Below, piece by piece: positions 1 to 64,000 of a DNA stretch of 64,000 nt. This DNA is from Bryobacterales bacterium (GTDB taxonomy: Bacteria > Acidobacteriota > Terriglobia > Bryobacterales > JACQDG01): positions 14,846 through 78,845 of the forward strand of contig DASREK010000015.1 of the NCBI GenBank assembly GCA_035652135.1. The letters run 5' to 3'. Within the stretch, counting starts at the first letter, position 1. Every line of letters starts with the position of its first letter. The notes under the pieces were generated by a model. The model had not been told where the DNA came from and did not search any database. It saw only the letters and a list, made by a program, of their open reading frames with translations. The position numbers were made by a program, and so were the translations under genes.

Positions 1-1084
1 TCAAGTTATGAAACACGCCCTCGGCCGGCATATGAATGTCGCAAACCTCGGGCAATTGCAAGCGCATCAGCGGGAGGAAGATGCGCTCAATCGCGTTGCC
101 CATGTAGAAATCTTCCATCGGCGGGGGACCGACGATAGTGGTTGCGTAGATCGGCTTCTTGCGGCGCGTCACGCAAGTCACATGAAAAACCGGGTAATCG
201 TCTTCGAGGGAATAAAAGCCGGTGTGGTCTCCGAACGGGCCTTCCGTGCGCAGCTCACCGAGATTTACGTAGCCTTCGAGGACAATTTCGGCGTTGGCGG
301 GCACTTCCAGATCAATGGTCTCGCAGGGCGTCATTTCCACAGGCTCGGAGCGTAAAAAACCGGCGAAGAGCATCTCATCGAGGTCGGGAGGCAGCGGCAG
401 CACGGCCGAAAACATCGTCGCCGGGTCGGAGCCAACGGCCGCCGCCACCGGCATCCGGGCGCCCGCCTCCTTCTGGATATTTTTGAGCGACCGGCGGTAA
501 TGCTCCGCGCCCTGCTTGTGCGTTTGCCAGTGCATGCCCGCCGTGCGGTCATCGTAAATCTGCATCCGGTACATGCCGCAATTCCGCTTGCCGGTATCGG
601 GGTTGCGGGAGAAGACCAGCGGCATGGTGATAAAACGGCCGCCGTCCTTGGGCCAGCATTGGAGCACGGGAAAGTCCAACAGCGAAAATTTCTCGCGTTG
701 GATGACCTCCTTCACCGGGCCGCCACGCACGGTTCGAGGAAAGAAGGATCCCATTTCGGCCAGTTTCGGCAGCATTTTGATTTTGCCGAGAACGCCCTGC
801 GGCGCTTTCATCGCAAGATACTCCGAGATACGCCCGGCCACATCCTCGATGGAATCGACTTCGAGCGCGAGCTCCATGCGCCGCTGGCTGCCCAGCAGAT
901 TGATGGCGACAGGAATGTCGTATCCCTTCGGCCGCTCAAACAGAAGCGCGGGACCGCCTTTCTTCACTGCCCGGTCGGCGATCTCGGTGATCTCCAGAAT
1001 CGGATCGACCTCCTCGCTGACACGCTTCAGTTCGCCCTGTTTGTGCAATGCGCGGAGAAAATCGCGGAGGTCTTGGTAGGCCAA
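1..1084 (-). CDS. UbiD-family (de)carboxylase, N-terminal ~360 aa; the C-terminus lies beyond the left window edge
   Basis: Absent from the ORF track because it runs off the edge and uses a TTG start. My reverse-strand translation from 1084 reads (TTG)AYQDLRDFLRALHKQGELKRVSEEVDPILEITEIADR...GGRFITMPLVFSRNPDTGKRNCGMYRMQIYD...EGPFGDHTGFYS, a typical UbiD N-terminus and core. The + strand ORFs 8..355, 500..1258 and 573..1079 are antisense shadows. Confidence 0.85.
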   Translation of the reverse strand, partial: MAYQDLRDFLRALHKQGELKRVSEEVDPILEITEIADRAVKKGGPALLFERPKGYDIPVAINLLGSQRRMELALEVDSIEDVAGRISEYLAMKAPQGVLGKIKMLPKLAEMGSFFPRTVRGGPVKEVIQREKFSLLDFPVLQCWPKDGGRFITMPLVFSRNPDTGKRNCGMYRMQIYDDRTAGMHWQTHKQGAEHYRRSLKNIQKEAGARMPVAAAVGSDPATMFSAVLPLPPDLDEMLFAGFLRSEPVEMTPCETIDLEVPANAEIVLEGYVNLGELRTEGPFGDHTGFYSLEDDYPVFHVTCVTRRKKPIYATTIVGPPPMEDFYMGNAIERIFLPLMRLQLPEVCDIHMPAEGVFHNL

Positions 1085-1086
1085 AG

Positions 1087-1695
1087 TTATTCCTCGATCT
1101 CCAGGTCCTTAAACTTGACGGTCATGTTGGGGGAATGCATTTGCAGGCCGATGGCCCCGCGCCGCGAACGGTTATTGGCGGTCTCGGCCACTTTTTCGCC
1201 GTTCAGCATTACCTCGATCCGTGGGCCCTTGCATGTGATCAAAAATTCGTTCCATTGACCGGATTTGATTTTGCCGTCCCGAGCGGGAGCGAGATCATAT
1301 ATGCTTCCCGTGGGATTCTTTTCATGCGGCACATCAAGTATTTGAATCTCGTACCCCAGATGTGCGGGGGTTCGCGCGCCGCGGGCGTGGGAGGGATCGC
1401 GGATCGCCACACCGCTGTTGCCGCCGGGCGTGATCCAGAACTTCAGGCGCAGCCGGAAATCGGAATACTCCCGGCGCGTCACAAGCCACCCCGTGCCCGG
1501 GTTTGCAGGGTCCGAGGAGCCCACAATCATTTTCTCCTCGACCCTCCAAACGGCTTTGCCAACCTGCTCCCACCCGCTGAGGTCTTTGCCATTGAAGAGC
1601 GGCTTCCAGGCGGCGGCCGCGCTGGCGCTGAACGCGAGCATCAAGACGAACAAGAGGCTCGGCGGGCGCGAAAAAGCCGCTGTACGCACGGTCAT
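1087..1695 (-). CDS. Secreted DUF1080 (3-keto-disaccharide hydrolase-like, lectin fold) protein
   Basis: Signal peptide MTVRTAAFSRPPSLLFVLMLAFSASAAAA, then KPLFNGKDLSGWE...GAIGLQMH...VKFKDLEIEE, the DUF1080 pattern. The stop is 2 nt from the ubiD-like TTG start. Confidence 0.85.
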   Translation of the reverse strand: MTVRTAAFSRPPSLLFVLMLAFSASAAAAWKPLFNGKDLSGWEQVGKAVWRVEEKMIVGSSDPANPGTGWLVTRREYSDFRLRLKFWITPGGNSGVAIRDPSHARGARTPAHLGYEIQILDVPHEKNPTGSIYDLAPARDGKIKSGQWNEFLITCKGPRIEVMLNGEKVAETANNRSRRGAIGLQMHSPNMTVKFKDLEIEE

Positions 1696-1724
1696 AGACT
1701 CGTTTGTACTATACTTTTTTACTC

Positions 1725-2660
1725 ATGTCCAAAACCGCTTTTCTCTTTCCCGGGCAGGGATCACAGACGCCGGGGATGGGCCGCGAACTGGCCGAACGCT
1801 TTCCCAGCGCGCGCGAAGTTTTCGAACGGGCCGACGCTGCATTGGGGTTCAAGATTTCGCAGTTGTGCTTCGAGGGTCCCGAGGAAGCGCTCAGGCTGAC
1901 TGCCAACACCCAGCCGGCAATTCTCACCTGCTCGATCGCCGCCTGGGCGGTCCTGCGCGAGCATGGGGTCGCAGGGGACTACGTTGCCGGCCACAGCCTC
2001 GGCGAGTATTCAGCCCTCGTGGCCGCCGGCTCGCTCGCGCTGGAGGATGCCGTGAAGCTGGTACGGCGCAGAGGCCAATACATGCAGGAAGCGACCCCGG
2101 AAGGCGTCGGCGCGATGGCGGCGCTTTTGGGTTTGCCTAATGGCGCTCTCGCCGGCATCTGCGCGGAAGCCGCAGGCGGCGAGATTGTGAGCCCGGCAAA
2201 TCTTAATTCACCGGACCAGGTCGTGATTGCGGGCCACAAAGGAGCCGTAGAACGCGCCGTGCTGCTCGCCCACAGAGCCGGCGCCAAGCGCGCCGTCATG
2301 CTGCCGGTGAGCGCCCCTTTTCACTGCCGGTTGATGGAGCCGGCGCAACAGCGCCTGGCCGCCGATCTGGCGGCTATCCCGTTCCGGGACCTACAAATGC
2401 CGCTGGTGAATAACTGTGCCGCGCGGGAGATTAGCACCGGCGATGAAGCCCGCCAGGGTTTGATTGACCAGGTTCCAAACCCCGTGCGTTGGGAGGAGAC
2501 CATTCGCTATATGGCCGCCCGGGGCGTCTCCCGGTTCATTGAAGTGGGCCCGGGACGCGTGCTTTGCGGATTGCTGCGCAGCATCGACCGCTCGCTGAAA
2601 GGCTTTAATGTAGAAGACGTGAAAGGTCTGGAGAAGCTTCTGGCAGCCGAGTACGTATGA
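1725..2660 (+). CDS. fabD: Malonyl-CoA:ACP transacylase
   Basis: ORF 1704..2660 with the start moved to ATG 1725 (MSKTAFLFPGQGSQ). The active-site motif GHSLGEYSAL is present. Confidence 0.92.
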   Translation: MSKTAFLFPGQGSQTPGMGRELAERFPSAREVFERADAALGFKISQLCFEGPEEALRLTANTQPAILTCSIAAWAVLREHGVAGDYVAGHSLGEYSALVAAGSLALEDAVKLVRRRGQYMQEATPEGVGAMAALLGLPNGALAGICAEAAGGEIVSPANLNSPDQVVIAGHKGAVERAVLLAHRAGAKRAVMLPVSAPFHCRLMEPAQQRLAADLAAIPFRDLQMPLVNNCAAREISTGDEARQGLIDQVPNPVRWEETIRYMAARGVSRFIEVGPGRVLCGLLRSIDRSLKGFNVEDVKGLEKLLAAEYV

Positions 2661-2725
2661 ATACTCCTAAATACCGCGGCCGCGGCCATATTCCGATCTG
2701 ATTTGCGTCCAACTGCTTTACCGTT

Positions 2726-3460
2726 ATGCAAAATCGAGTAGCGTTTATCACCGGAGCCAGCCAGGGGATCGGCCGGGCCTGCGCGCTCGCGCTGGCGCGC
2801 CGGGGAGCGCGGGTCATCGCGGCTGCCCGCCAGCAGGACAAGCTGGAGCAAGTGGTTACGGAGATCTGCAACGCCGGAGGCCGTGCAGCGGCGGTCCCCC
2901 TGGACGTCACCTCTGGGGAATCGGTCGCTTCCGCTTTCCGGCAAGCGGAAGCGCTGTTCGGTAGAATTGAAATTCTGGTCAACAACGCCGGGGTTACGCG
3001 CGATGGCCTCGTGATGCGAATGAAACGCGAGAATTGGGACGCGGTGTTGAACACCAATTTGACCGGCTCCTTTCTGTGTATCCAGCAAGTGCTCCCCGGG
3101 ATGGTGCGGGCGCGGTGGGGGCGCATCATCAACATCAGCTCCGTGGTGGGCGAAACAGGGAACCCGGGCCAGGCCAACTATGTCGCGGCCAAGGCCGGAT
3201 TGATCGGTCTCACCAAGGCCGTCGCCCAGGAGGTTGCTTCGCGCGGGATTACGGTCAACGCTGTCGCACCCGGCTTCATCGACACGGCCATGACCGCCGC
3301 GCTCGAGCCGGCGGCTCGCGAGCGCCTTTTGCCGCTGATTCCTCTCGGCCGCATGGGTACGGATATGGATGTTGCGCACGCCGTCTGTTTTCTCGCCAGC
3401 GACGAGGCCGGATATATAACGGGCCACGTGCTCGACGTAAACGGCGGATTGCGGATGTAA
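2726..3460 (+). CDS. fabG: 3-oxoacyl-ACP reductase (classical SDR)
   Basis: ITGASQGIGRA cofactor site, NNAG, and catalytic YxxxK as NYVAAKAG. It lies directly downstream of fabD. Confidence 0.9.
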   Translation: MQNRVAFITGASQGIGRACALALARRGARVIAAARQQDKLEQVVTEICNAGGRAAAVPLDVTSGESVASAFRQAEALFGRIEILVNNAGVTRDGLVMRMKRENWDAVLNTNLTGSFLCIQQVLPGMVRARWGRIINISSVVGETGNPGQANYVAAKAGLIGLTKAVAQEVASRGITVNAVAPGFIDTAMTAALEPAARERLLPLIPLGRMGTDMDVAHAVCFLASDEAGYITGHVLDVNGGLRM

Positions 3461-3511
3461 AGGTCAACGCAGGGCCGCCCCGGCGCGCCTCTGCGGGCAG
3501 TCGTTTTTATC

Positions 3512-4729
3512 ATGAAGCGCTCCGGATGCGCCGATTTGCCCCTCCACGGAGGCCGCGTGCCGGCATGGCTCGCCGGGCGCATGACGAAACTCGGCGCGGC
3601 CATCGCCGAGAGCGTGCTCTACGATTACGGCCCCTCAGCCTTGCTCTCCCGCCTCAGCGACCCGTTCTGGTTCCAGGCTCTGGGGTGCGTGATGGGCATG
3701 GACTGGCACTCCTCCGGCATCACTACTTCTGTGCTCGGCGCGCTCAAACGCGGCCTGAATCCACGCTCCCGGGAGCTCGGCATTACGATCTGCGGAGGCC
3801 GTGGAAGGCATTCCCGAAACACCCCGGCGGAATTGCGGGCAGTAGCGGAGCATACGGGTCTCGACGGAGACGCGCTGGTGCGAGCCAGCCGGCTCACCGC
3901 CCGGATCGACAACAACGCAATTGCGGACGGCTTCCAAATCTATCTGCACGCATTTGTAGTGACCCGTACGGGCGAATGGGCCGTGGTGCAACAAGGCATG
4001 AATGAACGGTCGGGGCTGGCGCGCCGCTATCACTGGCATTCCACCGGAGTCCGGGATTTCACAGAGGAGCCGCACACCGCGATTGTCGGCGGCGCCATTC
4101 AGAACCGCATCATGAACCTTGTCGATCGGGAGGCGAAAGCGGCGCAAAACGCCTTGCTGGCGATCGTCCGCGAACGCCCCGAAGTCACGATCGCAGAGGC
4201 CCGGAAGCTGTGTGCGCCGAAGCATCACGATGTGCGGGCGGAAGACGTCGATCTGAAACGGCTGGGCGCCGTCCTGGCGGCCGCCTATGAGCAGGAGTTT
4301 CGGGATTTCGCTTCGTTTCTGCTGTTGGAAAACCTCGGCCCGCGCACGCTACAGGCGCTGGCGCTGATCGCGGAAGTTGTGCACGGAACGCCGAGCCGTT
4401 TCGAGGACCCCGCCCGATACTCGTTCGCCCTGGGAGGCAAAGACGGCCATCCATTTCCTGTGCCGCTTGGAACGTACGATGAGTCGATCGCCGTACTGCG
4501 CCGCTCGCTGGACGCTGCCAAGCTCGGCCATACCGAAAAGCTTGCCGGCTTCGCCCGGCTCGACCGGTTCGTTCGCATGGTTGAAGAGAACCGCTCTCCA
4601 CAGGCTCAATTTGAGGCGCTGATTGCCCATGAACAGGCGATTTCTCCCCGGCTTGGCGGTAGAAGCGTTTCCCATGGCCCGAAAATCACCGCCCCCACCG
4701 CCGCACCGAAACAATTGCGGCTGTTCTAA
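3512..4729 (+). CDS. DUF763 family protein (function unknown)
   Basis: ADLPLHGGRVPAWL...LSDPFWFQALGCVMGMDWHSSGITTSVLGALK matches the DUF763 N-terminal signature as I remember it. Confidence 0.7.
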   Translation: MKRSGCADLPLHGGRVPAWLAGRMTKLGAAIAESVLYDYGPSALLSRLSDPFWFQALGCVMGMDWHSSGITTSVLGALKRGLNPRSRELGITICGGRGRHSRNTPAELRAVAEHTGLDGDALVRASRLTARIDNNAIADGFQIYLHAFVVTRTGEWAVVQQGMNERSGLARRYHWHSTGVRDFTEEPHTAIVGGAIQNRIMNLVDREAKAAQNALLAIVRERPEVTIAEARKLCAPKHHDVRAEDVDLKRLGAVLAAAYEQEFRDFASFLLLENLGPRTLQALALIAEVVHGTPSRFEDPARYSFALGGKDGHPFPVPLGTYDESIAVLRRSLDAAKLGHTEKLAGFARLDRFVRMVEENRSPQAQFEALIAHEQAISPRLGGRSVSHGPKITAPTAAPKQLRLF

Positions 4730-4900
4730 GGCAATGCATTCGAGCCAACTCCTTGCACTGCGCTGCCAGAGCGGGGCTGCTGCCGGCGCGGCGGCCGGCC
4801 ACGCCGTGCGTCAGAAATCGCGGCAGCCGAGGGGCATTTTCCGTATCCAGACCCGCGCGCGCAGCTCAGGCGGGACGCAATTGCCGGTCCCCATCGGCGT

Positions 4901-6013
4901 ATGAAAAAGAAGCTTCTCACTGTGCTGGCTTTCACAGGCGGAATCTTCCTGGCTCTGGAGGCCGGCGCGCGGATCTTTTCCAGCGACGGCCGCGCGGGCA
5001 TTCTTTCCCAGCACCCGGGGCTTGCGATGTACGCGGGCATTGAGCGGCCCGAAGAAGTCTTCTCGCTGTTGAATCCGGGCTGCCTCGAGTGGTCGCCTTA
5101 TCAGCACTGGGTCGTGAGGCCCAATCTTCGCTCACGCTTTTATCGCACCAACGCATTGGGCTTGCGCGGCCTGGAAACGGCCATGGAAAAACCGGATGGG
5201 CGGTTTCGCATCGTCGTTCTCGGGGGATCGGCGGCCTGGGGGCTGGGATCCACAGCGGACGAGCGGTCCCTGCCCGGCCGCCTGGAGGCGCACCTGCGCG
5301 AGCGGAATCCGTCGCGCGAACTCGAGGTGATTAACGCCGGCCAGCCCGGCTACACTTCCGGTCAAGAACTGATTTATTTTCATCGCCTCATTTCGCGGAT
5401 GAACCCCGATCTGGTCCTCCTGTTCGACGGGTACAACGATATCGATGCTGACCTGCACAACAGCCAACCCGGCTGGCCCGAAAACGCAAACATCCTCCGG
5501 GCGCGCTACGATGCATCCTTCAGCAAAACCCGACTCAGCCAAGAGTTCCTTGACCTGCTGCGACGCAGCCGATTTCTTCACCTGGCGAGCCAAAAATTGG
5601 GCGCCTTTTCCCCGGCGGGGGAAGCCCCCGGAGAGACCCTCTTTGCGCCGGAGGTCACGGCGATGAACTATGTTCATAACGTCAAGGCTCTGGCGCGGCT
5701 CGCTTCGCCCGCCCCTGTGTGGGTGGCGCTACAGCCGGTGCTCGCCACGGTCCGCAAGCCGCTCGCCCCGGAGGAGCGTGAAATTCTCGCGGCGAAAGAA
5801 AAAATAATCCCTGATTACACGGAGCGTGTGAGGCGGACGTACCAAGGCATAGAAGAACAGGTGCGGGCGGCGGCCATCCCGTTCCTCGACCTGAATGCGG
5901 CGTTAGGGGAGCAGCCCAGGTTGCTGTTTGCGGATGAATGCCACTTCGGCGACGAAGCCGCCGACGACCTGGCCCGCCGGATCGCCGCCGCCTGCGAACG
6001 GCTGATCCAGTAG
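4901..6013 (+). CDS. Membrane-anchored SGNH/GDSL-type hydrolase
   Basis: N-terminal anchor MKKKLLTVLAFTGGIFLALEAG, a block-I-like VVLGGSAAWG, DGYND, and a C-terminal DECH (DxxH) block. Confidence 0.7.
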   Translation: MKKKLLTVLAFTGGIFLALEAGARIFSSDGRAGILSQHPGLAMYAGIERPEEVFSLLNPGCLEWSPYQHWVVRPNLRSRFYRTNALGLRGLETAMEKPDGRFRIVVLGGSAAWGLGSTADERSLPGRLEAHLRERNPSRELEVINAGQPGYTSGQELIYFHRLISRMNPDLVLLFDGYNDIDADLHNSQPGWPENANILRARYDASFSKTRLSQEFLDLLRRSRFLHLASQKLGAFSPAGEAPGETLFAPEVTAMNYVHNVKALARLASPAPVWVALQPVLATVRKPLAPEEREILAAKEKIIPDYTERVRRTYQGIEEQVRAAAIPFLDLNAALGEQPRLLFADECHFGDEAADDLARRIAAACERLIQ

Positions 6014-6107
6014 CGCCGCGCCCGGCGACCGGCTGCGGGACGGGCGAACGCGGAACGCTGCGCAGCGCGGCGGAAGCAAAAATTTCGTGAGAATCCCCTA
6101 ACGAACC

Positions 6108-6401
6108 GTGGAATTGTGGATAATTGACCCCGGAGGAGGGCTTTGTGAAGCGCACGTGCTGCTGTTCGCGACGGCATGGGCCGCGCCTGCCAGCTCGGGC
6201 GCAATCAATACGCTGACCCCGCAGGAATCCGCCCAAGACTGGAAACTTCTTTGGGATAAGAAAACACTCGACGGCTGGAAGATCAACAACGGAAAGAACG
6301 TGCTGGATGCGCATCATTCCGCGTTCCAGAGAGGAGCCATCGGCTTGCAGCACACCGGCCAGAAAATTGAGTTTCGCAATATAAAGATCAGGCCGCTGTA
6401 A
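6108..6401 (+). pseudogene. Decayed, internally deleted copy of the DUF1080 gene at 6575..7240
   Basis: It shares AP(A/G)SGA(I/V)NTLTPQE..WKLLWD.KTL.GWK with the neighbour and then jumps straight to VLDAHHSAF..GAIGLQ.TGQ..EFRNIKI.PL, so about 125 codons of the beta-sandwich core are missing. The paralog-like start (GTG 6145, MKR-type, after GGAGGAGGG) is out of frame and reaches a stop after 23 codons. Confidence 0.55.
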
Positions 6402-6574
6402 GATCAGGGTCCATTGGCCGGGGACGCCTGCTGCGGGTGCGGCAAGCCGCACTCCCGGCGCTTGCGGCCGCAGCGGCGGTTGGTCTATCCTTTGATCCGG
6501 CCGCGAATGGTTGATGCGGCGGCCAACAGCGGGCTAAATCAAATGATGCAGGAACGCGTAAATCGACCTGGAGG

Positions 6575-7240
6575 GTGGGTATGAAACGAGCATACTTATT
6601 GACTGTGGCGGCAGCGGCGGCGTTGGCTGCGGCCGCCCTATTTGCCGCGCCGGCGGGATCCGGCGCCGTGAACACATTGACTCCACAAGAAGCTTCCAGC
6701 GGCTGGAAACTTCTCTGGGACGGCAAAACCCTGAATGGCTGGAAGCAGTATGGCGGCGCCCAATGGAAGGTCGAGAACGGAGCGCTGACGCCTTCCGGCC
6801 GTTATGGATGGCTGGGGACCGAAGGCGACTACGACAACTTCATGCTCAAGGTCGATTTCCGCACCTCGGCTTCGAACCTGAACAGCGGAATTTTTCTGCG
6901 GCGGGGCCGCGATGAGAAGGATTCTCACCAAATCGGCTACGAGCTGCAAATCCGCGATCCGCAGCCCAATGACAAGCCCTATGACGGGAAACCGGACAAC
7001 CACAACGGCTATTACACGGGCAGCTTCTCGGGCCATCTCAAGAGCCACAACGAGCCCAAAATCGTGCTCAACGAGTGGCACACCTTTGAAGTGACCGCGC
7101 AGGGCGACCATTTCGTGGTGCTCTATGACGGCGCGAAAGTACTGGACGCCCATCATTCGGCGTTTAAAAACGGAGCCATCGGACTGCAATACACCGGCCA
7201 GAACGTCGAGTTCCGCAACATCAAGATCAAACCTCTCTAA
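6575..7240 (+). CDS. Secreted DUF1080 (3-keto-disaccharide hydrolase-like) protein
   Basis: RBS GGAGGG upstream and signal peptide MKRAYLLTVAAAAALAAAALFAAPA. The body carries LWDGKTLNGWKQ...GYELQI...GAIGLQYTGQNVEFRNIKIKPL. Confidence 0.88.
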   Translation: MGMKRAYLLTVAAAAALAAAALFAAPAGSGAVNTLTPQEASSGWKLLWDGKTLNGWKQYGGAQWKVENGALTPSGRYGWLGTEGDYDNFMLKVDFRTSASNLNSGIFLRRGRDEKDSHQIGYELQIRDPQPNDKPYDGKPDNHNGYYTGSFSGHLKSHNEPKIVLNEWHTFEVTAQGDHFVVLYDGAKVLDAHHSAFKNGAIGLQYTGQNVEFRNIKIKPL

Positions 7241-7256
7241 GCCGAAGAGGCCCGGT

Positions 7257-7289
7257 GGTCCAGCCGGCACGGCCCGGCTGGACCATTTT
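7257..7289 (+). terminator. Rho-independent terminator candidate after the DUF1080 gene
   Basis: An 11-bp perfect stem, GGTCCAGCCGG (7257-7267) pairing with CCGGCTGGACC (7274-7284), has a 6-nt loop and is followed by ATTTT. It starts about 16 nt after the stop codon. Confidence 0.65.
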
Positions 7290-7494
7290 CCGCACAGTCA
7301 GTTTTCAGCGGCCAGAGGTCGGGCCTGTCTTGTTTGGCCAAATGCCATGGCGGGCGCCAGCCTGCAAAGCGGTTCTCTCCCAGGCGGCTTGAAACGCTAC
7401 CAGCGCTGCACAGCAAACAGCTCGCCCACGGCCCTGAGCCGCATCGCGTATGATAGCGAGAGGGTGCGGGAATCGCGTCCTGGCGCAACCACTT

Positions 7495-8304
7495 ATGGCG
7501 GACCAAACAAGTCGCCCTACCGCTGCCGACCACGCGCTGATTGACTTCCATCGCATATCCGTGATGCGTGGTGAGAAGATCGTGCTCGACGATCTCACGT
7601 TCCGGGTGGACATCGGCGAACATGTGGCGATCCTAGGTCCCAACGGCTGCGGCAAGAGCACTCTCATCAAGACCATCACGCGGGAATGCTATCCGCTCCA
7701 GCGCGAGGGATCCCGCATGAGTATTTTCGGTAAAGAAACTTGGAACGTTTTTGACCTGCGTTCACTGCTGGGGATTGTTTCGAATGACCTGATGTCGCAA
7801 TGTACCCGCGACATTACAGGCCGCGATATCGTCCTTTCGGGCTTTTTCAGCAGCATCGGGGTCTGGCCCCATCACCAGGTTTCCGCCGCGATGCGCGAAA
7901 AGGCGGACGAGGTTCTTGAGATTCTCGAGGCCCCGCATCTTGCGGGCCGCCCAGTCAATGAAATGTCCAGCGGCGAAGCCCGGCGCATCTTGATCGCACG
8001 CGCGCTGGTCCACGATCCGCGAGCGCTGGTGCTCGACGAACCGAGTAACAGCCTGGACGTTTGCGCGCAGCACGAGCTGCGGCAGGTCATGCGGAAACTC
8101 GCGCAATCGGGCATCGCCATTCTGCTCGTTACCCACCATCTTGCCGACATCATTCCGGAGATCGACCGCATCCTTTTGATGCGCGAGGGGCGCATCGTTG
8201 CCGACCGCCCCAAGGACCGGATCCTCAAGGCAGAGTGCCTCAGCGATTTGTTCGGGGTCCCCGTCGAACTTGGCCGCCGGGATGGGTATTACCACCTGTG
8301 GTGA
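7495..8304 (+). CDS. Orphan ABC-transporter ATP-binding protein with no adjacent permease (ModF-like guess)
   Basis: Walker A GPNGCGKST, signature variant MSSGEARR, Walker B LVLDEP. The ORF begins at 7450, but ATG 7495 (MADQTS...) is the more plausible start. Confidence 0.85.
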   Translation: MADQTSRPTAADHALIDFHRISVMRGEKIVLDDLTFRVDIGEHVAILGPNGCGKSTLIKTITRECYPLQREGSRMSIFGKETWNVFDLRSLLGIVSNDLMSQCTRDITGRDIVLSGFFSSIGVWPHHQVSAAMREKADEVLEILEAPHLAGRPVNEMSSGEARRILIARALVHDPRALVLDEPSNSLDVCAQHELRQVMRKLAQSGIAILLVTHHLADIIPEIDRILLMREGRIVADRPKDRILKAECLSDLFGVPVELGRRDGYYHLW

Positions 8305-8430
8305 GATCGGCTGCGCCGCCCCCTTGACGGCTGTTCGGCAAGGATAGACCGCGTGCCCCGCACCTGACGTCGAGGCCAAGTCGGGTTTGCGCTGGCGCAA
8401 TATTGCCCGGCCATTTCTGCCCCAGCGCGT

Positions 8431-9450
8431 TTACTTACGGCTGATGATCACCTGCTCTGGAGACCTTTCGAGCGAACGAATTTCGCTGTGCCGGAATCCA
8501 GCCGCGCGAAACATCTCTTCAAATTCGGAAAAAGTGTAAGCGTCTCCGGTCGGCGTTGTGGCGAGCATAATCAGGCTGAACGACGCCGGTATCGCAGGCG
8601 AAACCCGATCTTCGTTGGGTACGAATTCCAGGGTAACGGCAATGCCGCCTTCGTTCAGCGACCGGTGCACCTTGCGCAGCAGATTTTCGATCGTGGGCGG
8701 GTCAAAGTGGTGCAGAAAATTGGTCAGCAGCGCTACGTCGTAGCCGGAGCCGAAATCGACATCAAAAGCGCTGCCAGGTAAAGTCCGGTAGCGCGAAGCT
8801 ACGCCGGCCCTTTCTGCATTTTCCTTCGCAACTTCGAGAACGCTCCCCCAATCCACGGCTGCGACTTCGGCGTTCGGGTTCCGCCGGGCGATAGTGATGC
8901 CAAATATTCCGTGGCCGGCGGCGATGTCCAGGACCGTGCATTTCCGGCCGGCATCGGCCCCGATAAGTCCGGCAATCTCCTCGGCTGCGGGCGCCATCAG
9001 CGGGACCATGCTGCGGGCGAATTCCACCCATACCGCGTTCTCAGGACCGATGGTTCCATCAGGGCTCATGGCTGTTCCCCCATTGCGCACGGCGGCCGCC
9101 AGATCCTGAAAGGCGTTGATCAGATCCGGAGAATTAAGGAACCTGACAGCGCTCGCCATGCACGCTGGCGAATTTCGGTCGAGGAAAAGGGCTGAGTCTT
9201 GCGTCAAACTATACCGCCCGCGATCTTTGCTCAGCAGGCCGGCGATCACCAAGTAATCGCACAGAATCCGCACGCCGCGCTCGGAGGCGCGGCAGCGCTC
9301 GGCTAAGGCCTTCGGCGTGGCCGCTCCTTCGCCGATGCCCGTGAACATGTCAAGCTCAATGGCCGCCCTCAACGCCGCCGTCTTCTGGTACGCATTGAAG
9401 GTCTCAAAAATCAGCGCCGGCGTCGGCGCGGCTGCTGGGGAACCTTGCAT
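8431..9450 (-). CDS. Class I SAM-dependent O-methyltransferase (dimerisation domain plus Methyltransf_2 type)
   Basis: SAM motif [12 protein letters not shown], with a winged-helix/dimerisation-like N-terminus. The start is set to ATG 9450, which is preceded by AGGAGG (rc of 9458-9463). The ORF-track start at 9528 adds an implausible leader. Confidence 0.8.
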
Positions 9451-9630
9451 CGCTGATATTCCTCCTGTGCTATTTTGCGGCCCTAGGCCGCCGAAAAGAT
9501 AAGCCCTTCGAGTGGCCAGCCGATCCACCCCGCGTAAGCGCCAAACCTACGGCCCGTTTCCGGCCGGCAATTTCATCCCTCTTTTAAATTCTCCCGCAAG
9601 GAAGCGCCGAGCGCCTCAATATCGGCGCCT

Positions 9631-10860
9631 TCAGCGCGCTTTTCGGCTTGGCACGGTGTTCTTATAAATTTTGCCGGCCTTCATTACGAATACGACCCGG
9701 CGCACCGCCGTGATGTCCTCGAGCGGATTACCCTCGGTGGCGACCAGGTCGGCCTGCATGCCGGGTGCGAGGGAGCCGATTTGGCCGCCGAGATTGAGGG
9801 ACTCCGCTGCCAGGGACGTGGCGCTGATCATGGCGTCCATCGGCTTCTGGCCCCCGTCTTTCACCCGATAAATAAATTCCTCGTAGTTGCGGCCATGCAC
9901 GCCGGCTACAGCGTCCGTTCCGAATACGATTTTGACTTTCTCGGCCGCCGCCTTGCGGAGCACCTCTGCCACCAGCGGAAGGCCTTTTTGCATGTAAGCG
10001 AAGCCTTCTTCGGTGTAATTGCCGATACCCAGAAACTTCGGCTTATTATCCAGGTAATTGTGCAGTACGAGGAAATTGGGATCGAAGTAAACGCCGCGCT
10101 CCGCCATCAGGCGAAGCACGCCTTCATCGAGAAACACGCCATGCTCAATAGAGGTCGCTCCGGCCAGAATGGAAGCGCGTGCCCCGGCCGACGCGTGCGC
10201 GTGAACTACAATCCGCTTCCCTTGCGCCTTCGCTTCGGCGCACGCGGCCTGGATCTGCTCATCAGTGAGTGATTGCGCACCCCCGTCACGAATGCTTTTG
10301 GTCGCGAACATTTTGATCACATCTGCGCCTTCGGCCGAAACTTTCCGAACGAAAGCGCGGATTTGATCCGGACCTCCCGTGGCCTCGTCAATAGCGCCCA
10401 GTGAAGTCAGAATGCGGGGACCCGGGTCCGAGCCTTGGTTGATCCAGTCGCGCAGATCCCGGTCCATCGGAGACCCCAGGCTTTGTACGGTGGTGAAGCC
10501 GGCGAGCAAATCGGCGTACGCGTTGCCTAGGGCGTACAAAATATCCTGCTGCGGAGTGTCGCGGTCGGGCTGGGCCAAGCGGCCATTTTTGTCGAAGTGC
10601 CAGGTGAGATGAACGTGGGTGTCGATCCATCCCGGCATCACAGTGAGGCCGCTCAGATCGTAGGTGGCGGCGCCCGGAATTCCTTTCGAGTCTATCCTGA
10701 GGATCTTCGATCCTTGAATCACGATGCTGGCATTTCGCAGGACTTTCCCTCTGCCGTCGAAGGCGGAGCCGGCTTTGATCACGATCGGCGCCTCCTGTGC
10801 GGCAGCGCTCGAGAGCGAAACGAGGGCCAAAATCCAGACGAGATTGATCGGTGATTTCAC
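9631..10860 (-). CDS. Secreted amidohydrolase-superfamily metallohydrolase
   Basis: Signal peptide MKSPINLVWILALVSLSSAAAQE, HxH motif WIDTHVHLTWHF, later VVHAHA and GTDA. Confidence 0.8.
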   Translation of the reverse strand: MKSPINLVWILALVSLSSAAAQEAPIVIKAGSAFDGRGKVLRNASIVIQGSKILRIDSKGIPGAATYDLSGLTVMPGWIDTHVHLTWHFDKNGRLAQPDRDTPQQDILYALGNAYADLLAGFTTVQSLGSPMDRDLRDWINQGSDPGPRILTSLGAIDEATGGPDQIRAFVRKVSAEGADVIKMFATKSIRDGGAQSLTDEQIQAACAEAKAQGKRIVVHAHASAGARASILAGATSIEHGVFLDEGVLRLMAERGVYFDPNFLVLHNYLDNKPKFLGIGNYTEEGFAYMQKGLPLVAEVLRKAAAEKVKIVFGTDAVAGVHGRNYEEFIYRVKDGGQKPMDAMISATSLAAESLNLGGQIGSLAPGMQADLVATEGNPLEDITAVRRVVFVMKAGKIYKNTVPSRKAR

Positions 10861-11064
10861 GGCGCGACTCCTGGGGGGCGCGCAAGATGGAAACCCTTTA
10901 CGGAATGAGGCATTTTAGCATGAAGCCCATGCGGGGCCGCCCGCGCGGTGAAACGACTGGCAACAGAATGGCTCGCGCGGCGTGTCTTCGCTGGCAGGGC
11001 GGCCAGCATTGCGGGCCGGCAAGCGTGTGGCTGCCCTGCTGAAACAGAAGCACGCCGGACGCGC

Positions 11065-12384
11065 TCAGGCGCCGGCTGGAGATTTTGCCTTCGAAGCCGC
11101 CGCTTTGTAGCCGGCATAGGACCAATAAAGAGCGCCGCCGGCAAGCAGCGCGATGCCGCCCGCCGCAGCCTGGGAACGTGAACTGCCTGTCAGCAACCAA
11201 ATCGAAACCGCGACCGCAAGCGCCGGGATCACCGCGCCTCCCGGCAGCGTCACCCTCCGCTCAGCCGCCGGCATCTTCCTGCGCAACACCGGAACCGCCA
11301 GGCACGTGGTGAGGTAGTAGAGCAGTCGCGCGATAGCGCTGAGAACGGCCAGTTGCGAAAAATTGCTGAACAGCGCCATGCCCCAGGCCGTAAGAGCAAA
11401 CAAAATCATCGAAACATATGGCGTATGAAAGCGGGCATGCACGCGCCCGAGCAGTGCGGGCAATTGCTTGCCCTCGGCCATCGCGTAGAGAATGCGCGGG
11501 CCTACCAGCAGTTGCGCGCTGCTGTTGCCCGTGGTTGACATGACCGCTCCCAGCGTGAGCAAAGCCGCCCCGAGCGCGCCAAGGAATCGCTCGCCCGCCG
11601 CGGCCAGGGGCGCCGGAGAAGTTCCGAGGCCCGGGAGCGTGCCGAGAGCAACGATCTGTATCAGCAAGTAAATGACGACCACCAGGGCGATCGCCGACAC
11701 CAAAGCGATCGGCAGATTGCGCCGCGGGTTGATCACTTCCTCGCTGGGCACGGCCGCGTATTCGAAGCCCCCGAAAGCGAACATCAGCACCAGGGCCGCG
11801 CTGCGCAAAGAGGTCAAGTCAGGCAGCTCGCTGAATGAATAACTTCGAGGATCGGCAAAAAACAGTCCGGCAGCGATAAAAACAAGCAAAGGCAACAGCT
11901 TTCCGATCGTCAGCAGATTGATGGTCCAGGCGCCATAACGGACTCCGAGCACATTGACCAGGGCGAGCGCTCCCATCAGCAGCGTTATCGCCGCGCTGCG
12001 CCCCGGACCCGAGGCTACGGCGGGCCAGAAGAACCCGAGGTAATCCGCGAAGGCATTGCTTACCGCGGCGGCCCCCGTGAGGCGGCCCAGCAGAAACATC
12101 CAGCCGACCTCAAAACCTATAAAACCTCCGAACGCTTCGCGCGCGTACACATAAGGACCCCCGGCGGTCTCGAAGAGGCTGCCGGCCTCGGCAAAACACA
12201 GTACAATTAGAACAGTTGCAACGCCGCAGATAATATAGCCCAGCGGGCTGGTCCGGCCCAAAAATTTCGCCACCGTAGCAGGCAGTACAAAGATGCCTGC
12301 CCCAATGACGCCGTTCAGCGCGAGCGCCGTCAAGCTGAACAGGCCGACGGCCCGGACTAACTGTGGAGAACAGGATTGATCCAT
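11065..12384 (-). CDS. APC-family amino acid/polyamine permease
   Basis: 439 aa, hydrophobic throughout with about 12 predicted TM segments. It carries an N-terminal GAGIFVLPATVA motif typical of APC transporters. Confidence 0.85.
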   Translation of the reverse strand: MDQSCSPQLVRAVGLFSLTALALNGVIGAGIFVLPATVAKFLGRTSPLGYIICGVATVLIVLCFAEAGSLFETAGGPYVYAREAFGGFIGFEVGWMFLLGRLTGAAAVSNAFADYLGFFWPAVASGPGRSAAITLLMGALALVNVLGVRYGAWTINLLTIGKLLPLLVFIAAGLFFADPRSYSFSELPDLTSLRSAALVLMFAFGGFEYAAVPSEEVINPRRNLPIALVSAIALVVVIYLLIQIVALGTLPGLGTSPAPLAAAGERFLGALGAALLTLGAVMSTTGNSSAQLLVGPRILYAMAEGKQLPALLGRVHARFHTPYVSMILFALTAWGMALFSNFSQLAVLSAIARLLYYLTTCLAVPVLRRKMPAAERRVTLPGGAVIPALAVAVSIWLLTGSSRSQAAAGGIALLAGGALYWSYAGYKAAASKAKSPAGA

Positions 12385-12538
12385 GCCGCGCTAGCCGCTC
12401 ACCGGGAACGGCCGCTCTGCTCTATCGAGAAGCATAAAGCACCAGGATACGCTACGCGAGCGGCTGCAAGCGACTTTTGGGTGGAGTGAAGGCCCGCGGC
12501 CCCCGCAGAAGAATCCGGAAAGGACCCAACACGCGCCG

Positions 12539-12901
12539 TTACTCCGGGTCGAACGCGCGGTCCATATGAATCCAAACCACGCGGGAGAAACGGACCATTT
12601 CCGGCACAAAGGGCAAATACGCCAGAAAGGCGGCCACCAGCAACCTTTGGAGAGACCAATTCGTAAGCATCCAGAACACGCTCATCAGCGCCAGCACGGG
12701 AGGGATCGAAAGAACGTAGCTCACGATCATGGCGCCGACGAAATAGCCCTCCTCGCGCTCGTATTCGAGGCCGCAGACCGGGCAACGCTGATGCATGGCG
12801 AGCCAGCCCTGGAGCAGAGAGCCGCGAAAAATGGGACCGCGGCGGCACCGGGGGCAGGAATAAGAAAGCAGGGCTCCCAGGGCGGAAGTGGCGGCGCTCA
12901 C
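12539..12901 (-). CDS. DUF983 family small membrane protein (zinc-ribbon plus 2 TM)
   Basis: CPRCRRGPIFRG...CPVCGLEYERE, followed by two hydrophobic helices. The start is ambiguous: GTG 12901 gives the usual ~120 aa size, whereas the ORF-track start 13093 gives 184 aa. Confidence 0.65.
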   Translation of the reverse strand: MSAATSALGALLSYSCPRCRRGPIFRGSLLQGWLAMHQRCPVCGLEYEREEGYFVGAMIVSYVLSIPPVLALMSVFWMLTNWSLQRLLVAAFLAYLPFVPEMVRFSRVVWIHMDRAFDPE

Positions 12902-13082
12902 CTTCTCAGGATACAACCGGAATAGAAGCTGCGAGCAACGCTCCGCTGCCGGCGGACGCGGGAATGCGGCCGGGCTTTCTGTTCCGGGGGCGCCCGGGCG
13001 GCGCCACCGTGTCTGCCGGCGCGAGCAGTCGCGGCCATATTCTGGCTGCATCCCGGCTCGATTCGCAATAGAATAGGCCATT

Positions 13083-14612
13083 ATGGAACTCACCCGCAGA
13101 AAGTTGGCTCACACGGCCGCCTTAGGCGCGAGCGCTGCGCTGCTCGGCGGCAAGAAGGCCAAGGCGCAAGCGCCTGGCGAAGGCGCATCCATGATGGCCG
13201 CGAGCAGCGGCAAACTTGCCCGGGCGGACGGCCTGACTCGCCAAGTGGCGGAGTTTATCGTGCGAACAGGTTACACAGACCTGCCTCAGGAGGTGATCGA
13301 CTTGGGAAAGAAGTCGATTCTGGACGGCCTTGGCCTGGCGCTCTCGGGCTCGGTTGCCGAAACCGGCGGGCTGACGCGCGAGTATCTGCAATCGCTGGGG
13401 CTCGGCCGCAGCAATGCGACTGTGATCGGGTCGCCGATAAAGGCTCCGGTACGGTTCGCGGCTTTCGCAAACGGCATCGGCATTCACGCCGACGATTACG
13501 ACGACACGCAACTCGCGGTGGCCAAAGACCGTGTGTATGGGCTGCTCACGCACCCTACAGCGCCTGCGCTCCCGCCCGCACTTGCGTCGGCGGAAGCAGC
13601 CGGACTGCCGGGACGCGATTTGATGCTGGCCTACCACGTCGGCGTCGAAGTGGAATGCAAAGTTGCCGAAGCCATTTCCCCCCGGCATTATGAAGACGGG
13701 TTTCACTCCACGGGCACCTGCGGCTGCATCGGCGCTGCGGCGGCGATCGCCAAGCTGCGCGGGTTCAATGTCGAGCGCACGCTGCGCACGCTCGGGATCG
13801 CCGCGAGCCAGGCTGCTGGTTTGCGCGAGAATTTCGGCACCATGACGAAGCCGTTTCACGCCGGGCGCGCCGCCGAGGCGGGGGTCATCGCCGCCGACCT
13901 GGCGGCGCTGGGATGGACGGCCGCCGACCAGATCCTCGAGGCGCCCCGAGGCTTTTTCCACGCCGCCGGCGGAGGCTTCGATCCGAATGCCATTTCCGGC
14001 AAGCTGGGCAACCCGTGGACGTTCGTTTCGCCCGGCGTTTCCATCAAGCCCCACCCGTCGGGATCGCTAACCCATCCCGGCATGACGGAAATGCTGTTTC
14101 TGATCCAAGAGCACAGGATCACGCCGCAGCAGGTGGAGAGGGTGGATGTGGGCACAAACCGCAACATGCCCAATGCCCTGATCCATCACCAGCCCACGAA
14201 CGCGCTCCAGGCAAAGTTCAGTATGGAGTTCTGCATGGCTGCGCTGCTGCTTTACGGCAAGGCCGGGCTGAGCGAGTTCACCGACGAGGTCGTCAACCGG
14301 CCGGAGGTGCAAGCCATGATCCAGCGCGTGCATTTTGGCGTGCATCCCGAAGCCGAGAGGGCCGGCTACAACAAGATGACCACGATTATCGACATTCACC
14401 TCAAAGACGGCCGCACCATTTCGGGCCGCTCCGATTTCGGCAAGGGCAGTCCGGAAAAGCCGATGAGCTTCGACGAAGTCGCCGCGAAATTTCTGGATTG
14501 CGCAGCTTTTGCGAACTGGCCGGCAGAGAAAGCCAGGGCCGTGGTCGAACTGGTGCGAAAGCTCGAAGACGTTTCCAACGTCCGGGCGCTCACGGCCCTG
14601 CTCTCGGCCTGA
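13083..14612 (+). CDS. MmgE/PrpD-family protein with an apparent Tat signal peptide
   Basis: The 509-aa body aligns in my reading with the PrpD/2-methylcitrate dehydratase family (ILDGLGLALSGS..., HADDYDDT, GFHSTGTCG). The N-terminus MELTRRKLAHTAALGASAALLGGKKAKAQA has an RR-h-region-AxA layout. Confidence 0.8.
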   Translation: MELTRRKLAHTAALGASAALLGGKKAKAQAPGEGASMMAASSGKLARADGLTRQVAEFIVRTGYTDLPQEVIDLGKKSILDGLGLALSGSVAETGGLTREYLQSLGLGRSNATVIGSPIKAPVRFAAFANGIGIHADDYDDTQLAVAKDRVYGLLTHPTAPALPPALASAEAAGLPGRDLMLAYHVGVEVECKVAEAISPRHYEDGFHSTGTCGCIGAAAAIAKLRGFNVERTLRTLGIAASQAAGLRENFGTMTKPFHAGRAAEAGVIAADLAALGWTAADQILEAPRGFFHAAGGGFDPNAISGKLGNPWTFVSPGVSIKPHPSGSLTHPGMTEMLFLIQEHRITPQQVERVDVGTNRNMPNALIHHQPTNALQAKFSMEFCMAALLLYGKAGLSEFTDEVVNRPEVQAMIQRVHFGVHPEAERAGYNKMTTIIDIHLKDGRTISGRSDFGKGSPEKPMSFDEVAAKFLDCAAFANWPAEKARAVVELVRKLEDVSNVRALTALLSA

Positions 14613-14671
14613 GCAGGCAACTCGAGCTTGAAATGTTTATAGGCGCAAAGCGCCTCGGCTCTTTGGAGGAT

Positions 14672-17600
14672 TCAAAACTCGAACCGCATACTTATCTGCG
14701 CCAGGCGCGCGTTCGAGCCCACGACCACACCCGTCACCAAGCCAAAATTCGGCAGTCCCCGCTTCAGGTTCGGATTGGCGAATTCAGGGCGATTGGGCAG
14801 GTTGTAAAAATCCCCGCGAACTTGAAGTTTGAAGCGTTCTGTCAATGGCCAGTTTTTGTGCACCGACATGTCGATGCCGAGGAAGCCTGGGCCACAGCAG
14901 ATTGTACGAGGCGAATTTCCAAAAACTCCGACGCCCGGCGCCTGGAACTGCCCGACATCAAAATACGGAATTGCCAGTACGTTGCTCCTCCAGCCCGCTG
15001 GTTGTAAGGGCGGACCAAGCAAGTTCGGCCGTTGCGAGGCTGAAAACGTATTTGACAAATTTGTGTTCTCGATCGCCCCGTAGGGTGCGCCGTCGCGGAT
15101 CTCGCCGATCAGGCCTATTCCCCATCCTCCGAGAGCACCGTTCACAAAACGGTTCTTAAGGAGGTACGGTCGTCCAGTGCCCCAGGGAAGGTCATAGACG
15201 ACGCTTCCCACGAGCCGCCGACCAATGTGATTGCCAGAGAGAGATTTATCGAGCCTGTGCAAGGCGATGTGCGTGTAACTGACGTTGCCGGCCGCGCCGC
15301 CGATCTCGGAGTTGGCCGAGACGTCATCAATGAACTTCGACCACGTGAAATTTGCCAGTAGGTTCAAACCGGACGAATAACGCTTTTCCACCTTCAGGTT
15401 CATCGCGTGATACGTCGAATTACCCCACGCCGGGCTAATCTGCATTACGTTATCGAACTGCGGGAAAGGCCGGGCAGTCTGGCTTTGCACGGCAGGGCCC
15501 TTGCCCTTGATCAAGGGGATCATATTGATATTCACGTCTGGCCCGCCCAGCCGGTGCGCCACATTGGCCAGGTATGTGATCTCAGCAACAGAATTCGCCG
15601 AAAGTTGCTTCTGTATGCCGAAGTTCCATTGCTGGGCCATGGGATCAGGCTGGTCCTGCTGGAGGAAATCAGGACTGAGGATCACGGGGCTGCCCACCGG
15701 GACGGCTCCGAAAGACGCGTCGTGGGGAGCGGGCATGATGCTCGGCATCCCGTTTTGCAACTGGAATGCCGGGGTAATATTGCCGTCAGGCGAGTTGAAA
15801 CTCGTTGAGATCCCGAATCCCGCCTTTAGCGCAAAAGTCACACGGACCTGGTAGGCGTTGTAGTAGCTGATACCATAACCGCCGCGCAGCACAAATCCCC
15901 CGCCCAAGCTGTAAGCAAACCCAAAACGCGGTCCCCAATCGTGATAATCGAAATCATGGGCATACTTGCTCACGCCGTTTACGCCAGCGAACGTCACGAT
16001 GCCAGGCGTCCCAGAGACGGGGTTGATTGCAGTCAGGTTAAACCCGCTCTGGTAGTTGTGGCGCTCCCATCGCGGCTGATTCAGTTCGTAACGCAGGCCA
16101 AGATTTAATGTCAGCTTGTTGGTGATCTTCCAGTTGTCCTGCACAAAACCGGCGTAATAATCACTACGGCTCGCAAGCGGGACGATTGCCTGCACCTCCC
16201 CTGTAGCCACATTGCCCAGCAGCAGCTCTGCTAGCCCCGAACCAGTGGCGCGATTATCGAATACGAAATGACCTCCCTTGTAACCGTTGAACAGGTCCAC
16301 ATTAAGCCCGAACCGATATTCGCCGCCGAGCTTGATAAGGTGCCTGCCCCTGGATATCGAATAATGATCCAGAAATTGCCAAGTATCGATGGGCGTCTGA
16401 ATGCGCTCCTGCTGGGTCGTGCCGATAGAGCTTAGACCATTAATATCGAACGAGCCGAAATAATTCGGATCTACTCCCCTGATGCCCAGCTTCCCGTTTT
16501 CCCCGCTATTGACTCCGAACTCCGTCAACACAAACTTCCGGCGCCCAAAATTGATGCGAACATCCTGAATTGTAGTGGGCGAAAAGTTGTGGATCCAGTT
16601 TCCAGTGGTGTTGGTCTCCTGATTTTGCTGGCTGTTCCCGCGCGGATCAGCAAATGCGTTCGGGAAAACGGCCGTAGTGGTCCCGGGCGCACGGTTAAAG
16701 ATAAATCGAACGAAGACTCTATCAGTCGCCCGAAAGTTGTGATCTACCTTGGCCGTAAGCCAGTCCTGGGTCGTTGCGTTGCTTCCTCCGTTGATAAAGT
16801 TGTTTTTGGGCGCCTGAGTGCTGGGGCTGGGGACGTTCGGCGGCGGATAAAGTTGTGCGATTTTCCGCCCGACGGGATCAATCCGGGCTGGTGGAATTAT
16901 GTTGTTCAAAAAGGGCTGTCCCGTGGTTGGATCTCTCAGGACCAGATCCCTACGGTTGGAAAAATCGCCCGTGACTTCCGGCGGGTTTGGCACCACGTCA
17001 TTGTACGTCACGCCATCGCGTCTTCGGGCGCCTTCATAGTTCGCGAAAAAGAACGTGCGGTCTTTCTTTATCGGCCCCCCTAACGATGCCCCGAATATGT
17101 TGTAAACGAGGGGCGGCTTCTGTTTCGCAAAAAAAGTCCTAGCTGCGAGCGACTGATTGCGGAAGAATTCATACGCGGCGCCGTGGTACTGGTTCGTTCC
17201 GGAGCGCGTGGTGATCACAATGTAGCCGCCGCCGGTCCTGCCATACTCGGCGGAATAATTGTTCTCTTCTGCCTTGAACTCCTGTACAGACTCGGCGGGC
17301 GGGTTCAGCGTGGTTTGCTGCACGCTCATAGTGACGTTCTGCCCTGAGGTGCCGTCCAACGCCCACATCTGGTTAACTGAACGCCCGCCGGACATTGAGA
17401 AGACCGGTTGTGAGGCGACAGTCTGCGTTTGCAAAAAGACGACACTTCCCATCAGGCGAACCAAGCCCGCGCTGCGGCGGCTCTCCAACGGCATATTGGA
17501 AACCGTTTGCCGCTCGACCAACTGCCCTACAGAGGCAGTCTCCGTCTCAAGCAGAGGGGCAGAGGACGTCACCTCGACAGACTCCGTGACGCCGCCTACT

Positions 17601-17935
17601 TGCAGCTCTATATCGAGGCGACGGAAGAATCCCGTATCCAGCGTAACGCCTCGCTGAAAATAGCGCTTGAAACCGGTTGCCTCGCAGCCGAGTTCATATT
17701 CGCCTGCCGCGAGCACGGGGAAGTTGTAGATTCCGGCGGCGTTGGTTTCTGTTGCTAGCTCAACACCGGTGTTCATGTTACGGACTGTCACTCTCGCCCC
17801 GGCAATTACTGCGTGAGAACTGTCGCTCACCTCACCGGTCAAGCCAGTCTGAAGCTGGCCCCAGCAGATCACGATGGTCGCGCTGACAAGCGCCGGCGGA
17901 AACAGTAGTCGGAGTACGCTAAGCAGTTTTTGCAT
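14672..17935 (-). CDS. TonB-dependent outer-membrane receptor with N-terminal CarboxypepD_reg-like domain
   Basis: 1087 aa with a signal peptide. It has a carboxypeptidase-regulatory-like beta-sandwich (ARVTVRNMNTGVELATETNAAGIYNFPVLAAGEYEL), plug-like and barrel regions, and a terminal aromatic residue (...ISMRFEF). Confidence 0.88.
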   Translation of the reverse strand: MQKLLSVLRLLFPPALVSATIVICWGQLQTGLTGEVSDSSHAVIAGARVTVRNMNTGVELATETNAAGIYNFPVLAAGEYELGCEATGFKRYFQRGVTLDTGFFRRLDIELQVGGVTESVEVTSSAPLLETETASVGQLVERQTVSNMPLESRRSAGLVRLMGSVVFLQTQTVASQPVFSMSGGRSVNQMWALDGTSGQNVTMSVQQTTLNPPAESVQEFKAEENNYSAEYGRTGGGYIVITTRSGTNQYHGAAYEFFRNQSLAARTFFAKQKPPLVYNIFGASLGGPIKKDRTFFFANYEGARRRDGVTYNDVVPNPPEVTGDFSNRRDLVLRDPTTGQPFLNNIIPPARIDPVGRKIAQLYPPPNVPSPSTQAPKNNFINGGSNATTQDWLTAKVDHNFRATDRVFVRFIFNRAPGTTTAVFPNAFADPRGNSQQNQETNTTGNWIHNFSPTTIQDVRINFGRRKFVLTEFGVNSGENGKLGIRGVDPNYFGSFDINGLSSIGTTQQERIQTPIDTWQFLDHYSISRGRHLIKLGGEYRFGLNVDLFNGYKGGHFVFDNRATGSGLAELLLGNVATGEVQAIVPLASRSDYYAGFVQDNWKITNKLTLNLGLRYELNQPRWERHNYQSGFNLTAINPVSGTPGIVTFAGVNGVSKYAHDFDYHDWGPRFGFAYSLGGGFVLRGGYGISYYNAYQVRVTFALKAGFGISTSFNSPDGNITPAFQLQNGMPSIMPAPHDASFGAVPVGSPVILSPDFLQQDQPDPMAQQWNFGIQKQLSANSVAEITYLANVAHRLGGPDVNINMIPLIKGKGPAVQSQTARPFPQFDNVMQISPAWGNSTYHAMNLKVEKRYSSGLNLLANFTWSKFIDDVSANSEIGGAAGNVSYTHIALHRLDKSLSGNHIGRRLVGSVVYDLPWGTGRPYLLKNRFVNGALGGWGIGLIGEIRDGAPYGAIENTNLSNTFSASQRPNLLGPPLQPAGWRSNVLAIPYFDVGQFQAPGVGVFGNSPRTICCGPGFLGIDMSVHKNWPLTERFKLQVRGDFYNLPNRPEFANPNLKRGLPNFGLVTGVVVGSNARLAQISMRFEF

Positions 17936-18397
17936 ACGGCTCCCTTCTTGTTCAAGACCTAAAGTCGTTCGCTCGGGTCATGATGAACGAGGATGCCGAA
18001 TGAAACTTATTTTCCCTGCCGGAACCGCCACCTACAAATCCGACCTAGCGGTCAGGCGTTAAGCTGGTATAAGCAGAATTGAAAGATTCCCCCCGCCCCC
18101 CGCTACGGGATAACGGTTCCAAAAAACAGGACTCCGATTGGAACTGCACACTCACTTCCCCGGGCCTCAACTAAGACCATGCAGGGAAGTGTACTCCTGC
18201 CGTTGCAGGGAATCAAGAAGATTATGGCTGCTCGAAATGGCCGGGAGCAGTCGGGCCGAATGCGGCTTCACGCAGCACGCACGTCCATGGCAACAAATGC
18301 TGAGATCGCCGTGGAAGCCTCCCTCCTAGGGCGCGCTCCCGCTCGCGGGGGGCCGGATGCAAGCTCAGGCAAGAAGAGGCGTGCCTTTTTCTTCGCC

Positions 18398-18922
18398 TCA
18401 GTCCACCGAGAAATCTGCTGTCGCTACGGTTCGCTCCCAGGCCATTTTCAGGACGCCGCGTTTGGGTCCCGCGGTCTCGAGCGAAATTGTAAACTGCTCT
18501 ATGGGCGATCCGGACGTGGTAACCTTCATCGGCGTCCGCCCCAGGTCTTTGGATTGATCGTAGTTGAACGCGCCCCACTGTTTCGCCACTTTGTTCACCA
18601 CCAGCGTCCAGGCATTCGCCTGCGGAATCACGAACAGGGCGTAGCTGCCCTTCGGCACTCTCAGGCTCCCGATCGTCAGATCGGCGTCAGTGGTCAACAC
18701 TGTGGCCTCGTCGGCTCCTGCTCGCCATACCTCGCCTAAGGGAACCAGCCCGCCGAAGATCTTACGGCCTTTCATATACGGCCGCCCATATTCGATAGTG
18801 ATTTTCTTGCCGTCGATCGTTACTGAAGTCTGCTCGTGCGGGCTGACGCGCTGCTGCGCCATTGCGGGAAGGCCAAGCAATGCGGCCGCCGCCAGAACCG
18901 GAAGCATGTGAAGTCTGGCCAT
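18398..18922 (-). CDS. Secreted DUF2911 protein
   Basis: The start is set to ATG 18922 (MARLHMLPVLAAAALLGLPAMAQQ), preceded by AGGAGGA. The motif GRKIFGGLVPLGEVWRAGADEATVL is present. The ORF-track N-terminal extension to 19216 overlaps the upstream gene and looks like nonsense. Confidence 0.75.
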   Translation of the reverse strand: MARLHMLPVLAAAALLGLPAMAQQRVSPHEQTSVTIDGKKITIEYGRPYMKGRKIFGGLVPLGEVWRAGADEATVLTTDADLTIGSLRVPKGSYALFVIPQANAWTLVVNKVAKQWGAFNYDQSKDLGRTPMKVTTSGSPIEQFTISLETAGPKRGVLKMAWERTVATADFSVD

Positions 18923-18960
18923 ATCAATCTCCTCCTGCGTATCTTTCCGCTCATCCCATT

Positions 18961-20574
18961 CTAGCGGGTTACGTTCTCTGCCAACGCGAACGAAATCAGC
19001 GCATGGCCGGCGGCGACGGCAACATGTTGTTTCCCGTCGCTCAGATAGGTGATCGGATTGGCGAAAATCGCTCCGCCCGCCGGAAACCGCCAGAGCGGCT
19101 TCCCGGTCGCCGCATCGAGGGCGAAAAGGTAGCCTTCGTTGGCGACGCCGAAAACCAGTCCCCCGGCAGTGGAAAGCACGCCGCCCCACGGGGGAGACTG
19201 CAAGTGGAATTCCCACCGCTTTCGCCCGGTTTCCACTTCCAAAGCCCGAATGTAGCCCGTCGGCTCCACTCCCGGCAGCCCGCGAAAGCTGCCGCCGACA
19301 TACAACGCTCCCGGCTGGTAAATAGCCTCGCCTCGAAAAAAAATCGTGGATTCTTCGCGCACTGCCACGTAAAACAGGCTGGTCTGCGGGCTGTAGGACG
19401 GGCTGAACCAGTTCGTACCGCCATGAAGGCTCGGGTACACGCCGCTGCCTTCCGGCGAAGGCTCCGTGTTGGGCAATGCAATGGGGCGGCCGCGAACATC
19501 CAGACCCTTGGCCCAGGTTTGCTTCGCATATTCCCGGCCCAGCAGAAACTCGCCAGTTTGGCGGTCAAGGACGTAATAGAAAGAGTTGCGATTGCCGGTC
19601 ACAACCAGCTTGCGGGGCCGCCCTTGAAAAGCCCGGTCCACGAGGACCGGTATTTGATTGGCGTCCCAGTCGTGCGTATCGTGCGGCGTAAACTGAAAAT
19701 GCCATTGCAGCCGGCCGGTATCGGCGTCCAGCGCGATGAGACTGCACGAATAGAGATTGTCGCCAGCCCTGGATGTTCCGTTGTAGTTAGGACCGGGGTT
19801 GCCCACGCCCCAATAGATCAAGTTCAGGTCCGGGTCGTAGGAGCCGGTGAGCCATGTGGTGGCTGACCCCGTTTTCCAGCTTTCACCGGCCCAGGTCTCG
19901 TTGCCCGGCTCACCGGGCGCGGGTACTGTCCAGAAACGCCAGACTCTCTTGCCCGTCTTGGCGTCATAGGCGTCCAGGAAACCGCGGACGCCAAATTCGC
20001 CTCCGGCCACGCCAACGATAATTTTGTCCTTTACCGCGAGCGGGGCCGCGGTCATCGTGTAGCCGCTCTTGTAGTCGGCCGCGGTCACGTCCCAGCGCAC
20101 ACGGCCGGTCTTGGCGTCCAGCGCGACCAAGTGGTCGTCGAGCGTAGAGACAAAGACGGTTTCCCCTAAGCCCGCCAAGCCGCGGTTTACCTGGCCGCAG
20201 CAGATGTGAATGTCGTCGGGGATCGCCCGCGCATAGCGCCAAATGGGCCGGCCAGTGCGAGCATCGAGAGCGGCGACGTTGCTCGGCGGCTCGGTAATGA
20301 AAACCAACCCGTCGGCGGCCAGCGGCGTTGTTTCGAATTTGTTGGGATCGTTCACCTGATACATCCAAACCGGCCGCAGTCCGCTCACGTTGGCCGGAGT
20401 GATCTGGGCCAGCGCCGAGTAGCGATGGCTGCTGTAGTCGCCGGAATATGTGAGCCAGTTGGCGGGGTCCGAAACCGCGCGCAAGATGCGTTCATAGCTA
20501 AATTGCGCCGGGATCGGGAGCCGCAGCGCGGCCAGAAGCCAGACCAGCCTCAATGCGGACGCCCCGCGGCTCAT
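18961..20574 (-). CDS. PQQ-dependent dehydrogenase family beta-propeller (methanol/ethanol quinoprotein type)
   Basis: Signal peptide and repeated W-containing propeller blades. The hallmark vicinal cysteine pair sits in DIHICCGQVNRG, followed by GNPGPN...GDNLY. Confidence 0.85.
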   Translation of the reverse strand: MSRGASALRLVWLLAALRLPIPAQFSYERILRAVSDPANWLTYSGDYSSHRYSALAQITPANVSGLRPVWMYQVNDPNKFETTPLAADGLVFITEPPSNVAALDARTGRPIWRYARAIPDDIHICCGQVNRGLAGLGETVFVSTLDDHLVALDAKTGRVRWDVTAADYKSGYTMTAAPLAVKDKIIVGVAGGEFGVRGFLDAYDAKTGKRVWRFWTVPAPGEPGNETWAGESWKTGSATTWLTGSYDPDLNLIYWGVGNPGPNYNGTSRAGDNLYSCSLIALDADTGRLQWHFQFTPHDTHDWDANQIPVLVDRAFQGRPRKLVVTGNRNSFYYVLDRQTGEFLLGREYAKQTWAKGLDVRGRPIALPNTEPSPEGSGVYPSLHGGTNWFSPSYSPQTSLFYVAVREESTIFFRGEAIYQPGALYVGGSFRGLPGVEPTGYIRALEVETGRKRWEFHLQSPPWGGVLSTAGGLVFGVANEGYLFALDAATGKPLWRFPAGGAIFANPITYLSDGKQHVAVAAGHALISFALAENVTR

Positions 20575-21518
20575 CGGCCGCCCCGCAAGGAGACTAGATA
20601 GGCAATCAGGTCATCCATCTCAGCGGGCGTAAAGACGCCCCGATAGCTCGGCATAGGAGACTTGCCCCAATCCTTATGCAGTTCGGCCAGCTCGCTTTTC
20701 CAAAAGGAGTAGATGTGGTCCGAGAAGTCGCGGATCTGAATGGAAAACGGATCTTCATTCAGGCGGATGCCCGTAATGCGCTGTCCGTCTTTGGTCACGA
20801 CGCGCACTTGCAGGAAATTATCGGGCAGTAGAGTGACGAAGCGGTAGAGGAAGAAATTTTCCGGGATGGCCCGCTCTGGATTCGTTATGGCCGTCCGCAA
20901 ATAGCCGGGACTGCGCCGCTCTCCGATGTCGGTGAGCTCCGGGCCAAGGCGGCCGCCTTCGCCAGCAATCATGTGGCACTGCCCGCATTTGCCCTTGCCG
21001 CGGTAGAGCTCGGCGCCGCGAACCGGGTCGCCGTGCACCGGCGGGGAAGAGCGTTGGAGCGTCCGGACGTAGGCGATCACCTGCCAGATATCACGATCGA
21101 GCAAGTGCCGCGTGTTGGGCATTTCCGTTCCCGGTATCCCCCTACGGATGACGCTGAAAAAGATCCGGTCATCGCTGGCCCGCGGCAAATGAGGACGGGT
21201 CAGATCGGATCCCTTGCCTCCATCGCCATTCGGCCCGTGGCACGGAGCGCAATTGCTCAAAAACAGGCGCTTGCCTTCTTCCAAGTCTTCCGCCGTGGGG
21301 AAAGGCGCCGGAGGCGGTGGCGGAGGGGGCTGCAAGGCGGACGGCGGCAGGGGCGAGGACACTACCTGGGCCCAGCCCAGCAGATGTCCCCAACAGATTG
21401 CCAGGGTAAGGAAACTAATCCAACGCAAATGAAAATATATCACTTCCTGAAGCCCGTGACCCGGCGCCCGATGAGCAGAACGGCCCGATAGCTCGTCTCT
21501 AAGACAGCCCTCTCGCAT
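20571..21518 (-). CDS. Di-haem c-type cytochrome (cytochrome c domain plus Planctomycete/Verrucomicrobia-type haem-binding domain)
   Basis: Two CxxCH motifs (CAPCH, CGQCH). Its stop overlaps the quinoprotein start (ATGA, 20571-20574). The real start is probably internal (GTG 21443, VIYFHLRWISFLTLAICWGHLLGWAQV signal-like). Confidence 0.75.
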   Translation of the reverse strand: MREGCLRDELSGRSAHRAPGHGLQEVIYFHLRWISFLTLAICWGHLLGWAQVVSSPLPPSALQPPPPPPPAPFPTAEDLEEGKRLFLSNCAPCHGPNGDGGKGSDLTRPHLPRASDDRIFFSVIRRGIPGTEMPNTRHLLDRDIWQVIAYVRTLQRSSPPVHGDPVRGAELYRGKGKCGQCHMIAGEGGRLGPELTDIGERRSPGYLRTAITNPERAIPENFFLYRFVTLLPDNFLQVRVVTKDGQRITGIRLNEDPFSIQIRDFSDHIYSFWKSELAELHKDWGKSPMPSYRGVFTPAEMDDLIAYLVSLRGGR

Positions 21519-21648
21519 TTCAGCCGGCCGGTAGCTGGCGGCGCACGTTGAGAATTTGCACTCTGATAATGCTCATGGCGGGCGCATCCGGTATATTTCG
21601 GATGATCGGTGGCCGGCAGCCGCCCTCTTCTCCGGCTCAGTGGCGGGG

Positions 21649-22692
21649 ATGGATTTGCGAGAATTTGAGGCCAAACTCGAACGCATCCGGCGATGGCTCG
21701 CCGCAGAGCGGTACGACGCGGTAGAGATCACGCGCTATTCCTGGCTGGCCTGGCTGCTCGAAGGGGCTGAAGCCCGCGTCCTCCTGTCTTCGGAACGCGG
21801 CAATTGCTCGGTGATCGTAACGGCAGAAAAGATTTTTATGGTTGCCAACAACATCGAAGCTCCGCGTTTAAAAGAGGAAGAAATCGGCGAGTTGCCTCTG
21901 GAATGGAGAATCTACAACTGGTGGGAGCGGCCGCCCAGCGTGCTGCCCCAAAACGCCAGAGTCGCTTCGGAGATGCCCGCCAGCCTTCGTTTTTCCCTGC
22001 TCGAGCCCGAGGTGGCACGTGCCCGGAAGCTGGGTCGGGAGGCGGCCGAAGGGCTCGAAACGGCTGCTCGAAGCCTCTGCCCCGGCCTTTCTGAGCGTGA
22101 GATCGCGGGGCGCATCGCCGCGCAAGCTATGGGCAGAGGTCTTACTCCGGCCGGCTTGTTCGTGGCTGCCGATGAACGCGGCAAGCAATTCCGCCATCCC
22201 ATCCCTACCGCCAAGATCGCATATCGTTATGCGATCTTGAGCCTGGTCGCCCGCCGCCACGGGCTGCACGCGAGCGTCACACGAACGGTTTCCTTCGGTC
22301 CGGCTTGCGGGGAGATGCTGCGTCGGCACCGCGCGGCGAGCCGGGTGCATGCGGCGATGCTCGTCGCGTCCCTGCCGGGCACGCCGCTGGGCGAAATCTT
22401 CGCCGAGGCGCAGAGAGTCTATCGAGATTCCGGTTTCGCGGAGGAGTGGACCTTCCATCATCAAGGCGGCCCGGCAGGTTACGAATCCCGCGAGGCTCGC
22501 GCTGCGCCTGGCTCGGCCGAGCGGCTGCAAGAAAATCAAATGGTTGCGTGGAATCCCACGATTCGCGGCGCGAAATCGGAGGAAACCGCGCTGGCGGCCG
22601 GCCGGCGGGTCGAGTTGTTGACCCGTACCGGCTGCTGGCCCGAACTCGAGGGAGACATGCCTCTGGCCGATGTGCTCATGATAGAAAGCTGA
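21649..22692 (+). CDS. M24 (creatinase/prolidase fold) family protein; metal-ligand motifs look degenerate
   Basis: The start is set to ATG 21649 (MDLREFEAKLERIRRWL). The C-terminal pita-bread-like region is present, but it reads LHASVTRTV / HHQGGPAGYE / AWNPT where canonical M24 has DxTRT / HGxGxxxHE / EPG. Confidence 0.5.
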   Translation: MDLREFEAKLERIRRWLAAERYDAVEITRYSWLAWLLEGAEARVLLSSERGNCSVIVTAEKIFMVANNIEAPRLKEEEIGELPLEWRIYNWWERPPSVLPQNARVASEMPASLRFSLLEPEVARARKLGREAAEGLETAARSLCPGLSEREIAGRIAAQAMGRGLTPAGLFVAADERGKQFRHPIPTAKIAYRYAILSLVARRHGLHASVTRTVSFGPACGEMLRRHRAASRVHAAMLVASLPGTPLGEIFAEAQRVYRDSGFAEEWTFHHQGGPAGYESREARAAPGSAERLQENQMVAWNPTIRGAKSEETALAAGRRVELLTRTGCWPELEGDMPLADVLMIES

Positions 22693-22751
22693 CATCGATT
22701 TTCCAAACGGCGTCCCCGCCTGTTATCCTGCAACCCAGAGCGAGTTGGCAA

Positions 22752-24077
22752 ATGACGCCTCAAAAATTGCAAGAAGCCGCTCCGCCCGTTATCAAGCCCT
22801 GGTACACCGGCCTGACCGGCTATCACTGGTGGGTGCTGAGCGTCGCATCCCTGGGTTGGCTTTTCGACACGATGGATCAGCGCATCTTCGTGCTCTCGCG
22901 CGGGCCGGCTCTGATGTCTCTACTCCCTGCTGGAACGAGTCCGGCCGACATCACCTGGTATAGCGGTCTGGCCACCTCAATTTTCATGGCGGGCTGGGCG
23001 ATCGGCGGTTTCTATTTGGGGATTATTGGAGACCGCTGGGGCCGCGCGCGTACCATGATGCTCACGATTCTCATGTATTCCCTATTCACCGGCCTCTCCG
23101 CGCTGTCGCGCAATTGGTGGGATTTTATCGCCTATCGTTTTCTTACCGGCCTCGGCGTCGGTGGAGAATTCGCAGCCGGGGTTTCGCTGGTGGCCGAAGT
23201 CATGCCGGACCACGCGCGCGCGCACGCCCTGGGCATCTTGCAGGCGCTATCGACCGTGGGAAATATCACCGGTTCCGCCATCAGCCTGGTGGTCCTCCCT
23301 CTGGGGTGGCGCTGGATGTTTTTAGTCGGCATCGTTCCGGCTCTGCTCGTGGTTTTCGTATTCCGCACCATGAAAGAGCCCGAGGCCTGGCAAAAAGCCC
23401 GGGCTTCGGCGCAGGTTGGGGCTCAAAACAGAATGGGGTCTGCCGGCGATTTGTTCCGGGACCGCCGCTGGCGCAGAAACACCTTTATCGGATTGAGTCT
23501 GGCGATTTCGGGCGTGGTTGGGTTGTGGGGCATTGGTTTCTGGACGCCGGAATTGATACGCTCGGCGCTGGCCAGCGCGCCCGCCGCATCGCGAAACTGG
23601 TATGCCAGCATGGGAACGCTGCTGCAAGACGTCGGCGCGTTTTTTGGAATTTATGGGTTCACGATCATTACCGCTCGCGTGGGCCGCCGCAAGGCATTTG
23701 TGGCCGCATTCTTGATTGGATTGGCGGCGACCGTGATGACGTTCGGCTGGCTGCGGCGGCCGCAGGACGTTTTCTGGATGATCCCGGTGCTCGGCTTCTG
23801 CAACCTTTCCGTATTCGGCGGATACTCCATTTATTTCCCCGAGCTCTATCCGACAAGGCTGCGCAGCACGGGCGTGGGTTTTTGCTACAACGTGGGCCGC
23901 ATCGTCGCCGCGCTGGGACCCTTCACGCTGGGCGGCCTCACGGTTGTTTTTGCGAAAGCCGGATTTGCCAGCCCTTTCCGGGCTGCGGCCATCTTGCTGG
24001 CATCGATTTACCTGCTGGGCGTTTTCACTATGCGATACGCCCCGGAAACCATGGGCAAGCCGCTCCCTGAAGAATAA
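22752..24077 (+). CDS. MFS transporter
   Basis: The start is set to ATG 22752 (MTPQKLQEAAPP...). The protein has 12 hydrophobic segments and the loop motif GIIGDRWGRARTM. The ORF-track start 22305 overlaps the preceding gene. Confidence 0.85.
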   Translation: MTPQKLQEAAPPVIKPWYTGLTGYHWWVLSVASLGWLFDTMDQRIFVLSRGPALMSLLPAGTSPADITWYSGLATSIFMAGWAIGGFYLGIIGDRWGRARTMMLTILMYSLFTGLSALSRNWWDFIAYRFLTGLGVGGEFAAGVSLVAEVMPDHARAHALGILQALSTVGNITGSAISLVVLPLGWRWMFLVGIVPALLVVFVFRTMKEPEAWQKARASAQVGAQNRMGSAGDLFRDRRWRRNTFIGLSLAISGVVGLWGIGFWTPELIRSALASAPAASRNWYASMGTLLQDVGAFFGIYGFTIITARVGRRKAFVAAFLIGLAATVMTFGWLRRPQDVFWMIPVLGFCNLSVFGGYSIYFPELYPTRLRSTGVGFCYNVGRIVAALGPFTLGGLTVVFAKAGFASPFRAAAILLASIYLLGVFTMRYAPETMGKPLPEE

Positions 24078-24206
24078 GGCGATCTGTGAAAAATCCATGA
24101 CGGAAGCGAGGCCGCGAAAAGCGGCCGCAGCGCGCCCGGATCCCAACGTTCCGGGTCTATGATAATGGTTGGCGTCCGGAGTAGGAGCCAGCGCCGCTAA
24201 CTTGGC

Positions 24207-25712
24207 ATGAAGTATTTCATTTACAAAAGCCTTGCCGAGATCGAAGCTGATGCGGAGCGCATCGGGGCGAAGCACGTGGCGTTCGAGCATAACCCGGCCA
24301 AGGTACAGGCCGTCTTGAGCCAGCCGGCGGCAGTGGGAGGCTTCCGCGTAGGCAATTCGATCGCGATTCATCCCATGGAGGGCTGCGACGGGGACTTGGA
24401 CGGAAGCCCCGGCGAACTGACCTGGCGCCGCTACGAACGGTTTGGACGCAGCGGGGCCAAGCTGCTATGGTTCGAGGCCACCGCGGTCCGCGAAGACGGC
24501 CGCGCCAACACTCGTCAGTTGTGGATCCACGAAGGCACTGTCGACAAGCTGCGAAACCTTCTCGGCCACACCCGGGCCGTGCACAAAGAGCTCTATGGCA
24601 CGGCCGATGACCTGCTTGAGGTGCTGCAATTGACGCACTCCGGCCGCCACAGCGTCGGCCGAAAGATGATCGCGGTTCACAATCCATGTGTGGACGCCAA
24701 GACGGGCGTGCCGGCCAGCTATCCAGTGGTCCCGGATGAGGAATTGGAGCGGCTCGAAGACGACTACGTCGCTGCGGCGCGGCTGGCCTGGCAAGCCGGT
24801 TTTCGCGCGGTAGACATCAAAGCGACACATGGGTATCTGGTGGCCGAGCTGCTTGGAGCGAAGCGCCGGCCAGGGCGATACGGAGGCCCTCTGGAAAACC
24901 GCCTGCGGCTGCTGCGCAACGTGATCGGCAAAATTCGCTCCGAGTTGGGGAATCAGCTCCTCGTTTGCGTGCGGCTGGGCTGCTTTGACGGCGTTCCCTT
25001 CTACGCCGACGCCGCAACCAATAAGGGCGTGCCTTGCCGCTACGAGGTCCCCTATCCGCATGGCTTCGGCGTCGATCCGGCCGACCCGCTGCGCGAGGAT
25101 TTGACCGAGGTGAAGCAGGCCGTGCGGTGTTTAGAGTCCTGGGGCGTGGCGCTGCTGAACATCTCCTGCGGCAGCCCCTACTTCGACCCCCACGTGTTGC
25201 GCCCCTGTGAGAAGCCGGATGACGGAAACTACGACGCTCCCGAGCATCCGCTGCTCGGCGTGGACCGGCATTTCCGCATAGCAGCCGAGCTGCAACAAAC
25301 CTTCCCCCGGCTGCCGATGGTGGGCAGCGGCTATAGCTGGCTTCAGAAGTACGCAATCAATGCGGGGGCGAAGAACATTTCCGAAGGAAGGATTCGATTC
25401 TTCGGGTCGGGCCGGGGGGCGCTGGCGCATCCTGATTTCGCCCGGGAAGCGCTGGAGCGAGGCGAGCTGGACGAGCGCAAGGTTTGCAAAACCTTGACGT
25501 TCTGCACGTTTCTCATGCGCCAGAAGAACCACCCGATGGGACAATTTCCTTGCGGCTGCCCGCCGTTCGATAAGCAAGGCTATGGGAGAATCATGAAACT
25601 TGCGGTGGAAGCCAAGCGGTCGCAGCGCGCGCCAAACAGCCTGCCGGCGGGCGGGCCCGAAACCGCGAGAGGCGGGAATGACCCTGTTGCAAATCGAGAC
25701 AAGACACGTTGA
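24207..25712 (+). CDS. NADH:flavin oxidoreductase (Old Yellow Enzyme-like TIM barrel) with a Cys-rich C-terminal extension
   Basis: HPMEG...LLWFEATAV...DIKATHGYLVAELL is OYE-like. The C-terminal CKTLTFCTFLMRQKNHPMGQFPCGC is an additional cysteine cluster. Confidence 0.65.
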   Translation: MKYFIYKSLAEIEADAERIGAKHVAFEHNPAKVQAVLSQPAAVGGFRVGNSIAIHPMEGCDGDLDGSPGELTWRRYERFGRSGAKLLWFEATAVREDGRANTRQLWIHEGTVDKLRNLLGHTRAVHKELYGTADDLLEVLQLTHSGRHSVGRKMIAVHNPCVDAKTGVPASYPVVPDEELERLEDDYVAAARLAWQAGFRAVDIKATHGYLVAELLGAKRRPGRYGGPLENRLRLLRNVIGKIRSELGNQLLVCVRLGCFDGVPFYADAATNKGVPCRYEVPYPHGFGVDPADPLREDLTEVKQAVRCLESWGVALLNISCGSPYFDPHVLRPCEKPDDGNYDAPEHPLLGVDRHFRIAAELQQTFPRLPMVGSGYSWLQKYAINAGAKNISEGRIRFFGSGRGALAHPDFAREALERGELDERKVCKTLTFCTFLMRQKNHPMGQFPCGCPPFDKQGYGRIMKLAVEAKRSQRAPNSLPAGGPETARGGNDPVANRDKTR

Positions 25713-26058
25713 GCCGGACATCACAATCTTGGAGTTCACCGGGAACATCACTGCCGCGGAGTCGCGGCGCGTGGAAGTTCTGGTTGAAGACCTGCTCAAG
25801 CAGAATTACAGGAAGCTGGTGTTCGATCTGACCGAAGTGAACTACATCGACAGCTCCGGGATGGGGAGCATTGCCCACTGTTTTGCCCGCGCCATCCGCA
25901 ATGACGGAGGGCTTCGCGTCGCCGGCGTGAACAGCCGCGTGAAACACCTTTTTCATCTGACGCGGCTCGACGCGGTTTTCCCTTTTTACGCGACCTCCCT
26001 GGCTGCCTGCGCCGGTTTTGAACCCGCGGCCAAGCCTGGCGAGCAGTTGCTATGGTGA
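25678..26058 (+). CDS. STAS-domain protein (anti-sigma-factor antagonist type)
   Basis: ITILEFTGNITAAESRRVEVLVEDLLKQNYRKLVFDLTEVNYIDSSGMG fits the SpoIIAA/RsbV pattern. The start ATG 25678 overlaps the end of the OYE-like gene. Confidence 0.8.
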   Translation: MTLLQIETRHVEPDITILEFTGNITAAESRRVEVLVEDLLKQNYRKLVFDLTEVNYIDSSGMGSIAHCFARAIRNDGGLRVAGVNSRVKHLFHLTRLDAVFPFYATSLAACAGFEPAAKPGEQLLW

Positions 26059-26112
26059 AGCAGTCGGCGTCGTTAACTGGTGCGTGCCGCCGATTTGCTG
26101 TATGCTACGGCC

Positions 26113-26472
26113 ATGCTGCAAATTGACACCAGGGAGCTTGGATCGGGCATCACGGTCGTGACGCTCGCGGGCAAGATCACGCTGGGACTCGAGAGCCAGC
26201 AGATCGAATCGGTGGTGAAGGACTTGCTCAAACAAAACCGGCGAAAATTGATTTTTGATCTTTCGGGCATTACCTACATCGACAGCACGGGCCTAGGCAT
26301 CCTCACGTTTTGCTCTTCCCGCGCCACAGAAGCGGGCGGCAAATTGTGTATAGCCGGAGCCGCCAGCCTGCCCGCCAGACTGTTCCACATCACGCGGCTC
26401 GATACGATCATTGCGCTCTATCCCAGCGTGGAAGCCGCGCGCGAATCCCTCGCCGCCGGCACGTCCGGATAG
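26113..26472 (+). CDS. STAS-domain protein (anti-sigma-factor antagonist type), tandem paralog
   Basis: ITVVTLAGKITLGLESQQIESVVKDLLKQNRRKLIFDLSGITYIDSTGLG; start ATG 26113. Confidence 0.8.
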   Translation: MLQIDTRELGSGITVVTLAGKITLGLESQQIESVVKDLLKQNRRKLIFDLSGITYIDSTGLGILTFCSSRATEAGGKLCIAGAASLPARLFHITRLDTIIALYPSVEAARESLAAGTSG

Positions 26473-26489
26473 ACGCCGCCGGCCATTTT

Positions 26490-27620
26490 CTAAGCGACGG
26501 TCTGCCAGCCAAACGCAGTACCGCTTCCGGGCCGGAGAGAACCGAGGCGGGCCAAGAACGCCGTCGAATAAAGCATCCCCAGGATCGAGAGAGGTACGAG
26601 GACGCGCAGCATCGGCAACGGGCTGGCCCACAAAACATACCCTACCGGCATCAGGAGCACAATAGCCAGGGCCCGCGGCCAGCCTTCCGCTGTTCTCGCG
26701 TAAACAATCAGGCAGGCGGGCAGCAGGAGCACAGCGTCGGCAACGGATCCGTGAACGCCGATCAGCAAGCCTCCGGCCAGCGCGGCGGCCAATCCCATTT
26801 CGAAATCCGCGTTTCGCACGATGATCCACACGGCAATGACGGCCGTGAGCCCCACAAGGCCCTCCCACCAGGCAGAGTGCGGCCAGCCGAAAAACAGGCC
26901 GCGCAGATTGGGCATCTGCTCCACCACATCGACGGTTGTCGTCAGCTTCAGAATCTCCCAGTAGCGGGCCGGCCAGCCCAGACCCGCCGTAGCAAAGGAC
27001 AGCGTCACGAAGAACAGCCCGCCGGCCGCCAGACCGAACGCGAAGCGCACAAGCCGCTGCCCCACAATCAGCAAAGCCACAAGCAGAAAGAGATGAAATT
27101 TTGCTGCACAAAAAGAAAAAATCAGGCCAGCCCAGAAATGCCTGCCCTCCCGCTCGAGACGCAGTGACAGTGCGATCCAGAGCAAAAGCAACGGCAGGTC
27201 CTGCGCGTTCATGAAACAAGCGAAGAGCGGAAGAGAAAGACAACTGAACAATACGGTAATGGGAAATGGAGTAGGCCGCCAAAGAGCCAGAAAGCCGGCA
27301 AACCCCGCCAGCAACAGCAATTGCCACAGGAGATAAGCAGTGTGATAAGGCATCCGGCCAAGCGGCCGAATTAAAAGAGCGAGGTAGGGCGGGCGGCAAT
27401 AAAGGTAGTTTTCACCCGTAGATCCTGCTGAGTCCCCCTGAACCTGGCGCACCCGCGCCGGATTGTACAGGTCCGGCGTCCCGCTTAGCTTGGCGCCGGC
27501 GTAAAACATCACAAAATCGTTCACCCCGGCCAGGATGCGGTGCCGGGGAGCCCACGCCATCGGCGCCATAAGCACGATGCCGCATAGGCAGCCAAGAACG
27601 ATAGCGGGATGAAATCTCAT
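26490..27620 (-). CDS. Polytopic membrane protein, GT87/DUF2029-like glycosyltransferase (tentative)
   Basis: 376 aa with about 10 TM segments and an early NDFVMFYAGAKL motif reminiscent of DUF2029/GT87 (GT-C type). Confidence 0.55.
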   Translation of the reverse strand: MRFHPAIVLGCLCGIVLMAPMAWAPRHRILAGVNDFVMFYAGAKLSGTPDLYNPARVRQVQGDSAGSTGENYLYCRPPYLALLIRPLGRMPYHTAYLLWQLLLLAGFAGFLALWRPTPFPITVLFSCLSLPLFACFMNAQDLPLLLLWIALSLRLEREGRHFWAGLIFSFCAAKFHLFLLVALLIVGQRLVRFAFGLAAGGLFFVTLSFATAGLGWPARYWEILKLTTTVDVVEQMPNLRGLFFGWPHSAWWEGLVGLTAVIAVWIIVRNADFEMGLAAALAGGLLIGVHGSVADAVLLLPACLIVYARTAEGWPRALAIVLLMPVGYVLWASPLPMLRVLVPLSILGMLYSTAFLARLGSLRPGSGTAFGWQTVA

Positions 27621-27946
27621 CCTGTCAATCAGCGGGACGCGGCCTTTCGGCGGTCCTGCCTACATGCCAGCCAGCAGCCCATCGTTTTAACAGTGGAACC
27701 GAGTTCAAACGCCGGCAGCGAGCGGGTCTGCAGCGGCCAGGCCGCGCCGCTTCCCAGTCTCCAGCGGCAGCGGGCACAATTCCATAGGGCTCTTAACGGT
27801 AATGCGTCAGAAAAAGGCTCTATCTGCCGACTAGATATGTTTTGTATCCAGTCAGGCAAAGCACGCCCGGGATGCAATGGCTATTGGGAACGCCGGCAGC
27901 CCAGCGGCGAGTCTTTCGAAAGAGGTAAGGCGGAGGAGTTCCGCTT

Positions 27947-28948
27947 TTAATTCTTGGCGTAGTAGCCCTGGCGAGCCTGCACCTTGAAGTCCCGGTTGCG
28001 GGGGATGATCTTGATTCGCCGGAATCCGGGGCCGCTGCGGGGCGGAGTGTATCCGATGGAATACTGGCTGCGGAGCTCCTGCTGGATTTCGTCGTAAATC
28101 ATTTTGAGGTTCTTCTTCTTGCTCACTTCGAAAACTCTTCCGCCGGTTTCCTCGCTGAGCTTTTTGAGCGCCGACCCGTTTCCAAAACCGCCAATCATGC
28201 CGTAGCCGCCGGCCCGGTAGTAGAATCCGCGATCCAGGTACTCGATGCTGTAGATGATGGCATCCGCCCGTTGCGCGGCGGCAATGGCTTGCTTTAGATC
28301 CATCTGGCTGCCCTGGTCGTTTCCATCGGTGATCAATACCAGCGTCTTCCGGCCAACCTGGTTTTTCAGCATCTCGTCGGCCGCCAGAAACACCGCGTCG
28401 TAAAGCAAAGTCCCTTTCGGTTTCGCCGAGGTCGGCATTGGGCCGCCTCCCAATCCGCCGCTGCCCCCGTTGACGTGCAGCTTGTCGAGCCCCGCCCGCA
28501 GAAGGCGCACCGAATCCGTGTAGTCTTGCAGCAGATCCACATTCACATCGAAGCTGATAAGAAACGCCTGATCCTTTTTCATCCGCAGCATCTGATTCAG
28601 GAACTGCGAGGACGCCTCCCGCTCCAGGTCAATCAAGTTCCCTTGACTCACGCTGGTATCCACGAGCAAGCCCATCGTAAGCGGGAGATCAGCCTGCCGC
28701 GAAAAGTACTTGATGGTTTGCGGCTGCCCTTCTTCCTCGAGGGTGAAGTCGTTTTTGTCCAGGTTGGTAATCAAGCGGCCTTGCTTATCTGTTACCGTGA
28801 AAAAGATGTTCACGACATCCACGTCTACGGAGATGTCGGGGAGGTCTTCGGATTTGGAGGGTTGTTGTGCTGCGGATCGGGCAGGGAACCACAGGAGCGC
28901 GGCCAGCACCACCGTTTCCAGTGTCAAAATAGAAAGGGCTTGCTTCAT
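27947..28948 (-). CDS. Secreted VWA-domain protein (acidobacterial VWFA-related type)
   Basis: Signal peptide, then a beta-sandwich prefix (VNIFFTVTDKQGRLITNLDKNDFTLEEEGQPQ), a VWA core (LVLITDGND), and a C-terminal YSIGYTP...YYA. Confidence 0.82.
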   Translation of the reverse strand: MKQALSILTLETVVLAALLWFPARSAAQQPSKSEDLPDISVDVDVVNIFFTVTDKQGRLITNLDKNDFTLEEEGQPQTIKYFSRQADLPLTMGLLVDTSVSQGNLIDLEREASSQFLNQMLRMKKDQAFLISFDVNVDLLQDYTDSVRLLRAGLDKLHVNGGSGGLGGGPMPTSAKPKGTLLYDAVFLAADEMLKNQVGRKTLVLITDGNDQGSQMDLKQAIAAAQRADAIIYSIEYLDRGFYYRAGGYGMIGGFGNGSALKKLSEETGGRVFEVSKKKNLKMIYDEIQQELRSQYSIGYTPPRSGPGFRRIKIIPRNRDFKVQARQGYYAKN

Positions 28949-28969
28949 CGGCTGTCCCGTTCGTCGGAA

Positions 28970-29965
28970 ATGCGGTTTACGCTCAGTTCGATTGTAGCAG
29001 TTTTAGGGTTTGTCTCTCTGGGCGGCCTGGCGGCCTCGCAAGATGCCCGCTCTGGAGAGAATGCTCCGCCGGTCACGATTCCCGTGACCGTGGAGGACTC
29101 GAAAGGAGACCTAATCTCCGGCCTCGAAGCTGGGGATTTTCGCCTGTTTGAGAATGGAGTGGAGCAGAAGGTAACGGGCTTTTCGGCTGATGCTCAGCCG
29201 CTTTCTATCGCCGTGGTGATCGACGCGGCGCTCAGCGGCCCTACGTCCGAGAGGTTGCGGGCCACTTTCCCGAGCTTGCTAGCCGCGCTCAGCGAGTCTG
29301 ATGAAGCCGGCGTGTTTTCTTTTGATGTTGACTTTCGCACAGTCGCCGAGTTTACCTCGGATAAGGACAAGATCGAGAAGGCGCTCAAACAAATTCCTCT
29401 GGGAGCAGATTACGGTATAGCCGGCGAGCCGCTGGGTGCGCCGGCCCCGGTTATCAACGGGCAGCAGATCGGCGGGGCGCCCAGCCAGTACCCGGGCGCG
29501 GGGCAGCGCCCTCGAAAAGACATCGATAGCGCTTTGATTTCGGCGCTCGATGCTCTAACGCAAAGGCCCGCAGCCCGGCGCCGGATTGTTCTGCTTGTGA
29601 CGGACGGGGTGAATTCTCCCCACAATCCGATTTCCTCAAGCAAGGTGCTGGAAACCCTTCGGAAGACGGACGTCACGGTTTACGCCATCGGCCTTGACAG
29701 CGCCAAGCTGCCCCGCGGCTCGGGCCAACTGGCCCGGTTCTGCGAAGCCACCGGCGGAGAACTCTTCAAGGCCGTGAAGAAAACGTCGATCGAGAACCTC
29801 TATGCCCGGATCACTGAGCAGGCCCGCTATGCGTATTTGCTTTCTTATATGCCTGCCGGCGCAGCCGCCGGATTCCGCTCCATTCAGGTTTATGTCAGCA
29901 AACCGCACGCAAGAATTATTGCCAGAGAGGGCTATTTAGCCGGCCGGAGGCCGTCACAGCCGTGA
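28970..29965 (+). CDS. Secreted VWA-domain protein (acidobacterial VWFA-related type), divergent paralog
   Basis: The start is set to ATG 28970 (MRFTLSSIVAVLGFVSLGGLAA). It has the same architecture as the neighbour (VTVEDSKGDLISGLEAGDFRLFENGVEQ..., VLLVTDGVN, ...YLLSYMP...GYLA). Confidence 0.82.
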   Translation: MRFTLSSIVAVLGFVSLGGLAASQDARSGENAPPVTIPVTVEDSKGDLISGLEAGDFRLFENGVEQKVTGFSADAQPLSIAVVIDAALSGPTSERLRATFPSLLAALSESDEAGVFSFDVDFRTVAEFTSDKDKIEKALKQIPLGADYGIAGEPLGAPAPVINGQQIGGAPSQYPGAGQRPRKDIDSALISALDALTQRPAARRRIVLLVTDGVNSPHNPISSSKVLETLRKTDVTVYAIGLDSAKLPRGSGQLARFCEATGGELFKAVKKTSIENLYARITEQARYAYLLSYMPAGAAAGFRSIQVYVSKPHARIIAREGYLAGRRPSQP

Positions 29966-30561
29966 AAAGAGCTGTCGTCCATCTCAGGGCTGTCGATCCG
30001 GTGCTCCGCACAATCATCGACAAGGTGGGCCCCTGCCGCATTCAGTACCGCGAGCCGGAGTTTGAGACGCTGGCCCGGGCTGTTGTTTACCAGCAATTGC
30101 ACGGCGCGGCGGCTGCGGCCATCTTTGGCCGGGTTCTCGCAATGGCAGGGAACCGCGATGGGCGCCTTACGGCGCGGTCCCTTCTCCGGATCCCGAAAAA
30201 AGATTTGCGCGCTGCGGGGCTCTCGGCGCCGAAGATCACCTACCTTCGCGATCTGGCCGAGAAAACGGCTGCTAAGATTGTCCGATTTGACCGCTTCCCA
30301 AATATGGAGGATGCAGAGATAATCGCGTCTCTGACACAGGTGAAAGGCATCGGCGTTTGGACCGCTCATATGTTCCTTCTGTTTGCGCTCCGCCGCCCCG
30401 ACGTGCTGCCGGTAGGTGATTACGGAGTCAGAACCGCTGTACGGGATGCGTACAAGCTGAAGGATCTACCCACGCCGGCCGAATTGGAGGCAATCGCACG
30501 CCCCTGGCGCCCTTATTGCAGCTTCGCAAGCTGGTATCTGTGGCGCAGCCGGGAATTGTAG
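29962..30561 (+). CDS. DNA-3-methyladenine glycosylase II family (HhH-GPD, AlkA-like)
   Basis: FETLARAVVYQQL...VKGIGVWTAHMFLLFALRRPDVLPVGD. The GTG start overlaps the VWA gene stop (GTGA). Confidence 0.82.
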   Translation: MKRAVVHLRAVDPVLRTIIDKVGPCRIQYREPEFETLARAVVYQQLHGAAAAAIFGRVLAMAGNRDGRLTARSLLRIPKKDLRAAGLSAPKITYLRDLAEKTAAKIVRFDRFPNMEDAEIIASLTQVKGIGVWTAHMFLLFALRRPDVLPVGDYGVRTAVRDAYKLKDLPTPAELEAIARPWRPYCSFASWYLWRSREL

Positions 30562-30660
30562 CTTCTCCAGCCCATGCGGGCACTGGCGCGCCGGATGCAA
30601 AGCGCCCGTTACGGCAATCCCTGCGGGCCACGATCGGCGATCGCTCTTCAGAGGCTGGTC

Positions 30661-31806
30661 TCAAAGGCTGGCATTTCCATCGAATAGAGAAGGCATCCAG
30701 GCGCGCCGGTCCGTCAGAGCGCGGGCCAGAGCGGCGTCTTTAGCCAAGTAGAAGAACGTCCACGTCGAAAGCTTCCGGCGATGGGGGGCGGCGGCATCCA
30801 TAAACTCCCCGCGCTCGAGCCACCGGCCGACGCTTTCAAGCATGTGGATGCCTTCCGCCCGGCACTTTCGCACCGCCCACGCTAGAAGGGGCTCGAGCAG
30901 CGCAGTAGATCCGTCAAGGGACACAAAGTCCACCAGTCTCACCCGCTTCAGGCCGATCTCCGGATTATCCTGGCGGTCGAAAATCGCGTACGCCGCTATT
31001 TTCGGACCATGCATCGCGGCAGCCACCCACAGCCGCTGATCGAGAACCGCGTGCATGAAATGCCATTCCAGCACCTCTTGCGTGCGCACGGCTAAAAGCA
31101 CCCGCGGATGGTTCGCCCGGAATTCCATCCAGAACTTCTCGAACCGCTGATCAAAACCTGGGAACGCCCGTATCTCTGTATCGCCCTCTTGCAACGGGCT
31201 CTGCGTGACCCAATCTTTGAGAAAAGATGCGGCGGAAGCGGGATAGCTCAGCAACCTAGTCATCCGATATTTCCTTTTACAAAGCACGCTCTCTATAAAG
31301 CCCCTCTGGTTGGTAATCCAAAACGCGGATTGATCCCACAATCCGGAGGGAACCTTCGGGCACGCGAAGACTTCAAATGCCGCAGCGGCCGGCAGCGTCA
31401 TTGTATTGTTGAGATATAAATCGATGCCCGGCTGATTGATCACCCGGTCTAACAGCAAAAGCGACGCGCTTCGATAGGCGGGATCAGCAACCTGCGAGCG
31501 GCCCGAAGCCGCCAGAATCCTGCGGCCCTCAAATTCATATAGCAGAGGAATATTGCCGACGGATCCGACGATCCGGCCGTTGTCTTCGATGACCCAACCG
31601 ATTTTCCAATGCGGCAGATACCGGCAAGCCGGATTGCCGGCCCAAAGGTGCGCCCACTGCCTGTAGGTTTTGGCCTCGAGGCCGTATCGGGACTCGAGCG
31701 CCGCAATTTGGGCGTAATCGTCGAAAGTGGCTTCGCGAAGCCTGGGCCCCGATCCTTGTCCGGCGCGGGCGTCGGCCGGCAGAGTGCTCTTTGGAATTTT
31801 GTGCAC
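30661..31806 (-). CDS. Double-domain GNAT-superfamily acyltransferase (FemAB-like architecture, tentative)
   Basis: 381 aa. The N-terminal GNAT region reads ATFDDYAQIAALE...GRIVGSVGNIPLLYEFEGRRILAASGRSQVADPAYRS, and there is a second acyltransferase-like half. It is the last gene of the six-gene operon. Confidence 0.6.
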   Translation of the reverse strand: MHKIPKSTLPADARAGQGSGPRLREATFDDYAQIAALESRYGLEAKTYRQWAHLWAGNPACRYLPHWKIGWVIEDNGRIVGSVGNIPLLYEFEGRRILAASGRSQVADPAYRSASLLLLDRVINQPGIDLYLNNTMTLPAAAAFEVFACPKVPSGLWDQSAFWITNQRGFIESVLCKRKYRMTRLLSYPASAASFLKDWVTQSPLQEGDTEIRAFPGFDQRFEKFWMEFRANHPRVLLAVRTQEVLEWHFMHAVLDQRLWVAAAMHGPKIAAYAIFDRQDNPEIGLKRVRLVDFVSLDGSTALLEPLLAWAVRKCRAEGIHMLESVGRWLERGEFMDAAAPHRRKLSTWTFFYLAKDAALARALTDRRAWMPSLFDGNASL

Positions 31807-31815
31807 CTGCCCTCC

Positions 31816-33096
31816 TTAGGCCGCTTTGACCAACCCCTGTTGAGCGCGAGGCGCGGCTTCGAACGCTATGGGCAAGCGTTCCAGCCCTCGGAAAACCATG
31901 TTGTGGCGCCAGGCCAGAGGAACGGGATCCAGCCGCAGATTGCGAAGACGCCGGAATACCGTTGAAAACGCGATCTGGCCCTCGACTCGCGCCAGCGGCG
32001 CCCCGAAGCAGTAGTGGCCGGCCCAGCCGAAAGCGAGGTGCCGGTTATCTGTACGAGTGATGTTCAAACGGTCGGGATCAGGAAACCGTTCCGGGTCGTG
32101 ATTGGCCGCCCCGATCACCGCGATGACCGCATCCCGCTTCCGAATCATTTTGCCGCCGAGCTCGGCGTCGGCTGGAGCAAGCCGAGCGGTGTGCTGGATG
32201 GGGCTTTCGTAACGCAACAATTCCTCGACGGCCGCGGGCAGCAGCGCCGGATCCGCCTGGAGCCGCGCCAGTTCCTTGGGATTTTGCAGCAGCGCGAGCA
32301 ATCCGTTGCCGATCAGGTTCGTCGTAGTCTCCTGCCCGCCGGTCATCGTAATGATGCAATTGGCGATGATCTCCTCTTCGCTGAGCCGGTCGCTTTCGAT
32401 TTCCGCCGACATGAGCGCGTGCACCACGCCTTCCCGGGGATGTCGGACTTGTTCGCGCATTCTCTCCCGGAAGTAGGCGGTCATTTTCTCCACGGTGGCC
32501 AGCATCAGAGCCGCCCGGCCCGGGTTGTGTTGAAAATTCCCGAGCATTTCGGAAAAATCCTTCGACCACGTCTTTAGCTGATCGCGATCGCTTACAGGAA
32601 CGCCCATCAGCTCGGCAGTCACCGTTGCGGGCAGCAGATCGGCGAAGTCGGCGATCACATCCATGCGCCCTTTTTCGATCACTCTGTCTATCAGTTCGTC
32701 CGTGATTTCCTGAATGTGAAGGCGTATCGCTTCGGCTCGGGCGGGAGTAAACGCAGCAGCGGCCAGAGCTCGTAATCGCGTGTGATTCGGCGGGTCCATG
32801 AAGATCATTTGCCGCACAAGCACCTCTGCGACCGGATTCAGCTCGGCAAGTCCGAGACTGGTGAGCTGCGCCGGCGTGGGCATGCGCTCAGCCGAAAATC
32901 GCTGGAGAACCGCCGTAACATCCTTGTACCGCGTCACCACCCAGGCATGCAGATAGGGATCCCAGTGCACGGGATCTTCGCGCCGAAGCCGGTGATATAG
33001 AGGATATGGGTTAGCCAAAACGCCGGGATCCAGCCGCTGATACAGGCTGAGCGCCGCATCCTGACCGTCCATGGCCGGGCTCGTGCTTCCGCTCAT
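31816..33096 (-). CDS. Cytochrome P450
   Basis: I-helix TMTGGQETT, ExxR (VEELLRYESP), and haem-thiolate loop FGWAGHYCFGAPLA. The start ATG 33096 overlaps the stop of the A-PCP gene (tcATGA). Confidence 0.92.
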   Translation of the reverse strand: MSGSTSPAMDGQDAALSLYQRLDPGVLANPYPLYHRLRREDPVHWDPYLHAWVVTRYKDVTAVLQRFSAERMPTPAQLTSLGLAELNPVAEVLVRQMIFMDPPNHTRLRALAAAAFTPARAEAIRLHIQEITDELIDRVIEKGRMDVIADFADLLPATVTAELMGVPVSDRDQLKTWSKDFSEMLGNFQHNPGRAALMLATVEKMTAYFRERMREQVRHPREGVVHALMSAEIESDRLSEEEIIANCIITMTGGQETTTNLIGNGLLALLQNPKELARLQADPALLPAAVEELLRYESPIQHTARLAPADAELGGKMIRKRDAVIAVIGAANHDPERFPDPDRLNITRTDNRHLAFGWAGHYCFGAPLARVEGQIAFSTVFRRLRNLRLDPVPLAWRHNMVFRGLERLPIAFEAAPRAQQGLVKAA

Positions 33097-34967
33097 GACT
33101 TTGCCTCCGCGCAGCACCCTGGCGTCCCGGTGGGAGCCCCTGCGGATCGGATTCGCTTCTCTTCTGCCAATCGGTCGAGTTCCGCAGACAGAGCTGCTAC
33201 CGTGGGCGCGTCGAACAGGCTGCGTAGTGAAATTTCGACTCCGAAAATCCCCCGCAATTGGGCGATCATCTGCGCTCCGAGTAAAGAATGCCCTCCCAGA
33301 AGAAAAAAATTATCATTTCTGCCGATGGCATCGAGCTTCAAAAGCTCGGCTAGAATCCCGGCTACACATACTTCTGTTGGCGTCCGGGGCAGGATGGATG
33401 CCTGGTCTTGAAGCGTATTGCCGGAGTCCGGCGGCGGCAGAGCGGAGTGATCGATTTTGCCGTGAGCCGTCAGCGGAAATGCAGCGAGCCGTACAAACAG
33501 CGCGGGCAGCATGTACTCGGGCAGTTGGCCGCGAAGGAAATCGCGCAGCTCGGTGTGTGTCACGCGGGAGGTTTCGTCCAGAATGACATACGCGATGAGC
33601 CGCTTTTCTCCGCCTTCATCCTCGCGAGCAACAACCAGGCTGTCCCGAACCTCCGGCCGCCGGTTGAGCGCGCTCACCACTTCCTTTGGCTCGATGCGGC
33701 AGCCGCGGATCTTAATCTGATCGTCCGCCCTTCCAAGAAACGCGAGCTGGCCGTCAGGCAGCAGGCTCGCAAGATCTCCCGTTTTGAACAGCCGGCTGCC
33801 AGGCTCGGGGTGGAAGGGATTCGGGACGAATTTTTCTTTGGTCAACTCCGGGCGGTTGCGATATCCGCGCGCCAGGCTCGGCCCTCCAATGCAAATTTCG
33901 CCGGGAAACCCTGCCGGGACGGGCAAGGCGCGCTCATCGAGGAGGTAGATTTCTGTGTTGTCGATGGCCCGCCCGATAGGGGGCAGCGTGTCTGGGTATT
34001 CGCCAGGACCGAGACGAGTGGAAGTCGCGACAACCGTGCACTCGGTCGGGCCATAGTTGTTGAAGACGGCAAAGGGGAGATTCGCCGGCGGATAGTGATG
34101 GAGCGTATCGCCTCCGGTGAGCAAAATGCGGAGGGAAACGCTGGCCGGCCAGTCCAGCATGAAAATCTGTTCCGCTATGGGTGTAGGGATAAAACTGATC
34201 GTCACTTTTTTGGCCAGCAGCCACTCTTGCAAAAGCTCCGCCGAGCTTCGCACAGCCTCATCGGCAAGATGGACGCTGGCGCCGCTGGCCAGATACGGCC
34301 AAAGCTCCCACACCGCGGCATCGAATCCGAGTCCCGCCAGATGGCTGGCTCGGTCCGCTGCGGTCACCGCAAAGGCCCGCCGGTGCCAAGTGACCAGATT
34401 GCTCAAGCCGGCGTGCGTGATTTCGACGCCTTTCGGCGTACCCGTGGAGCCGGACGTATAGATAACATAGGCCAGTTCGTGCGGCATTATTTCCGAGAAG
34501 AGCGGATCGGCCCGGCCATCGCCTGCCAGCAGCGAAGCCGCATCGACTACGGCTCCAGACCATGCAGCGAATCGCTGTATGAAATGCTGATTCGTCACCA
34601 GAACCGGCGCCTGCGCATCTTCCAGCATGAAGGCAAGACGCTCGGCGGGGTATCCGGGATCCATGGGAACGTAAGCGCCGCCAGCTCTCCAGATGCCCAG
34701 CGCAGCCACCGCCATATCCAGGCAACGCGGCAAACACAGACCGACAAGGTCGCCCGGTTCGACGCCCAAAGCCTGCAACTGCGCGGCAAAGGCGCCCGCT
34801 CGCCGATGCAGCTCAAGGTATGTCAAGACCTCGGCGCCCGACGCAACGGCGATCGCATCAGGGCGCTCGGCTGCCTGCCCGGCCACCATTTCCGGGACGA
34901 GCCTCGCTTCACGGGCCGCAGGCGCGGCAGCCGTGCACAGAGCCGATTTTTCCGGAGAAGTCGTCAT
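33093..34967 (-). CDS. Stand-alone NRPS-type adenylation-thiolation (A-PCP) didomain protein; no C, E or TE domain
   Basis: A-domain cores YVIYTSGSTGTPKGV, FDAAVWE, NNYGPTE, FKTGDL, GRADDQIKIRGCRIE and LTAHGKID, then carrier motif LGGHSLLG. 624 aa leaves no room for further domains. Confidence 0.92.
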   Translation of the reverse strand: MTTSPEKSALCTAAAPAAREARLVPEMVAGQAAERPDAIAVASGAEVLTYLELHRRAGAFAAQLQALGVEPGDLVGLCLPRCLDMAVAALGIWRAGGAYVPMDPGYPAERLAFMLEDAQAPVLVTNQHFIQRFAAWSGAVVDAASLLAGDGRADPLFSEIMPHELAYVIYTSGSTGTPKGVEITHAGLSNLVTWHRRAFAVTAADRASHLAGLGFDAAVWELWPYLASGASVHLADEAVRSSAELLQEWLLAKKVTISFIPTPIAEQIFMLDWPASVSLRILLTGGDTLHHYPPANLPFAVFNNYGPTECTVVATSTRLGPGEYPDTLPPIGRAIDNTEIYLLDERALPVPAGFPGEICIGGPSLARGYRNRPELTKEKFVPNPFHPEPGSRLFKTGDLASLLPDGQLAFLGRADDQIKIRGCRIEPKEVVSALNRRPEVRDSLVVAREDEGGEKRLIAYVILDETSRVTHTELRDFLRGQLPEYMLPALFVRLAAFPLTAHGKIDHSALPPPDSGNTLQDQASILPRTPTEVCVAGILAELLKLDAIGRNDNFFLLGGHSLLGAQMIAQLRGIFGVEISLRSLFDAPTVAALSAELDRLAEEKRIRSAGAPTGTPGCCAEAKS

Positions 34968-34971
34968 GTCT

Positions 34972-35829
34972 TCACCTCGTCAATTCACAAGAAGTGTGCG
35001 ATGCAGCCTCATCTGGAAACAGGCGAAGAGCGCCGTATCGACACTGGTCAGCTTCCCAGGTCCAGTATCGGAACGGACGCCGGGTCGTCCCGGCCGCGAG
35101 TGCGGCAGCGCAGCCTTTATGCGCGGATATGTCATGTACACAAATGTGATGTACACACCGGTCCGGTGCATAATCGGGCGACCCGGCACTCGTAAAGCTC
35201 AGAAGGCGCTCGGGCCCTGGGTACAGAAATTTCTCCAAAGTCCTGATCCCATTTTCGATTCCCCATCCACAGGCCTTCGTACAGGCCTCCATGCGGGTCC
35301 AGGCCTTAAAGAACGTTTGTAGTCTCCTGTGGGGAGCGAGAGCATCCAGCTCTCGAGCCGCCTCCGGCGAAAGGAAGCTGCGCGCCACAGTCCGGTCGAT
35401 TCCATCGCGAATCTGCTCCACGTCGATGCCCACGGGCCCTGCGCCGCTGATGGCGAATACGGCGACTTGTCCGGAATGCGAGACGCTAAAATGCAAACTT
35501 CCCCGGCCGAGCTCGGGCTTGCCGCGTTCGCCGTAGCGAAACATTACGCCGGGCGGCGGCACTCCCAGATACCGGCCGAGAATTTCTCTCAGCGCCGCCC
35601 GGGCAATGATGTACCGCCTGCGGTGGCGCAGCAGCGGGAATAGCGCGGCTTTCCGCCGTTCCTCGACATCGAGCATTCGCGCCAGGGCGCCCAGAGAGCC
35701 GCCGTGTTGGTCCAGATTTGCCCGCCACACATGAATTTCGCCAACGTTCAGCTTGAGGGGGCCCCGAGGCGCCGCCCAGATCACACCGCCTCGCTGCCGC
35801 CTCGACAATCGCGGAGAATCTAAGACCAT
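34972..35829 (-). CDS. Sfp-type 4'-phosphopantetheinyl transferase
   Basis: GKPEL, FSVSHSG, GIDVEQI and FFKAWTRMEACTKACG. The stop is 4 nt before the A-PCP start. Confidence 0.88.
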   Translation of the reverse strand: MVLDSPRLSRRQRGGVIWAAPRGPLKLNVGEIHVWRANLDQHGGSLGALARMLDVEERRKAALFPLLRHRRRYIIARAALREILGRYLGVPPPGVMFRYGERGKPELGRGSLHFSVSHSGQVAVFAISGAGPVGIDVEQIRDGIDRTVARSFLSPEAARELDALAPHRRLQTFFKAWTRMEACTKACGWGIENGIRTLEKFLYPGPERLLSFTSAGSPDYAPDRCVHHICVHDISAHKGCAAALAAGTTRRPFRYWTWEADQCRYGALRLFPDEAASHTSCELTR

Positions 35830-37112
35830 ACATTCTCCTCGGAATACTCCGGAGCGGGGGCGGGGCTAGGTTCATAGTCAAACGGCGGCGCGGGACACCG
35901 GCGGGCCTGCGCCCAACGCCATAGCTCCCGCAGATCGGCCCACAACATCAGCAGCACGGGCGCCGGGTCATCGGCGGCGCAAAACGCCGCCTCGCGGATT
36001 CCAGAGAGCGATTTCACCCACTGCCGCAGCGTCAGCTTGCCATCCAGCGCATAACGAAGACTAGCGGCCAAATCGAGGTCTTCCACGATCCACTTGCGCC
36101 CCTCGGCCGCTGCTTGTGGAGGAACGGGACGTCCGGTTAGGTGCAGATACAAGGCTCGGGCTACATCCAAGTCGTCGCGCGACACAAATAAGCGGAACGT
36201 GCTGCCGATTCGCGGGTTGACATCCAGCAATTTAAATTCGCCGGCGCGAGCGTCATAGCTGAAATCAATGTCGACAATGCCCCGAAAACCGAGGGATTGG
36301 ACCAACCGCTTCGCAATCCTGGCGATAGTCTCGTTTTTTTGAGTCAAACCCAGGCTCGTAACGCCGGTGTAAGCCGGACATTGACGTAGTTTTCGGCCGG
36401 TGAATCCTGCAAGGCAGTGGGAATGCTCGTCGAAATATCCATTGAACATCCAGTCTTCGCCATCGGAAATATATTCCTGCACGACCACGTTTTTGACCGC
36501 GCCCTCCTCCATGCGGGCGCAAAGATCCAGCAGTTGCTTTGCGCTTCGAATGACGAATTTTGTTTTGCTATTCTGCCTCCTTAGCAATACGCCGGAGCCC
36601 TTGATCATCACCGGACGGCCGCAGGATTCGAAATAATGAAGCAGATCGGCTTTTGTCCTAGGGTATTCGGTTCGGGGGATGGAGATATTGAGGCGTTGGG
36701 CGACGTGATACACTTCCCTTTTGTCACAAAGAGAGTGGATCAGTGCGGGGCTGACCTCTGGAAAGAGATACGACTGCCTGAGTATTTCCGCGTTCTCGGC
36801 CACAAATACAGTTGCGGTGTCGGTTGTGGGAATCAAAATATAGGGCCGGCCGGCCCGCTTCGGTATTCGCATCAAAAATTCGACCGATTTAGCCGGCGCG
36901 GTGCTATCAATATCCCAGATAAACTTGCCACGGCTGTATCGGGAGAAAAACGCAGGGGTCGCACGCGCAGCGTCGACGTTGAAGACAGGAATTCCCAGAC
37001 GGCCGAAGCTACGTGTGATCCCGAGGCCGCCATGGTGGGGCGAGGCCAGAATCAACACAGGCGTTGAAGGATCGGTGATGATCATCGGCATTTGCCCAGG
37101 CAGGTGATTCAC
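35820..37112 (-). CDS. ATP-grasp family carboxylate-amine ligase (predicted)
   Basis: PVLILASPHHGGLGITRSFGRLGIPV...VMIKGSG...VVVQEYISDGEDWMFNGYFD...LLDVNPRIGSTF fits the ATP-grasp layout. The stop overlaps the PPTase start by 10 nt. Confidence 0.7.
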   Translation of the reverse strand: MNHLPGQMPMIITDPSTPVLILASPHHGGLGITRSFGRLGIPVFNVDAARATPAFFSRYSRGKFIWDIDSTAPAKSVEFLMRIPKRAGRPYILIPTTDTATVFVAENAEILRQSYLFPEVSPALIHSLCDKREVYHVAQRLNISIPRTEYPRTKADLLHYFESCGRPVMIKGSGVLLRRQNSKTKFVIRSAKQLLDLCARMEEGAVKNVVVQEYISDGEDWMFNGYFDEHSHCLAGFTGRKLRQCPAYTGVTSLGLTQKNETIARIAKRLVQSLGFRGIVDIDFSYDARAGEFKLLDVNPRIGSTFRLFVSRDDLDVARALYLHLTGRPVPPQAAAEGRKWIVEDLDLAASLRYALDGKLTLRQWVKSLSGIREAAFCAADDPAPVLLMLWADLRELWRWAQARRCPAPPFDYEPSPAPAPEYSEENVWS

Positions 37113-37164
37113 ACCCCGTCTCCAGCGTGCTGCTGCTGGCTCGAACTACTCGGGAGGGATTTAG

Positions 37165-38418
37165 TCACAGGTGAATGGGGCCGTCGCCATCCCCGCGGTT
37201 CAGATGCATGTTGGAAAGCGCTGGATCTAAATCGCTCAGCAACCCGGAAAGCTGCTTGGACATGAGCAGAAAGAAATTGGACGGCCCCACAAAAAACCCG
37301 GCCTTTTTCAGGCCGTCGCACCAAGCCGGATGGCTCTGGTTCGAAACCAACAAATCGACCCCGCGATGCTCCAGATTGTTCGCCGCGGCGGCTACTACCT
37401 GCGGCGCATCTTCGGGCAACGCCAGACAATCCACAATAGAGCCCACGCGCATATTGCCGAAATATTTGTTGCAGGACATGACCGTATCCAGCAAGACCGC
37501 CCATCCGATGGCGCGTGAAGCGGCGCAAATTTTCAAGCGGATGAACCTGGGATCGCTGGCCGGATAAAGGATGTTCAAGACCTCGGAATCTCGAACCGCA
37601 GTCATCGAATAGCGGCTGCGGCACATCCTCCAGATTTCGTCTGTCCAGGATGCGAACTCAGAAACCTCTTCCGCTAAGGGCAAGCCCTGGCGGGCGGTCT
37701 TGGCTTTGAGGAGCAACCGCACTGTCCGCGCTCCCAGCCAGCCCATACCCGAATAGGCGGCTGCATCCAGTGCGAGCCGTCTGGGCAATCCGGTTTTCAG
37801 GTATTCAATGTTCCGCAAGAACCGGAAGCCGTTCAGCACCTTGAAGAAGAAAGGAACAACTCTCCAAGTCCAGCCCATGGCGCGAAGCATACGGCTGATG
37901 TTGGCGTCGAGGCTTCCGATCCCGAGACAGTACAACAGAGGCATTCTCCGCAGCGCGTCATGGATGATTTTCGGACCCACCAACCCATACCGTTTGTCGG
38001 CAATTGCCTCAGAAATGGGCATCCGGCAGGCGGCGGCCGGCAAAAGACGGCCCGCGAAAGAGAACTCCTGGCGCTTGAGCGTGTAGGCTCCTCGCACAAA
38101 GCCATCCTGCACAACAACAAAAATTTCCTCGTAGATCTGTCTGTCACCCACTTTCGGCAACCAGTCAGGAGCTGGCCTGACGGGCAGCAAAAATGGCGCG
38201 CCGGCGCGGCGGATTCGCTCGTTGAATTCCGTGACCGCCCCTACGAGATCCTCGGTATAGGGCAGGACTCGCAGAGCCTCGCTGTTGACCTGGCTCGAAG
38301 ACCGATTGCCAGCAGCCGGTCCGCCATTTTCCAATGCCAATCCTCTTCCGTGTTTTTCCAACGGTAAATGGCCCATTACCACAGAGGTCCACGCGTCAGC
38401 CGAATGTGATGGCTCCAT
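37165..38418 (-). CDS. Double-domain GNAT-superfamily acyltransferase-like protein (FemAB-like architecture, tentative); first gene of the operon
   Basis: About 418 aa from ATG 38418 (MEPSHSA...). Its size and layout match the protein at 30661..31806 (an N-terminal acyltransferase-like half, and a second half with AIGWAVLLD...GSIVDCLALPEDAPQVV). The ORF-track extension to 38643 is Arg/Gly-rich nonsense and would swallow the promoter. Confidence 0.5.
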   Translation of the reverse strand: MEPSHSADAWTSVVMGHLPLEKHGRGLALENGGPAAGNRSSSQVNSEALRVLPYTEDLVGAVTEFNERIRRAGAPFLLPVRPAPDWLPKVGDRQIYEEIFVVVQDGFVRGAYTLKRQEFSFAGRLLPAAACRMPISEAIADKRYGLVGPKIIHDALRRMPLLYCLGIGSLDANISRMLRAMGWTWRVVPFFFKVLNGFRFLRNIEYLKTGLPRRLALDAAAYSGMGWLGARTVRLLLKAKTARQGLPLAEEVSEFASWTDEIWRMCRSRYSMTAVRDSEVLNILYPASDPRFIRLKICAASRAIGWAVLLDTVMSCNKYFGNMRVGSIVDCLALPEDAPQVVAAAANNLEHRGVDLLVSNQSHPAWCDGLKKAGFFVGPSNFFLLMSKQLSGLLSDLDPALSNMHLNRGDGDGPIHL

Positions 38419-38481
38419 CCCGTCCCCTTTTGCCGCGCGCCGGGCTCGGCCTGATCCGCCCCGCGTGCGCCGCACTCCGCC

Positions 38482-38497
38482 TGCAACGAAAGTACCA
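38482..38497 (-). promoter_or_regulatory. Sigma-54 (-24/-12) promoter candidate for the A-PCP operon
   Basis: The minus strand reads TGGTAC-TTTCG-TTGCA. GG and GC have the exact consensus spacing of TGGCAC-N5-TTGCW, with one mismatch in the -24 hexamer. The predicted TSS is near 38471, about 53 nt upstream of ATG 38418. Confidence 0.55.
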
Positions 38498-39019
38498 AAT
38501 CGCCGATAGTTACTAACAGTATTGGAAACCGGTCGCCGCAGAGAGCATTGCATCGCCGGCGCCCCCGGAAACCTTCTTGCCGGGAGCAGAAAGCTTCCAC
38601 ACTGAAGAGAATCTCCACTCCGCAGAGAGCGCCGCGCTTTCATATTTATGAACGGCCCGAATCCGGCGATTAAGGTGAAAGCCGGAGAGCGCTAAGGCGC
38701 TTTCCCAATAGGAAGTAGTACGCATAGCGGTTACAGTAACCCGTTGGGCAACGCAAGAGATTCTTGCCGTTGACTGGCCACGCATTGGTCTCCCGCACCG
38801 CCGCTCCTCTTCCTCTGCTCACGAGCTAAGGCGGCAAAGTTAGTTCGGCTCGTGCTCCTTTTACTGTGCGGCTCCAGCGTGGAGGGTGTGCCTTTTTTTG
38901 AAGGCTATGCGCCACAGGAACGTGTCTACGCTCCCGGATGATCCGACGACGCCCCAAGTTCCTCTCCCCCCAGATCAACGCCGGAATCAGCCCGACAAAT
39001 CCACTTTGTGAGGTAAAGA

Positions 39020-41818
39020 GTGAAGCCTTCAGTTTCACGAGTGACCGGTTTAGCAATAGCTGTCCCCTCTTTGTTGTTTTGTTGGCTGCTACTGCCCGGA
39101 CTGGCCGGCGCGCAGCCGGTAGTGTGGGTGGCTTCCGACATGGTTCGGGTGGGCGCATCGGATGCGCCGGGTTCCGGAACGCAAGCGCAGCTTTGGGCCG
39201 GGCGCGGCGAGTACGAAGCCTTTCAAATCATCATCCGGGCCCCGAGCGGAGGATTGAGTAACGTCAATGTCACCGTTTCTGACCTGAGCGGTCCCGGTGG
39301 TCAAACGATTCCTCGCAGCAGTTACACGCTCTATCGCGAGAAGTATGTGTACGTCAGCCCGGGCAGCCCTAACTGGGGCGGCTCGAACCAGCCGCTCGGA
39401 GCGGGCTGGTACCCAGACGCTCTGATCCCTTTCACCGACCCGGCAACCGGAGCGCCGCTGAGCGGGGCCTCGCTGCAAGCCGTTCCGTTCAATCTGGCAG
39501 GCAATACAAACCAGCCAATCTGGGTTGATCTCCTGGTGCCGCGCACCGCCCCGGCGGGCCAGTATAACGGCACGTTCACCGTCACCAGCTCGCAGGGCAG
39601 CGTGAGCGGCTCGGTAGTCCTGAACGTATGGAACTTCACATTGCCGCTGACCCCGTCCCTGCACTCCAGCTTTCTGTATTGGACGGCGGGCAGCCTGGCA
39701 GCGCAAGAAGAATTGCTCCGGCACAAGATCTCGCCTTTGGCCACCAGCCCGTCCAACCAGAGCCTGCTGATGAACAGCTACGGGCTGGGCAGCACGGGGC
39801 TGCCGTTCTGGAGCGGCGCGGACGTGAGCACGTGCAGTATGTCGCCGGCTCCGTCGGTGAGCCAATTCCAGGCTTCGGCCTCCGCGCAGCAGCCCGGATT
39901 GCTGCTCTACGATTACAGCGCCGACGAGATCGGCAATTGCTCGAACTTGATCACTACAATCAAGCAGTGGGCTTACAACATGCATCAGGCCGGAGTGAAA
40001 AACCTCATTACGATGTCTCCCAACCCGCAGCTTTACGACGACGGGTCGGGCACGGGCCGCTCGGCAGTGGACATCTGGACCATGCTGCCCATCATGTATG
40101 ACCAAAATGTCAGCGCGGTCAACTATGTGCTCCAGAAAGGCGACGCGGCCTGGTCGTACAACGCTCTGGTTCAGGACTCGTATTCGCCGAAATGGCTCAT
40201 AGATTTTGCGCCGATGAACTTCCGCATCCAGCCGGGCTTCATCAGCCAAGCCTTGGGACTCACCGGCATGCTCTATTGGCGCATCGACGACTGGTCGTCG
40301 GATCCCTGGAACCAGGTGAATAACACCGGCACGTTCAGCTCGAACAACTACCCTGGGGAGGGAATGCTGGTGTACCCGGGCCAGCAGGTCGGCATCAACG
40401 GCGTGGTCGCTTCCATGCGCCTCAAGTATCTCCGCGAAGGCGTCGAAGATTACGAGTACGTGCAGATGCTGAAGAACCTGGGTCAGGGAACCTGGGCTAT
40501 GAACCTGGTGAAGACCATCGCCTCGAGCTGGTCGAATTGGACCAGAGACCCGAACGCCCTGGCCTCGGTTCGCATGCAACTGGGGCAGCAGCTCCACTCT
40601 CTTTCCGGAGGCTCTCCAACCAGTTCGGGCGGCGGCTCCAGCGGAGGAACTACGGGCGGCACAGCGCCCGCGGCGCCGGCCAGCCCTTCGCCTGCTAACG
40701 GTGCGACAGGCGTCAGCACCAGCCCGACTCTTACGTGGTCTCCCAGTTCGGGGGCCGCTTCCTATGACGTATACTTCGGAACAGCCTCGAATCCTCCGTT
40801 GGCCGCCACTGTCGCGACGGCGAGCTATGCGCCGGGAACTCTCAGCAGCGGGACTACATATTTCTGGAAGGTGGTAGCCAAAAACTCCGTCGGCACGGCT
40901 GCCTCCTCGGTCTGGTCGTTTACGACCTCGGCCCCTGTGGTCAGCAGTTCGACGCCGGTCGCAGTTTCGGTAACTCCTTCCTCCGGCTCGGGAATGAGCG
41001 CGGTCTTTAGTCTGGTGTATTCTGACGCCAGCGGGGCCGCGGACATAGCCGGCGCTGGCGCTTTGATCAATGCCACGTTCAATGGGCAGGCCGCTTGCTG
41101 GTTTTACTACGATCGCGCCAGCAACCAGATCTCGCTCGCCAGCGACGATACGACTACTTGGACGGCAATGACACTCGGCTCGGGGAATTCACTGTCCAAC
41201 AGCCAATGCAGCATCAGCGGCAGCGGATCCAGCGCCGTCGCATCCGGAAGTAACCTGACGCTCAATGTGGCGGTGACCTTCCAGTCCGCTTTCGCCGGCT
41301 CGAAAACGACGTATCTATATGTCCAGAACAAGGCGGGTCAGTCGAACGGCTACCAGGCAAAGGGAACATGGACAGTTTCGTCCGCCCCCGTGCCTCCCGT
41401 AGCCGTCTCCGTTTCTCCCTCGTCGGGATCCGGATTTAGCAGCGTCTTTCAATTTATCTATTCCGACGGCAACGGCGCTTCCGATATCGCCGGCGCGGGG
41501 GCCTTGATCAACGGTAGCTTCAACGGGCAAGGCGCTTGCTGGTTTTACTACAACCGCGCCAGCAATCAGATCTCTCTCGCAAGCGACAGCACGGCAAGCT
41601 GGAGCGCCATCACCGTGGGATCCGGTGGAGTATTGAAAAACAGCCAGTGTACGATCGCCGGTGTTTCCGTCAGTGCAGCCGCGAGCAATTTGACCGTTAC
41701 TGTTCCCATCACGTTTCAAGCGAATTTTGCGGGATCCAAGGCGGTCTACATGTACGTGCAAGATAAAGAGGGCCAATCCAACAATTATCAAAACAAGGGG
41801 AACTGGATAGTCCCATAG
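39020..41818 (+). CDS. Secreted DUF4091 (GH123-like) glycosidase-like protein with a Gly/Ser linker, an Fn3-like domain and two copies of an uncharacterised ~147-aa domain
   Basis: Signal peptide ...LLLPGLAGAQP. The DUF4091-type body reads YEAFQIIIRAP...YREKYVYV...GWYPDALIPF...YDYSADEIGNC...YWRIDDWS...YPGEGMLVYPG...LREGVEDYEY. It is followed by SGGGSSGGTTGG and then PANGATGVSTSPTLTWSP...YDVYFGT...YFWKVVAKN. Confidence 0.8.
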   Translation: MKPSVSRVTGLAIAVPSLLFCWLLLPGLAGAQPVVWVASDMVRVGASDAPGSGTQAQLWAGRGEYEAFQIIIRAPSGGLSNVNVTVSDLSGPGGQTIPRSSYTLYREKYVYVSPGSPNWGGSNQPLGAGWYPDALIPFTDPATGAPLSGASLQAVPFNLAGNTNQPIWVDLLVPRTAPAGQYNGTFTVTSSQGSVSGSVVLNVWNFTLPLTPSLHSSFLYWTAGSLAAQEELLRHKISPLATSPSNQSLLMNSYGLGSTGLPFWSGADVSTCSMSPAPSVSQFQASASAQQPGLLLYDYSADEIGNCSNLITTIKQWAYNMHQAGVKNLITMSPNPQLYDDGSGTGRSAVDIWTMLPIMYDQNVSAVNYVLQKGDAAWSYNALVQDSYSPKWLIDFAPMNFRIQPGFISQALGLTGMLYWRIDDWSSDPWNQVNNTGTFSSNNYPGEGMLVYPGQQVGINGVVASMRLKYLREGVEDYEYVQMLKNLGQGTWAMNLVKTIASSWSNWTRDPNALASVRMQLGQQLHSLSGGSPTSSGGGSSGGTTGGTAPAAPASPSPANGATGVSTSPTLTWSPSSGAASYDVYFGTASNPPLAATVATASYAPGTLSSGTTYFWKVVAKNSVGTAASSVWSFTTSAPVVSSSTPVAVSVTPSSGSGMSAVFSLVYSDASGAADIAGAGALINATFNGQAACWFYYDRASNQISLASDDTTTWTAMTLGSGNSLSNSQCSISGSGSSAVASGSNLTLNVAVTFQSAFAGSKTTYLYVQNKAGQSNGYQAKGTWTVSSAPVPPVAVSVSPSSGSGFSSVFQFIYSDGNGASDIAGAGALINGSFNGQGACWFYYNRASNQISLASDSTASWSAITVGSGGVLKNSQCTIAGVSVSAAASNLTVTVPITFQANFAGSKAVYMYVQDKEGQSNNYQNKGNWIVP
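40952..41815 (+). repeat. Tandem duplication of a ~147-codon domain inside the DUF4091 gene (period 441 nt)
   Basis: Copy 1 is 40952-41392 and copy 2 is 41393-41815. The shared strings are PVAVSV.PSSGSG.S.VF...YSD..GA.DIAGAGALIN..FNGQ.ACWFYY.RASNQISLASD...W.A.T.GSG..L.NSQC.I...NLT..V..TFQ..FAGSK..Y.YVQ.K.GQSN.YQ.KG.W.V. By eye the copies are about 60% identical. Confidence 0.85.
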
Positions 41819-43503
41819 GCTAAGCGCTTTCCAGCCGACGCGCGGCCGCGCCTCGCAGGGGCGGCCGCGCCCTGCTGCGCCTGGAGTTGCTGGATCTTAT
41901 CTCCGAGCTGTCTGCGCGCTGCTTCGAGCGCATTTTTATCGCGGCCCCAGTTTTTCCAGTCAGGCCCTACGGACTTCGCTACCTGAAGGGCCCAATCGCC
42001 TTGCCCTAATCTCTTGAGGATCTCGACGTACTCGTAATCCTCGCTGCCTTCCCGTAGTTGCTTCAGCCGGATGGAGGGAACCACGCCGGAGACGCCCGCG
42101 GGCTGCCCCGGGTACACCAGCATTCCTTCGCCGGGGTAATTGCTGGAAGTAAAGACGCCTTCGTTATTGACCTGCGCCCACGGGTCGGATGACCATTTGT
42201 CCACGCGCCAATACAGAAGACCGGTAAGGCCGAGGCTTTGACTGATAAAACCGGCCTGGATACGGTAGTTGATCGGATCGTAATCCAGAAGCCACTTCGG
42301 GGAATACGAATCTTGCGCCAGGGCGTTGTAGGACCACACTTCGTCTCCTTTCGCAAGCGCTTCTGCGATCCGTTGCGGGGCGCTATCGTACGTTTTGGGC
42401 AGCACGACCCAGATATCCACGGCGGAGCGGCCCGTCCCCGAGCCGTCGTCGTAAAGGGCCGGATCCGGGGCCATCGTAATCAAATTGCGCACGCCGGCCT
42501 GATGCAGGTTGTTTCCCCACTGCCGAATCATCGGATAGAGGTTCGTGCAGGCTCCGATTTCATCCGCCGTATAGTTGAACAGGTTGAGGTCGGGAGCGTG
42601 CGCTGAGGCAGCCGCCTGAAGAGCGAGCGGGGAAGGCGGCGGCCGCATATTGCAATGGGAGGCATCGGCGCCGCTCCAGAAACCAAGATCCGTACTGGTC
42701 AAACCGAAGTTGGCAATCAGGGTTTGCTCGAGCGCCGCCAAACCTGTGCACGGATTCGCTCCGCAACTGCCCAATCGCTGCGGCATGATCCGGTGTTTGA
42801 TCAATTCCTCCCGGGCCTCGTTGGTCGTGGCGCTCCAAAGCGCAAAGCTCGATTTTAGCGACGGCTTCGCCGGCAGCTCGAAATTCCACACGGTCAGCTT
42901 GCAAGGAATGGCCGCGGAACCTTGATCGGCCGTGACCGTCACCGTGCCCGAATAATCGCCAGCGACCGCGTCACGTGGAACGTAAATATCGATCCAGAAC
43001 GGCTGGTTTTTCCCTCCATCAATGTTGACAGGCGCCGCCGGATACGCACCGCCGGCGGGCGGGGAGCCCGTTTTGGGATCCAAAAAAGGGACCAGCGCAT
43101 CCGGATACCAGCCCGGCCCGAGAGGCTGGTTCGATCCCTTCGCATTCGGGCTTCCCCGGTCCACATAGACATAGTGTTCCCGATACAGCGTGGCGTTATT
43201 GCTGGCTATGACTCGGCCATCGGCGGTTGTCAGGTCAGATATCGACACGCTCACGCCAGTCAAGCCGGATGGCGGCGCCTGGACAACGACTTGAAAAGGC
43301 TCATACTCCGCTTTGGCGGAAACTAATGCGGCTGACGCGTTGGGCCCGGGCGCATCCGCCAGCCCGATCCTGTCTAACCCAGTGGCGACCCAAACCGTGA
43401 GAGTGGACACAGTTTGTTCCGTGGCTTCAGGAACCGCTACGGCGATGCTGAGAGCGATCAACCGCAATATCAATCTGCCCAGAGGAAGGCTATAGTTGAT
43501 CAT
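41788..43503 (-). CDS. Secreted DUF4091 (GH123-like) glycosidase-like protein, catalytic-domain-only paralog
   Basis: It aligns along its whole length with residues ~30-560 of 39020..41818 (YEPFQVVVQAP, YREHYVYV, GWYPDALVPF, FNYTADEIGAC, YWRVDKWS, YPGEGMLVYPG, LREGSEDYEY). AGGAGG precedes the ATG. It is on the same strand as the polysaccharide operon and 145 nt downstream of it. Confidence 0.8.
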   Translation of the reverse strand: MINYSLPLGRLILRLIALSIAVAVPEATEQTVSTLTVWVATGLDRIGLADAPGPNASAALVSAKAEYEPFQVVVQAPPSGLTGVSVSISDLTTADGRVIASNNATLYREHYVYVDRGSPNAKGSNQPLGPGWYPDALVPFLDPKTGSPPAGGAYPAAPVNIDGGKNQPFWIDIYVPRDAVAGDYSGTVTVTADQGSAAIPCKLTVWNFELPAKPSLKSSFALWSATTNEAREELIKHRIMPQRLGSCGANPCTGLAALEQTLIANFGLTSTDLGFWSGADASHCNMRPPPSPLALQAAASAHAPDLNLFNYTADEIGACTNLYPMIRQWGNNLHQAGVRNLITMAPDPALYDDGSGTGRSAVDIWVVLPKTYDSAPQRIAEALAKGDEVWSYNALAQDSYSPKWLLDYDPINYRIQAGFISQSLGLTGLLYWRVDKWSSDPWAQVNNEGVFTSSNYPGEGMLVYPGQPAGVSGVVPSIRLKQLREGSEDYEYVEILKRLGQGDWALQVAKSVGPDWKNWGRDKNALEAARRQLGDKIQQLQAQQGAAAPARRGRASAGKRLAYGTIQFPLF

Positions 43504-43648
43504 TGCTTCCTCCTATGCGAGGAGGCCGGCGCCTCATAGGGGCTCCTGTTTCGGGGGGCGCGAGTGGATCGGCCCAGGACCGAACTTGTTTGCGCCGAAA
43601 GTTTTCTCCGGAGCTTTCACTTGAGAGGAAAGCGTTTCTTTCCATCTT

Positions 43649-44803
43649 TCAGCTCAGATTTTGCAGCCGCGGTTCATCTTCCAGATGCAGATTCACCGGA
43701 CCCGGCGCGCCTGTTTTGCCGGTGAGAGCGGCTCCTTCAGGGCCGCTCGATGGATTCATACAGAGCTCGCTGAGAGCCGGTGAAGGGGCAAGCGTTTCCG
43801 TATACAGAGCAGGGGCTGATATGCCGTTCCCCTTCTCCTGCGCCATGCGAGCCGCGAGTTCCGCCATGGTGAGGGTTTCAATGTCACCCGACTCCCGCGC
43901 CTTTAATATCCGCTCGAGAATGCCTTCAAAGACGGAAAACCCCTTCGGCGATTCGGCCAGATTCACCGGATGCAGACAGAAATGAAACACTCCATTATGG
44001 CGGATAGCGGCATCCAGCCCCCGCGCTACGCGCTCAATTCGGCTGCGGAGAACAACCAGACGGCTGCGCGACTCGCCGATTGGATAAAGAAACAGCGATG
44101 CCGGGATATTCCACAGGCCCGGCAGCGTCTCTTTGGGCCATACGGGTGGAGGCGTCGCCCGGCCTAATTCCTCCAGTATCCGCAGCAAGGAGCCGGGAAG
44201 CGTTCTGCCCAGCTTTTCGGAAAGCACGGGCGGGCGACCGCGGTAACAAAGAATGCCGTTAGACGCCAGAAGACCGTGGCAAGCTTCCTGATTCCGCGGG
44301 AAAGAGAACGAGACGGGCCGCACCCGGACTGCCTCCAAAGCCTCGATGCCACCGAAAAATTCCCGGCGGATTACTTCCGGCTTCGACCGCCAATCGGTCC
44401 AAATCAAATGCGTCAAGCCGCCGTGCAACCCGACGTCCTGTTTGGGGCGAGCCTCTGCCAAACGCTTGACAAAGGAACGCCGATACCAGAGCGCGGCGAT
44501 TCCTTCATCCCCCGGCGGAATGGAGCGAGTCCAGCGGGCGGGCAGGCCTAAGAGCCTGGGATCTCGCGGGCCGTCGCTTTCGGCAAGCGCCATACCGCCC
44601 ACCACCAGCCACGTCGCGCTCACGCCAGCCGAGCAAAGGACGCCCAAAAGGCGATCGTAAGCGGCCAGAGCGCTCGGATACCGTTCGCAGAACTGCTGCT
44701 CATTCAGAAGATCGAGATGTCCCCATATCTGCTCTGCATCGAGCGAAATGATCGCGACAGCGCGTTTCAGGCTTCTGTGAAAATTCTCATCGGGAGCTGG
44801 CAC
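43649..44803 (-). CDS. Polysaccharide deacetylase-family (CE4-like) protein
   Basis: AIISLDAEQIWGHLD...ATWLVVGGMAL...GLHGGLTH...FSFPRNQ has the layout of the divergent EPS-locus deacetylase subfamily. The NodB motifs are not canonical. Confidence 0.6.
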   Translation of the reverse strand: MPAPDENFHRSLKRAVAIISLDAEQIWGHLDLLNEQQFCERYPSALAAYDRLLGVLCSAGVSATWLVVGGMALAESDGPRDPRLLGLPARWTRSIPPGDEGIAALWYRRSFVKRLAEARPKQDVGLHGGLTHLIWTDWRSKPEVIRREFFGGIEALEAVRVRPVSFSFPRNQEACHGLLASNGILCYRGRPPVLSEKLGRTLPGSLLRILEELGRATPPPVWPKETLPGLWNIPASLFLYPIGESRSRLVVLRSRIERVARGLDAAIRHNGVFHFCLHPVNLAESPKGFSVFEGILERILKARESGDIETLTMAELAARMAQEKGNGISAPALYTETLAPSPALSELCMNPSSGPEGAALTGKTGAPGPVNLHLEDEPRLQNLS

Positions 44804-44821
44804 GATTTCACCCCATTTCTG

Positions 44822-46402
44822 TTACCGAGAAATAGAAACGGCCGGCCCGCGCGGCCCAAACCGGCCGTCCACATCGAGAAAAGGACGTTTTGCCTCCGTC
44901 CTGGAGCCGGCGAAGGCCGCCATGACCCGGGAGTCGGTTTCATCTGCCTGGGCTGATACTCCAGCGACCTCAAGAAACTTCTGATTGCTGTAATAGAAGT
45001 CGCGATAGTCTGTCACCTCACCCGCTTCCAACGCGCTCTTGAGTTCGCGAATCCCGTCTTCCAGCGACCACTGGGACCGGAATCCAAGCTGGTTTTGTAT
45101 CTTCGTGAACGACACGCGATAGTTTCTATGATCCGCGTTATCGATGTTTTCTACGCAAATGCCCGGAAACTCATGACGAATTTTTTCCGCGACTTGCGAC
45201 AACGTAAAATTCAAACGCGGATCGCCGACGTTAAAGATTTGACCGCTGACGACTCCGAGCGGGGCGGTCATTACATGTTCAACAGCCGGCGCCACGTCCC
45301 GCACATGAAGAAATGGCCGCCACTGCTGGCCGTTGTAGATGGTGATCACTTTTTCCTGGTAAGCCTTGGCTGTCAGCAGATTTACTACCAGATCAAATCG
45401 GGGCCGATAGGAGTGCCCGAAGACGGTCGACAGGCGCAGAATTACAGGATGAAAGGACTCGCTGTGCGCTTCCAACAGCGCTTCTTCCGAATTGACCTTC
45501 GTCCGCGCATACAGCGACACCGGATTCACAGTCGCCCGCTCATCCACCAGCTCTTCACTGATTCCATACACACTGCAACTGGAAGCGAAAATGAATCGCC
45601 CGATACAATAGCCTTTGGCCACCTCAATTAACATCCTGGTGGCGGCATAGTTGACCTCGAGAGCCGTCTGGCGGTCTTGTTCGCAAGCGGGATCACCGAC
45701 GATGGCCGCCAGGTGAACAATGGCATGAACTCCCTTTACAGCTCCGACGACTGTTTGAATATTGCGGCAATCGCCAACGACCAGCTGGAGATTGGGATGG
45801 TTCAAAATATCCCGGATCGACGCATACCCATAGACGAGGCTATCCAGCAACCGCACGTTGTAGCCCCGATCGAGCAGCCGCCGGGTGAGTATTGATCCGA
45901 TGTATCCCGCTCCTCCGACGATTAGAACACTGGCCGGATCGGCAAGCCGACGCGGCGCAGTTTTCTCCACGGCACGCCGCGTCCGGCGGAAGGCGTCTTG
46001 GGCCGCACGAGCTAAAGTCACGGCAATAATGACCAGAGCCGCAAACCAGGCGGCCAGACTCTCAGAAACCAGACCTTCCTGAAAGACCAAGTAATTCGCC
46101 AAAAGATAAAACAACACAGCCAGGCCGGCGCCCTTGACAATAGCTGTCCGCCGATACCGAATAAAATAGAATCCTGGCTTCTGATAAAAGCCGCTGGCCA
46201 TAAAGACCGCAGGAAAGATAAGGGAAAGCGGCCAGAAGCAATGCCAATAATATTGCGGAAATTCGGTTGCGATGTTGTGCGCGGTTTGTTGGTCGCCCAG
46301 AATCACGTGAAATGTAACGGCAAACGCAAGAGCCATCGCCATGCACACGTGAACGAGGATAAAATCCAGCAGACAGGCCAAGCTAATCTTCCCTAGCGAC
46401 AT
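44822..46402 (-). CDS. Membrane-anchored extended-SDR NAD-dependent sugar epimerase/dehydratase/reductase
   Basis: An N-terminal region of about 150 aa has about 4 TM helices. It is followed by the Rossmann motif VLIVGGAGYIGS and the catalytic SSCSVYG...YARTK. Confidence 0.8.
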   Translation of the reverse strand: MSLGKISLACLLDFILVHVCMAMALAFAVTFHVILGDQQTAHNIATEFPQYYWHCFWPLSLIFPAVFMASGFYQKPGFYFIRYRRTAIVKGAGLAVLFYLLANYLVFQEGLVSESLAAWFAALVIIAVTLARAAQDAFRRTRRAVEKTAPRRLADPASVLIVGGAGYIGSILTRRLLDRGYNVRLLDSLVYGYASIRDILNHPNLQLVVGDCRNIQTVVGAVKGVHAIVHLAAIVGDPACEQDRQTALEVNYAATRMLIEVAKGYCIGRFIFASSCSVYGISEELVDERATVNPVSLYARTKVNSEEALLEAHSESFHPVILRLSTVFGHSYRPRFDLVVNLLTAKAYQEKVITIYNGQQWRPFLHVRDVAPAVEHVMTAPLGVVSGQIFNVGDPRLNFTLSQVAEKIRHEFPGICVENIDNADHRNYRVSFTKIQNQLGFRSQWSLEDGIRELKSALEAGEVTDYRDFYYSNQKFLEVAGVSAQADETDSRVMAAFAGSRTEAKRPFLDVDGRFGPRGPAVSISR

Positions 46403-46438
46403 TCTCGGTTCTCCGGGTATAGCGTTGCGGGCTGATTG

Positions 46439-47632
46439 TCAGGAGGCAGCGGCATACCCGCCGCGCGGCGGAAGGCCGCGGAGGGAGCGCCCATTCGAAA
46501 TTGCTCTCCGGACGGCTACGATTACGTCCGCCACATCGCTGTCGGACATTTTTGGATAGAGCGGAAGAGAAAGCAGTTCATTGTAGATTTTCTCGGCTAT
46601 AGGAAAGGACGCCTCCGAGCAGTGCAGCGCTCTACGGTAGTAGGGGTGCCGGTGCAGGGGGGTGAAATGCACGCTCGTTCCGATGTTCGCTTGTCTGAGC
46701 TTTTCGATCAACAAATCGCGGCCGCCAGCCATGGAATCCACGCGTAATGGATATAGATGATATGTATGCCTTCGGCCGGGCGCTTCCGCGGGCAAGCGAA
46801 TTCCCGGGACGTCGGCCAGGCCGGCCGCGTAACTTTCTGCAATCTCCCGGCGGCGCTCGATGAAACCATCCAGCCGTTGCAACTGATGAATTCCCAAAGC
46901 GGCCTGGATATCGGTCATGTTGTACTTGTAACCCGCTTCGTGAACCTCGTAATACCACGACCCAGGCTGCGTATAGCGTTTCCACGCATCGCGGCTCATT
47001 CCATGCAGGGAGAGCAGGCGGATTCTGCCAGCCAGCCAGTCGTCGTTTGTGGTGAGCATGCCGCCTTCGCCGGTGGTCATGTTTTTCGTCGCATAAAAGC
47101 TGAAAGCGACTGCCTGGCCGTGGGCGCCTATCTTCTTCCCGCCGTACTCGGCCCCGACCGCATGGGCGGCATCCTCCAGGATCAGAACGTCGTGTTTTTT
47201 TCCCAAATCGAGCAGAGCGTCGAGATCGCAGGCCTGGCCGGCGTAGTGAACAGGTATGATGGCGCGGGTGCGGCCGCTCAGGCTGCGGCGAATAGCGTCC
47301 AGGCTTATGTGAAAATTGTCGTCCACGTCCGCCAGAACCGGCGTCGCCCCGAGATGGGCGACGACGTTCGCCGTCGCGCAGAACGTGAGTGTAGGCACGA
47401 TGACTTCATCGCCCGGGCCGATGCCAAAGGCGGCCAGCGCGACGTGCAGCGCAGCCGTGCAGGAGCTGAGCGCGATGGCGTGCTTTACCCCGACGTATTG
47501 GGCGAAATCCTGTTCAAACTTCTTCACCTTGGGTCCGGTGGTGACCCAGCCGCGCTGCAAGCTGTCCACAACTTCCTGAATTTCCTCGGGCCCGATAAAA
47601 GGCTGGCAATACGGCAGAAATGCGCTGCGCAT
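46439..47632 (-). CDS. DegT/DnrJ/EryC1/StrS-family sugar aminotransferase (PLP)
   Basis: PFIGPEEIQEVVDSLQRGWVTTGPKVKKFEQDFA...SCTAALHVAL...SFYATKNMTTGEGGML, with the PLP lysine. Confidence 0.9.
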   Translation of the reverse strand: MRSAFLPYCQPFIGPEEIQEVVDSLQRGWVTTGPKVKKFEQDFAQYVGVKHAIALSSCTAALHVALAAFGIGPGDEVIVPTLTFCATANVVAHLGATPVLADVDDNFHISLDAIRRSLSGRTRAIIPVHYAGQACDLDALLDLGKKHDVLILEDAAHAVGAEYGGKKIGAHGQAVAFSFYATKNMTTGEGGMLTTNDDWLAGRIRLLSLHGMSRDAWKRYTQPGSWYYEVHEAGYKYNMTDIQAALGIHQLQRLDGFIERRREIAESYAAGLADVPGIRLPAEAPGRRHTYHLYPLRVDSMAGGRDLLIEKLRQANIGTSVHFTPLHRHPYYRRALHCSEASFPIAEKIYNELLSLPLYPKMSDSDVADVIVAVRRAISNGRSLRGLPPRGGYAAAS

Positions 47633-47677
47633 AAAACGTGATCCGGTTAACCGGTTTGTGAAAAAAAGCGAGCCTGG

Positions 47678-48664
47678 CTAAACGAGCTTTCGGAAAGTAA
47701 GACTGGCGCCGCACAGGCGGAAGCCGCACTTTTCATACAAGCGTCCGGCTGCCAGGTTTCGCAATTGAGTCCCGACCTCGACAATGCGAACCCCTTTCTC
47801 GCGAAACCATCGGAGCGCTCCCAGGGTCGCCAGGCTTGCCACTCCCTGGCCGCGCGCGTTTTCCGCGGTCGCTACCATCACGATCGTCCCAAACGACACG
47901 CCGATCGTGGAAGCGGCTTCCTGGTCGATCTTGCAGGTGACGTAGCCCAGGACGCTCTCGCCCTGGGAGGCAATGATTACAGCATCGGCTGCGCTGCCCA
48001 GGCACGAGTTTCGCAGCCAGGCCTCGTTAATGTGATCGGCGGCGGCCGAGCTCAGAGCGTAGTCGGCATGGAACCGGTCATAAATATAGGCCGTCCTGGC
48101 GATTTTCAGCACCTGGTCGAGATCGGATTCGCGGAAAAGACGCACGCAAACGCCGCTGGGGGTTGCGGCGGGCGGAGCTTCCAGATCCAGTCCATCCAGT
48201 GAAATCGCGAACGTCTGGATGCCGTCGATCAACTCGAAGCCCGACGCCTCCAGGGCATGAATGGCCGAAAAGTCTCCGGTATCCACGCGAGCCGTTAAGT
48301 GCCGCACGCCCTCCCGCTGGCACTGTTTGTAAACATCGCCGATCAAGCGGCGCTTGACGTGTCGGCTGTCCCAGTAATCGCCCTCCGCGACTAGGAACTC
48401 GAGACGGGCGCTTGGGAACCCGAACAACTCGCTGTCCCAGAGCAGCTTGCTCCAGCAAGCCGCGCCGCATAGGGACTGGCCGCTCCATTGCAACAGCAGA
48501 GAAGCTTGTTCGCTCGACAGTAAGCGCTCCACCCTTTTTTGAGAGAGCCGTTGAAAGGCTTCCGCTGGTGCCAGATCTTGGTAGACACGGCGGCGAGCCA
48601 GGTTTTCCACAATGAAGCGCACCGCTACCTCTGATTCCGGAAGAACCGCGAGGGAGTTACTCAT
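47678..48664 (-). CDS. GNAT N-acetyltransferase with an N-terminal extra domain (WecD-like sugar N-acetyltransferase, tentative)
   Basis: C-terminal GNAT core VMVATAENARGQGVASLATLGALRWFREKGVRIVEVGTQLRNLAAGRLYEKCGF. The start ATG 48664 overlaps the upstream stop (ATGAGTAA). Confidence 0.75.
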   Translation of the reverse strand: MSNSLAVLPESEVAVRFIVENLARRRVYQDLAPAEAFQRLSQKRVERLLSSEQASLLLQWSGQSLCGAACWSKLLWDSELFGFPSARLEFLVAEGDYWDSRHVKRRLIGDVYKQCQREGVRHLTARVDTGDFSAIHALEASGFELIDGIQTFAISLDGLDLEAPPAATPSGVCVRLFRESDLDQVLKIARTAYIYDRFHADYALSSAAADHINEAWLRNSCLGSAADAVIIASQGESVLGYVTCKIDQEAASTIGVSFGTIVMVATAENARGQGVASLATLGALRWFREKGVRIVEVGTQLRNLAAGRLYEKCGFRLCGASLTFRKLV

Positions 48665-50459
48665 GGGAGTGCACCGGCTGATTTTCAGCAAGCGATTCGG
48701 GCTGTGCCGAGACGTAGATGCCGCGCCGGCTGACCACGTACGGCGCCGTCTTCAGCAGAAGCTTAACGTCGAGCAGCATCGAGCGCTTCTCGACGTACTC
48801 CACATCCAGTTGTTTGCGCTGTTGCCACGGGATGGAATTGCGGCCGTTGAGCTGAGCGAGACCCGTAATGCCAGGCTTGACGTCCAGGCGCCGCTTCTCG
48901 GCGGGAGTATAAAAGCTGAACTGATCCGGGAGTTCCGGCCTCGGACCGACCAGGCTCAGATCACCCGCGAGCACGTTGATCAACTGGGGCAACTCATCCA
49001 GGCTTGCCTTGCGCAGAAATCGCCCCACCGCGGTCAGCCGCGGATCCCGGTCGCCGTTGAAAGTGGAGCCGTCCGCGTTGCGTAGATCGGCGCACCCGGC
49101 GCGCATGGTGCGAAATTTATAAATGGTGAAGGGAACGCCGTAGCGTCCCAACCGGCGCTGCCGGAAGAGCGCTGGCCCCGGAGACGTCAGCCGGATCGCC
49201 GCCGCAATCAAGAACATCAGGGGACTCAGCAGCAGCAGCAGCAAGCCCGAAATCGCGACATCCAAAACGCGCTTCGCCGCCGGATACAACTTTGCTTTAT
49301 GCAACGCGGGGTTTTTGGTTCGCGTTTCCAGTTCTCTGACGGCTGCGCAGTACTCGTCTGCATATTTTTCGAGCATGGTTTGCTCCGTATACGACGCAAG
49401 ATAGACACTGCGAGCGGTGCGGCCCAAGCGTTCGGCCAAGCTCGGGTCAGCGATCAGCTTCTGCATGGCCTCTGCCAGCGCACCGTCGTCGCCCGGCGGT
49501 ACAAGCAGCGCCGCAGAGCCGTTTCGGGTCGCCTCACAGTTGCTGGAGATGGCCGTAGCCACGATCGGTTTGCCGGCAGCCATGGCTTCCAATAGTGCTA
49601 TCGAAAGGCCTTCCCGCACGCTCGGAAGGACCACCAGGTCGCTCGCCGCCAGCAGATCTCCGACATCGTTCCGGAATCCGAGAAACCGCACTCGCGGCGC
49701 AATGCCCAGTTCTACTGCCAGCGCGGCGATACCCTCCCGGATCGGGCCGCTGCCGGCCAGGCACACGCTCAGAGGCAGGCCGCGGCTGATTAACACCGAG
49801 GCGGCTCGCAGCAGATCCTCAATTCCTTTCAGCGGCGCCAGGCGCCCTGTCGAAAGTACAACTACCTCCTTAGCTCCCGCCTCCAAGCTCGCTCTTACCG
49901 CATCCCTGCCGGCAGCGGCTTCGACTCTCGATTGGGGAATTCCATTAGGTATAGCCCTGATCTGATGACCGCCGGCAATGCGCAATCGCAGGCCCCACCG
50001 GCGGTGAAACTCGCTGACAGTGAAGATCCGTCGGCACCAGCGGGAGGCCGCGCGCTCCAAAACGGAACAGGCTGCAATGACGAGCCGCGACGAGCGCTCG
50101 TGAAAGGCGAAACCGTGGGCGGTGTGAAAGATGATAGGAACTCCGGCGAGCCGCGCCGCCAGTCGTCCGACAAAGCCGCCCTTGGAGGTGTGCGTGTGCA
50201 CAATGGTGTAGCGCGCCGTTTTGAGAAAGCGATATAGGCGAAGCAAGCCCACAACGTCGCGGACAGGACGGATGCTGCGCCAGATTACATCGAGCGCCAC
50301 AACCCCGATTCCCGCCTCGCGCAGCGCGGCCTGAAACGTGGCATCGGTGGTCAAGACATCGACATCCCAGCCCATGCTTTTTGCGTGACGGGCCAGTTGG
50401 AGGATAATGATGGAACCGCCGCCAAACTTCGATTCGCCCACAATGTGAAGGACTTTCAT
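48657..50459 (-). CDS. Fusion protein: N-terminal GT4-type glycosyltransferase plus C-terminal small phosphoglycosyl transferase (bacterial sugar transferase, initiating enzyme)
   Basis: Residues 1-~370 are GT-B/GT4-like (MKVLHIVGESKFGGG...VLPSVREGLSIALLEAMAAGKPIV). Residues ~390-600 carry a re-entrant helix (VLDVAISGLLLLLLSPLMFLIAAAI) and then FRQRRLG..G.PFTIYKFRTM...DELPQLINVLAGDLSLVGPRP. Confidence 0.88.
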   Translation of the reverse strand: MKVLHIVGESKFGGGSIIILQLARHAKSMGWDVDVLTTDATFQAALREAGIGVVALDVIWRSIRPVRDVVGLLRLYRFLKTARYTIVHTHTSKGGFVGRLAARLAGVPIIFHTAHGFAFHERSSRLVIAACSVLERAASRWCRRIFTVSEFHRRWGLRLRIAGGHQIRAIPNGIPQSRVEAAAGRDAVRASLEAGAKEVVVLSTGRLAPLKGIEDLLRAASVLISRGLPLSVCLAGSGPIREGIAALAVELGIAPRVRFLGFRNDVGDLLAASDLVVLPSVREGLSIALLEAMAAGKPIVATAISSNCEATRNGSAALLVPPGDDGALAEAMQKLIADPSLAERLGRTARSVYLASYTEQTMLEKYADEYCAAVRELETRTKNPALHKAKLYPAAKRVLDVAISGLLLLLLSPLMFLIAAAIRLTSPGPALFRQRRLGRYGVPFTIYKFRTMRAGCADLRNADGSTFNGDRDPRLTAVGRFLRKASLDELPQLINVLAGDLSLVGPRPELPDQFSFYTPAEKRRLDVKPGITGLAQLNGRNSIPWQQRKQLDVEYVEKRSMLLDVKLLLKTAPYVVSRRGIYVSAQPESLAENQPVHSHE

Positions 50460-50492
50460 ATTCCGGATCCCGAACAGCCGCCGGCTGCGGGG

Positions 50493-51854
50493 CTATTCCA
50501 CAACATGGTCGAGTAAATACTCCAATTGGGGTTCTTGAGAGCTGGCGGCCTCTCTTACATTTTTCTGATCCCCGCCGGCTCTGTCCGGCTTGCGGCTTAA
50601 CGGATCCAGGCGCATCCAACGCAGGATTGCGTAGGTGGCCGCGGCGGCGGCCAACTGGGAGAGCGTGGCCGCCCAAGCCATGCCCACATCCATGTGCCGC
50701 GGGGCCAGCAGCACTGCCAGGCCGATGTTCAGAACTCCGGCGCCCAACACTATCAAGTTGAAGGGACGGTCCAGGTCGAGAGGCAGCATCCAGTGAACTC
50801 CCAGAACATTGCGAAGCGCAACTATGGGAGGAAGAATGGCAAAAACTCGCAGGACGACCGTGGCCGGCTCAAAACCCTTGCCGAGCAGTATCCGCACAAG
50901 CTGCGGCGCGAAGGCGAACATGAACAGACCCATCAGCAGGCCGATCGACACCAGCACGAGAGCGGCCAGCCGCGCGAACCTTTGCGTTTCCGGCCGAGAG
51001 CGCTTAGCCAGATTGCTGATGCGCGGGTAGGCGGCGTCGCTGACCGGCCCCAGCAGCCCCAGTATTGCCCGGCAGATTCTGTCAGCGCCGGCGTAGTAGC
51101 CGACCACGTGGGGAGGCGCGAACAAACCCAGGATAAATGCGTTGCCCACTGTGTACATGATCGAGGCATTCCGCGGAACGAAAGTGGTGATGCTGCCTCG
51201 CAATGCCCCCATCAGCAGGCTGATTCGCGGCAGCCGGAAACGAAGATCGCGGTAGACAAGGCCAAGCGACCCGGCCAGCGAAAGCAGCGACGCTCCGCCT
51301 TGAATGCCAAGCACCTTCCAGCCGTCGGCCGGAGCTCGTACCAGAAAGAAAATCGCCGCGACCGCCGAGCTCTTGGCCAGGAGATCGATGGTCACCGCCG
51401 CTTTCATGCGCTCGATGCCCTGGTAAAACCACATCATGTTGAGACCCTGGACCAGCGACCAAAACAGCCCGGCCCAGAACAAGGCGGAATGCTGGCGCAG
51501 CGGCAAAACGAAATGCCTGACTCCAAGGGCCATGACCAGGCATAACGCGACGAGCAGCAGCTTCGCCCCCATCACTCCGGCCACCAACTCGGAGAGCTTG
51601 TCCTTCGCTTCCTGGTGGCGGGCCACCTCGCGCGTCGCCGAAAACGTAAAGCCAAACTCCACGATCAGCAGGAGATATCCGCCGAAGGCTTGAACGAAGG
51701 CGACTTCCCCCCAACTCGACGGCCCCAGTACTCGACTCAGGTAGGGAACCGTAACGAGAGCGAGCAGATAACCCGAGCAATAGAGCCCGTAAAGCGCAGC
51801 TACGTTGTGCGCCAAACCGGAGGGAACACGAACGCTGAGAAAGCGCTTTACCAT
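50493..51854 (-). CDS. Wzx-type oligosaccharide flippase (MOP superfamily)
   Basis: About 453 aa from ATG 51854 (MVKRFLSVRVPSG...) with 12-14 TM segments in a MOP-like arrangement. Its start overlaps the upstream stop by 7 nt. Confidence 0.8.
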   Translation of the reverse strand: MVKRFLSVRVPSGLAHNVAALYGLYCSGYLLALVTVPYLSRVLGPSSWGEVAFVQAFGGYLLLIVEFGFTFSATREVARHQEAKDKLSELVAGVMGAKLLLVALCLVMALGVRHFVLPLRQHSALFWAGLFWSLVQGLNMMWFYQGIERMKAAVTIDLLAKSSAVAAIFFLVRAPADGWKVLGIQGGASLLSLAGSLGLVYRDLRFRLPRISLLMGALRGSITTFVPRNASIMYTVGNAFILGLFAPPHVVGYYAGADRICRAILGLLGPVSDAAYPRISNLAKRSRPETQRFARLAALVLVSIGLLMGLFMFAFAPQLVRILLGKGFEPATVVLRVFAILPPIVALRNVLGVHWMLPLDLDRPFNLIVLGAGVLNIGLAVLLAPRHMDVGMAWAATLSQLAAAAATYAILRWMRLDPLSRKPDRAGGDQKNVREAASSQEPQLEYLLDHVVE

Positions 51855-53113
51855 GCTCTCCCCGCACGTGCGGCTGTCCTCTTCGCAATCGCGCTGGATG
51901 CGCCGATCATCGCCATGATCAGCCACCAGTGCCTTTGATAAAGCGCCTCGATTCCGGCTGACAATCCGAGCATGCCGGCGTGCGCTCCCAACAAGCCCAC
52001 AATCAGCGGCCGCTCGTCCGGGCCCATCGATCGGTATGCGGCGGCTCCTCTAGTGAAAAACCACAACATTAGTCCTAAAAATATGCCGGCCCCGGCGAGT
52101 CCGAATTCGGTCATCATCCAAGCCGTGGTGTTATGAATGATGTACGGCCTTCGTAGAACAGTCGGGTCTCCCTTAGTGAACTGGTCAAATTGGCCCAACC
52201 CGATTCCGAACAGAGGACTTTGCGAAAAGAAGGGGAGAGCGTCCTGAATCTGCTGGAGGCGCTGGTGTGCTGTATTGGGACGGCGCGCCAGAAACACGGC
52301 CCGCGACTGGCCGAGCAAAAGCATCACAGCAAATGCGGCTGCGGCCCCCATGGCAGCATAAGCGGGCAACAGCGAAGGCCGGAACGCTGCGATCACCAGC
52401 AGCGCCGCGGCCAGGCCAATCCAAGCGGAACGCGAAAACGTCAGCATGAGCGCCGTGGCCAGCATCACGCTGGCTAAGGCTGCGGGAGTCCTGCCCAACA
52501 ACGGGCGCGGCGAAAACAGCGTCACGGTATTGGGGACCAGCGCTGCAACAAGCAAGCCTCCAAAGGCGTTTGGATCGATCAACATGCCCGAAACACGAGC
52601 GGCGCCGTAGTTGATCCTGGGCACGGATACCCCCGAGAAGTACACAACGACTCCCAGCAGCGCGTGCAGGGCCGCCGCGACTATGAAGATCCGAAGCAGC
52701 GAGCGTATGGCGGACCAACTTCCGCAGTTGCTCGTAATGCATAGATAGCTGCCCATCAGTGAGAGCAGGCCCAGGTCCTTAATGAGGATGTAAGAAGTCA
52801 ACTTGGCAAGCTGATTCAGCGCGACAAAAGTGGATATGAAAAATATGATCACCAGCGCCGCGTGAAAAACACTCCACGCCCCGCGGACAATGCGGATCCT
52901 CCCCAGCTCGATCGCAAAACAGAGGGCTAGAAACAGATCCGACGGAGCGAGATTCATGGTGTTGGATTCGAATTGCACAGGAAGCAAAAAAACATATGCT
53001 CCGAGAAAAAGGGGCAACAATCCTCTTCCATGCCCCGTTGCGGGGCCAGGGGAAGGGACTACATGCCATCGGGGCTCGCCCCGAAGCAGCGGCGATTGCA
53101 CTTCGGGCGTCAT
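51848..53113 (-). CDS. O-antigen ligase/Wzy-like polymerase family membrane protein
   Basis: 421 aa, polytopic, with the central motif LMLTFSRSAWIGLAAALLV typical of the Wzy_C/O-antigen ligase family. Confidence 0.75.
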   Translation of the reverse strand: MTPEVQSPLLRGEPRWHVVPSPGPATGHGRGLLPLFLGAYVFLLPVQFESNTMNLAPSDLFLALCFAIELGRIRIVRGAWSVFHAALVIIFFISTFVALNQLAKLTSYILIKDLGLLSLMGSYLCITSNCGSWSAIRSLLRIFIVAAALHALLGVVVYFSGVSVPRINYGAARVSGMLIDPNAFGGLLVAALVPNTVTLFSPRPLLGRTPAALASVMLATALMLTFSRSAWIGLAAALLVIAAFRPSLLPAYAAMGAAAAFAVMLLLGQSRAVFLARRPNTAHQRLQQIQDALPFFSQSPLFGIGLGQFDQFTKGDPTVLRRPYIIHNTTAWMMTEFGLAGAGIFLGLMLWFFTRGAAAYRSMGPDERPLIVGLLGAHAGMLGLSAGIEALYQRHWWLIMAMIGASSAIAKRTAARAGRAW

Positions 53114-53119
53114 GGCCGG

Positions 53120-55423
53120 CTAGAGTTTTCGCGTAGCGTAGGTTGCATAGCCATAAAAGGAATCGGTTCTCGGATCCCAGCCGTTCAGAATTGTGCCGAG
53201 CACAGTAAGGTTATCCGCCAAGAGCCGCTGGAGAGTGGCGACGGCCGCTTCCCGGCTGGTCTTTTTTGCGCGGAGAACCAAAATCACCCCGTCCGCCGCA
53301 CGGCTCAGCAGGCGGGCGTCGGGACCATGCAGGGCTGGCGGGGCGTCTATGATCACCATATCGAACTCCTGCCGGAGTTGAGCAACCAGTTCCGGAAGCC
53401 GCTCGCTATGCAGCAGAGCGGAGATGCCAGCGGCTTCTTTCGTCTCCGGGGCGATGGTGAGCGGTCCGCTCGGCAGAAGATAAAGATTTGGAATCCCTCG
53501 AACCATCTCCGCATATCGCACAGCTCGGGTATCGAGCACGCTGGAGTCGCAGAGCAGATCGCTCAGCCCCGGCCGGCCCGCCAAATTGAAAATTTTGTGC
53601 AAGCGAGGACGCCGAATGTCCCCATCGACTAAAAGCACACGGCGGTTCGTTTGGGCCAACGCGATCGCCAGATTGGCGGCCACCGTTGTTTTTCCTTCGC
53701 CCGGGCCGGGACTGGTCAGGGTGATAACGTGCGCCGCGCCCTCGTACCTTATGCACAAAGAGGCGGCCGCATCGTGAAACGATTCAACAAGCAGCGGATA
53801 TGCGCCATCCCGCGCAGCCAGCTCTACTTTTTGTCCGTTCCTATGCGGGTTGGCCGGCAAGCAAGCCCGTAAACCGGCGAGGCAGCCGCGCTGCGGCTTC
53901 GGAATCGCGGCTAGTTCAGGCGTCTGCAAGATGGATAAAGCTTGTCCCGGCGATTTGAACGTTACATCGCTGTGCTCGCGCAGTAGAACGACGCCGACCC
54001 CGAAAAACAGCCCGGCAAAGAGCGCCACAGAAAGGTTGAGCAGATAGTTGGGTTTGTAGGGCCGCGCCGGCGGCAGGGCGCGATTGAGCACTCGGATGTT
54101 GCTTGCCGGAACCGCGGCTCCCAGGCTGAGTTCCTGGGCCTTTTGCAGCATGGAAGCATGCAGCGCCCGAGCCGTCTCAACTTCGCGCTTGAGGGTGTTG
54201 TAATGGATCGATTTCGCCGCCAGACTCGAAACCAGCTTCGACTGGTCGGCGTATCGCGTGGAAAGCAACTGCTCGCGCCTCAGGGCTGCCTGGTATTCAT
54301 TTTCGATTCGTTTGCGGGTGGCAGCCAGTTCGCGGTCGCGGGCCGCTTCCAGCACGGCAATCTGGTTTTGGACGGTGCGTACTTTGTAGTGCGACGGGGT
54401 CAAGAGAGACTCGAGCGATTCAAGCTCCCGCCGCAGATCGGTCAGCTTCACCTCGTAATCCCGCAGCGCATTGTCGCCCACCACCTGAGGAAGGGATTCC
54501 GGCGGGACGTCCGCCGCGGCCTGATACTGCGACTGCTTCATGATTCGGTCGGCCTGCGCCGCCGCCAGTTCATTGCCGAGTAACCGCAGCCTGGCTTCTG
54601 CAACGTTGTCCTGCTGCTGCTCTCCTGTGAAAAGCAACCCTGCGTTCTGCGCATAATCCTGGGTTTGCCGCTCGAGACTTTCCAGAGTTGTGCGTATTTC
54701 CGCAACCTGTCCGGAAAGCCATTCTCCGACCCGGCGCGCTGTTTCTGAGCGGGCCTGCTGATGTTCACGGATAAACTCGTCGGCCAATGTGTTAGCGAAT
54801 TGCGCCGCAAACCGCGCGTCCGGAGAATCGTACGTGATATGAATAAGCCGGGCCTGATTCCAAACACCCACACGCATCCGCACCATCTTGAGCGCGCGCT
54901 CGCGAGGCGAAATTGGCGCCACCGGCAGCCCCGCCGCATTCCGGACGCGATCCACCAAGCCGGGTGCCGTGAATTCGGGACGATTTAAGAGATTCAGACG
55001 GTCTGCGACCCGCCCCAGCACGGACTCATTTTGAAGAATTTCCACTTCCGTTTGCATGGCCAGGTCGCCCGCGCCGTCGGGCGGCGCCGCCGGAGCCGCC
55101 GGCTCCCGAAAGGGCGTGACTGCTTCGTTCAGCGGCTGGTACTCCAGCGATGTCTGCGCTTGATACATGGGCGTTTGCCCCGCCGTGTACCCCCAGGCGC
55201 CCAAAACGGCAGCTAAAGCGCATAAAAAGATGAACGGCGCTTTTCGCCGGATCAGCCGCCAATAAGTGATTAATGTGTCCAGCCCGGCGTCACTTGACGC
55301 GGTGGATGGCGCACCGAGCGGCCATACGCTCGCTTCGGGACGCGAGAGGCCGATGCTGTCGTCATGCACGGCAGACGAATTCATGATGCGGGGCTCCAGG
55401 GATCGATCCCAACGGTGTGGCAT
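53120..55423 (-). CDS. Polysaccharide co-polymerase / tyrosine autokinase (Wzc/GumC-like)
   Basis: An N-terminal Wzz-like TM and coiled-coil periplasmic region is followed by a second TM and a P-loop kinase (TSPGPGEGKTTVAANLA, VLLVDGDIRRP). The tail is Tyr-rich (DSFYGYATYATRKL). Confidence 0.88.
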   Translation of the reverse strand: MPHRWDRSLEPRIMNSSAVHDDSIGLSRPEASVWPLGAPSTASSDAGLDTLITYWRLIRRKAPFIFLCALAAVLGAWGYTAGQTPMYQAQTSLEYQPLNEAVTPFREPAAPAAPPDGAGDLAMQTEVEILQNESVLGRVADRLNLLNRPEFTAPGLVDRVRNAAGLPVAPISPRERALKMVRMRVGVWNQARLIHITYDSPDARFAAQFANTLADEFIREHQQARSETARRVGEWLSGQVAEIRTTLESLERQTQDYAQNAGLLFTGEQQQDNVAEARLRLLGNELAAAQADRIMKQSQYQAAADVPPESLPQVVGDNALRDYEVKLTDLRRELESLESLLTPSHYKVRTVQNQIAVLEAARDRELAATRKRIENEYQAALRREQLLSTRYADQSKLVSSLAAKSIHYNTLKREVETARALHASMLQKAQELSLGAAVPASNIRVLNRALPPARPYKPNYLLNLSVALFAGLFFGVGVVLLREHSDVTFKSPGQALSILQTPELAAIPKPQRGCLAGLRACLPANPHRNGQKVELAARDGAYPLLVESFHDAAASLCIRYEGAAHVITLTSPGPGEGKTTVAANLAIALAQTNRRVLLVDGDIRRPRLHKIFNLAGRPGLSDLLCDSSVLDTRAVRYAEMVRGIPNLYLLPSGPLTIAPETKEAAGISALLHSERLPELVAQLRQEFDMVIIDAPPALHGPDARLLSRAADGVILVLRAKKTSREAAVATLQRLLADNLTVLGTILNGWDPRTDSFYGYATYATRKL

Positions 55424-55438
55424 ATGCTTTCGAAGTCG

Positions 55439-56473
55439 TTATCGGGGCAGACCCACGCGCCAGATCGTAATGCCCGTGCCTACATTCAACGCCGCTTCCG
55501 CCGCCCGGAGGGCCACATTTCTGGTCGCGTTATTCGGAACGAATAAGATGTCCTCCGCCTCCATCATGATGTCCCTGGATTTCCCGGCCAATATCTGCTT
55601 GATGTTGACAGCAATCTCCACGCGCTTTTCGTCGGAGGCGCTTGTACGAAGAATCTTGGCCTTCTCTGGGGCCGCGTTCGGTCCGAGTCCCTCCGCCAGA
55701 GAAAGGGCCTGCAATACGGAAATATGCTCGCGCTCGCTCAAGGCGAAGCCGCCCGATTTGTGAACGTCGCCGATCACATACACTGTTTGCGCCTGGGAGA
55801 CCGAGATGACATCGTCCGGTTCGATCAGTATGTTGGCGCTGGGATTGGAACCTTCCATCAGCTCTCGCAGGCTTACCTCGGCCATACTGAAACGCTTGGT
55901 TGGATCTTGCACCGCGGTCCGGAGCGGTATTTGCCCGCGGTCTGACCGCCGGGTGATTCGCACTGTATTGCCCGCGTCATTTCTGACGCCCTCGGCCATG
56001 GAGAGGACCTCGATGAGCGTCTTCCGCCCGCGAAGCTGCTGAATCCCCGGCTTGTTGACCGCGCCAATCACCGACACGGGCTGGCTGTGAAAATCAGTGA
56101 CCGACACCGTGACCTGGGGCTCCTTCACAAATACGCGCAGGCGGCTTATTATCTCCGCCTTAATCTGCTCGGGTGTCCGGCCAAGCGCCAGAATTCTGCC
56201 TATCAGCGGTACATCCAAATACCCCTCGGAATCCACGCGGATGGGTTTGGCGGAAATTTCTTCCGAGCCGAGCGCCCAAACGCTAAGTTCGTCGCCTGGC
56301 CCGAGCATATAAGCTTCTGCGTTGCCGGGGTCGATCGGACTCGCCAGCCCGCCCGCGGCGGCCTGATGTTGGGGCCGGCCGGAAGGCGCCGCCAGCAGCA
56401 TCATAGCCAGCATCAATGCGATGGAGCCTTCAGCCTTCAGAGGCCACAGGTCCCGGAATAGCTTCGACGGCAT
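55439..56473 (-). CDS. Polysaccharide export protein (Wza-like, Poly_export plus SLBB domains)
   Basis: YMLGPGDELSVWALG... is the Poly_export signature, and SLBB-like repeats follow. The start is set to ATG 56473 (MPSKLFRDLWPL...). Confidence 0.85.
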   Translation of the reverse strand: MPSKLFRDLWPLKAEGSIALMLAMMLLAAPSGRPQHQAAAGGLASPIDPGNAEAYMLGPGDELSVWALGSEEISAKPIRVDSEGYLDVPLIGRILALGRTPEQIKAEIISRLRVFVKEPQVTVSVTDFHSQPVSVIGAVNKPGIQQLRGRKTLIEVLSMAEGVRNDAGNTVRITRRSDRGQIPLRTAVQDPTKRFSMAEVSLRELMEGSNPSANILIEPDDVISVSQAQTVYVIGDVHKSGGFALSEREHISVLQALSLAEGLGPNAAPEKAKILRTSASDEKRVEIAVNIKQILAGKSRDIMMEAEDILFVPNNATRNVALRAAEAALNVGTGITIWRVGLPR

Positions 56474-56477
56474 AAAA

Positions 56478-57083
56478 CTAACTCCACGAGATTTCCCGCT
56501 GCCGTAAAACCAGATCCTCGTTGATCTCAACCAGCACCGAACGTTGCAGCAGAGTAATGGACAAAAGCAGCCGGAAGGGCCTCGTAGAATCCACCACGAC
56601 GCCCTCCACCCCGGCCAGCGGGCCGCTGGCGATCCGCACGCGCTCGCCCGCAGTTAGAAAGGCGTGGGGCTGCATTGGAAAACTGGCGCGCGCCGCCGAT
56701 TGCAGCGCTTTTATCTCGTTGTCGTCCACTGGGGTCGGCACGCGCCCCGCACCGACCAGCCGGATGACGCCCGGAGTCATCAGAATAGGCAGCCGCACCA
56801 GCGCGTCGAACCGGCAAAATACATATCCGGAAAACAATGCAAGCTCAAACTGGCGGAGGCGCCTGCCATACCGGTGTTGACGCCGGTAAAGCGGCACAAA
56901 CGTTTCGTAGCCTTTGTACCGCAACAGACGCGATACCGCTTTCTCATGGCGTGGCCTGACGGCCAGCGCAAACCACTCCAGTGCCTCCGAATCATCGCGT
57001 AGCCCGGCGCTTGGGGTTTCAGGTTCGGGCCGCCATCTATTCATCAGTGGAGTAAGAGGGCGTTGGGAGTTTCCTGGAAACAT
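56478..57083 (-). CDS. NusG-paralog transcription antiterminator (RfaH/UpxY-like); first gene of the polysaccharide operon
   Basis: NGN domain WFALAVRPRHEKAVSRLLRYKGYETFVPLY...FSGYVFCRF, and KOW motif GERVRIASGPLAGVEGVVVD. The start is ambiguous (ATG 57083 or 57044). The ORF-track start 57197 lies upstream of the predicted sigma-54 promoter. Confidence 0.8.
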   Translation of the reverse strand: MFPGNSQRPLTPLMNRWRPEPETPSAGLRDDSEALEWFALAVRPRHEKAVSRLLRYKGYETFVPLYRRQHRYGRRLRQFELALFSGYVFCRFDALVRLPILMTPGVIRLVGAGRVPTPVDDNEIKALQSAARASFPMQPHAFLTAGERVRIASGPLAGVEGVVVDSTRPFRLLLSITLLQRSVLVEINEDLVLRQREISWS

Positions 57084-57145
57084 AGCTACCGCAATCTCAG
57101 TTATCAGGAACTGAGTCCACGCTGCTCCCTGACGTTCAAGTCCAA

Positions 57146-57161
57146 TGCAACGCCAATGCCA
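57146..57161 (-). promoter_or_regulatory. Sigma-54 (-24/-12) promoter candidate for the polysaccharide operon
   Basis: The minus strand reads TGGCAT-TGGCG-TTGCA. GG and GC have the exact consensus spacing, and TGGCA and TTGCA are intact. The predicted TSS is near 57135, which is 52 nt upstream of ATG 57083 and 91 nt upstream of ATG 57044. Confidence 0.62.
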
Positions 57162-57400
57162 GTCGGCCTCACCGCGTGGGTTGCCCAGGCAAATCAAGCG
57201 CTCTCCGTATCGTTACAGAGTCCGGAGAGGCGCGATGACAGCTTTCGTGGCTCCCGGCAAAGTGGAAGGCCGGGTGACAACTGTGGCATCGCGGTTCTCT
57301 ACGGCGGCCAAGTGGAGGGCTGCGCTGTATAGTCGTACAATTTTGCATCTTTCGTTTCGATGCGTTTCTGGCAATTCCAGCGAAGAATCTCAATCACTTT

Positions 57401-57439
57401 TTTTGAAAAGAAGATATGTTCGTCTATCTTTTTTCAAAA
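57401..57439. promoter_or_regulatory. AT-rich imperfect palindrome (possible activator/IHF-type site) about 240-280 nt upstream of the -24 element
   Basis: TTTTGAAAAGAAGATA (57401-57416), an 8-nt spacer, then TATCTTTTTTCAAAA (57425-57439). The arms are complementary except for one extra G. It is the most AT-rich patch I saw in the window. Confidence 0.3.
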
Positions 57440-58499
57440 CCCAGGCAAGCGCCTGAGGTGCGATTTCTTTGATATCGAGGCGGCGGCATTGCCACGCCAC
57501 AGCGTTCAATCAGGTTTGACCAGCCTGCCAGCCGCACGAAATTCCTTTGGTAACAAACGGTGCGGCGCATTCAGATGCGGGCCGCGGACGTATGTACGTT
57601 TACGGTTGCGTAACCCCAAAAATGCAAAATCGACGAGCGAATGTCGGCAGCGTATGTTAGCCCTCTACTTTTTTGGCGGCCGAACTCTTTATACTGCGGT
57701 AGTGTTGTTTCCAGGGTAGTTGTTTCGAGCAGCGCTGCCGTTTCAATTTTAAGGCGCGCTGGGAGTGCCGAACCAAGCGTCAGGCCATTGCGTAGCGGAG
57801 TGGCCAGAGCCGGACAATCCGGTAGCACGCTGATTCCACTTTCGAGTGGAATCGCGGCGCAGATAGATCTTCTTATGAAGGACACTATGGCGCTAGCAGG
57901 GACAGAAGGTGAAGCTTCAAGCGTGGCGCAAACCCACTTCTCCGCGGATAGGCAACGGAACTGTGTGCGGCGCCCGCGCTTCCCGCGCCCGGTCGCGCCT
58001 TCGGCGTATCTCCAGGAATCGGGAGTCGTGCCGCTGGTCATCGAAACTCCTGCAAAGTGGCATCCATACCCTCTACGCACAAAGAAAGCGCTCCCGGAGG
58101 AGTGGGGAGATTCACTTCGCACGCAAGGGACTCAGAAGCCCGTTATCAACATCGAGCCAGCCGCTGGCGGGCGGGAAAGATTTCGCTTTTTAGCGCCCAG
58201 GCTCCCGTCAAATACTGCCAGTCCTGAGGGAGTCAGCGAGGCAATGCGGATTGAACCAGGTTCTTCTCCCGATCACGTCAATAGAAACGCGAGAAACGTG
58301 TGGGGCGCGGGAGACGGAACTAGTCCTGAGTTGCGACCCGGAAGCGCTCGCCCCAGTGGCCCCTGCGCGGGAATCCCGCAGTCGATTCGAACAATGCATA
58401 GTCGAGACATCACGAAGAAAACTGCGTTCGGCAAAGGCTTCGTGACGCTTGTAAGTTTGCCCTTTCTCCAGTTGACCAGCGTGGAGGCTATGGTACCCA

Positions 58500-59882
58500 A
58501 TGAACAGACGCCGAGTTCTCGTAGTAGATGACGACAAGAGCATCCTTGCCTATCTCTCCGATCTTTTGGCCGATCGCTACGACGTAGACTGCCTGGATTC
58601 GGGCGAAGGCGTCGTGCCCTATTTGGGCTCCGGCGCCCGCCCGTCTTTGATCCTGCTGGATTTGATGATGCCGGCGGTCAGCGGTCTGGATGTGCTGGCC
58701 GCAATCGAACGCCTGAGCCGCCGGCCGCCCGTGATTGTTCTGTCGGCGATCGGCCAAATCAACACCGTAGTGAGAGCGATGAAGCTTGGCGCATCGGATT
58801 ATCTGGTCAAGCCGGTGGAAGAACAGGACCTCTATCAGGCGATCGAAAACGCATTAGAAGAGTCCGATGACCCAGAAGAAACGGCGGCGCCGGCCGCTGC
58901 CTGCGGGGCCGACATCATTTCTGCCAACCGCCAGGTGCTCCGTGTCAAGCAAATCGCCGCGCAGGTAGCGGACGCAGAGGTTCCTGTTCTCTTGCTCGGA
59001 GAGTCCGGGGTGGGCAAAGACGTATTTGCCCGCTATATCCATGCCCGATCGAGCCGCAGCGCCGCGCCGTTCGTCAAGGTCAATTGTGCGGCGCTCCCGG
59101 CGGACTTGCTGGAATCGGAGCTGTTCGGGTATGATCGCGGGGCCTTTACAGGAGCTCTTCGGGAAAAGCCGGGGAAGTTTGAACTTGCTGGCCGGGGAAC
59201 GCTTTTTCTGGACGAAATCGGTGAAATGAGCCCCGTGCTCCAGGCTAAACTCCTGCACGTTCTTCAGGACGGAGAATACAGCCGCCTCGGAAGCACACGG
59301 AGCACGCTTTCTCAAGCACGCATTATCGCTTCGACCAACAAGCGCATCGAAGAGGCGGTATCGAAGGGCGAGTTCCGCGAGGATTTGTACTTCCGTCTGA
59401 ATGTAATTCGTCTGCAAATTCCTCCCCTTCGCGAGAGGCGCGAGGATATTCTGCCGTTGTCGCATTTCTTCTTGGAAAAATACCGCCCTCAATACCCGCG
59501 GTCGCCTCGGCAGTTGCCTCGCGAGCTGATCCAGGCCATTCTGCTGCATTCCTGGCCCGGCAATGTGCGGCAGCTTGAAAACACGATTAAACGTTTCCTC
59601 GTGCTGCCTGACCTCGATTTTGCGCTGGCCGAACTGCGGGAATCTGGCACTCCGTTTAATGTCAGCTCGCCGCCGCAAAATCGTTCCCTGAAGCGTGTAT
59701 CCGCTCTGGCGGCAGAAAGAGCAGAAAAAGAGGTGGTCCTTCGCACGCTCGATGAGACGAACTGGAACAGAAAGCAGGCAGCCCGCGAGCTCAATATTTG
59801 CTATAAAGCCCTGCTGAACAAACTTCGAAAATGGGATATACCGGGACGGTCCAAAGGCCCCATCGAGCCTTCCGCGCTCTAA
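58500..59882 (+). CDS. Sigma-54-dependent response regulator (REC plus AAA+ enhancer-binding domain plus Fis-type HTH; NtrC family)
   Basis: The receiver has VLVVDDD...LILLDLMMP...VLSA...YLVKP. The AAA+ domain has GESGVGKDV, ESELFGYDRGAFTGA (GAFTGA) and RVIASTN-like (RIIASTN). The C-terminal HTH reads NRKQAARELNICYKALLNKLRKW. Confidence 0.92.
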   Translation: MNRRRVLVVDDDKSILAYLSDLLADRYDVDCLDSGEGVVPYLGSGARPSLILLDLMMPAVSGLDVLAAIERLSRRPPVIVLSAIGQINTVVRAMKLGASDYLVKPVEEQDLYQAIENALEESDDPEETAAPAAACGADIISANRQVLRVKQIAAQVADAEVPVLLLGESGVGKDVFARYIHARSSRSAAPFVKVNCAALPADLLESELFGYDRGAFTGALREKPGKFELAGRGTLFLDEIGEMSPVLQAKLLHVLQDGEYSRLGSTRSTLSQARIIASTNKRIEEAVSKGEFREDLYFRLNVIRLQIPPLRERREDILPLSHFFLEKYRPQYPRSPRQLPRELIQAILLHSWPGNVRQLENTIKRFLVLPDLDFALAELRESGTPFNVSSPPQNRSLKRVSALAAERAEKEVVLRTLDETNWNRKQAARELNICYKALLNKLRKWDIPGRSKGPIEPSAL

Positions 59883-60039
59883 CCGCTGCCACGGCGCTCC
59901 ACGCGCGGATGCCGGTCAACCTGCTCAACTGGCCAGAGCCGGGAGCGCTCGCCGCGGGGCAATATTCCAGACAAGGTTCTGCTCGCGCCCAGAGGGGAGT
60001 TTCACGGCCGCCTGAATTCACAGCTTTGCGGCCGGATTA

Positions 60040-60642
60040 TCAGGCCCAGATGTTCGACACAAAAACGAGTTTCACCGGCTTGAATCCCAGCCGGAAGTGA
60101 CTCGCGAGCGAAAGCTCATTCCCCTGCTCCACATAGGTCAGCACCCGACGTCGGCCGAGATCCTCCATCAGAGCGGCAAGATGGCTCTTAAACCTAAGCC
60201 ATACGCCGCTCCCGCGGTATTCGGGCAATATGAACGCATCGTAAGCATAGATACAGTCGCATGGGACCGTAATACGGTACTTAAACGGCTCGGCGACGTG
60301 GCGCGGCCTGATGGAGAACCACTCGTATCCAATGATGCCACCGCCAAGTTGGGCAACAACACAATGATCGCCAGCCTGAAAGCGCTCTAGGAACTTCTGA
60401 TATTTATTTTCTCCGCACATTGCGAGGCGATTGAGGTCATTCAGCGACCCTGCCCGAATTTCTCCCGGGCCGCGCAACATGGATGATGGAATATAGGGCG
60501 GATGATCGAGCTTCAGCAGGTACAGGCGTCCGATTTTTAGACAATGAAACGAGAGCCGGTCAACAAGGGCGCGGAGAATGCATAAGAAGGGCTTTCGGCC
60601 CAGCCTCGCTATTTTCCGGGAACGTAAGGCGGCTCTCGCCAC
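60040..60642 (-). CDS. GNAT-family N-acyltransferase
   Basis: GGGIIGYEWFSI...AYDAFILPEYRGSGVWLRFKSHLAALMEDLGRRRVLTYVEQGNELSLASHFRLGF. It starts 9 nt after the NadE-like stop. Confidence 0.7.
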   Translation of the reverse strand: MARAALRSRKIARLGRKPFLCILRALVDRLSFHCLKIGRLYLLKLDHPPYIPSSMLRGPGEIRAGSLNDLNRLAMCGENKYQKFLERFQAGDHCVVAQLGGGIIGYEWFSIRPRHVAEPFKYRITVPCDCIYAYDAFILPEYRGSGVWLRFKSHLAALMEDLGRRRVLTYVEQGNELSLASHFRLGFKPVKLVFVSNIWA

Positions 60643-60651
60643 GGCAATGCG

Positions 60652-61641
60652 CTACACTTCGGGGACCGGCGCCACCAGCACGGGCTGCCGGTGCAGATAG
60701 CGCGTGGCATTCCTCTTCGAGTCGATCAGTTCGTAGACCCGCTGTACCTGTGCCGGCGAGAGGCCTGCTTCCGCCGCCACTTCCTCCACCGGAGCGCCGC
60801 AGTTTTTTCCGTAGAGGCAGAGATCCATTTTGTCATAAGGCAAGGAAAAGTAAAATTCTTCCTGCGACTGATGCAGTGGATAGGTATCCGTGGTTGGATT
60901 GCGCCGCCGGATTTCTTCCGGTATGCCCAGATATTCGGCGAGCTGGTAAACCTCGGACTTATACAGATGAGCGATCGGCTTGAAATCGGCCGCGCCGTCC
61001 CCGTTTTTGACGAAAAATCCCTGGTCATATTCCAGCCGGTTGGGTGTACCTGCCACGGCGTACCCCAGAAGGTCCGCATAGTAGTATTCCATCATCTTGC
61101 GCGTCCGCTGCTTGAAGTTGGTGGCGGCCACGATCTGTGAATACGCCTCCGCCGTGAGCCTTGCCTTGGTTTGAACGTGCGACGGCGATTCCACGACGAT
61201 CGAGTACACCGCGTAGCGCGGTCCGCCGAGCAATTCAGGCAGAACGAGTTTACACTTATAGCCCTCGCCATACTCGGGAACCACACTGCGAATGGCCTCG
61301 TCGCGGCGCCGGTAGCAGCCGGCGGCGGCGAGGATCGGGGTAATGTCCTCGACGACGGATCGAATTCCCAGTTGATCGGCGACAAGCTTGCCTAAGCGAA
61401 GGCTGTCGGCGGACGAATCCGCCTCGGGAAGAAACAAACCGAGCACCCGGTCCCTTCCCAGTGCGCGCGCGCAAAGGGCGGCTACGACGCTGCTGTCAAC
61501 CCCGCCGGAGAGCGCAACGACGGCGCCTTTGCGTCTCAAATCGCGCCGCACGATCTCGCGAATCGCGCTCTCCAGGCGCAGGGCGGCACCGCCGGCATCC
61601 ATCTTTAAAAGCTCGGCGGAAAACCTCGTAGAGATGTTCAT
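60652..61641 (-). CDS. NAD synthetase (NadE)-like PP-loop ATP pyrophosphatase/amidoligase
   Basis: PP-loop VALSGGVDSSVVAAL and NadE-like downstream blocks (VAGTPNRLEYDQGFFVKNGDGAADFKPIAHLYKSEVYQLA). Its start overlaps the ligase stop (ATGA). Confidence 0.78.
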   Translation of the reverse strand: MNISTRFSAELLKMDAGGAALRLESAIREIVRRDLRRKGAVVALSGGVDSSVVAALCARALGRDRVLGLFLPEADSSADSLRLGKLVADQLGIRSVVEDITPILAAAGCYRRRDEAIRSVVPEYGEGYKCKLVLPELLGGPRYAVYSIVVESPSHVQTKARLTAEAYSQIVAATNFKQRTRKMMEYYYADLLGYAVAGTPNRLEYDQGFFVKNGDGAADFKPIAHLYKSEVYQLAEYLGIPEEIRRRNPTTDTYPLHQSQEEFYFSLPYDKMDLCLYGKNCGAPVEEVAAEAGLSPAQVQRVYELIDSKRNATRYLHRQPVLVAPVPEV

Positions 61642-63161
61642 CGTTGTTCTCCGGCTGAGGAAGCCAACTCACGCCTGCTGATCTTGCCGTTGGCGCTCTT
61701 GGGAAGCGCGGCCCGAAATTCCACAAACTTGGGTATCATGAAGTCTTCCAGATGCCGGGAGCAATGGCGCAGAATCTCCTGCTCGCTGATGGCAGATCCG
61801 TCGCGCAACGTCACCACCGCCTTCACAGCCTCGCCCAGCACCGGATCGGGCACACCGATCACCACAGCCTCCGCAATACCCTCCAGGCCATATAAAACTT
61901 CTTCGACCTCCCTCGGGCTCACTTTCTCCCCTTTGGTCTTGATGATGTCATCCTTGCGCCCTACAAAGTAGAGATAGCCCTCTTCATCCATTTGAAAGAG
62001 ATCTCCGCTGTAGAGCACTCGCTCTCCCGGCATTGGCCCCGGCTTCAGCACCTTTTCGGTTTCCTCGGGCAGGCCCCAATAGCCCTTCATTACGTTGGAT
62101 CCCCGGATTACCAGTTCTCCAACTGTGCCCGGGCCGACCCGCTGGCCCCGCTCGTCTACGATGTAAACTTCTTCATTCGGTATGGCCTTTCCGACCGACT
62201 TAGGCCGAATGTCGATCTGATCGGGCGGAAGATACGAAACCCGTTTGCACTCTGTGAGCCCGTACATCGAGTAAATCTTGACGTGCGGAAAAATCTTCCG
62301 TAGCTGCGCGATCTGGTGAACCGGCAGCGCAGCCGCCGTATTCGTGATATAACGCAAGGCCGGAAAACGATAAGTGCTCAGATCCATTTGCAGCAGTATC
62401 GCGGCCATGGTCGGCACCAAAGGAAGCCCTGTCACCTTCTCTCGAATCATTGTCTCCAACACAGCGCGCGGATATGTGAAGGAGCGCTCCAATACAAGCG
62501 TGCCGCCGATCTGGAAAGCCATCAGAACCTGATACAAGCCATAGTCGAAGGATAGGGGCAGAACGTTTAAAATCACGTCATCGGGAGTGTTCTCCAAATA
62601 GGTCGTGATGGAGGTCGCCGCCGAAACAATGTTCAGGTGGGTGAGCATCACGCCTTTCGGCCTTCCCGTGGACCCTGACGTGTAAATAAGGGCAGCCAGG
62701 TCGATGTCGATGCATTGCTTCTCCGGAGGGGTGTCCGGCGAAACCGAATCTCCGACAATACGGTCCCATTCGGCGTCCGCCAACACGATTGATTTAAGGT
62801 GGGAAAGCCCAGAGAGCTGCTGCTCGAGCCCGGCGATCCGGGCGGAATCAGTGATCAGCGCACAAGCCCGGCAGTCGTTCAAAATATAGGCCAGCTTTTC
62901 AGCCTTTGTGCTCGGATGAATGACGAGGAAAATCGCCCCGGCCTTGAGAATCGCGAAAAGGGCCACGACCGCTTCCGGCGAGTTTTCCAGTTGAACGGCG
63001 ACCCGATCGCCGCGGCGCACACCCTGTCGAATCAGGGCATGCGCAAGCCGGTTGGACTGGCGTTCGATCTCGATGTAGGCGAGCCGGCGCGACCCGCACA
63101 CGAGGGCAGTCTTTTCGGGCGATTTTTCGGCGCTGCGCTCGAGAAAGGTTTCCACCTGCAC
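61638..63161 (-). CDS. AMP-forming acyl-CoA/acyl-ACP ligase (ANL superfamily)
   Basis: LIYTSGSTGRPKGVMLTH, YGLTE, SGDLFQMDEEGYLYFVGRKDDIIKTKGEKVSPREVE and a C-terminal NGKISRREL. The start is set to GTG 63161, 5 nt after AGGAGGG. The ORF-track start 63260 would overlap the ACP gene. Confidence 0.88.
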   Translation of the reverse strand: MQVETFLERSAEKSPEKTALVCGSRRLAYIEIERQSNRLAHALIRQGVRRGDRVAVQLENSPEAVVALFAILKAGAIFLVIHPSTKAEKLAYILNDCRACALITDSARIAGLEQQLSGLSHLKSIVLADAEWDRIVGDSVSPDTPPEKQCIDIDLAALIYTSGSTGRPKGVMLTHLNIVSAATSITTYLENTPDDVILNVLPLSFDYGLYQVLMAFQIGGTLVLERSFTYPRAVLETMIREKVTGLPLVPTMAAILLQMDLSTYRFPALRYITNTAAALPVHQIAQLRKIFPHVKIYSMYGLTECKRVSYLPPDQIDIRPKSVGKAIPNEEVYIVDERGQRVGPGTVGELVIRGSNVMKGYWGLPEETEKVLKPGPMPGERVLYSGDLFQMDEEGYLYFVGRKDDIIKTKGEKVSPREVEEVLYGLEGIAEAVVIGVPDPVLGEAVKAVVTLRDGSAISEQEILRHCSRHLEDFMIPKFVEFRAALPKSANGKISRRELASSAGEQR

Positions 63162-63171
63162 GCTGTCCCTC

Positions 63172-63441
63172 CTACGCCGCCGGTTGGAGCTTGGTTTGAA
63201 TGAATCTGCTGAGGTTGTTGATCGAATCCAGATTGTCCGGCACCAGATCTTCATCTTCAATTTTGATCTGATATTGCCGCTCCAACAAACTCACCAGTTC
63301 CAGAACGCTCGTGGAGTCGATAATGCCTTTTTCCAAAAAAGAGTCGTCGTCCGAAAATTTGCCGTCGTCTTGGCCGAAAAGAAGATTTTCCACCACCAAA
63401 GAGCGCAATTCCTGATTGAGTGTTTGATTAAGTGTTTCCAT
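63172..63441 (-). CDS. Acyl carrier protein (stand-alone)
   Basis: 89 aa from ATG 63441 (METLNQTLNQELRSLVVENLLF...). It has the phosphopantetheine site LEKGIIDSTSVLELV and an acidic helix II. Confidence 0.85.
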   Translation of the reverse strand: METLNQTLNQELRSLVVENLLFGQDDGKFSDDDSFLEKGIIDSTSVLELVSLLERQYQIKIEDEDLVPDNLDSINNLSRFIQTKLQPAA

Positions 63442-64000
63442 AGCCGGATCTTTTGCTGAAACTCCTGATGAATTGATCAATCACAAGCTGAGTGGAGAGG
63501 ATGCCGATGAGCGCCATGTTATCCCGAATGCTCCCGGAGCCGCCCCAGCGAAACCTGTTGATGAGCCCTTGCACAGGCGCGGGATTGAAGATGCCGTCTT
63601 GTTTGAGACGGCCCGGGGAGAGAAGCTCTTCCACATAATCGTAGGGGGCTCCTTCAAAAAAACTCCTTGCCTCGGGCGCTCGATAAGGCTGTTTTGCCCT
63701 TTGCTTAATGGATTTCGGTATTAAGCCGTTGACGCACTCCTTCAACAGATATTTTTCATTGAGGCCCCGCATCTTCAGCGGCGGCGGCAGGGCGGCGGCG
63801 AACTCCACCACGCGGTAGTCGAGGAATGGCATGCGGCACTCCACACCATGAGCCATAGCCACGCGATCGCCCTGCGAAGACAGAATATAGCCGGGAAGTA
63901 AGTAACTCGCTTCGAGGTACTGCGACTGTGAGAAACCATCCCACTCGAAATAAGCGGGCGGAAGCAGAGCTTCCAAGGCTGCGTAACAATCCCGAGTCGC
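63428..64000 (-). CDS. Asparagine synthase (AsnB)-family amidotransferase, C-terminal part; the N-terminus lies beyond the right window edge
   Basis: DRVAMAHGVECRMPFLDYRVVEFAAALPPPLKMRGLNEKYLLKE...AKQPYRAPE is the AsnB synthetase-domain C-terminus. The reading frame stays open to the window edge. Confidence 0.85.
   Translation of the reverse strand, partial: ATRDCYAALEALLPPAYFEWDGFSQSQYLEASYLLPGYILSSQGDRVAMAHGVECRMPFLDYRVVEFAAALPPPLKMRGLNEKYLLKECVNGLIPKSIKQRAKQPYRAPEARSFFEGAPYDYVEELLSPGRLKQDGIFNPAPVQGLINRFRWGGSGSIRDNMALIGILSTQLVIDQFIRSFSKRSGYGNT

Follow-up and report, generated by a model that had tools for sequence, protein, structure and literature searches.

Analysis of a 64,000-nt stretch of acidobacterial DNA (the window) indicated that the minus-strand element at 38482..38497 is very probably a sigma-54 (RpoN) -24/-12 promoter, which would drive an operon encoding a carrier protein and an acyltransferase. 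The canonical sigma-54 consensus is TGGCAC-N5-TTGCW, as in glnAp2, nifH, and pspA. The minus-strand sequence of 38497..38482 is TGGTACTTTCGTTGCA, in which GG at 38496-38495 and GC at 38484-38483 form the canonical GG-N10-GC arrangement. The element agrees with the pattern TGGCACN5TTGCA at 15 of 16 positions; the TTGCA is unbroken, and the single mismatch to TGGCAC is at -23, where a T replaces the C. The initial annotation of this DNA had given the same sequence, GG/GC spacing, whole TTGCA, and single mismatch in the -24 hexamer, all of which were recovered when the minus strand was re-read. The element is located 63 nt ahead of ATG 38418 and is oriented toward a six-gene operon. With C 38483 taken as -12, transcription is predicted to start at 38471, giving a leader of 53 nt to ATG 38418. 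The features of this region are as follows:

38482..38497, minus strand: -24/-12 element TGGTACTTTCGTTGCA, from pattern match and position weight matrix (PWM; 14.6 bits, rank 2 in the window).
38471, minus strand: predicted transcription start, placed by standard sigma-54 geometry 12 nt past the C at -12.
38419..38470, minus strand: predicted 5' leader (53 nt once base 38471 is counted); its AAGGGGA at 38429-38423 resembles a Shine-Dalgarno sequence.

Mechanical ORF calling extends the first gene of the operon up to ATG 38643, which would place the 38482..38497 motif within a gene. ATG 38418 is nevertheless taken as the true start, because four lines of evidence converge on it. The database protein P0001 (417 aa, 100% identical) begins at ATG 38418, and P0002, which is 87% identical to P0001, has the same start (MxPSHSADAW). 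The AAGGGGA run lies 5 nt ahead of this codon. In the related locus L089, the equivalent of 38419-38643 contains 1- and 2-nt indels that break the in-frame extension, and the L089 ORF starts at the counterpart of ATG 38418. On the divergent side, a GH123-like gene begins at GTG 39020, and the motif therefore lies within a 601-nt intergenic region. A simple sigma-70 scan of 38300..39100, of a kind that may miss acidobacterial promoters, found no sigma-70-like promoter. A structured RNA in the intergenic region was also considered and rejected, with no Rfam match to a structured RNA or riboswitch at the gathering threshold or at E <= 1 across the 601 nt and with fold z-scores of -0.95 and -0.41.

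We further assessed how often such a match would arise by chance. When no more than one mismatch is allowed, the window has three occurrences of TGGCACN5TTGCA where 1.18 would be expected, and three were reached in 12 of 100 shuffled sequences. The third match (30505..30520, plus strand) falls within the 3' part of an HhH-GPD gene, and chance is its simplest explanation. A PWM scan, as the initial annotation had proposed, was performed with an approximate matrix based on published compilations rather than a fitted acidobacterial model. Over 128,000 positions, the site at 57146, in front of the polysaccharide operon described below, scored 15.0 bits (rank 1) and the 38482 site 14.6 bits (rank 2), followed by the next match at 12.4 bits. 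By chance, a 64-kb window should contain 0.6-0.85 matches scoring 14.6 bits or more, and two or more were found in 23% of simulated windows. The score of the 38482..38497 match is therefore by itself within chance expectation window-wide. Unlike the score, the location of the match is beyond chance, because strand-specific positions upstream of a transcription unit amount to 4.3%, where only ~0.04 chance matches are expected. The 38482 and 57146 sites are the only intergenic matches above 8.5 bits in the window, and the runner-up within the 601-nt intergenic region reaches 5.4 bits. It is improbable, on this count of promoter-eligible positions and on the comparisons below, that the match is accidental and the operon is read from a sigma-70-family or ECF promoter that escaped recognition at another point of the 601-nt region, a reading to which the number of such scores expected per window and the limited reach of a simple sigma-70 scan in acidobacterial DNA lend some weight.

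Comparison of the orthologous loci revealed that the -24/-12 element recurs upstream of related genes. In L081 (99% identical), the site is the same as TGGTACTTTCGTTGCA. L089, which encodes an 87% identical protein and has the same operon and the same divergent GH123 gene, carries TGGCACTTGCGATGCG at the aligned position. In this sequence the GG, the GC, and their spacing are retained and the -24 hexamer is a perfect consensus, while A at -15 and G at -11 are off consensus, resulting in 8.8 bits on the approximate PWM. The L089 and window 16-mers are identical at 12 of 16 positions, compared with 72-73% in the flanks and 72% in the leader; the context AAGG..ACGGGATG ahead of the start is also retained. 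The informative bases of the element are therefore kept in L089, with conservation no higher than that of the flanks. The latter would be expected of a chance match, whereas the retention of all four invariant bases and the spacing, with the -24 mismatch restored to consensus, argues for a functional element. At L107, TGGCACAAGTCTTGCA (18.2 bits) is positioned 27 nt ahead of a TTG start in called intergenic DNA, and at L108, TGGCATCAGCCTTGCA (15.7 bits) is 29 nt ahead of the start. Because the intergenic DNA of both loci is unalignable with that of the window, these two elements represent independent retentions, and they are the decisive comparative evidence for the 38482 promoter and against a fortuitous match. 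GG-N10-GC was found directly upstream of four of the four genes that encode an N-terminal extension (window, L089, L107, and L108).

A more distant comparison set consisted of acidobacterial relatives of the first gene at 55-62% identity. Sites upstream of these relatives scored 13.1 bits in L084, 14.2 in L020, 12.7 in L004, and 9.6 in L010, and a 14.7-bit site lies 86 nt ahead of the first gene in L086/L087. In L020 and L004, the site is followed by a sugar transferase gene, an ACP-like gene, and the fam417 gene (the family of the first gene), while in L010 it directly precedes the fam417 gene. L004, L010, and L020 each have, in addition, a site of 15-16 bits in divergent orientation that points toward a homologue of the window's gene 43649..44803. 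As a control, matches of at least 12 bits were present upstream of 11 of 307 other transcription units at the same loci. The sites before the related operons in L084, L020, L004, and L086 add to the evidence against a chance match. L002 and L003, of comparable identity, showed no convincing -24/-12 site, and the contigs of several relatives stop before the operon start. Taken with the intergenic location, the right orientation, and the lack of another recognizable promoter, the elements at orthologous and related loci uphold the sigma-54-type promoter call of the initial annotation.

A separate observation concerns L008, L011, L012, and L014, in which CGGCAYTCRAATTGCA is present 23 nt ahead of the start, leaving a leader of only ~10 nt. 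These sites scored 12.0-12.6 bits in L008, L012, and L014 and 10.4 bits in L011. These loci are closely interrelated and were left out of the independent support.

Several other motifs were examined and discarded. TGGAAN6TGGCT is found 28-156 nt upstream of the fam417 gene at 14 loci (0.06 expected), from Planctomycetota, Zixibacteria, and others, and looked like a cross-phylum -24/-12 variant; it was rejected on proving to encode the C-terminus (..LExRWLxEKxFVGT*) of a conserved gene that lies upstream. (C/T)GGCAAG-N4-TTTGC, at ~-900 to -1020 in five distant loci, lies at a constant distance, reads G-K-x-F-A, and is very probably coding. TGGGGCGAYCTCTGCA, at ~-440 to -480 in six loci, was judged a coding artefact as well. 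The 8-mer CCCTCCAC upstream of 38497 is absent at the L089 counterpart, and the TTATCACGTGAAA repeats that L004, L010, and L020 have next to the -24 element show no enrichment in the window.

Another possibility is that the sigma-54 holoenzyme binds 38482..38497 non-productively or repressively, rather than as the operon promoter. Genome-wide studies, as cited in PMC7910581, found many sigma-54 sites with no obvious promoter function. The site is however intergenic and in the right orientation, and a leader carrying a ribosome-binding site lies downstream of it; the scan of 38300..39100 returned no alternative promoter; and the orthologous sites are 27-29 nt ahead of start codons, which leaves room for promoter function only. 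Non-productive binding is therefore very improbable, and a promoter of the downstream operon is the reading that we retain.

The operon consists of six minus-strand genes from 38418 down to 30661, with successive gaps of 52, -10, 4, -25, and 9 nt:

37165..38418, minus strand: first gene, fam417, 417 aa, matching no Pfam or NCBIfam model (profile search, AlphaFold, Foldseek).
35820..37112, minus strand: ATP-grasp enzyme, 52 nt downstream of the first gene.
34972..35829, minus strand: Sfp/HetI-type 4'-phosphopantetheinyl transferase, with a 10-nt overlap with the ATP-grasp gene.
33093..34967, minus strand: stand-alone adenylation and carrier protein (A-PCP), with AMP-binding, AMP-binding_C, and PP-binding domains and TIGR01733 above cutoff.
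31816..33117, minus strand: cytochrome P450, from a domain match.
30661..31806, minus strand: last gene, 381 aa, matching no family; a homologue is near the fam417 gene in L002.

The AlphaFold model of the fam417 protein has a pLDDT of 84.8, with a disordered N-terminal extension of 46 aa (residues 1-46). A Foldseek search of this model against the PDB identified N-myristoyltransferase and the Eis-like chain 2hv2 (E ~1e-9, TM ~0.44), and the modeled protein is accordingly assigned a predicted tandem-GNAT fold, a similarity at the level of the fold only. A sequence search of fam417 against the PDB gave no match, leaving the fold search as the informative one. ATP-grasp homologues follow the fam417 genes in L001, L082, L086, and L089, and the fam417 gene in relatives adjoins genes for an AMP-ligase, an ACP-like protein of ~95 aa (DSL/DST motif), and an ATP-grasp enzyme. 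Because of these neighbors, the operon looks like a set for carrier-protein-dependent acyl or aminoacyl transfer. Its most likely job would be to acylate or aminoacylate the exopolysaccharide of the neighboring operon, a substrate suggested by gene neighborhood.

This neighboring operon has the gene order UpxY-Wza-Wzc-Wzy-Wzx-glycosyltransferase and is preceded by the second predicted sigma-54 promoter of the window. The features relevant to its control are the following:

57146..57161, minus strand: comparison promoter TGGCATTGGCGTTGCA of the polysaccharide operon, which opens with a gene for a UpxY/NusG-like antiterminator.
57262..57317, minus strand: direct repeat GCC[C/T]TCCACTT[G/T]GCCG, occurring twice at a 50-nt interval, near -132 and -182 relative to the polysaccharide promoter.
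58500..59882, plus strand: NtrC-family sigma-54 activator with a receiver domain, an AAA+ domain containing GAFTGA (residues 214-219), and a Fis-type HTH.

The predicted start of the 57146 promoter is 57135, giving a leader of 52 nt to ATG 57083. The site is identical at 16 of 16 positions in the 84% relative L101-L104, despite diverged DNA just upstream. At syntenic operons, sigma-54-like sites scored 14.5 bits in L105, 11.5 in L106, 12.6 in L110, 8.8 in L111, and 11.1 in L112, and those of L105, L106, L111, and L112 precede a conserved GCGGTAGCT-ATG start context. The 57146 promoter is clearly better supported and more conserved than the 38482 element (16/16 versus 12/16 in a relative). The direct repeat at 57262..57317 includes TTCCAC and CTCCAC, and its proximal copy is retained in L101.

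The activator at 58500..59882 is the only enhancer-binding protein (EBP) among the annotated ORFs scanned in the window, and its location beside the UpxY operon is retained in L101-L103. Its score is under the curated cutoff of every named activator family, including PrsR (TIGR02915, 312.2 bits against a cutoff of 502.6). The annotated ORFs scanned in the 64-kb window did not include rpoN; the activator with a whole GAFTGA encoded at 58500..59882 gives indirect support for use of sigma-54 by the organism. Relatives of the activator at 60-70% identity keep a small upstream gene but do not adjoin polysaccharide genes, and an attempt to footprint the activator site through these orthologues failed for this reason.

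The initial annotation had argued, from the shared promoter class and geometry, that the two operons form one regulon. Its leader lengths of 53 and 52 nt are arithmetically right, but the match is not conserved: the leaders of the orthologues L107 and L108 are ~16 nt, and for UpxY-type promoters, those of homologues of the polysaccharide operon's first gene, the distance to the conserved start varies between 52 and 76 nt. Because of this variation, leader length is uninformative on the regulon, and the 53/52-nt match is a coincidence. The promoter class is weak evidence as well, since the same sigma factor class does not entail the same activator. The argument from geometry is therefore rejected, and independent hints of one regulon come from a hexamer shared at about -130 and from the linkage of fam417 to polysaccharide genes in relatives.

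An unbiased k-mer count was carried out on eight independent groups of promoter-upstream regions, from -40 to -230. GTGGAA/TTCCAC was the top 6-mer, present in six of the eight groups (shuffles reached this count in 3% of trials), and the 7-mer AGTGGAA was present in five of eight (1% of trials). Two such sequences are found upstream of the 38482 promoter:

38595..38600, minus strand: candidate activator half-site GTGGAA, at ~-129 of the 38482 promoter and retained in L089 at -127.
38613-38618, minus strand: weaker GTGGAG, at ~-147 of the 38482 promoter.

At the polysaccharide promoter, GTGGAA/TTCCAC occurs at -132 and -182, with the -132 copy retained in L101. Elsewhere it was observed at -131 in L086, at -162 and -174 in L105 and L106, and as an inverted pair at -144/-111 in L107. 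A prediction fixed beforehand for three new loci recovered GTGGAA in two of them, at -154 and -151 (P = 0.012, with a background of 0.063 per window). The orientation of GTGGAA is opposite at the 38482 and 57146 promoters. The signal appears real but modest, and marks a candidate activator site that may be specific to these operons or may be general to the sigma-54 promoters of this clade.

The hexamer at -129/-132 is the only element common to the upstream regions of both promoters in the window. Direct comparison of the two regions gave six matches of at least 12/14, where shuffles averaged 1.7 and reached 7 at most; a longer candidate common site, ACTTTGCCGCCTTAG versus ACTTGGCCGCCGTAG (13/15), was likewise within the shuffle range and was rejected. 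There is accordingly a substantial possibility, short of an even chance, that 38482 is a real sigma-54 promoter answering to a different EBP from that of the polysaccharide operon, so that the sigma factor is shared and the regulon is not. Besides the comparison within the shuffle range, the repeats differ, with GCAGAGGAAGAGGAGC / GCACAGTAAAAGGAGC at ~-330 and ~-380 of 38497 and two copies of GCCYTCCACTTKGCCG upstream of 57161, and the fam417 promoters of L004, L010, and L020 are flanked by TTTATCACGTGAAA repeats instead. The position of the 60-70% activator orthologues away from polysaccharide genes points in the same direction. Set against this are the GTGGAA/TTCCAC copies at -129 and -132, kept in L089 and L101 respectively, together with the k-mer rank over eight groups and the held-out result, and the physical linkage of the fam417 gene to polysaccharide genes in relatives.

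This linkage was seen in a neighborhood comparison of other genomes. The neighbors of fam417 genes include Bac_transf (L004 and L020), Wzy (L083), and GH123 genes (L002 and L003), and homologues of the gene 43649..44803 are near fam417 in L003, L004, L010, and L020. For two pairs of fam417 and UpxY homologues, the longest contig recorded has an equal length in both members (149,468 and 57,192 nt), so that each pair may lie on a single contig. From the shared hexamer and the linkage, control of both operons by one shared activator is plausible, at somewhat less than an even chance. The broader proposal of an acidobacterial sigma-54 regulon, in which one NtrC-type activator would act through GTGGAA sites at ~-130 to -175 on an exopolysaccharide and a glycan-tailoring pathway, is speculative and on balance unlikely. 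If true, the tailoring pathway would be previously undescribed, carrier-protein-dependent, and built around an uncharacterized, widely distributed tandem-GNAT family, whose members would move an acyl or aminoacyl group from the corresponding acyl- or aminoacyl-S-carrier protein to the glycan.

In the proposed mechanism, RNA polymerase with sigma-54 would sit on 38497..38482 as a closed complex, which an upstream-bound NtrC-type enhancer-binding ATPase would remodel into the open complex. The candidate half-site for this activator is GTGGAA at ~-129, and the only candidate for the protein itself in the window is 58500..59882, both assignments being putative. Transcription from near 38471 would then pass through the 53-nt leader into the packed six-gene operon, 38418 down to 30661, whose products would acylate or aminoacylate the exopolysaccharide via the carrier protein.

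Bryobacterales-type Acidobacteria are abundant, little-studied soil bacteria. If confirmed, the 38482 site would be among the first sequence-supported sigma-54 promoters in this group, and it would place an uncharacterized acyltransferase/ATP-grasp/carrier-protein operon under enhancer-dependent control alongside exopolysaccharide synthesis. In that case rpoN, the 58500..59882 activator, and the GTGGAA site would offer a handle on when the matrix is built or modified. Knowledge of sigma-54 itself is unchanged, as its control of envelope and natural-product genes is already documented.

Like canonical sigma-54 promoters, the 38482 site has the invariant GG/GC, exact spacing, a 15/16 match, an intergenic location, and an NtrC-type activator with GAFTGA nearby; it differs in the T at -23, in its host, an uncultured Bryobacterales-like acidobacterium, and in that its start and its rpoN dependence are predicted. 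A literature search found no experimentally mapped sigma-54 promoters for Bryobacterales-like acidobacteria, and the main text of a 2025 cross-phylum regulon survey based on the consensus TGGCAC-N5-7-TTGCT makes no reference to Acidobacteria (PMC12316311). That sigma-54 regulates genes for exopolysaccharides and the cell envelope is well established (Francke et al. 2011, PMC3162934). In line with this theme, the 38482 promoter lies within a 33-kb polysaccharide-related super-locus that has a second conserved sigma-54 promoter at 57146; in contrast to it, the 38482 operon is not a sugar-assembly operon, and its polysaccharide link comes from gene neighborhood only.

The locus also resembles the PEP-CTERM/exosortase PrsK-PrsR system (Haft et al. 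2006, PMC1569441), in that an NtrC-family response regulator adjoins exopolysaccharide genes, with AMP-ligase and asparagine-synthase genes near it in the window, at 60652..63976. The 58500..59882 activator, however, is not PrsR, as its TIGR02915 score indicates, and the scanned ORFs of the window included no identifiable exosortase or PEP-CTERM protein. In Myxococcus xanthus, NRPS/PKS clusters have sigma-54 promoters with short activator half-sites, and the sigma-54 promoters are mostly intragenic (89%) (Ma, Welch and Garza 2021, PMC7910581). Similarly, the 38482 promoter fronts an adenylation-carrier protein and tailoring enzymes, with short repeated candidate half-sites upstream; in contrast to M. 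xanthus, it is intergenic, and its operon has no condensation domain or multimodular synthetase, for which reason an acylated glycan is the more likely product, rather than a peptide. The 38482 site thus adds to the known sigma-54 promoters, within an under-studied phylum.

The first gene of the acyl-transfer operon (37165-38418, minus strand) belongs to a large, uncharacterised family of more than 500 homologues, usually of approximately 370 aa, in which a C-terminal NRGDGDGPIHL is invariant and which no Pfam or NCBIfam model covers. The family ranges over Acidobacteriota, Planctomycetota, Zixibacteria, Ignavibacteria, and other groups (comparison loci L001-L097), its usual neighbours encode an ATP-grasp enzyme, an AMP-ligase, and a small protein resembling ACP, and its fold is predicted to be a tandem GNAT.

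Analysis of the upstream regions of family genes revealed a pitfall for promoter scans, namely a coding sequence that mimics the GG-N10-GC pattern. A conserved gene precedes the family gene in Planctomycetota, Zixibacteria, and other loci (L005, L013, L015, L017, L021, L025, L029, L036, L040, L046, L060, L065, L072, and L078), and the GG-N10-GC motif found there is the DNA encoding the C-terminus of this preceding gene (..LExRWLxEKxFVGT-stop), not a promoter. In three related Terriglobia/Bryobacteraceae loci, a divergent pair of sigma-54-like promoters was observed, with the two members approximately 150 bp apart:

L004 4709-5017: divergent promoter pair
L020 4703-4952: divergent promoter pair
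L010 5591-5997: divergent promoter pair

One promoter of each pair is directed at the operon with the family gene, and its -24 element is adjoined by two to three TTTATCACGTGAAA repeats, while the other, scoring 15-16 bits, is directed at a homologue of the window gene 43649..44803. The window itself holds a third near-consensus pattern:

30505-30520, plus strand: sigma-54 pattern TGGCGCCCTTATTGCA, 12.3 bits

This pattern is located within the HhH-GPD gene 29962..30561, at its 3' end, and is directed towards the acyl-transfer operon, whose end converges on it. It is probably a chance match, with an antisense promoter as the less likely reading.

Comparison with the close relative L089 revealed a step in identity upstream of the acyl-transfer operon. 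The distal half of the intergenic region (38650-39019) is 92% identical, similar to the adjacent GH123 gene (95% at the amino acid level), and at approximately 38650 the identity drops to 72-73%; across the operon it is reduced as well (79-87% aa). A small hairpin (38625-38641) is located at the step, and neither an Rfam match nor a fold signal was found in this region. The step may represent a recombination boundary and not a functional element.

At the polysaccharide operon, the 9 nt ahead of the UpxY-like gene's start codon (GCGGTAGCT-ATG, at 57084-57095) are almost invariant among the window, L101, L105, L106, L111, and L112, with only 55-84% protein identity between them. GCGGTAGCT does not resemble a Shine-Dalgarno sequence and may constitute a conserved translation or regulatory signal. 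Upstream of the activator lies a further ORF:

57641-58531, plus strand: 296-aa ORF

It has no family match, and its equivalent in L101, the 84% relative, is a gene call of 121 aa only. More distant orthologues are proteins of 209-233 aa with a weak HisKA match and no ATPase domain. The ORF may thus encode a partner kinase that is truncated or of an atypical kind.

Three further features extend the picture:

39020-41818, plus strand: GH123-like glycoside hydrolase gene
41788-43503, minus strand: GH123-like glycoside hydrolase gene
60040-63976, minus strand: right-end cluster of asparagine synthase, 540-aa AMP-ligase, NAD-synthase-like protein, and GNAT

The two GH123-like genes are paralogous and convergent, overlap by 31 nt, and lie between the polysaccharide and acyl-transfer operons; L002 and L003 likewise have GH123 homologues near the family gene. 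The right-end cluster is similar to an asparagine synthase, ACP, and AMP-ligase operon in L107 (68-3843) that is divergent from the family gene, and therefore 30.6-64 kb of the window looks like a single polysaccharide-related super-locus around the activator.

Follow-up and report, generated by a model that had tools for sequence, protein, structure and literature searches.

The ops element of E. coli RfaH has the 12-nt consensus GGCGGTAGnnTG, and the role of ops/JUMPStart is set out in two studies (PMC7593976; PMC2871177). In Bacteroides, UpxY is the product of its operon's first gene; this NusG paralog joins RNA polymerase that has paused in the leader, with help from a hairpin in the nascent RNA (PMC11685472). 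Control of exopolysaccharide and envelope genes by sigma-54 is a documented theme across phyla (PMC3162934), and examples in which sigma-54 and an enhancer-binding protein control the envelope include BerB/Bep in Burkholderia (PMC9684580) and PrsK/PrsR in the PEP-CTERM systems (PMC1569441).

The DNA analyzed here (the window, that is, the whole 64-kb stretch) had been read previously from its sequence alone, and that sequence-only reading placed a sigma-54 promoter at 57146..57161, upstream of a polysaccharide operon headed by a NusG paralog. Our analysis makes it quite probable that a sigma-54 promoter starting at approximately 57135 on the minus strand drives a 15.3-kb Wzx/Wzy-type operon led by this paralog. 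The genes concerned are as follows.

56478..57083, minus strand: specialized NusG-family paralog, gene 1 of the operon (Pfam NusG, 59.5 bits).
41788..56473, minus strand: the ten downstream genes of the operon (Pfam and NCBIfam scans, ORF layout).
58500..59882, plus strand: divergent NtrC-type enhancer-binding response regulator (Pfam Sigma54_activat, PF00158, 218.8 bits).

The operon of approximately 15 kb proposed in the sequence-only reading holds: 11 co-directional genes, comprising the NusG-family gene and polysaccharide genes, extend to 41788 over 15.3 kb. Its export and assembly genes encode a Wza-like exporter, a Wzc-like tyrosine autokinase, a Wzy-like polymerase, and a Wzx-like flippase; the other products are a fused GT4 and initiating sugar transferase, a GNAT acetyltransferase, a DegT aminotransferase, an epimerase/dehydratase, one hypothetical protein, and a GH123-like protein. 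It is a Wzx/Wzy-type exopolysaccharide operon. The sigma-54 activator gene reported 1.3 kb away was also confirmed, starting at 58500. Its product has a receiver (REC) domain, a sigma-54-interaction AAA+ domain, and HTH_8, and the GAFTGA motif, whose codons start at 59139, is intact.

Like the sigma-54 exopolysaccharide systems, the locus has a predicted -24/-12 promoter before a polysaccharide operon and an adjoining gene for an NtrC-family AAA+ activator. Because sigma-54 control of exopolysaccharide is already documented, the promoter as such belongs to a known type, and by itself it is ordinary, another case of a cell-surface polysaccharide under sigma-54 control. Unlike those systems, the locus has a NusG paralog as its first gene and an ops-like element in its leader, neither of which was found in the papers that describe them (PMC3162934, PMC9684580, PMC1569441); in the text of PMC3162934, neither "NusG" nor "antiterminat" occurs. 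The neighboring acyl-CoA ligase (518 bits) and amidotransferase of the window resemble exosortase-A-associated genes, but, unlike in PEP-CTERM systems, no export gene in the window reaches the cut-off of an XrtA/PEP-CTERM family. Assignment of the activator to PrsR (TIGR02915) was rejected because its score, 312.2 bits, is below the curated cut-off of 502.6.

The promoter and its predicted start are located as follows.

57146..57161, minus strand: sigma-54 -24/-12 element TGGCATTGGCGTTGCA, with GG at 57160/57159 and GC at 57148/57147.
57133..57137, minus strand: predicted transcription start, approximately 57135, inferred from the -12 GC.

Read directly, the minus strand from 57161 to 57146 is TGGCATTGGCGTTGCA, just as the sequence-only reading gave it, and the GG and GC dinucleotides have the consensus spacing claimed for them, with exactly 10 nt in between. 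Ten of the 12 specified positions agree with TGGCACG-N4-TTGCW; the flanking consensus TGGCAC-N5-TTGCW is likewise satisfied at 10 of 12 positions, and TGGCA-N6-TTGCA is exact. Transcription from sigma-54 promoters usually begins 11–13 nt from the C of the -12 element, and the start was predicted at approximately 57135 because C57147 was taken as this -12 position. The distances of 52 nt to ATG 57083 and 91 nt to ATG 57044 that had been given for the element are correct from 57135, which means that they count from the predicted start and not from the element. The element itself lies in non-coding DNA on the strand of the NusG-paralog gene, and the predicted start is within approximately 100 nt of that gene.

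In claiming far less than one such match by chance, the previous reading went too far, because an exact TGGCA-N6-TTGCW is expected 0.30 times per window. One exact match was found, the TGGCATTGGCGTTGCA site, and at least one occurred in 27 of 100 shuffled sequences; when two mismatches to the consensus were allowed, there were 11 matches in the window against 12.5 expected, which is approximately the chance level. For the scan with a position weight matrix that had been suggested as a check, a family matrix of 24 columns was built from 39 sites in relatives, with the window left out. The site scored 12.8 bits and ranked first among approximately 128,000 window positions, but its score was not exceptional, since 84% of Markov-simulated windows hold a site that scores at least as high. 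The match alone is therefore not beyond chance for 64 kb, and the argument rests on place, strand, and conservation in relatives. The improbable part is the location: the single best site falls within the few hundred non-coding bases before the operon and on the right strand (roughly 0.3 x 200/128,000).

These frequencies, of consensus-level matches in the window and of equally good matrix matches in simulated windows, are what would be expected if the 16-mer were a chance match without function and the operon used an unrecognized promoter of sigma-70 or ECF type in the non-coding region of approximately 500 nt. Two homologous loci (L016 and L019) do show TTGACA-like boxes, and about half of the homologous loci, having no -24/-12 motif, must be transcribed from promoters of another type. 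No sigma-70-like site was detected, however, on the minus strand in the window's intergenic region. An RpoN-box was absent from the 64-kb window; all three Acidobacteria genomes covered by a 2011 survey encode RpoN (PMC3372290).

Conservation was assessed in relatives of the NusG paralog, for which 80 genome loci and 80 metagenome loci were fetched. In L081, whose NusG paralog is 84% identical, the order of activator, non-coding stretch, NusG paralog, and Wza is shared. Here, ACTGGCATTGGCGTTGCA (57163-57146) forms an 18-nt block of 100% identity, whereas the 20-nt windows on its two sides are 45% and 65% identical, and the promoter element is exact at the equal relative position in L082-L088. 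More distant relatives (45–58% protein identity) were anchored on the ops-like leader element described below. For 61 loci, the 148 nt preceding the anchor were given to a Gibbs sampler without a prior, and its top motif was TGGCA-N6-nTGC. TGGYA-N6-NTGCW is present on the sense strand in 27 of these 61 loci, 47–88 nt upstream of the anchor, and on the antisense strand in none (0.47 expected). In the independent metagenome loci, a matrix match of at least 9 bits was found in 13 of the 35 that could be anchored, 44–69 nt upstream, with 2 antisense matches; at a threshold of at least 10 bits, there were 13 sense matches versus 0 antisense. The distance from promoter to anchor is 69 nt in the window and 44–88 nt across both sets of loci.

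A -24/-12 promoter at a fixed position thus appears, from these sequence comparisons, to be a recurrent trait of the family, in roughly 40–60% of loci, and the window's site is among the better examples. Because about half of the loci lack the motif, sigma-54 control is not universal in the family. Of 50 loci with the motif, 8 have an exact WATCAR-N4-TTR (IHF-type) sequence 39–71 nt ahead of the -24 box, compared with none of the 37 others; no IHF-like site was found in the window. That exactly this 18-mer is perfectly kept amid diverged flanks, and that dozens of distant relatives carry the motif at a similar distance, on the sense strand only, makes a functionless chance match improbable.

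A footprint from two species cannot by itself separate a sigma-factor site from a regulator site, and further conserved blocks (57268-57257 and 57717-57578) lie in the same intergenic region; the conserved block could accordingly be the operator of a different DNA-binding regulator that merely resembles a -24/-12 element. However, the element is non-palindromic, and distant relatives keep only T-G-G-C-A and T-G-C, with the spacer free to vary. Conservation centered on GG and GC with a free spacer is a signature of sigma-54 recognition and not of a dimeric regulator, and we regard an operator as very improbable. The element at 57146..57161 is very likely to be a real sigma-54 promoter of the 15-kb exopolysaccharide operon: conservation, the motif in relatives, the nearby GAFTGA activator, and the lack of a detected sigma-70-like site all support the original sigma-54 reading.

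The same reading had noted that the element lies inside an ORF extension from 57197, which it took to be spurious. Our data agree: homologues begin at or after ATG 57083, and the conservation is regulatory. The frame is open from 57197, and one source annotated that start (the 239-aa public call P0001), as would be expected if the 16-mer were coding and the NusG paralog truly began at TTG 57197. By contrast, the annotated start of the 84%-identical orthologue (P0002) corresponds to ATG 57083, the N termini of other homologues comprise just 5–35 unalignable residues ahead of the conserved WF/WY motif with its invariant W, and the Pfam NusG domain begins only at residue 74 of the 239-aa form. 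Identity across 57200-57164 is also 45–65% and rises to 100% in two blocks with sharp edges. The TTG 57197 start was rejected on the basis of the homologue N termini and this block-like conservation of the DNA, and a coding role for the element is extremely improbable. The candidate start codons of the NusG paralog are ATG 57083 and ATG 57044. ATG 57083 is situated within the conserved leader element, and GCGGTAGCTATG is found again in relatives; its conservation is therefore no proof of a start codon. P0002 has a methionine at nearly the position of ATG 57044.

Between the predicted promoter and the gene, the leader contains two further features, which lie at about +20 to +50 from the predicted start.

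57096..57115, minus strand: leader hairpin CTCAGTT-CCTGAT-AACTGAG, from the minimum-energy fold, ending 3 nt before the core of the ops-like element.
57073..57093, minus strand: ops-like element TGCGGTAGCTATGTTTCCAGG, which includes ATG 57083 and has its core GCGGTAGC at 57092-57085.

A 65-nt block covering this region (57128-57064) is 100% identical in L081, which is above the identity of the N-terminal coding region. In nearly all relatives, GGCGGTAGC is found between the -12 box and the gene. Among the 80 genome loci, 61 have an exact GCGGTAGC no more than 450 nt upstream of the NGN domain (approximately 0.007 expected by chance per locus), and among 75 metagenome loci, 37 have one no more than 350 nt ahead of the homologous gene; within the searched upstream regions of both sets, there were no antisense copies. 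When aligned, the elements give the family consensus TGGGACTnnnAnGGCGGTAGCTTG, and the window's leader copy, gatTGCGGTAGCTATG, is a variant common to the closest subgroup of relatives.

The hairpins of relatives have differing stems (AGAGTC/GACTCT, GAGTGC/GCACTC, CTCGCG/CGCGAG, and TCTCTC/GAGAGA) and end 0–6 nt before the core. The 38 nt upstream of the core are more stable than dinucleotide shuffles (mean z = -0.76, p = 1e-8, 98 loci), but the fold of the whole leader is not more stable than shuffles (z = -1.1), and only the local hairpin is notable. A search of 56900-58600 with all Rfam families at E <= 10 returned two chance-level matches and no polysaccharide-leader RNA. It follows that the JUMPstart model of Rfam was not matched either.

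The leader resembles that of RfaH/ops systems in several respects. The 12-nt ops consensus is compatible with the family consensus GGCGGTAGCTTG; in the window, the sequence is tGCGGTAGCtaTG, in which all 8 nt of the core GCGGTAGC are kept; and the element belongs to the leader RNA of a long polysaccharide operon. Extra sense-strand copies with a similar flank are found inside or after the operon genes at many loci, and such intra-operon copies are a further likeness to RfaH/ops. As in UpxY/opsX systems, a specialized NusG paralog heads a capsule or exopolysaccharide operon, and a predicted leader hairpin is followed by a conserved candidate pause site. Unlike opsX, the window's core, GGCGGTAGC, is the same as in E. 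coli ops and is common to many loci instead of being locus specific. The conserved leader element looks like an E. coli ops loading site for the operon's own antiterminator, and it is a candidate for the place where RNA polymerase pauses and takes up the NusG paralog.

The paralog itself does not belong to a named group. Its 631 homologues are mostly from Acidobacteriota, and homologues assign the source of the window to that phylum (Terriglobia/Bryobacterales-like). The paralog scores below every NCBIfam cut-off tried (UpxY, RfaH, LoaP, and NusG). The best model was UpxY (NF033644; 89.3 bits versus a cut-off of 100), and LoaP (NF033641) gave 57.5 bits versus 125; with RfaH (TIGR01955) at 66 bits versus 144.5, assignment to RfaH, UpxY, or LoaP was rejected because all three scores are under the curated cut-offs. 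Unlike UpxY operons, the window's operon has no UpxZ-like second gene and continues directly with the Wza-type exporter, its predicted promoter is of sigma-54 type, and there is no sign of an invertible promoter among the listed inverted repeats. Unlike RfaH, which is encoded by a stand-alone gene and acts in trans on unlinked operons, the window's paralog is the operon's first cistron, and the same arrangement is present in L081-L087.

In a profile alignment, the paralog is only 22% identical to RfaH, the sequence used agreeing with 2oug_A. The RfaH residues that contact ops are K10, H20, R23, Q24, and R73. In the paralog family, the equivalent of K10 is K or R, but H20, R23, Q24, and R73 are not conserved, their positions being variable, K, or P. 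K10 and R73 are named in PMC7593976.

The divergent response regulator encoded at 58500..59882 is a candidate activator of the promoter at 57146..57161. Synteny of the activator is kept in L081, L087, and L088. Across the full collection, adjacency of an enhancer-binding protein gene is limited to 4 of 80 genome loci and, in the metagenome set, to the close relative L088, so that the pairing of activator and promoter rests on proximity in one lineage. One possible binding region was found upstream of the promoter.

57257..57299: candidate activator-binding region, -122 to -164 from the predicted start, identified by identity to L081 and by repeats.

This region is 75–85% identical to L081 amid DNA of 25–65% identity, and it includes a perfect 12-nt block, CTTCCACTTTGC (57268-57257), one copy of a direct repeat spaced by 50 bp (D1), and an inverted repeat (I7). 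Five distant loci, including L004 with its adjacent and possibly orthologous activator, were searched for 9-mers that also occur in the upstream region of the window, but nothing convincing emerged. The region is considered tentative because it has no words in common with these more distant loci. A different inverted repeat (I1) was rejected as an activator site, as it is not conserved in L081. A 121-aa ORF upstream of the activator, which is called in L081, was judged to be non-coding; the corresponding DNA of the window is split over two frames, with a stop and a 420-nt insertion.

In the mechanism that we propose, a kinase would phosphorylate the divergent NtrC-type response regulator (58500-59882), and the phosphorylated regulator would bind upstream DNA, for which 57257-57299 is the candidate region. 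Using ATP, it would then open the closed complex formed by the sigma-54 holoenzyme on GG 57160/59 and GC 57148/47, and transcription would begin near 57135 on the minus strand. The transcript would pass the hairpin (57115-57096) and then the ops-like GCGGTAGC (57092-57085), where RNA polymerase would probably pause, at approximately +44 to +52. The paused polymerase would be loaded with the operon's own NusG paralog, which would suppress pausing and termination over 15 kb and all 11 genes. Because the paralog gene is promoter proximal, basal transcription could prime the system, as in UpxY-type operons. The likely design, as far as the sequence can indicate, is sigma-54-gated initiation followed by antitermination through a self-encoded NusG paralog.

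In the searched literature, there was no paper linking Acidobacteria to NusG paralogs or ops, and the accessible part of the supplementary text of PMC7593976 does not mention Acidobacteria. What appears to be new, in that we did not find it described in that literature, is the combination of a sigma-54 promoter, an E. coli-like ops core, a hairpin, and a cis-encoded NusG paralog that is not RfaH. This arrangement of promoter, leader, and paralog recurs across many Acidobacteriota. We put forward tentatively, giving it slightly less than an even chance, the broader idea that exopolysaccharide operons of Acidobacteriota use a widespread two-tier switch, in which sigma-54 controls initiation and an operon-encoded NusG paralog is loaded at the hairpin and GGCGGTAGC. 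If so, either ops-type recruitment long predates the proteobacterial RfaH lineage, or there has been convergence on a universal pause sequence. Recognition of ops has been proposed to be a late step for RfaH within the Proteobacteria (PMC7593976). Ops-like sequences pause diverse RNA polymerases (PMC7593976), which makes convergence a serious alternative to common ancestry.

Loci of this type (61 of 80 genome loci and 37 of 75 metagenome loci) couple an initiation switch to a self-encoded elongation factor, and they offer a test of how specialized NusG paralogs gain sequence-specific recruitment. For the annotation of the window, an over-extended gene call is corrected, a start site is predicted, and a candidate regulator is named for a 15-kb exopolysaccharide operon from a soil phylum whose members are difficult to culture and to study. 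The -24/-12 box, hairpin, and GGCGGTAGC together provide a search signature for regulated acidobacterial exopolysaccharide operons.

Second copies of both the ops-like element and the promoter motif are found elsewhere in the window.

57695..57715, plus strand: second, divergent ops-like copy TGCGGTAGTGTTGTTTCCAGG, 18/21 identical to the copy in the operon leader.
38497-38482, minus strand: second candidate sigma-54 promoter TGGTACTTTCGTTGCA, 64 nt upstream of ATG 38418.

The divergent copy TGCGGTAGTGTTGTTTCCAGG lies within a block that is approximately 88% identical to L081 (57717-57578). It is aimed at the activator gene and heads an apparently non-coding stretch of approximately 800 nt. Its sequence suggests that the NusG paralog may act on the activator's transcript too; if the two-tier switch is real, this second copy would add a positive feedback loop between antiterminator and activator.

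Apart from the exact site, consensus matches with up to two mismatches lie within long ORFs or lack GG or GC, with two exceptions. One is a pair at 30505-30599 on the plus strand, in an apparent gap between ORFs and aimed into a minus-strand gene. The other is the second candidate promoter. The ATG at 38418 is a homologue-supported start for a hypothetical protein of 417 aa, which heads a cluster with ATP-grasp, adenylation/carrier-protein, and P450 genes. The close relative L168 keeps the GG and GC of this site (TGGCACTTGCGATGCG), and 38482-38497 on the minus strand is probably a second genuine sigma-54 promoter.

The leader of the EPS operon contains a conserved element resembling the E. coli RfaH ops sequence:

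57064–57128, minus strand: leader element consisting of a hairpin and then GGCGGTAGC(TTG), conserved, upstream of the NusG-paralog gene

In sequence, the GGCGGTAGC core agrees with that of the E. coli RfaH ops element. The element was found upstream of the NusG-paralog gene as an exact match in 61 of 80 genome loci (L001–L080) and in 37 of 75 metagenome loci (from L088–L167), and the window copy is 100% identical across its 65 nt to that of the close relative L081. The public protein call for the NusG paralog (P0001; 239 aa; window 56478–57197, minus strand) starts at TTG 57197 and takes in both the promoter and the leader; it is probably too long by about 38–51 residues.

Further ops-like copies were present on the sense strand of 11 loci (L007, L009, L010, L016, L019, L021, L024, L025, L049, L061, and L071), flanked by GGGA..nnatgGCGGTAGC as in the leader copy and located 0.6–4 kb downstream of the NusG-paralog start, within or between operon genes. 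In L061, an exact TGGCA-N6-TTGCW (7842–7857) sits 127 nt upstream of the second ops-like copy, and the two possibly form a second promoter-plus-leader unit. Of the 50 loci that have the sigma-54 motif, 8 (L007, L043, L057, L066, L073, L074, L119, and L139) show an exact match to the IHF-type consensus WATCAR-N4-TTR, placed 39–71 nt upstream of the −24 box; the 37 loci lacking that motif show none.

Within the window, another ops-like copy lies between the EPS operon and the activator gene:

57695–57715, plus strand: second, divergent ops-like copy, TGCGGTAGTGTTGTTTCCAGG, 18/21 identical to the operon-leader copy and facing the activator gene

The 140 nt around this copy (57578–57717) are approximately 88% identical to L081, above the level of nearby coding DNA, and hold the near-palindromes ACGTATGTACGT and GGTTGCGTAACC; the copy and its conserved block could either be part of a feedback loop or serve as a shared enhancer. 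The approximately 800 nt ahead of the activator gene (57735–58500, plus strand) look non-coding. A 121-aa ORF called ahead of the activator gene in L081 is split over two frames in the window, with a stop, and was rejected. Relative to L081, the window carries a 420-nt insertion at about 57985–58409, ahead of the activator gene.

A second sigma-54 promoter candidate and several further gene groups were noted in the window:

38482–38497, minus strand: second good −24/−12 candidate, TGGTACTTTCGTTGCA, 64 nt upstream of ATG 38418
31816–38418, minus strand: gene cluster adjoining the EPS operon (hypothetical protein, ATP-grasp enzyme, adenylation plus carrier-protein enzyme, cytochrome P450)
39020–41818, plus strand, and 41788–43503, minus strand: two convergent GH123-like glycoside hydrolase genes whose ends overlap, at the distal end of the EPS operon
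60652–63976, minus strand: exosortase-A/PEP-CTERM-associated-like genes beyond the activator gene

The GG and GC of the second candidate are kept in the relative L168. ATG 38418 is preceded by an SD-like AAGGGGA and is backed by homologues as the start of the 417-aa hypothetical protein, which the ORF list carries further, to 38643. Upstream of the candidate, intergenic 38650–39020 (minus strand) is approximately 95% identical to L168 1335–1700 over about 370 nt, exceeding expectation for spacer DNA; a 113-aa ORF is called over part of this counterpart in L168. In relatives L170–L172, the hypothetical protein is encoded amid luciferase-like, adenylation, carrier-protein, flavin-reductase, ATP-grasp, and carbamoyltransferase genes, and these clusters share contigs with NusG paralogs.

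None of the PEP-CTERM-specific models reached its cut-off on the 60652–63976 genes, which encode an acyl-CoA ligase (518 bits versus a cut-off of 592), an amidotransferase C terminus, and an NAD synthase.

Follow-up and report, generated by a model that had tools for sequence, protein, structure and literature searches.

In the exopolysaccharide (EPS) locus of a Bryobacterales (Acidobacteriota) MAG, a homologue of the NAD synthetase NadE is encoded in a run of five genes, all on the minus strand (60040..>64000 of the 64-kb window, which is the whole stretch of DNA analysed), together with an AsnB-type amidotransferase, a carrier protein (ACP), an adenylating ligase and a GNAT (Table 1). The locus raises the question of whether this protein, publicly annotated as 'NAD(+) synthase' (HZS49466.1), makes NAD+ or belongs to the pathway encoded by its neighbours.

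Table 1. Features of the EPS locus, in window coordinates
Feature	Coordinates	Strand	Family matches or model
AsnB-type glutamine amidotransferase, 3' part, 190 codons	63428..>64000	-	PF00733, 122 bits
Carrier protein, stand-alone, 89 aa	63172..63441	-	PF00550, 31.6 bits
AMP-ligase, VinN-type, 507 aa, GTG start	61638..63161	-	PF00501 + PF13193
NadE-family PP-loop ATP pyrophosphatase, 329 aa	60652..61641	-	PF02540, NF002048
GNAT-fold acyltransferase, 200 aa from GTG	60040..60642	-	PF00583, 21.8 bits; AF2 model
Sigma-54-dependent response regulator, convergent to operon	58500..59882	+	TIGR02915, AtoC, NtrC, NifA families
Amino-sugar genes, same EPS locus	44822..48691	-	NCBIfam matches

The tight coupling of the five genes is exactly as the first-pass annotation had described it. 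Read from the sequence, the asnB and ACP genes overlap by 14 nt (..GGCTATGGAAACACTTAA), the ACP gene is followed by a 10-nt gap (gagggacagc, Shine-Dalgarno-like) and the ligase GTG, the ligase and NadE-like genes share an ATGA overlap, and a 9-nt gap precedes the GNAT GTG. No sigma-70-like promoter was found inside the operon (59500-64000; 0 against 1.8 expected). The earlier suggestion that the operon start and a sigma-54 promoter be sought to the right proved fruitful: in a second locus (L091, 99.93% identical to window positions 50261-64000), the MCGIAG start of the full-length AsnB-type gene (643 aa) is some 1.36 kb past the window's right end (L091:5122, about window position 65359). A further 147 nt upstream of this gene stands a sigma-54-type -24/-12 element, TGGCACGGAGTGTGCA, outside the window and within a conserved block common to L091 and L088. 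The five genes form a single operon, which is probably sigma-54-dependent. A candidate for its regulator is the convergently encoded response regulator, which scores below the cut-off of the PEP-CTERM-box response regulator family TIGR02915 (312 bits, cut-off 502.6) and also matches other families of sigma-54 activators (AtoC, 355.7; NtrC, 344.9; NifA, 326).

The NadE-like gene had initially been viewed as an extension of an AsnB-ACP-ligase trio; the comparison with other genomes shows instead that it belongs to the core of a module of four genes, with the AsnB-type, carrier, ligase and NadE-like genes all lying within 7 kb in 46 of the 57 evaluable loci. Because the core four recur jointly at this frequency, their arrangement is not a chance juxtaposition. 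These four genes are the conserved unit and the fifth, encoding the GNAT, is accessory, so that the synteny expected in relatives held for the core genes and failed for the GNAT, which is shared by close relatives and only a handful of other loci. The module, undescribed so far, is widespread, being present in at least nine phyla (Acidobacteriota, Nitrospirota, Planctomycetota, Pseudomonadota, Actinomycetota, Myxococcota, Gemmatimonadota, Elusimicrobiota and Armatimonadota), in more than 10 gene orders, some with divergent strands, and a carrier homologue was detected in most of the related loci. It appears to be horizontally mobile: the NadE-like protein keeps 58-71% identity across phyla, a range uncommon among housekeeping enzymes that points to transfer along with the locus.

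Taken at its word, the public annotation would make the protein a true NH3-dependent NAD+ synthetase, located near EPS genes to serve a high NAD+ demand (for which the sugar dehydrogenases and epimerases of the EPS pathway would be the source) or to regenerate an NAD reagent from NaAD. The protein does exceed the cut-offs of NF002048 (499.7 bits, cut-off 313) and of the nadE domain model TIGR00552 (153.5, cut-off 63.65), and it falls under those of the NadE equivalogs (NF010587, 170 against 255; NF001979, 81 against 250). Its AF2 model (pLDDT 84.4) has the fold of the short-type NadE enzymes (P. horikoshii PH0182, 2E18, TM 0.82; H. pylori, 1XNG; C. jejuni, 3P52) and of the Francisella NMN synthetase (3FIU), with target-normalised TM-scores of 0.82-0.86 at 20-29% identity. 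In common with NadE, it has the SGGxDS PP-loop (intact here as SGGVDSS, as first noted), the adenylation-site Glu/Asp/Lys, the GDG and the N-x-K-x-R-T-R substrate helix, and the family as a whole retains the full adenylation machinery, with its PP-loop and Mg/ATP residues, together with the GDG Asp. Among the NaAD-contact residues, which were placed by motif alignment rather than from a complex structure, the FF aromatic pair, the equivalents of N175/R179/R181 and D215 are kept. Additionally, NAD synthetase genes are reported in a preprint to adjoin certain gene clusters for terminal amidation, with the speculation that NAD serves as the amide donor.

Unlike NadE, however, the family has lost the canonical motifs of the nicotinyl and adenine sites: G[FY][FY]TKxGDG has become GFFVKxGDG in 83/83 members, P[ST]AxL, whose Ala and Leu make nicotinic-ring contacts in the P2-loop of human NadE (PMC6946656), is replaced by PTTDT in 75/83, and the EHK His, an adenine/ribose contact, occurs in 0/83. 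The family also carries a specific insertion of about 50 residues (approximately 106-155), which forms an extra beta-sheet (approximately 106-161), and, again unlike NadE, its genes sit among those for the ACP, the ligase and AsnB in polysaccharide loci. The comparison of NaAD-binding residues thus has a divided outcome (three motifs replaced, the FF pair, N/R/R and GDG Asp retained), and since part of the NaAD-site-like residues is retained the active-site argument is suggestive and not decisive. The divergence of the substrate site suggests that NAD synthesis is not the function, and genuine NAD+ synthesis is also opposed by the translational coupling, by the synteny maintained across phyla in shuffled orders, by the fusions described below and by the transfer of the gene with its locus. 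We consider it highly improbable. As had been supposed at first, the protein is most probably a specialised, neofunctionalised NAD synthetase paralogue tied to AsnB, ACP and ligase rather than the housekeeping enzyme, judging from the cross-phylum synteny, the rare fusions and the family-wide motif replacement.

What would such a paralogue act upon? The carrier protein has the DS motif for phosphopantetheine attachment (GIIDSTS), and its top NCBIfam matches are the specialised ACPs OlsHI and AmcB, both under cut-off. The ligase is called with the same 507 aa in both L088 and L091, independently of the window. VinN, in the vicenistatin pathway, charges an ACP with 3-methylaspartate, which it handles as a β-amino acid. 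The substrate-pocket segment of our ligase matches VinN (3WV4/3WVN) with an E-value of 5e-23 (next protein, 4e-9), VinN D230/F231/S299/K330/R331 align with D/Y/T/K/R in the ligase, and the beta13-beta14 loop is gap-free. The ligase would thus probably attach an aspartate-like amino-diacid to the carrier protein. Residues M322 and R330 are identical in 64/64 aligned cassette ligases of both classes; the class-2 ligases lack the amine-binding Asp, so that an aspartate-like substrate cannot apply to all loci. The module resembles VinN/VinL/VinO in its stand-alone adenylating enzyme and stand-alone ACP, with the VinN recognition residues conserved, and differs in its polysaccharide rather than polyketide context and in that no decarboxylase was found among its recurrent neighbours, two amidating enzymes being there instead, which implies that the free carboxylate would be amidated and not removed.

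Of these two enzymes, the AsnB-type one has an intact Cys2 nucleophile, and its orthologue in L001 shows an SGGLDS loop. In full length (L091) it scores 523.7 with TIGR01536 (cut-off 267), and its second-best NCBIfam match is the XrtA/PEP-CTERM amidotransferase TIGR03108, which has the same domain layout and whose cut-off it misses (430 against 817). The best PDB match is the TsnB9 hydroxyamidotransferase (7YLZ, 245 bits), similarly built from an Ntn-glutaminase domain (MCG start) and a PP-loop synthetase domain, which indicates that AsnB-type enzymes do use non-aspartate acids. OxyD, of the AsnB family, makes a malonamyl starter unit, and WbpS and WbtH, AsnB-type enzymes encoded in O-antigen loci, probably make uronamides; we know of no member among these amidotransferases (TsnB9, OxyD, WbpS/WbtH, TIGR03108) that is paired with a NadE-family enzyme. 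The first-pass annotation had likened the AsnB, ACP and ligase genes to 'exosortase A system-associated' sets (ligase TIGR03098, ACP and PLP-decarboxylase TIGR03099). They are relatives of these sets and not members: the best NCBIfam match of the ligase is TIGR03098, under its cut-off (518.5 against 592.35), the AsnB score with TIGR03108 is likewise under cut-off, and no exosortase homologue was found within the window. By inference, these sets belong with VinN/VinL/VinO among the systems nearest to the module.

The presence of two amidating enzymes is itself a difficulty, since a substrate with a single free carboxylate gives no reason for both. One way out is that the NadE-like protein amidates a soluble substrate (a free amino acid, or a nucleotide-uronic acid at its C6 carboxylate) and AsnB alone serves the ACP, or that the roles are reversed. 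Such a division agrees with the uronamide formation ascribed to WbpS and WbtH and with the UDP-glucose dehydrogenase gene adjoining the cassette in L003, and would spare a single tethered diacid from occupying two enzymes; that the NadE-like protein meets the ACP at all is a prediction. The genomic associations oppose it, because the ACP-NadE adjacency is kept while the remaining genes move (orders ACNL, laCN and CNAL), and because L085 has the NadE-like domain in the company of carrier proteins, AsnB and obvious sugar genes being absent. Fusions of the NadE-like protein to a ligase (P0122), to a PPTase (P0123, locus L087) or to AMP-binding_C and PCP domains (P0129, a singleton architecture found in two assemblies, L085/L086) are rare; the last two also speak against a soluble substrate. 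We regard this division of labour as unlikely, if worth keeping in mind.

The insertion brings in a different solution, in which the NadE-like protein adenylates the carboxylate and the nucleophile is not ammonia: it would be an amide ligase using the free amine of a carrier-bound amino acid, or a LarE-like or thioamide-type enzyme acting through Cys109. Within the insertion, C109, R112, R113 and R118 are invariant, a C[YF]xRRD motif is present in 68/83 family members, and there is a weak match to LarE at the level of the PP-loop (31 bits). PP-loop enzymes working on thiotemplated intermediates exist (closthioamide CtaC), and the coexistence of two 'amidating' enzymes would be accounted for. 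Nevertheless, in sequence and fold the protein is overall nearest to NH3-dependent NadE, and the conserved neighbourhood has no sulfur-relay genes, which leaves this solution doubtful, somewhat more so than a soluble substrate.

We return to amidation on the carrier protein, proposing the NadE-like protein as an ATP-dependent amidating enzyme of that pathway. A HemK-type (amide-N) methyltransferase within the cassette in five proteobacterial loci is consistent with a carboxamide product. For the final transfer, the GNAT is probably the enzyme that takes the carrier-bound group. Its PF00583 match is marginal, and the fold of its AF2 model (pLDDT 88.5) is clearly that of a GNAT: among the GNATs that Foldseek matches to it are WecD, a sugar-amine acetyltransferase, and a glucosamine N-acetyltransferase. 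The JGI call gives 146 aa from an internal ATG; the conservation of the N-terminal 54 aa supports the long form. Only 39 homologues were found, one within the cassette in L093 and another, in L094, paired with an ACP of the same type alone. The amino-sugar genes of the same locus, which encode an SDR-type dehydratase/epimerase (GalE/dTDP-glucose dehydratase family), DegT/PseC-type aminotransferase (PRK11658/PseC-like, 412 and 405 bits) and a WecD-like acyltransferase (71.9 bits), could provide the amine acceptor, a link that we infer.

In the mechanism that we favour, with a probability of roughly 0.55 for the whole, one EPS operon contains a four-gene module that loads a diacid on a carrier, amidates it and transfers it, the NadE-like protein being a neofunctionalised paralogue. 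Its direct basis is the structure of the genes and their assignment to families, their synteny and fusions, the divergence of the motifs and the promoter footprint, and the substrates, the order of the steps and the acceptor are deduced. The VinN-type ligase would adenylate an aspartate-like amino-dicarboxylic acid, as its specificity residues suggest, and the acid would be thioesterified to the phosphopantetheine arm of the carrier with one carboxylate left free. This carboxylate would then be adenylated and converted into a carboxamide by the ATP-dependent amidating enzymes, the ammonia-type, single-domain NadE-like protein and the glutamine-dependent AsnB-type enzyme (Cys2 and SGGxDS loop intact). 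Finally, the repeat unit of the polysaccharide would receive the amide-bearing aminoacyl group from the carrier, in this locus through the GNAT, which elsewhere may be replaced by an SGNH-like, a FemAB-like or an unknown 360-aa protein. Amidation of a carboxylate on a carrier-bound intermediate, followed by transfer, had been anticipated from the first, and fits the VinN-like specificity residues. Besides the redundancy discussed above, the model has against it that the NadE-like protein passes the NF002048 and TIGR00552 cut-offs and appears to keep several NaAD-site residues.

The Dlt system (DltA/DltC/DltB/DltD) and the V. cholerae O1 tetronate pathway (RfbK/L/M/N/O) likewise employ an adenylating enzyme and a small carrier protein of their own to decorate a cell-surface polymer, and the SGNH-like partner gene in 17/80 module loci recalls DltD. 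Neither system has a counterpart of the amidating enzymes, the amino acid differs, and no MBOAT was seen in the module loci. The four-gene module, for its part, would probably furnish the polysaccharide with a side group that bears an amide.

Five minus-strand ORFs span positions 60040-64000 of the window (see table), as the first-pass annotation had described, and the junctions that it gave (a 14-nt overlap, a 10-nt gap, an ATGA overlap and a 9-nt gap) were all recovered from the sequence, the 10-nt gap containing a Shine-Dalgarno-like GAGGGA. The 89-, 507- and 329-aa products are also called in two independent assemblies (near-identical or related), and no sigma-70-like promoter was found inside the five-gene block. 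NCBI has an identical entry for the NadE-like protein, HZS49466.1, named "NAD(+) synthase [Bryobacterales bacterium]".

Features of the window (positions without prefix) and of related loci (prefixed with the locus handle)
Feature	Position	Strand	Remarks
AsnB-type amidotransferase, 190-codon 3' fragment	63428..>64000	-	PF00733, 122 bits
Carrier protein (ACP), 89 aa	63172..63441	-	PF00550, 31.6 bits
AMP-forming ligase, 507 aa	61638..63161	-	GTG start; PF00501 + PF13193
NadE-family protein, 329 aa	60652..61641	-	PF02540
GNAT, 200 aa	60040..60642	-	PF00583, marginal
ORF of 296 aa	57641-58531	+	
Second sigma-54-type site, TGGCATTGGCGTTGCA	57147-57162	-	1 mismatch; L091:13319-13334
GT4 glycosyltransferase (TIGR03088-like, PEP-CTERM-associated) fused to polyprenyl glycosylphosphotransferase domain	48657-50459	-	one 600-aa ORF
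Second thiotemplated gene set	30661-38643	-	includes uncharacterised proteins
ATP-grasp protein	35820-37112	-	in second set
Sfp/HetI-type phosphopantetheinyl transferase (PPTase)	34972-35829	-	in second set
NRPS-type A-PCP protein	33093-34967	-	in second set
Cytochrome P450	31816-33117	-	in second set
ACP-GNAT pair	L094:7732-8735		ATGA-coupled
HemK-type methyltransferase	L047:14450-15373		also L033, L044, L054, L072
Second AsnB-type gene, 601 aa	L093:14372-16177		few genes 3' of cassette
A-PCP, NadE-like-AMP-binding_C-PCP (P0129), GDSL protein, two alpha/beta hydrolases, PPTase	L085:6207-11896		L085 = L086

Homologues of the NadE-like protein numbered more than 8,000 in the searches (many about 70% identical), with 430 representatives at 50% clustering and E <= 1e-30, and scanning a single genome of each species gave relatives at no fewer than 577 loci. 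Among the best 80 of these at least 577 loci, identity to the window protein ranges from 58 to 71%, and the phyla include Acidobacteriota, Nitrospirota, Planctomycetota, Actinomycetota, Myxococcota, Gemmatimonadota, Elusimicrobiota, Armatimonadota and several proteobacterial classes. The first three neighbourhoods opened had the order AsnB-ACP-ligase-NadE or AsnB-ACP-NadE-ligase, all in polysaccharide loci. A tblastn search with the window proteins placed all four genes inside a 7-kb stretch at 46 of the 57 loci that have at least 6 kb on each side, in more than ten gene orders (A, AsnB-type; C, carrier protein; L, ligase; N, NadE-like; lower case, divergent strand): ACLN 22 times, ACNL 10, NALC 5, laCN 3, and others. 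These statistics are based on tblastn and not on ORF clustering of the neighbourhoods, because shadow ORFs in GC-rich DNA hid some genes, which the clustering then dropped. Since the four genes are kept together despite repeated rearrangement, there is strong evidence from genome comparison that AsnB-ACP-ligase-NadE is a functional unit. The survey of co-occurrence proposed in the first-pass annotation thus has a positive outcome, and the five-gene unit that it had described is reduced to a four-gene core, to which the GNAT is accessory: its homologues are restricted to the closest relatives (85% identity), one Nitrospira MAG and a small family of 39 proteins.

Several other genes were observed around the module. 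Within the best 80 of the at least 577 loci, an SGNH-like protein lies nearby in 17, a 360-aa uncharacterised protein in 16 and FemAB-like proteins in 8, and an exosortase adjoins it in about 10. Five proteobacterial loci (gammaproteobacterial and related versions) carry, between the ligase and ACP genes, a homologue of the HemK/PrmC-family N5-glutamine methyltransferases, in the order XrtB-type EpsA regulator, PGT, then NadE-AsnB-ligase-HemK-ACP-SGNH; this gene hints that the amide product is N-methylated. The second AsnB-type gene in L093 lies in the same EPS locus as the cassette, so that AsnB-type enzymes can occur twice per locus, which is consistent with separate roles (e.g. uronamide formation and modification of the carrier-bound group).

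One rival to a role in this unit is that the NadE-like protein is a true NAD synthetase. It belongs to the NadE family (NF002048, 499.7 against a cut-off of 313; TIGR00552, 153.5 against 63.65), carries the SGGVDSS PP-loop, and its AF2 model (pLDDT 84.4; TM 0.82 to 2E18 by Foldseek) superposes on the short NadEs 2E18, 3FIU, 1XNG and 3P52 with target-normalised TM values of 0.78-0.86; no other NadE homologue occurs within the 64-kb window. All equivalog-level NadE models score below their cut-offs (NF010587, 170.3 < 255; NF001979, 81.5 < 250; NF010588, 82.1 < 479). For a residue-level comparison, canonical enzymes were aligned with the NadE-like family (the B. subtilis NadE reference sequence being checked against PDB 1EE1), and NaAD-site roles, some of them those of B. 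subtilis NadE, were assigned to family positions by motif alignment. Besides the PP-loop, the equivalents of Glu162, Lys170, Asp173, Asp177 and Lys186 are kept, as are the N133/R137/R139 helix, the Phe167/Phe168 pair and the GDG Asp. Three canonical motifs are replaced: G[FY][FY]TKxGDG, found in 0/83 family members, is GFFVKxGDG in 83/83 (TK to VK); P[ST]AxL, likewise 0/83, is PTTDT in 75 of the 83; and the C-terminal EHK motif occurs in none of them. In the human and M. tuberculosis enzymes (PMC6946656), the Ala and Leu of the P2 loop touch the nicotinic ring, and a His or Phe of the C-terminal helix touches the adenine and the ribose of NaAD. By motif alignment, the P2-loop pair corresponds to the Ala and Leu of P[ST]AxL, and the His to that of EHK. 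The family has therefore kept its adenylation chemistry but has a remodelled substrate site; as several residues of the NaAD site are still present, the argument is not a proof. The doubt raised in the first-pass annotation about a housekeeping function is supported by the three lost motifs and tempered by the retained Phe pair, N/R/R helix and GDG Asp.

The family also contains an insertion of about 50 residues (~106-155), absent from all canonical sequences aligned and forming an extra beta-sheet in the AF2 model, with invariant C109, R112, R113 and R118. A rival reading is that the enzyme uses a non-ammonia nucleophile, or performs sulfur chemistry via Cys109. We found neither a non-NAD function of this NadE subfamily nor a doubt about the "NAD(+) synthase" name in the full-text literature, whose coverage was limited and whose silence is therefore weak evidence; a preprint on a terminal amidation domain concerns an unrelated fold, and its relevance is confined to the suggestion that NAD could donate an amide.

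A further rival has the NadE-like enzyme acting on a soluble substrate, and it is here that the domain fusions matter. Among the 50%-identity representatives, P0122 (849 aa) is a full ligase-NadE fusion; P0123 (locus L087) joins the NadE-like domain to a phosphopantetheinyl transferase; and P0129 (510 aa, in two independent assemblies) has the architecture NadE-AMP-binding_C-PCP, the NadE-like domain, which scores above the NF002048 cut-off, standing where an adenylation domain would have its N-terminal core. When P0129 was used as query, this NadE-Asub-PCP architecture proved a singleton, and the PCP fusion is therefore given less weight; in the case of NadE-AsnB "fusions", some may have arisen by reading through from one gene into its neighbour. 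The P0129 cluster has no AsnB gene, and its two hydrolases are distant relatives of the "exosortase A system-associated" hydrolases 2 and 1. The fusions, though rare, connect the NadE-like domain with the chemistry of carrier proteins.

What is loaded on the carrier can be approached through the ligase. When the full-length enzyme is compared with the PDB, the top match is the glycine-activating second A domain of LgrA (residues 1227-1715); LgrA ranks first because of general A-domain similarity, and glycine specificity was rejected, VinN (3WV4/3WVN) being ahead by 14 orders of magnitude over the specificity segment. In this A4-A5 segment, VinN matches with E 5e-23 and the next protein with 4e-9, and the alignment runs without gaps through the beta13-beta14 loop (SFDYGLY / TNTAAALP / TECKRVS in the window, SWDFGLY / TNSAAALP / TECKRIS in VinN). 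The window enzyme has the features of the VinN type: an Asp to bind the amino group, a bulky aromatic residue at position 236 and Ser/Thr at position 301 (GrsA numbering), and the shortened beta13-beta14 loop with Lys-Arg. VinN takes (2S,3S)-3-methylaspartate as a beta-amino acid, which it recognises through D230, F231 and S299 together with K330 and R331 of the shortened loop (reviewed in PMC11253843).

The cassette ligases fall into two classes. Class 1 enzymes are 45-70% identical to that of the window and share the code D-Y-Y-P-T-T-M-R-V; the amino acid that they load would be aspartate-like. In class 2 (32-40% identical to the window enzyme, mostly with gene order ACNL; loci L003, L009, L010, L013, L014, L017, L020, L022, L023, L025, L027, L028, L035, L041, L046, L059 and others), C/A/V replaces the amine-binding Asp; these enzymes probably load a different acid, perhaps a diacid or hydroxy-diacid that lacks the amine. 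Met322 and Arg330 (GrsA numbering) do not vary among the 64 aligned cassette ligases, which include both classes. In VinN, the Arg holds the free alpha-carboxylate, and the conserved pocket Arg fits a substrate with a carboxylate still free after loading.

The AsnB-type enzyme has an intact Cys2 nucleophile and SGGLDS loop; its full-length copy in the JGI contig L091 scores above the cut-off of TIGR01536 (523.7 > 267.1), and its closest solved relative is a hydroxyamidotransferase acting on a non-aspartate acid. The resemblance of the AsnB-ACP-ligase trio to "exosortase A system-associated" sets, seen in the first-pass annotation, is one of relatedness for the ligase and AsnB but not of membership: the ligase scores 518.5 against 592.35 for the acyl-CoA ligase model TIGR03098, and the L091 AsnB 430.3 against 816.9 for the XrtA/PEP-CTERM amidotransferase model TIGR03108; a tblastn search of the window with the exosortase of locus L012 found none. 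The carrier protein has a PP-binding domain and the DS motif with the conserved Ser (GIIDSTS), and the PPTase of the second thiotemplated set could also serve it.

For the accessory GNAT, a GNAT fold is predicted (pLDDT 88.5) together with a P-loop-like acyl-donor-binding motif (PF00583 score 21.8, cut-off 20.7), and the model matches VipF (Foldseek E 1e-8), WecD, glucosamine N-acetyltransferase and MshD. These neighbours include sugar-amine N-acetyltransferases; the proposed role of the GNAT would be in transfer to the polysaccharide. Although the GNAT is outside the core, its association with the module carries meaning. In L093 the GNAT gene is flanked by those of the NadE-like protein and the ligase, stop and start codons overlapping. 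In L094 an ACP clearly homologous to that of the window is coupled to a GNAT homologue, and no ligase, AsnB or NadE-like gene was found near this pair, which suggests that carrier proteins of this type are direct partners of the GNAT.

Downstream (3') of the operon and on the same strand lies an exopolysaccharide locus, encoding an UpxY/RfaH-like antiterminator, a Wza-like exporter, a Wzc-like co-polymerase/kinase, a Wzy-like protein, a flippase, a WecD-like acyltransferase, a DegT/PseC-type aminotransferase and an SDR-type sugar dehydratase/epimerase; an acidobacterial VWFA-domain protein is encoded elsewhere in the window. A gene for a sigma-54-dependent response regulator is convergent with the operon. 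The ~1.3-kb stretch from antiterminator to regulator contains an ORF of 296 aa and is otherwise unassigned; the ORF shares 32 nt with the start of the regulator gene, is called as a gene in L091 and L092, is of low-complexity composition and has no match in Pfam or NCBIfam.

The upstream side of the operon could be read in L091, which is 99.93% identical to window positions 50261-64000 and continues past its right end. There the full asnB encodes 643 aa (start MCGIAG at L091:5122), and before it come an intergenic region of 548 bp and two genes for RND transporters. The sigma-54 scan proposed in the first-pass annotation yielded here a candidate site, TGGCACGGAGTGTGCA, 147 nt 5' of the asnB ATG. 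At one mismatch or fewer to TGGCAC-N5-TTGCW, the locus contains three sites against 0.63 expected, all of them intergenic or just 5' of a likely operon start; at two mismatches or fewer there is no enrichment (8 found, 10.3 expected), and weight is given only to the former set and to the conservation footprint. The asnB-proximal site lies inside a near-perfectly conserved island of ~40 nt, also present in a relative with a 94%-identical NadE-like protein, the remainder of the spacer being much less conserved. A sigma-54 promoter for the operon is thus likely. The second site, TGGCATTGGCGTTGCA, lies just 5' of the likely true start of the antiterminator gene, head of the wza-wzc operon, and so both operons flanking the response regulator may be sigma-54-dependent.

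Taken together, we hypothesize that a NadE-family PP-loop enzyme has been recruited to a carrier-protein pathway. The ligase would load a diacid on the carrier, one carboxylate remaining free as a natural substrate for ATP-dependent amidation by the NadE-like (ammonia-type PP-loop) and AsnB-type (glutamine-type) enzymes, and the amide-bearing group would then be handed to the polysaccharide, by the GNAT here and by other transferases elsewhere; the HemK-type methyltransferase of some cassettes fits an N-methylated carboxamide product. The first-pass interpretation was substantially right, with the core now four genes and the GNAT accessory to it. A more specific version, to which we give odds of about three in ten, is that NF002048 proteins would be the first NadE-family enzymes to act on a carrier-tethered amino-diacid and not a pyridine nucleotide, the phosphopantetheine arm occupying the groove for the ADP-ribose part of NaAD, the basic family-specific insertion docking the carrier, and the product being an isoasparagine-like (aspartate amide) group on exopolysaccharide. 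If true, this group would be a polymer decoration that has so far escaped recognition, and in loci with an exosortase it might supply the free amine for PEP-CTERM protein attachment.

Of the known systems, VinO decarboxylates the ACP-bound product of VinN in vicenistatin biosynthesis, and the logic of VinN/VinL/VinO is alike, with amidation in place of decarboxylation in the module; it also offers a rationale for the ligase/ACP/decarboxylase genes labelled "exosortase A system-associated", which have long gone unexplained. The likeness is looser to Dlt and the V. cholerae tetronate system (carrier-protein-dependent decoration of surface polymers) and to OxyD (amidation of thioester-bound diacids). 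The short NH3-dependent NadEs are closest to the NadE-like protein, which lacks their substrate-site motifs. No description of the AsnB-ACP-ligase-NadE module was found in full text (limited coverage, hence weak evidence), and Haft 2006 does not mention these genes. The module provides a concrete pathway, open to test, by which exopolysaccharides could acquire amide-bearing amino-acyl substituents, whose biosynthesis has so far been largely obscure.

To our knowledge, the NadE family is held to be essentially monofunctional, the Francisella NMN synthetase being the only known variant. Thousands of proteins are automatically named "NAD(+) synthase"; the NadE-like family is widespread and probably mis-annotated at scale, and a NadE-family member in a thiotemplated pathway, if true, would widen the chemistry of the family.
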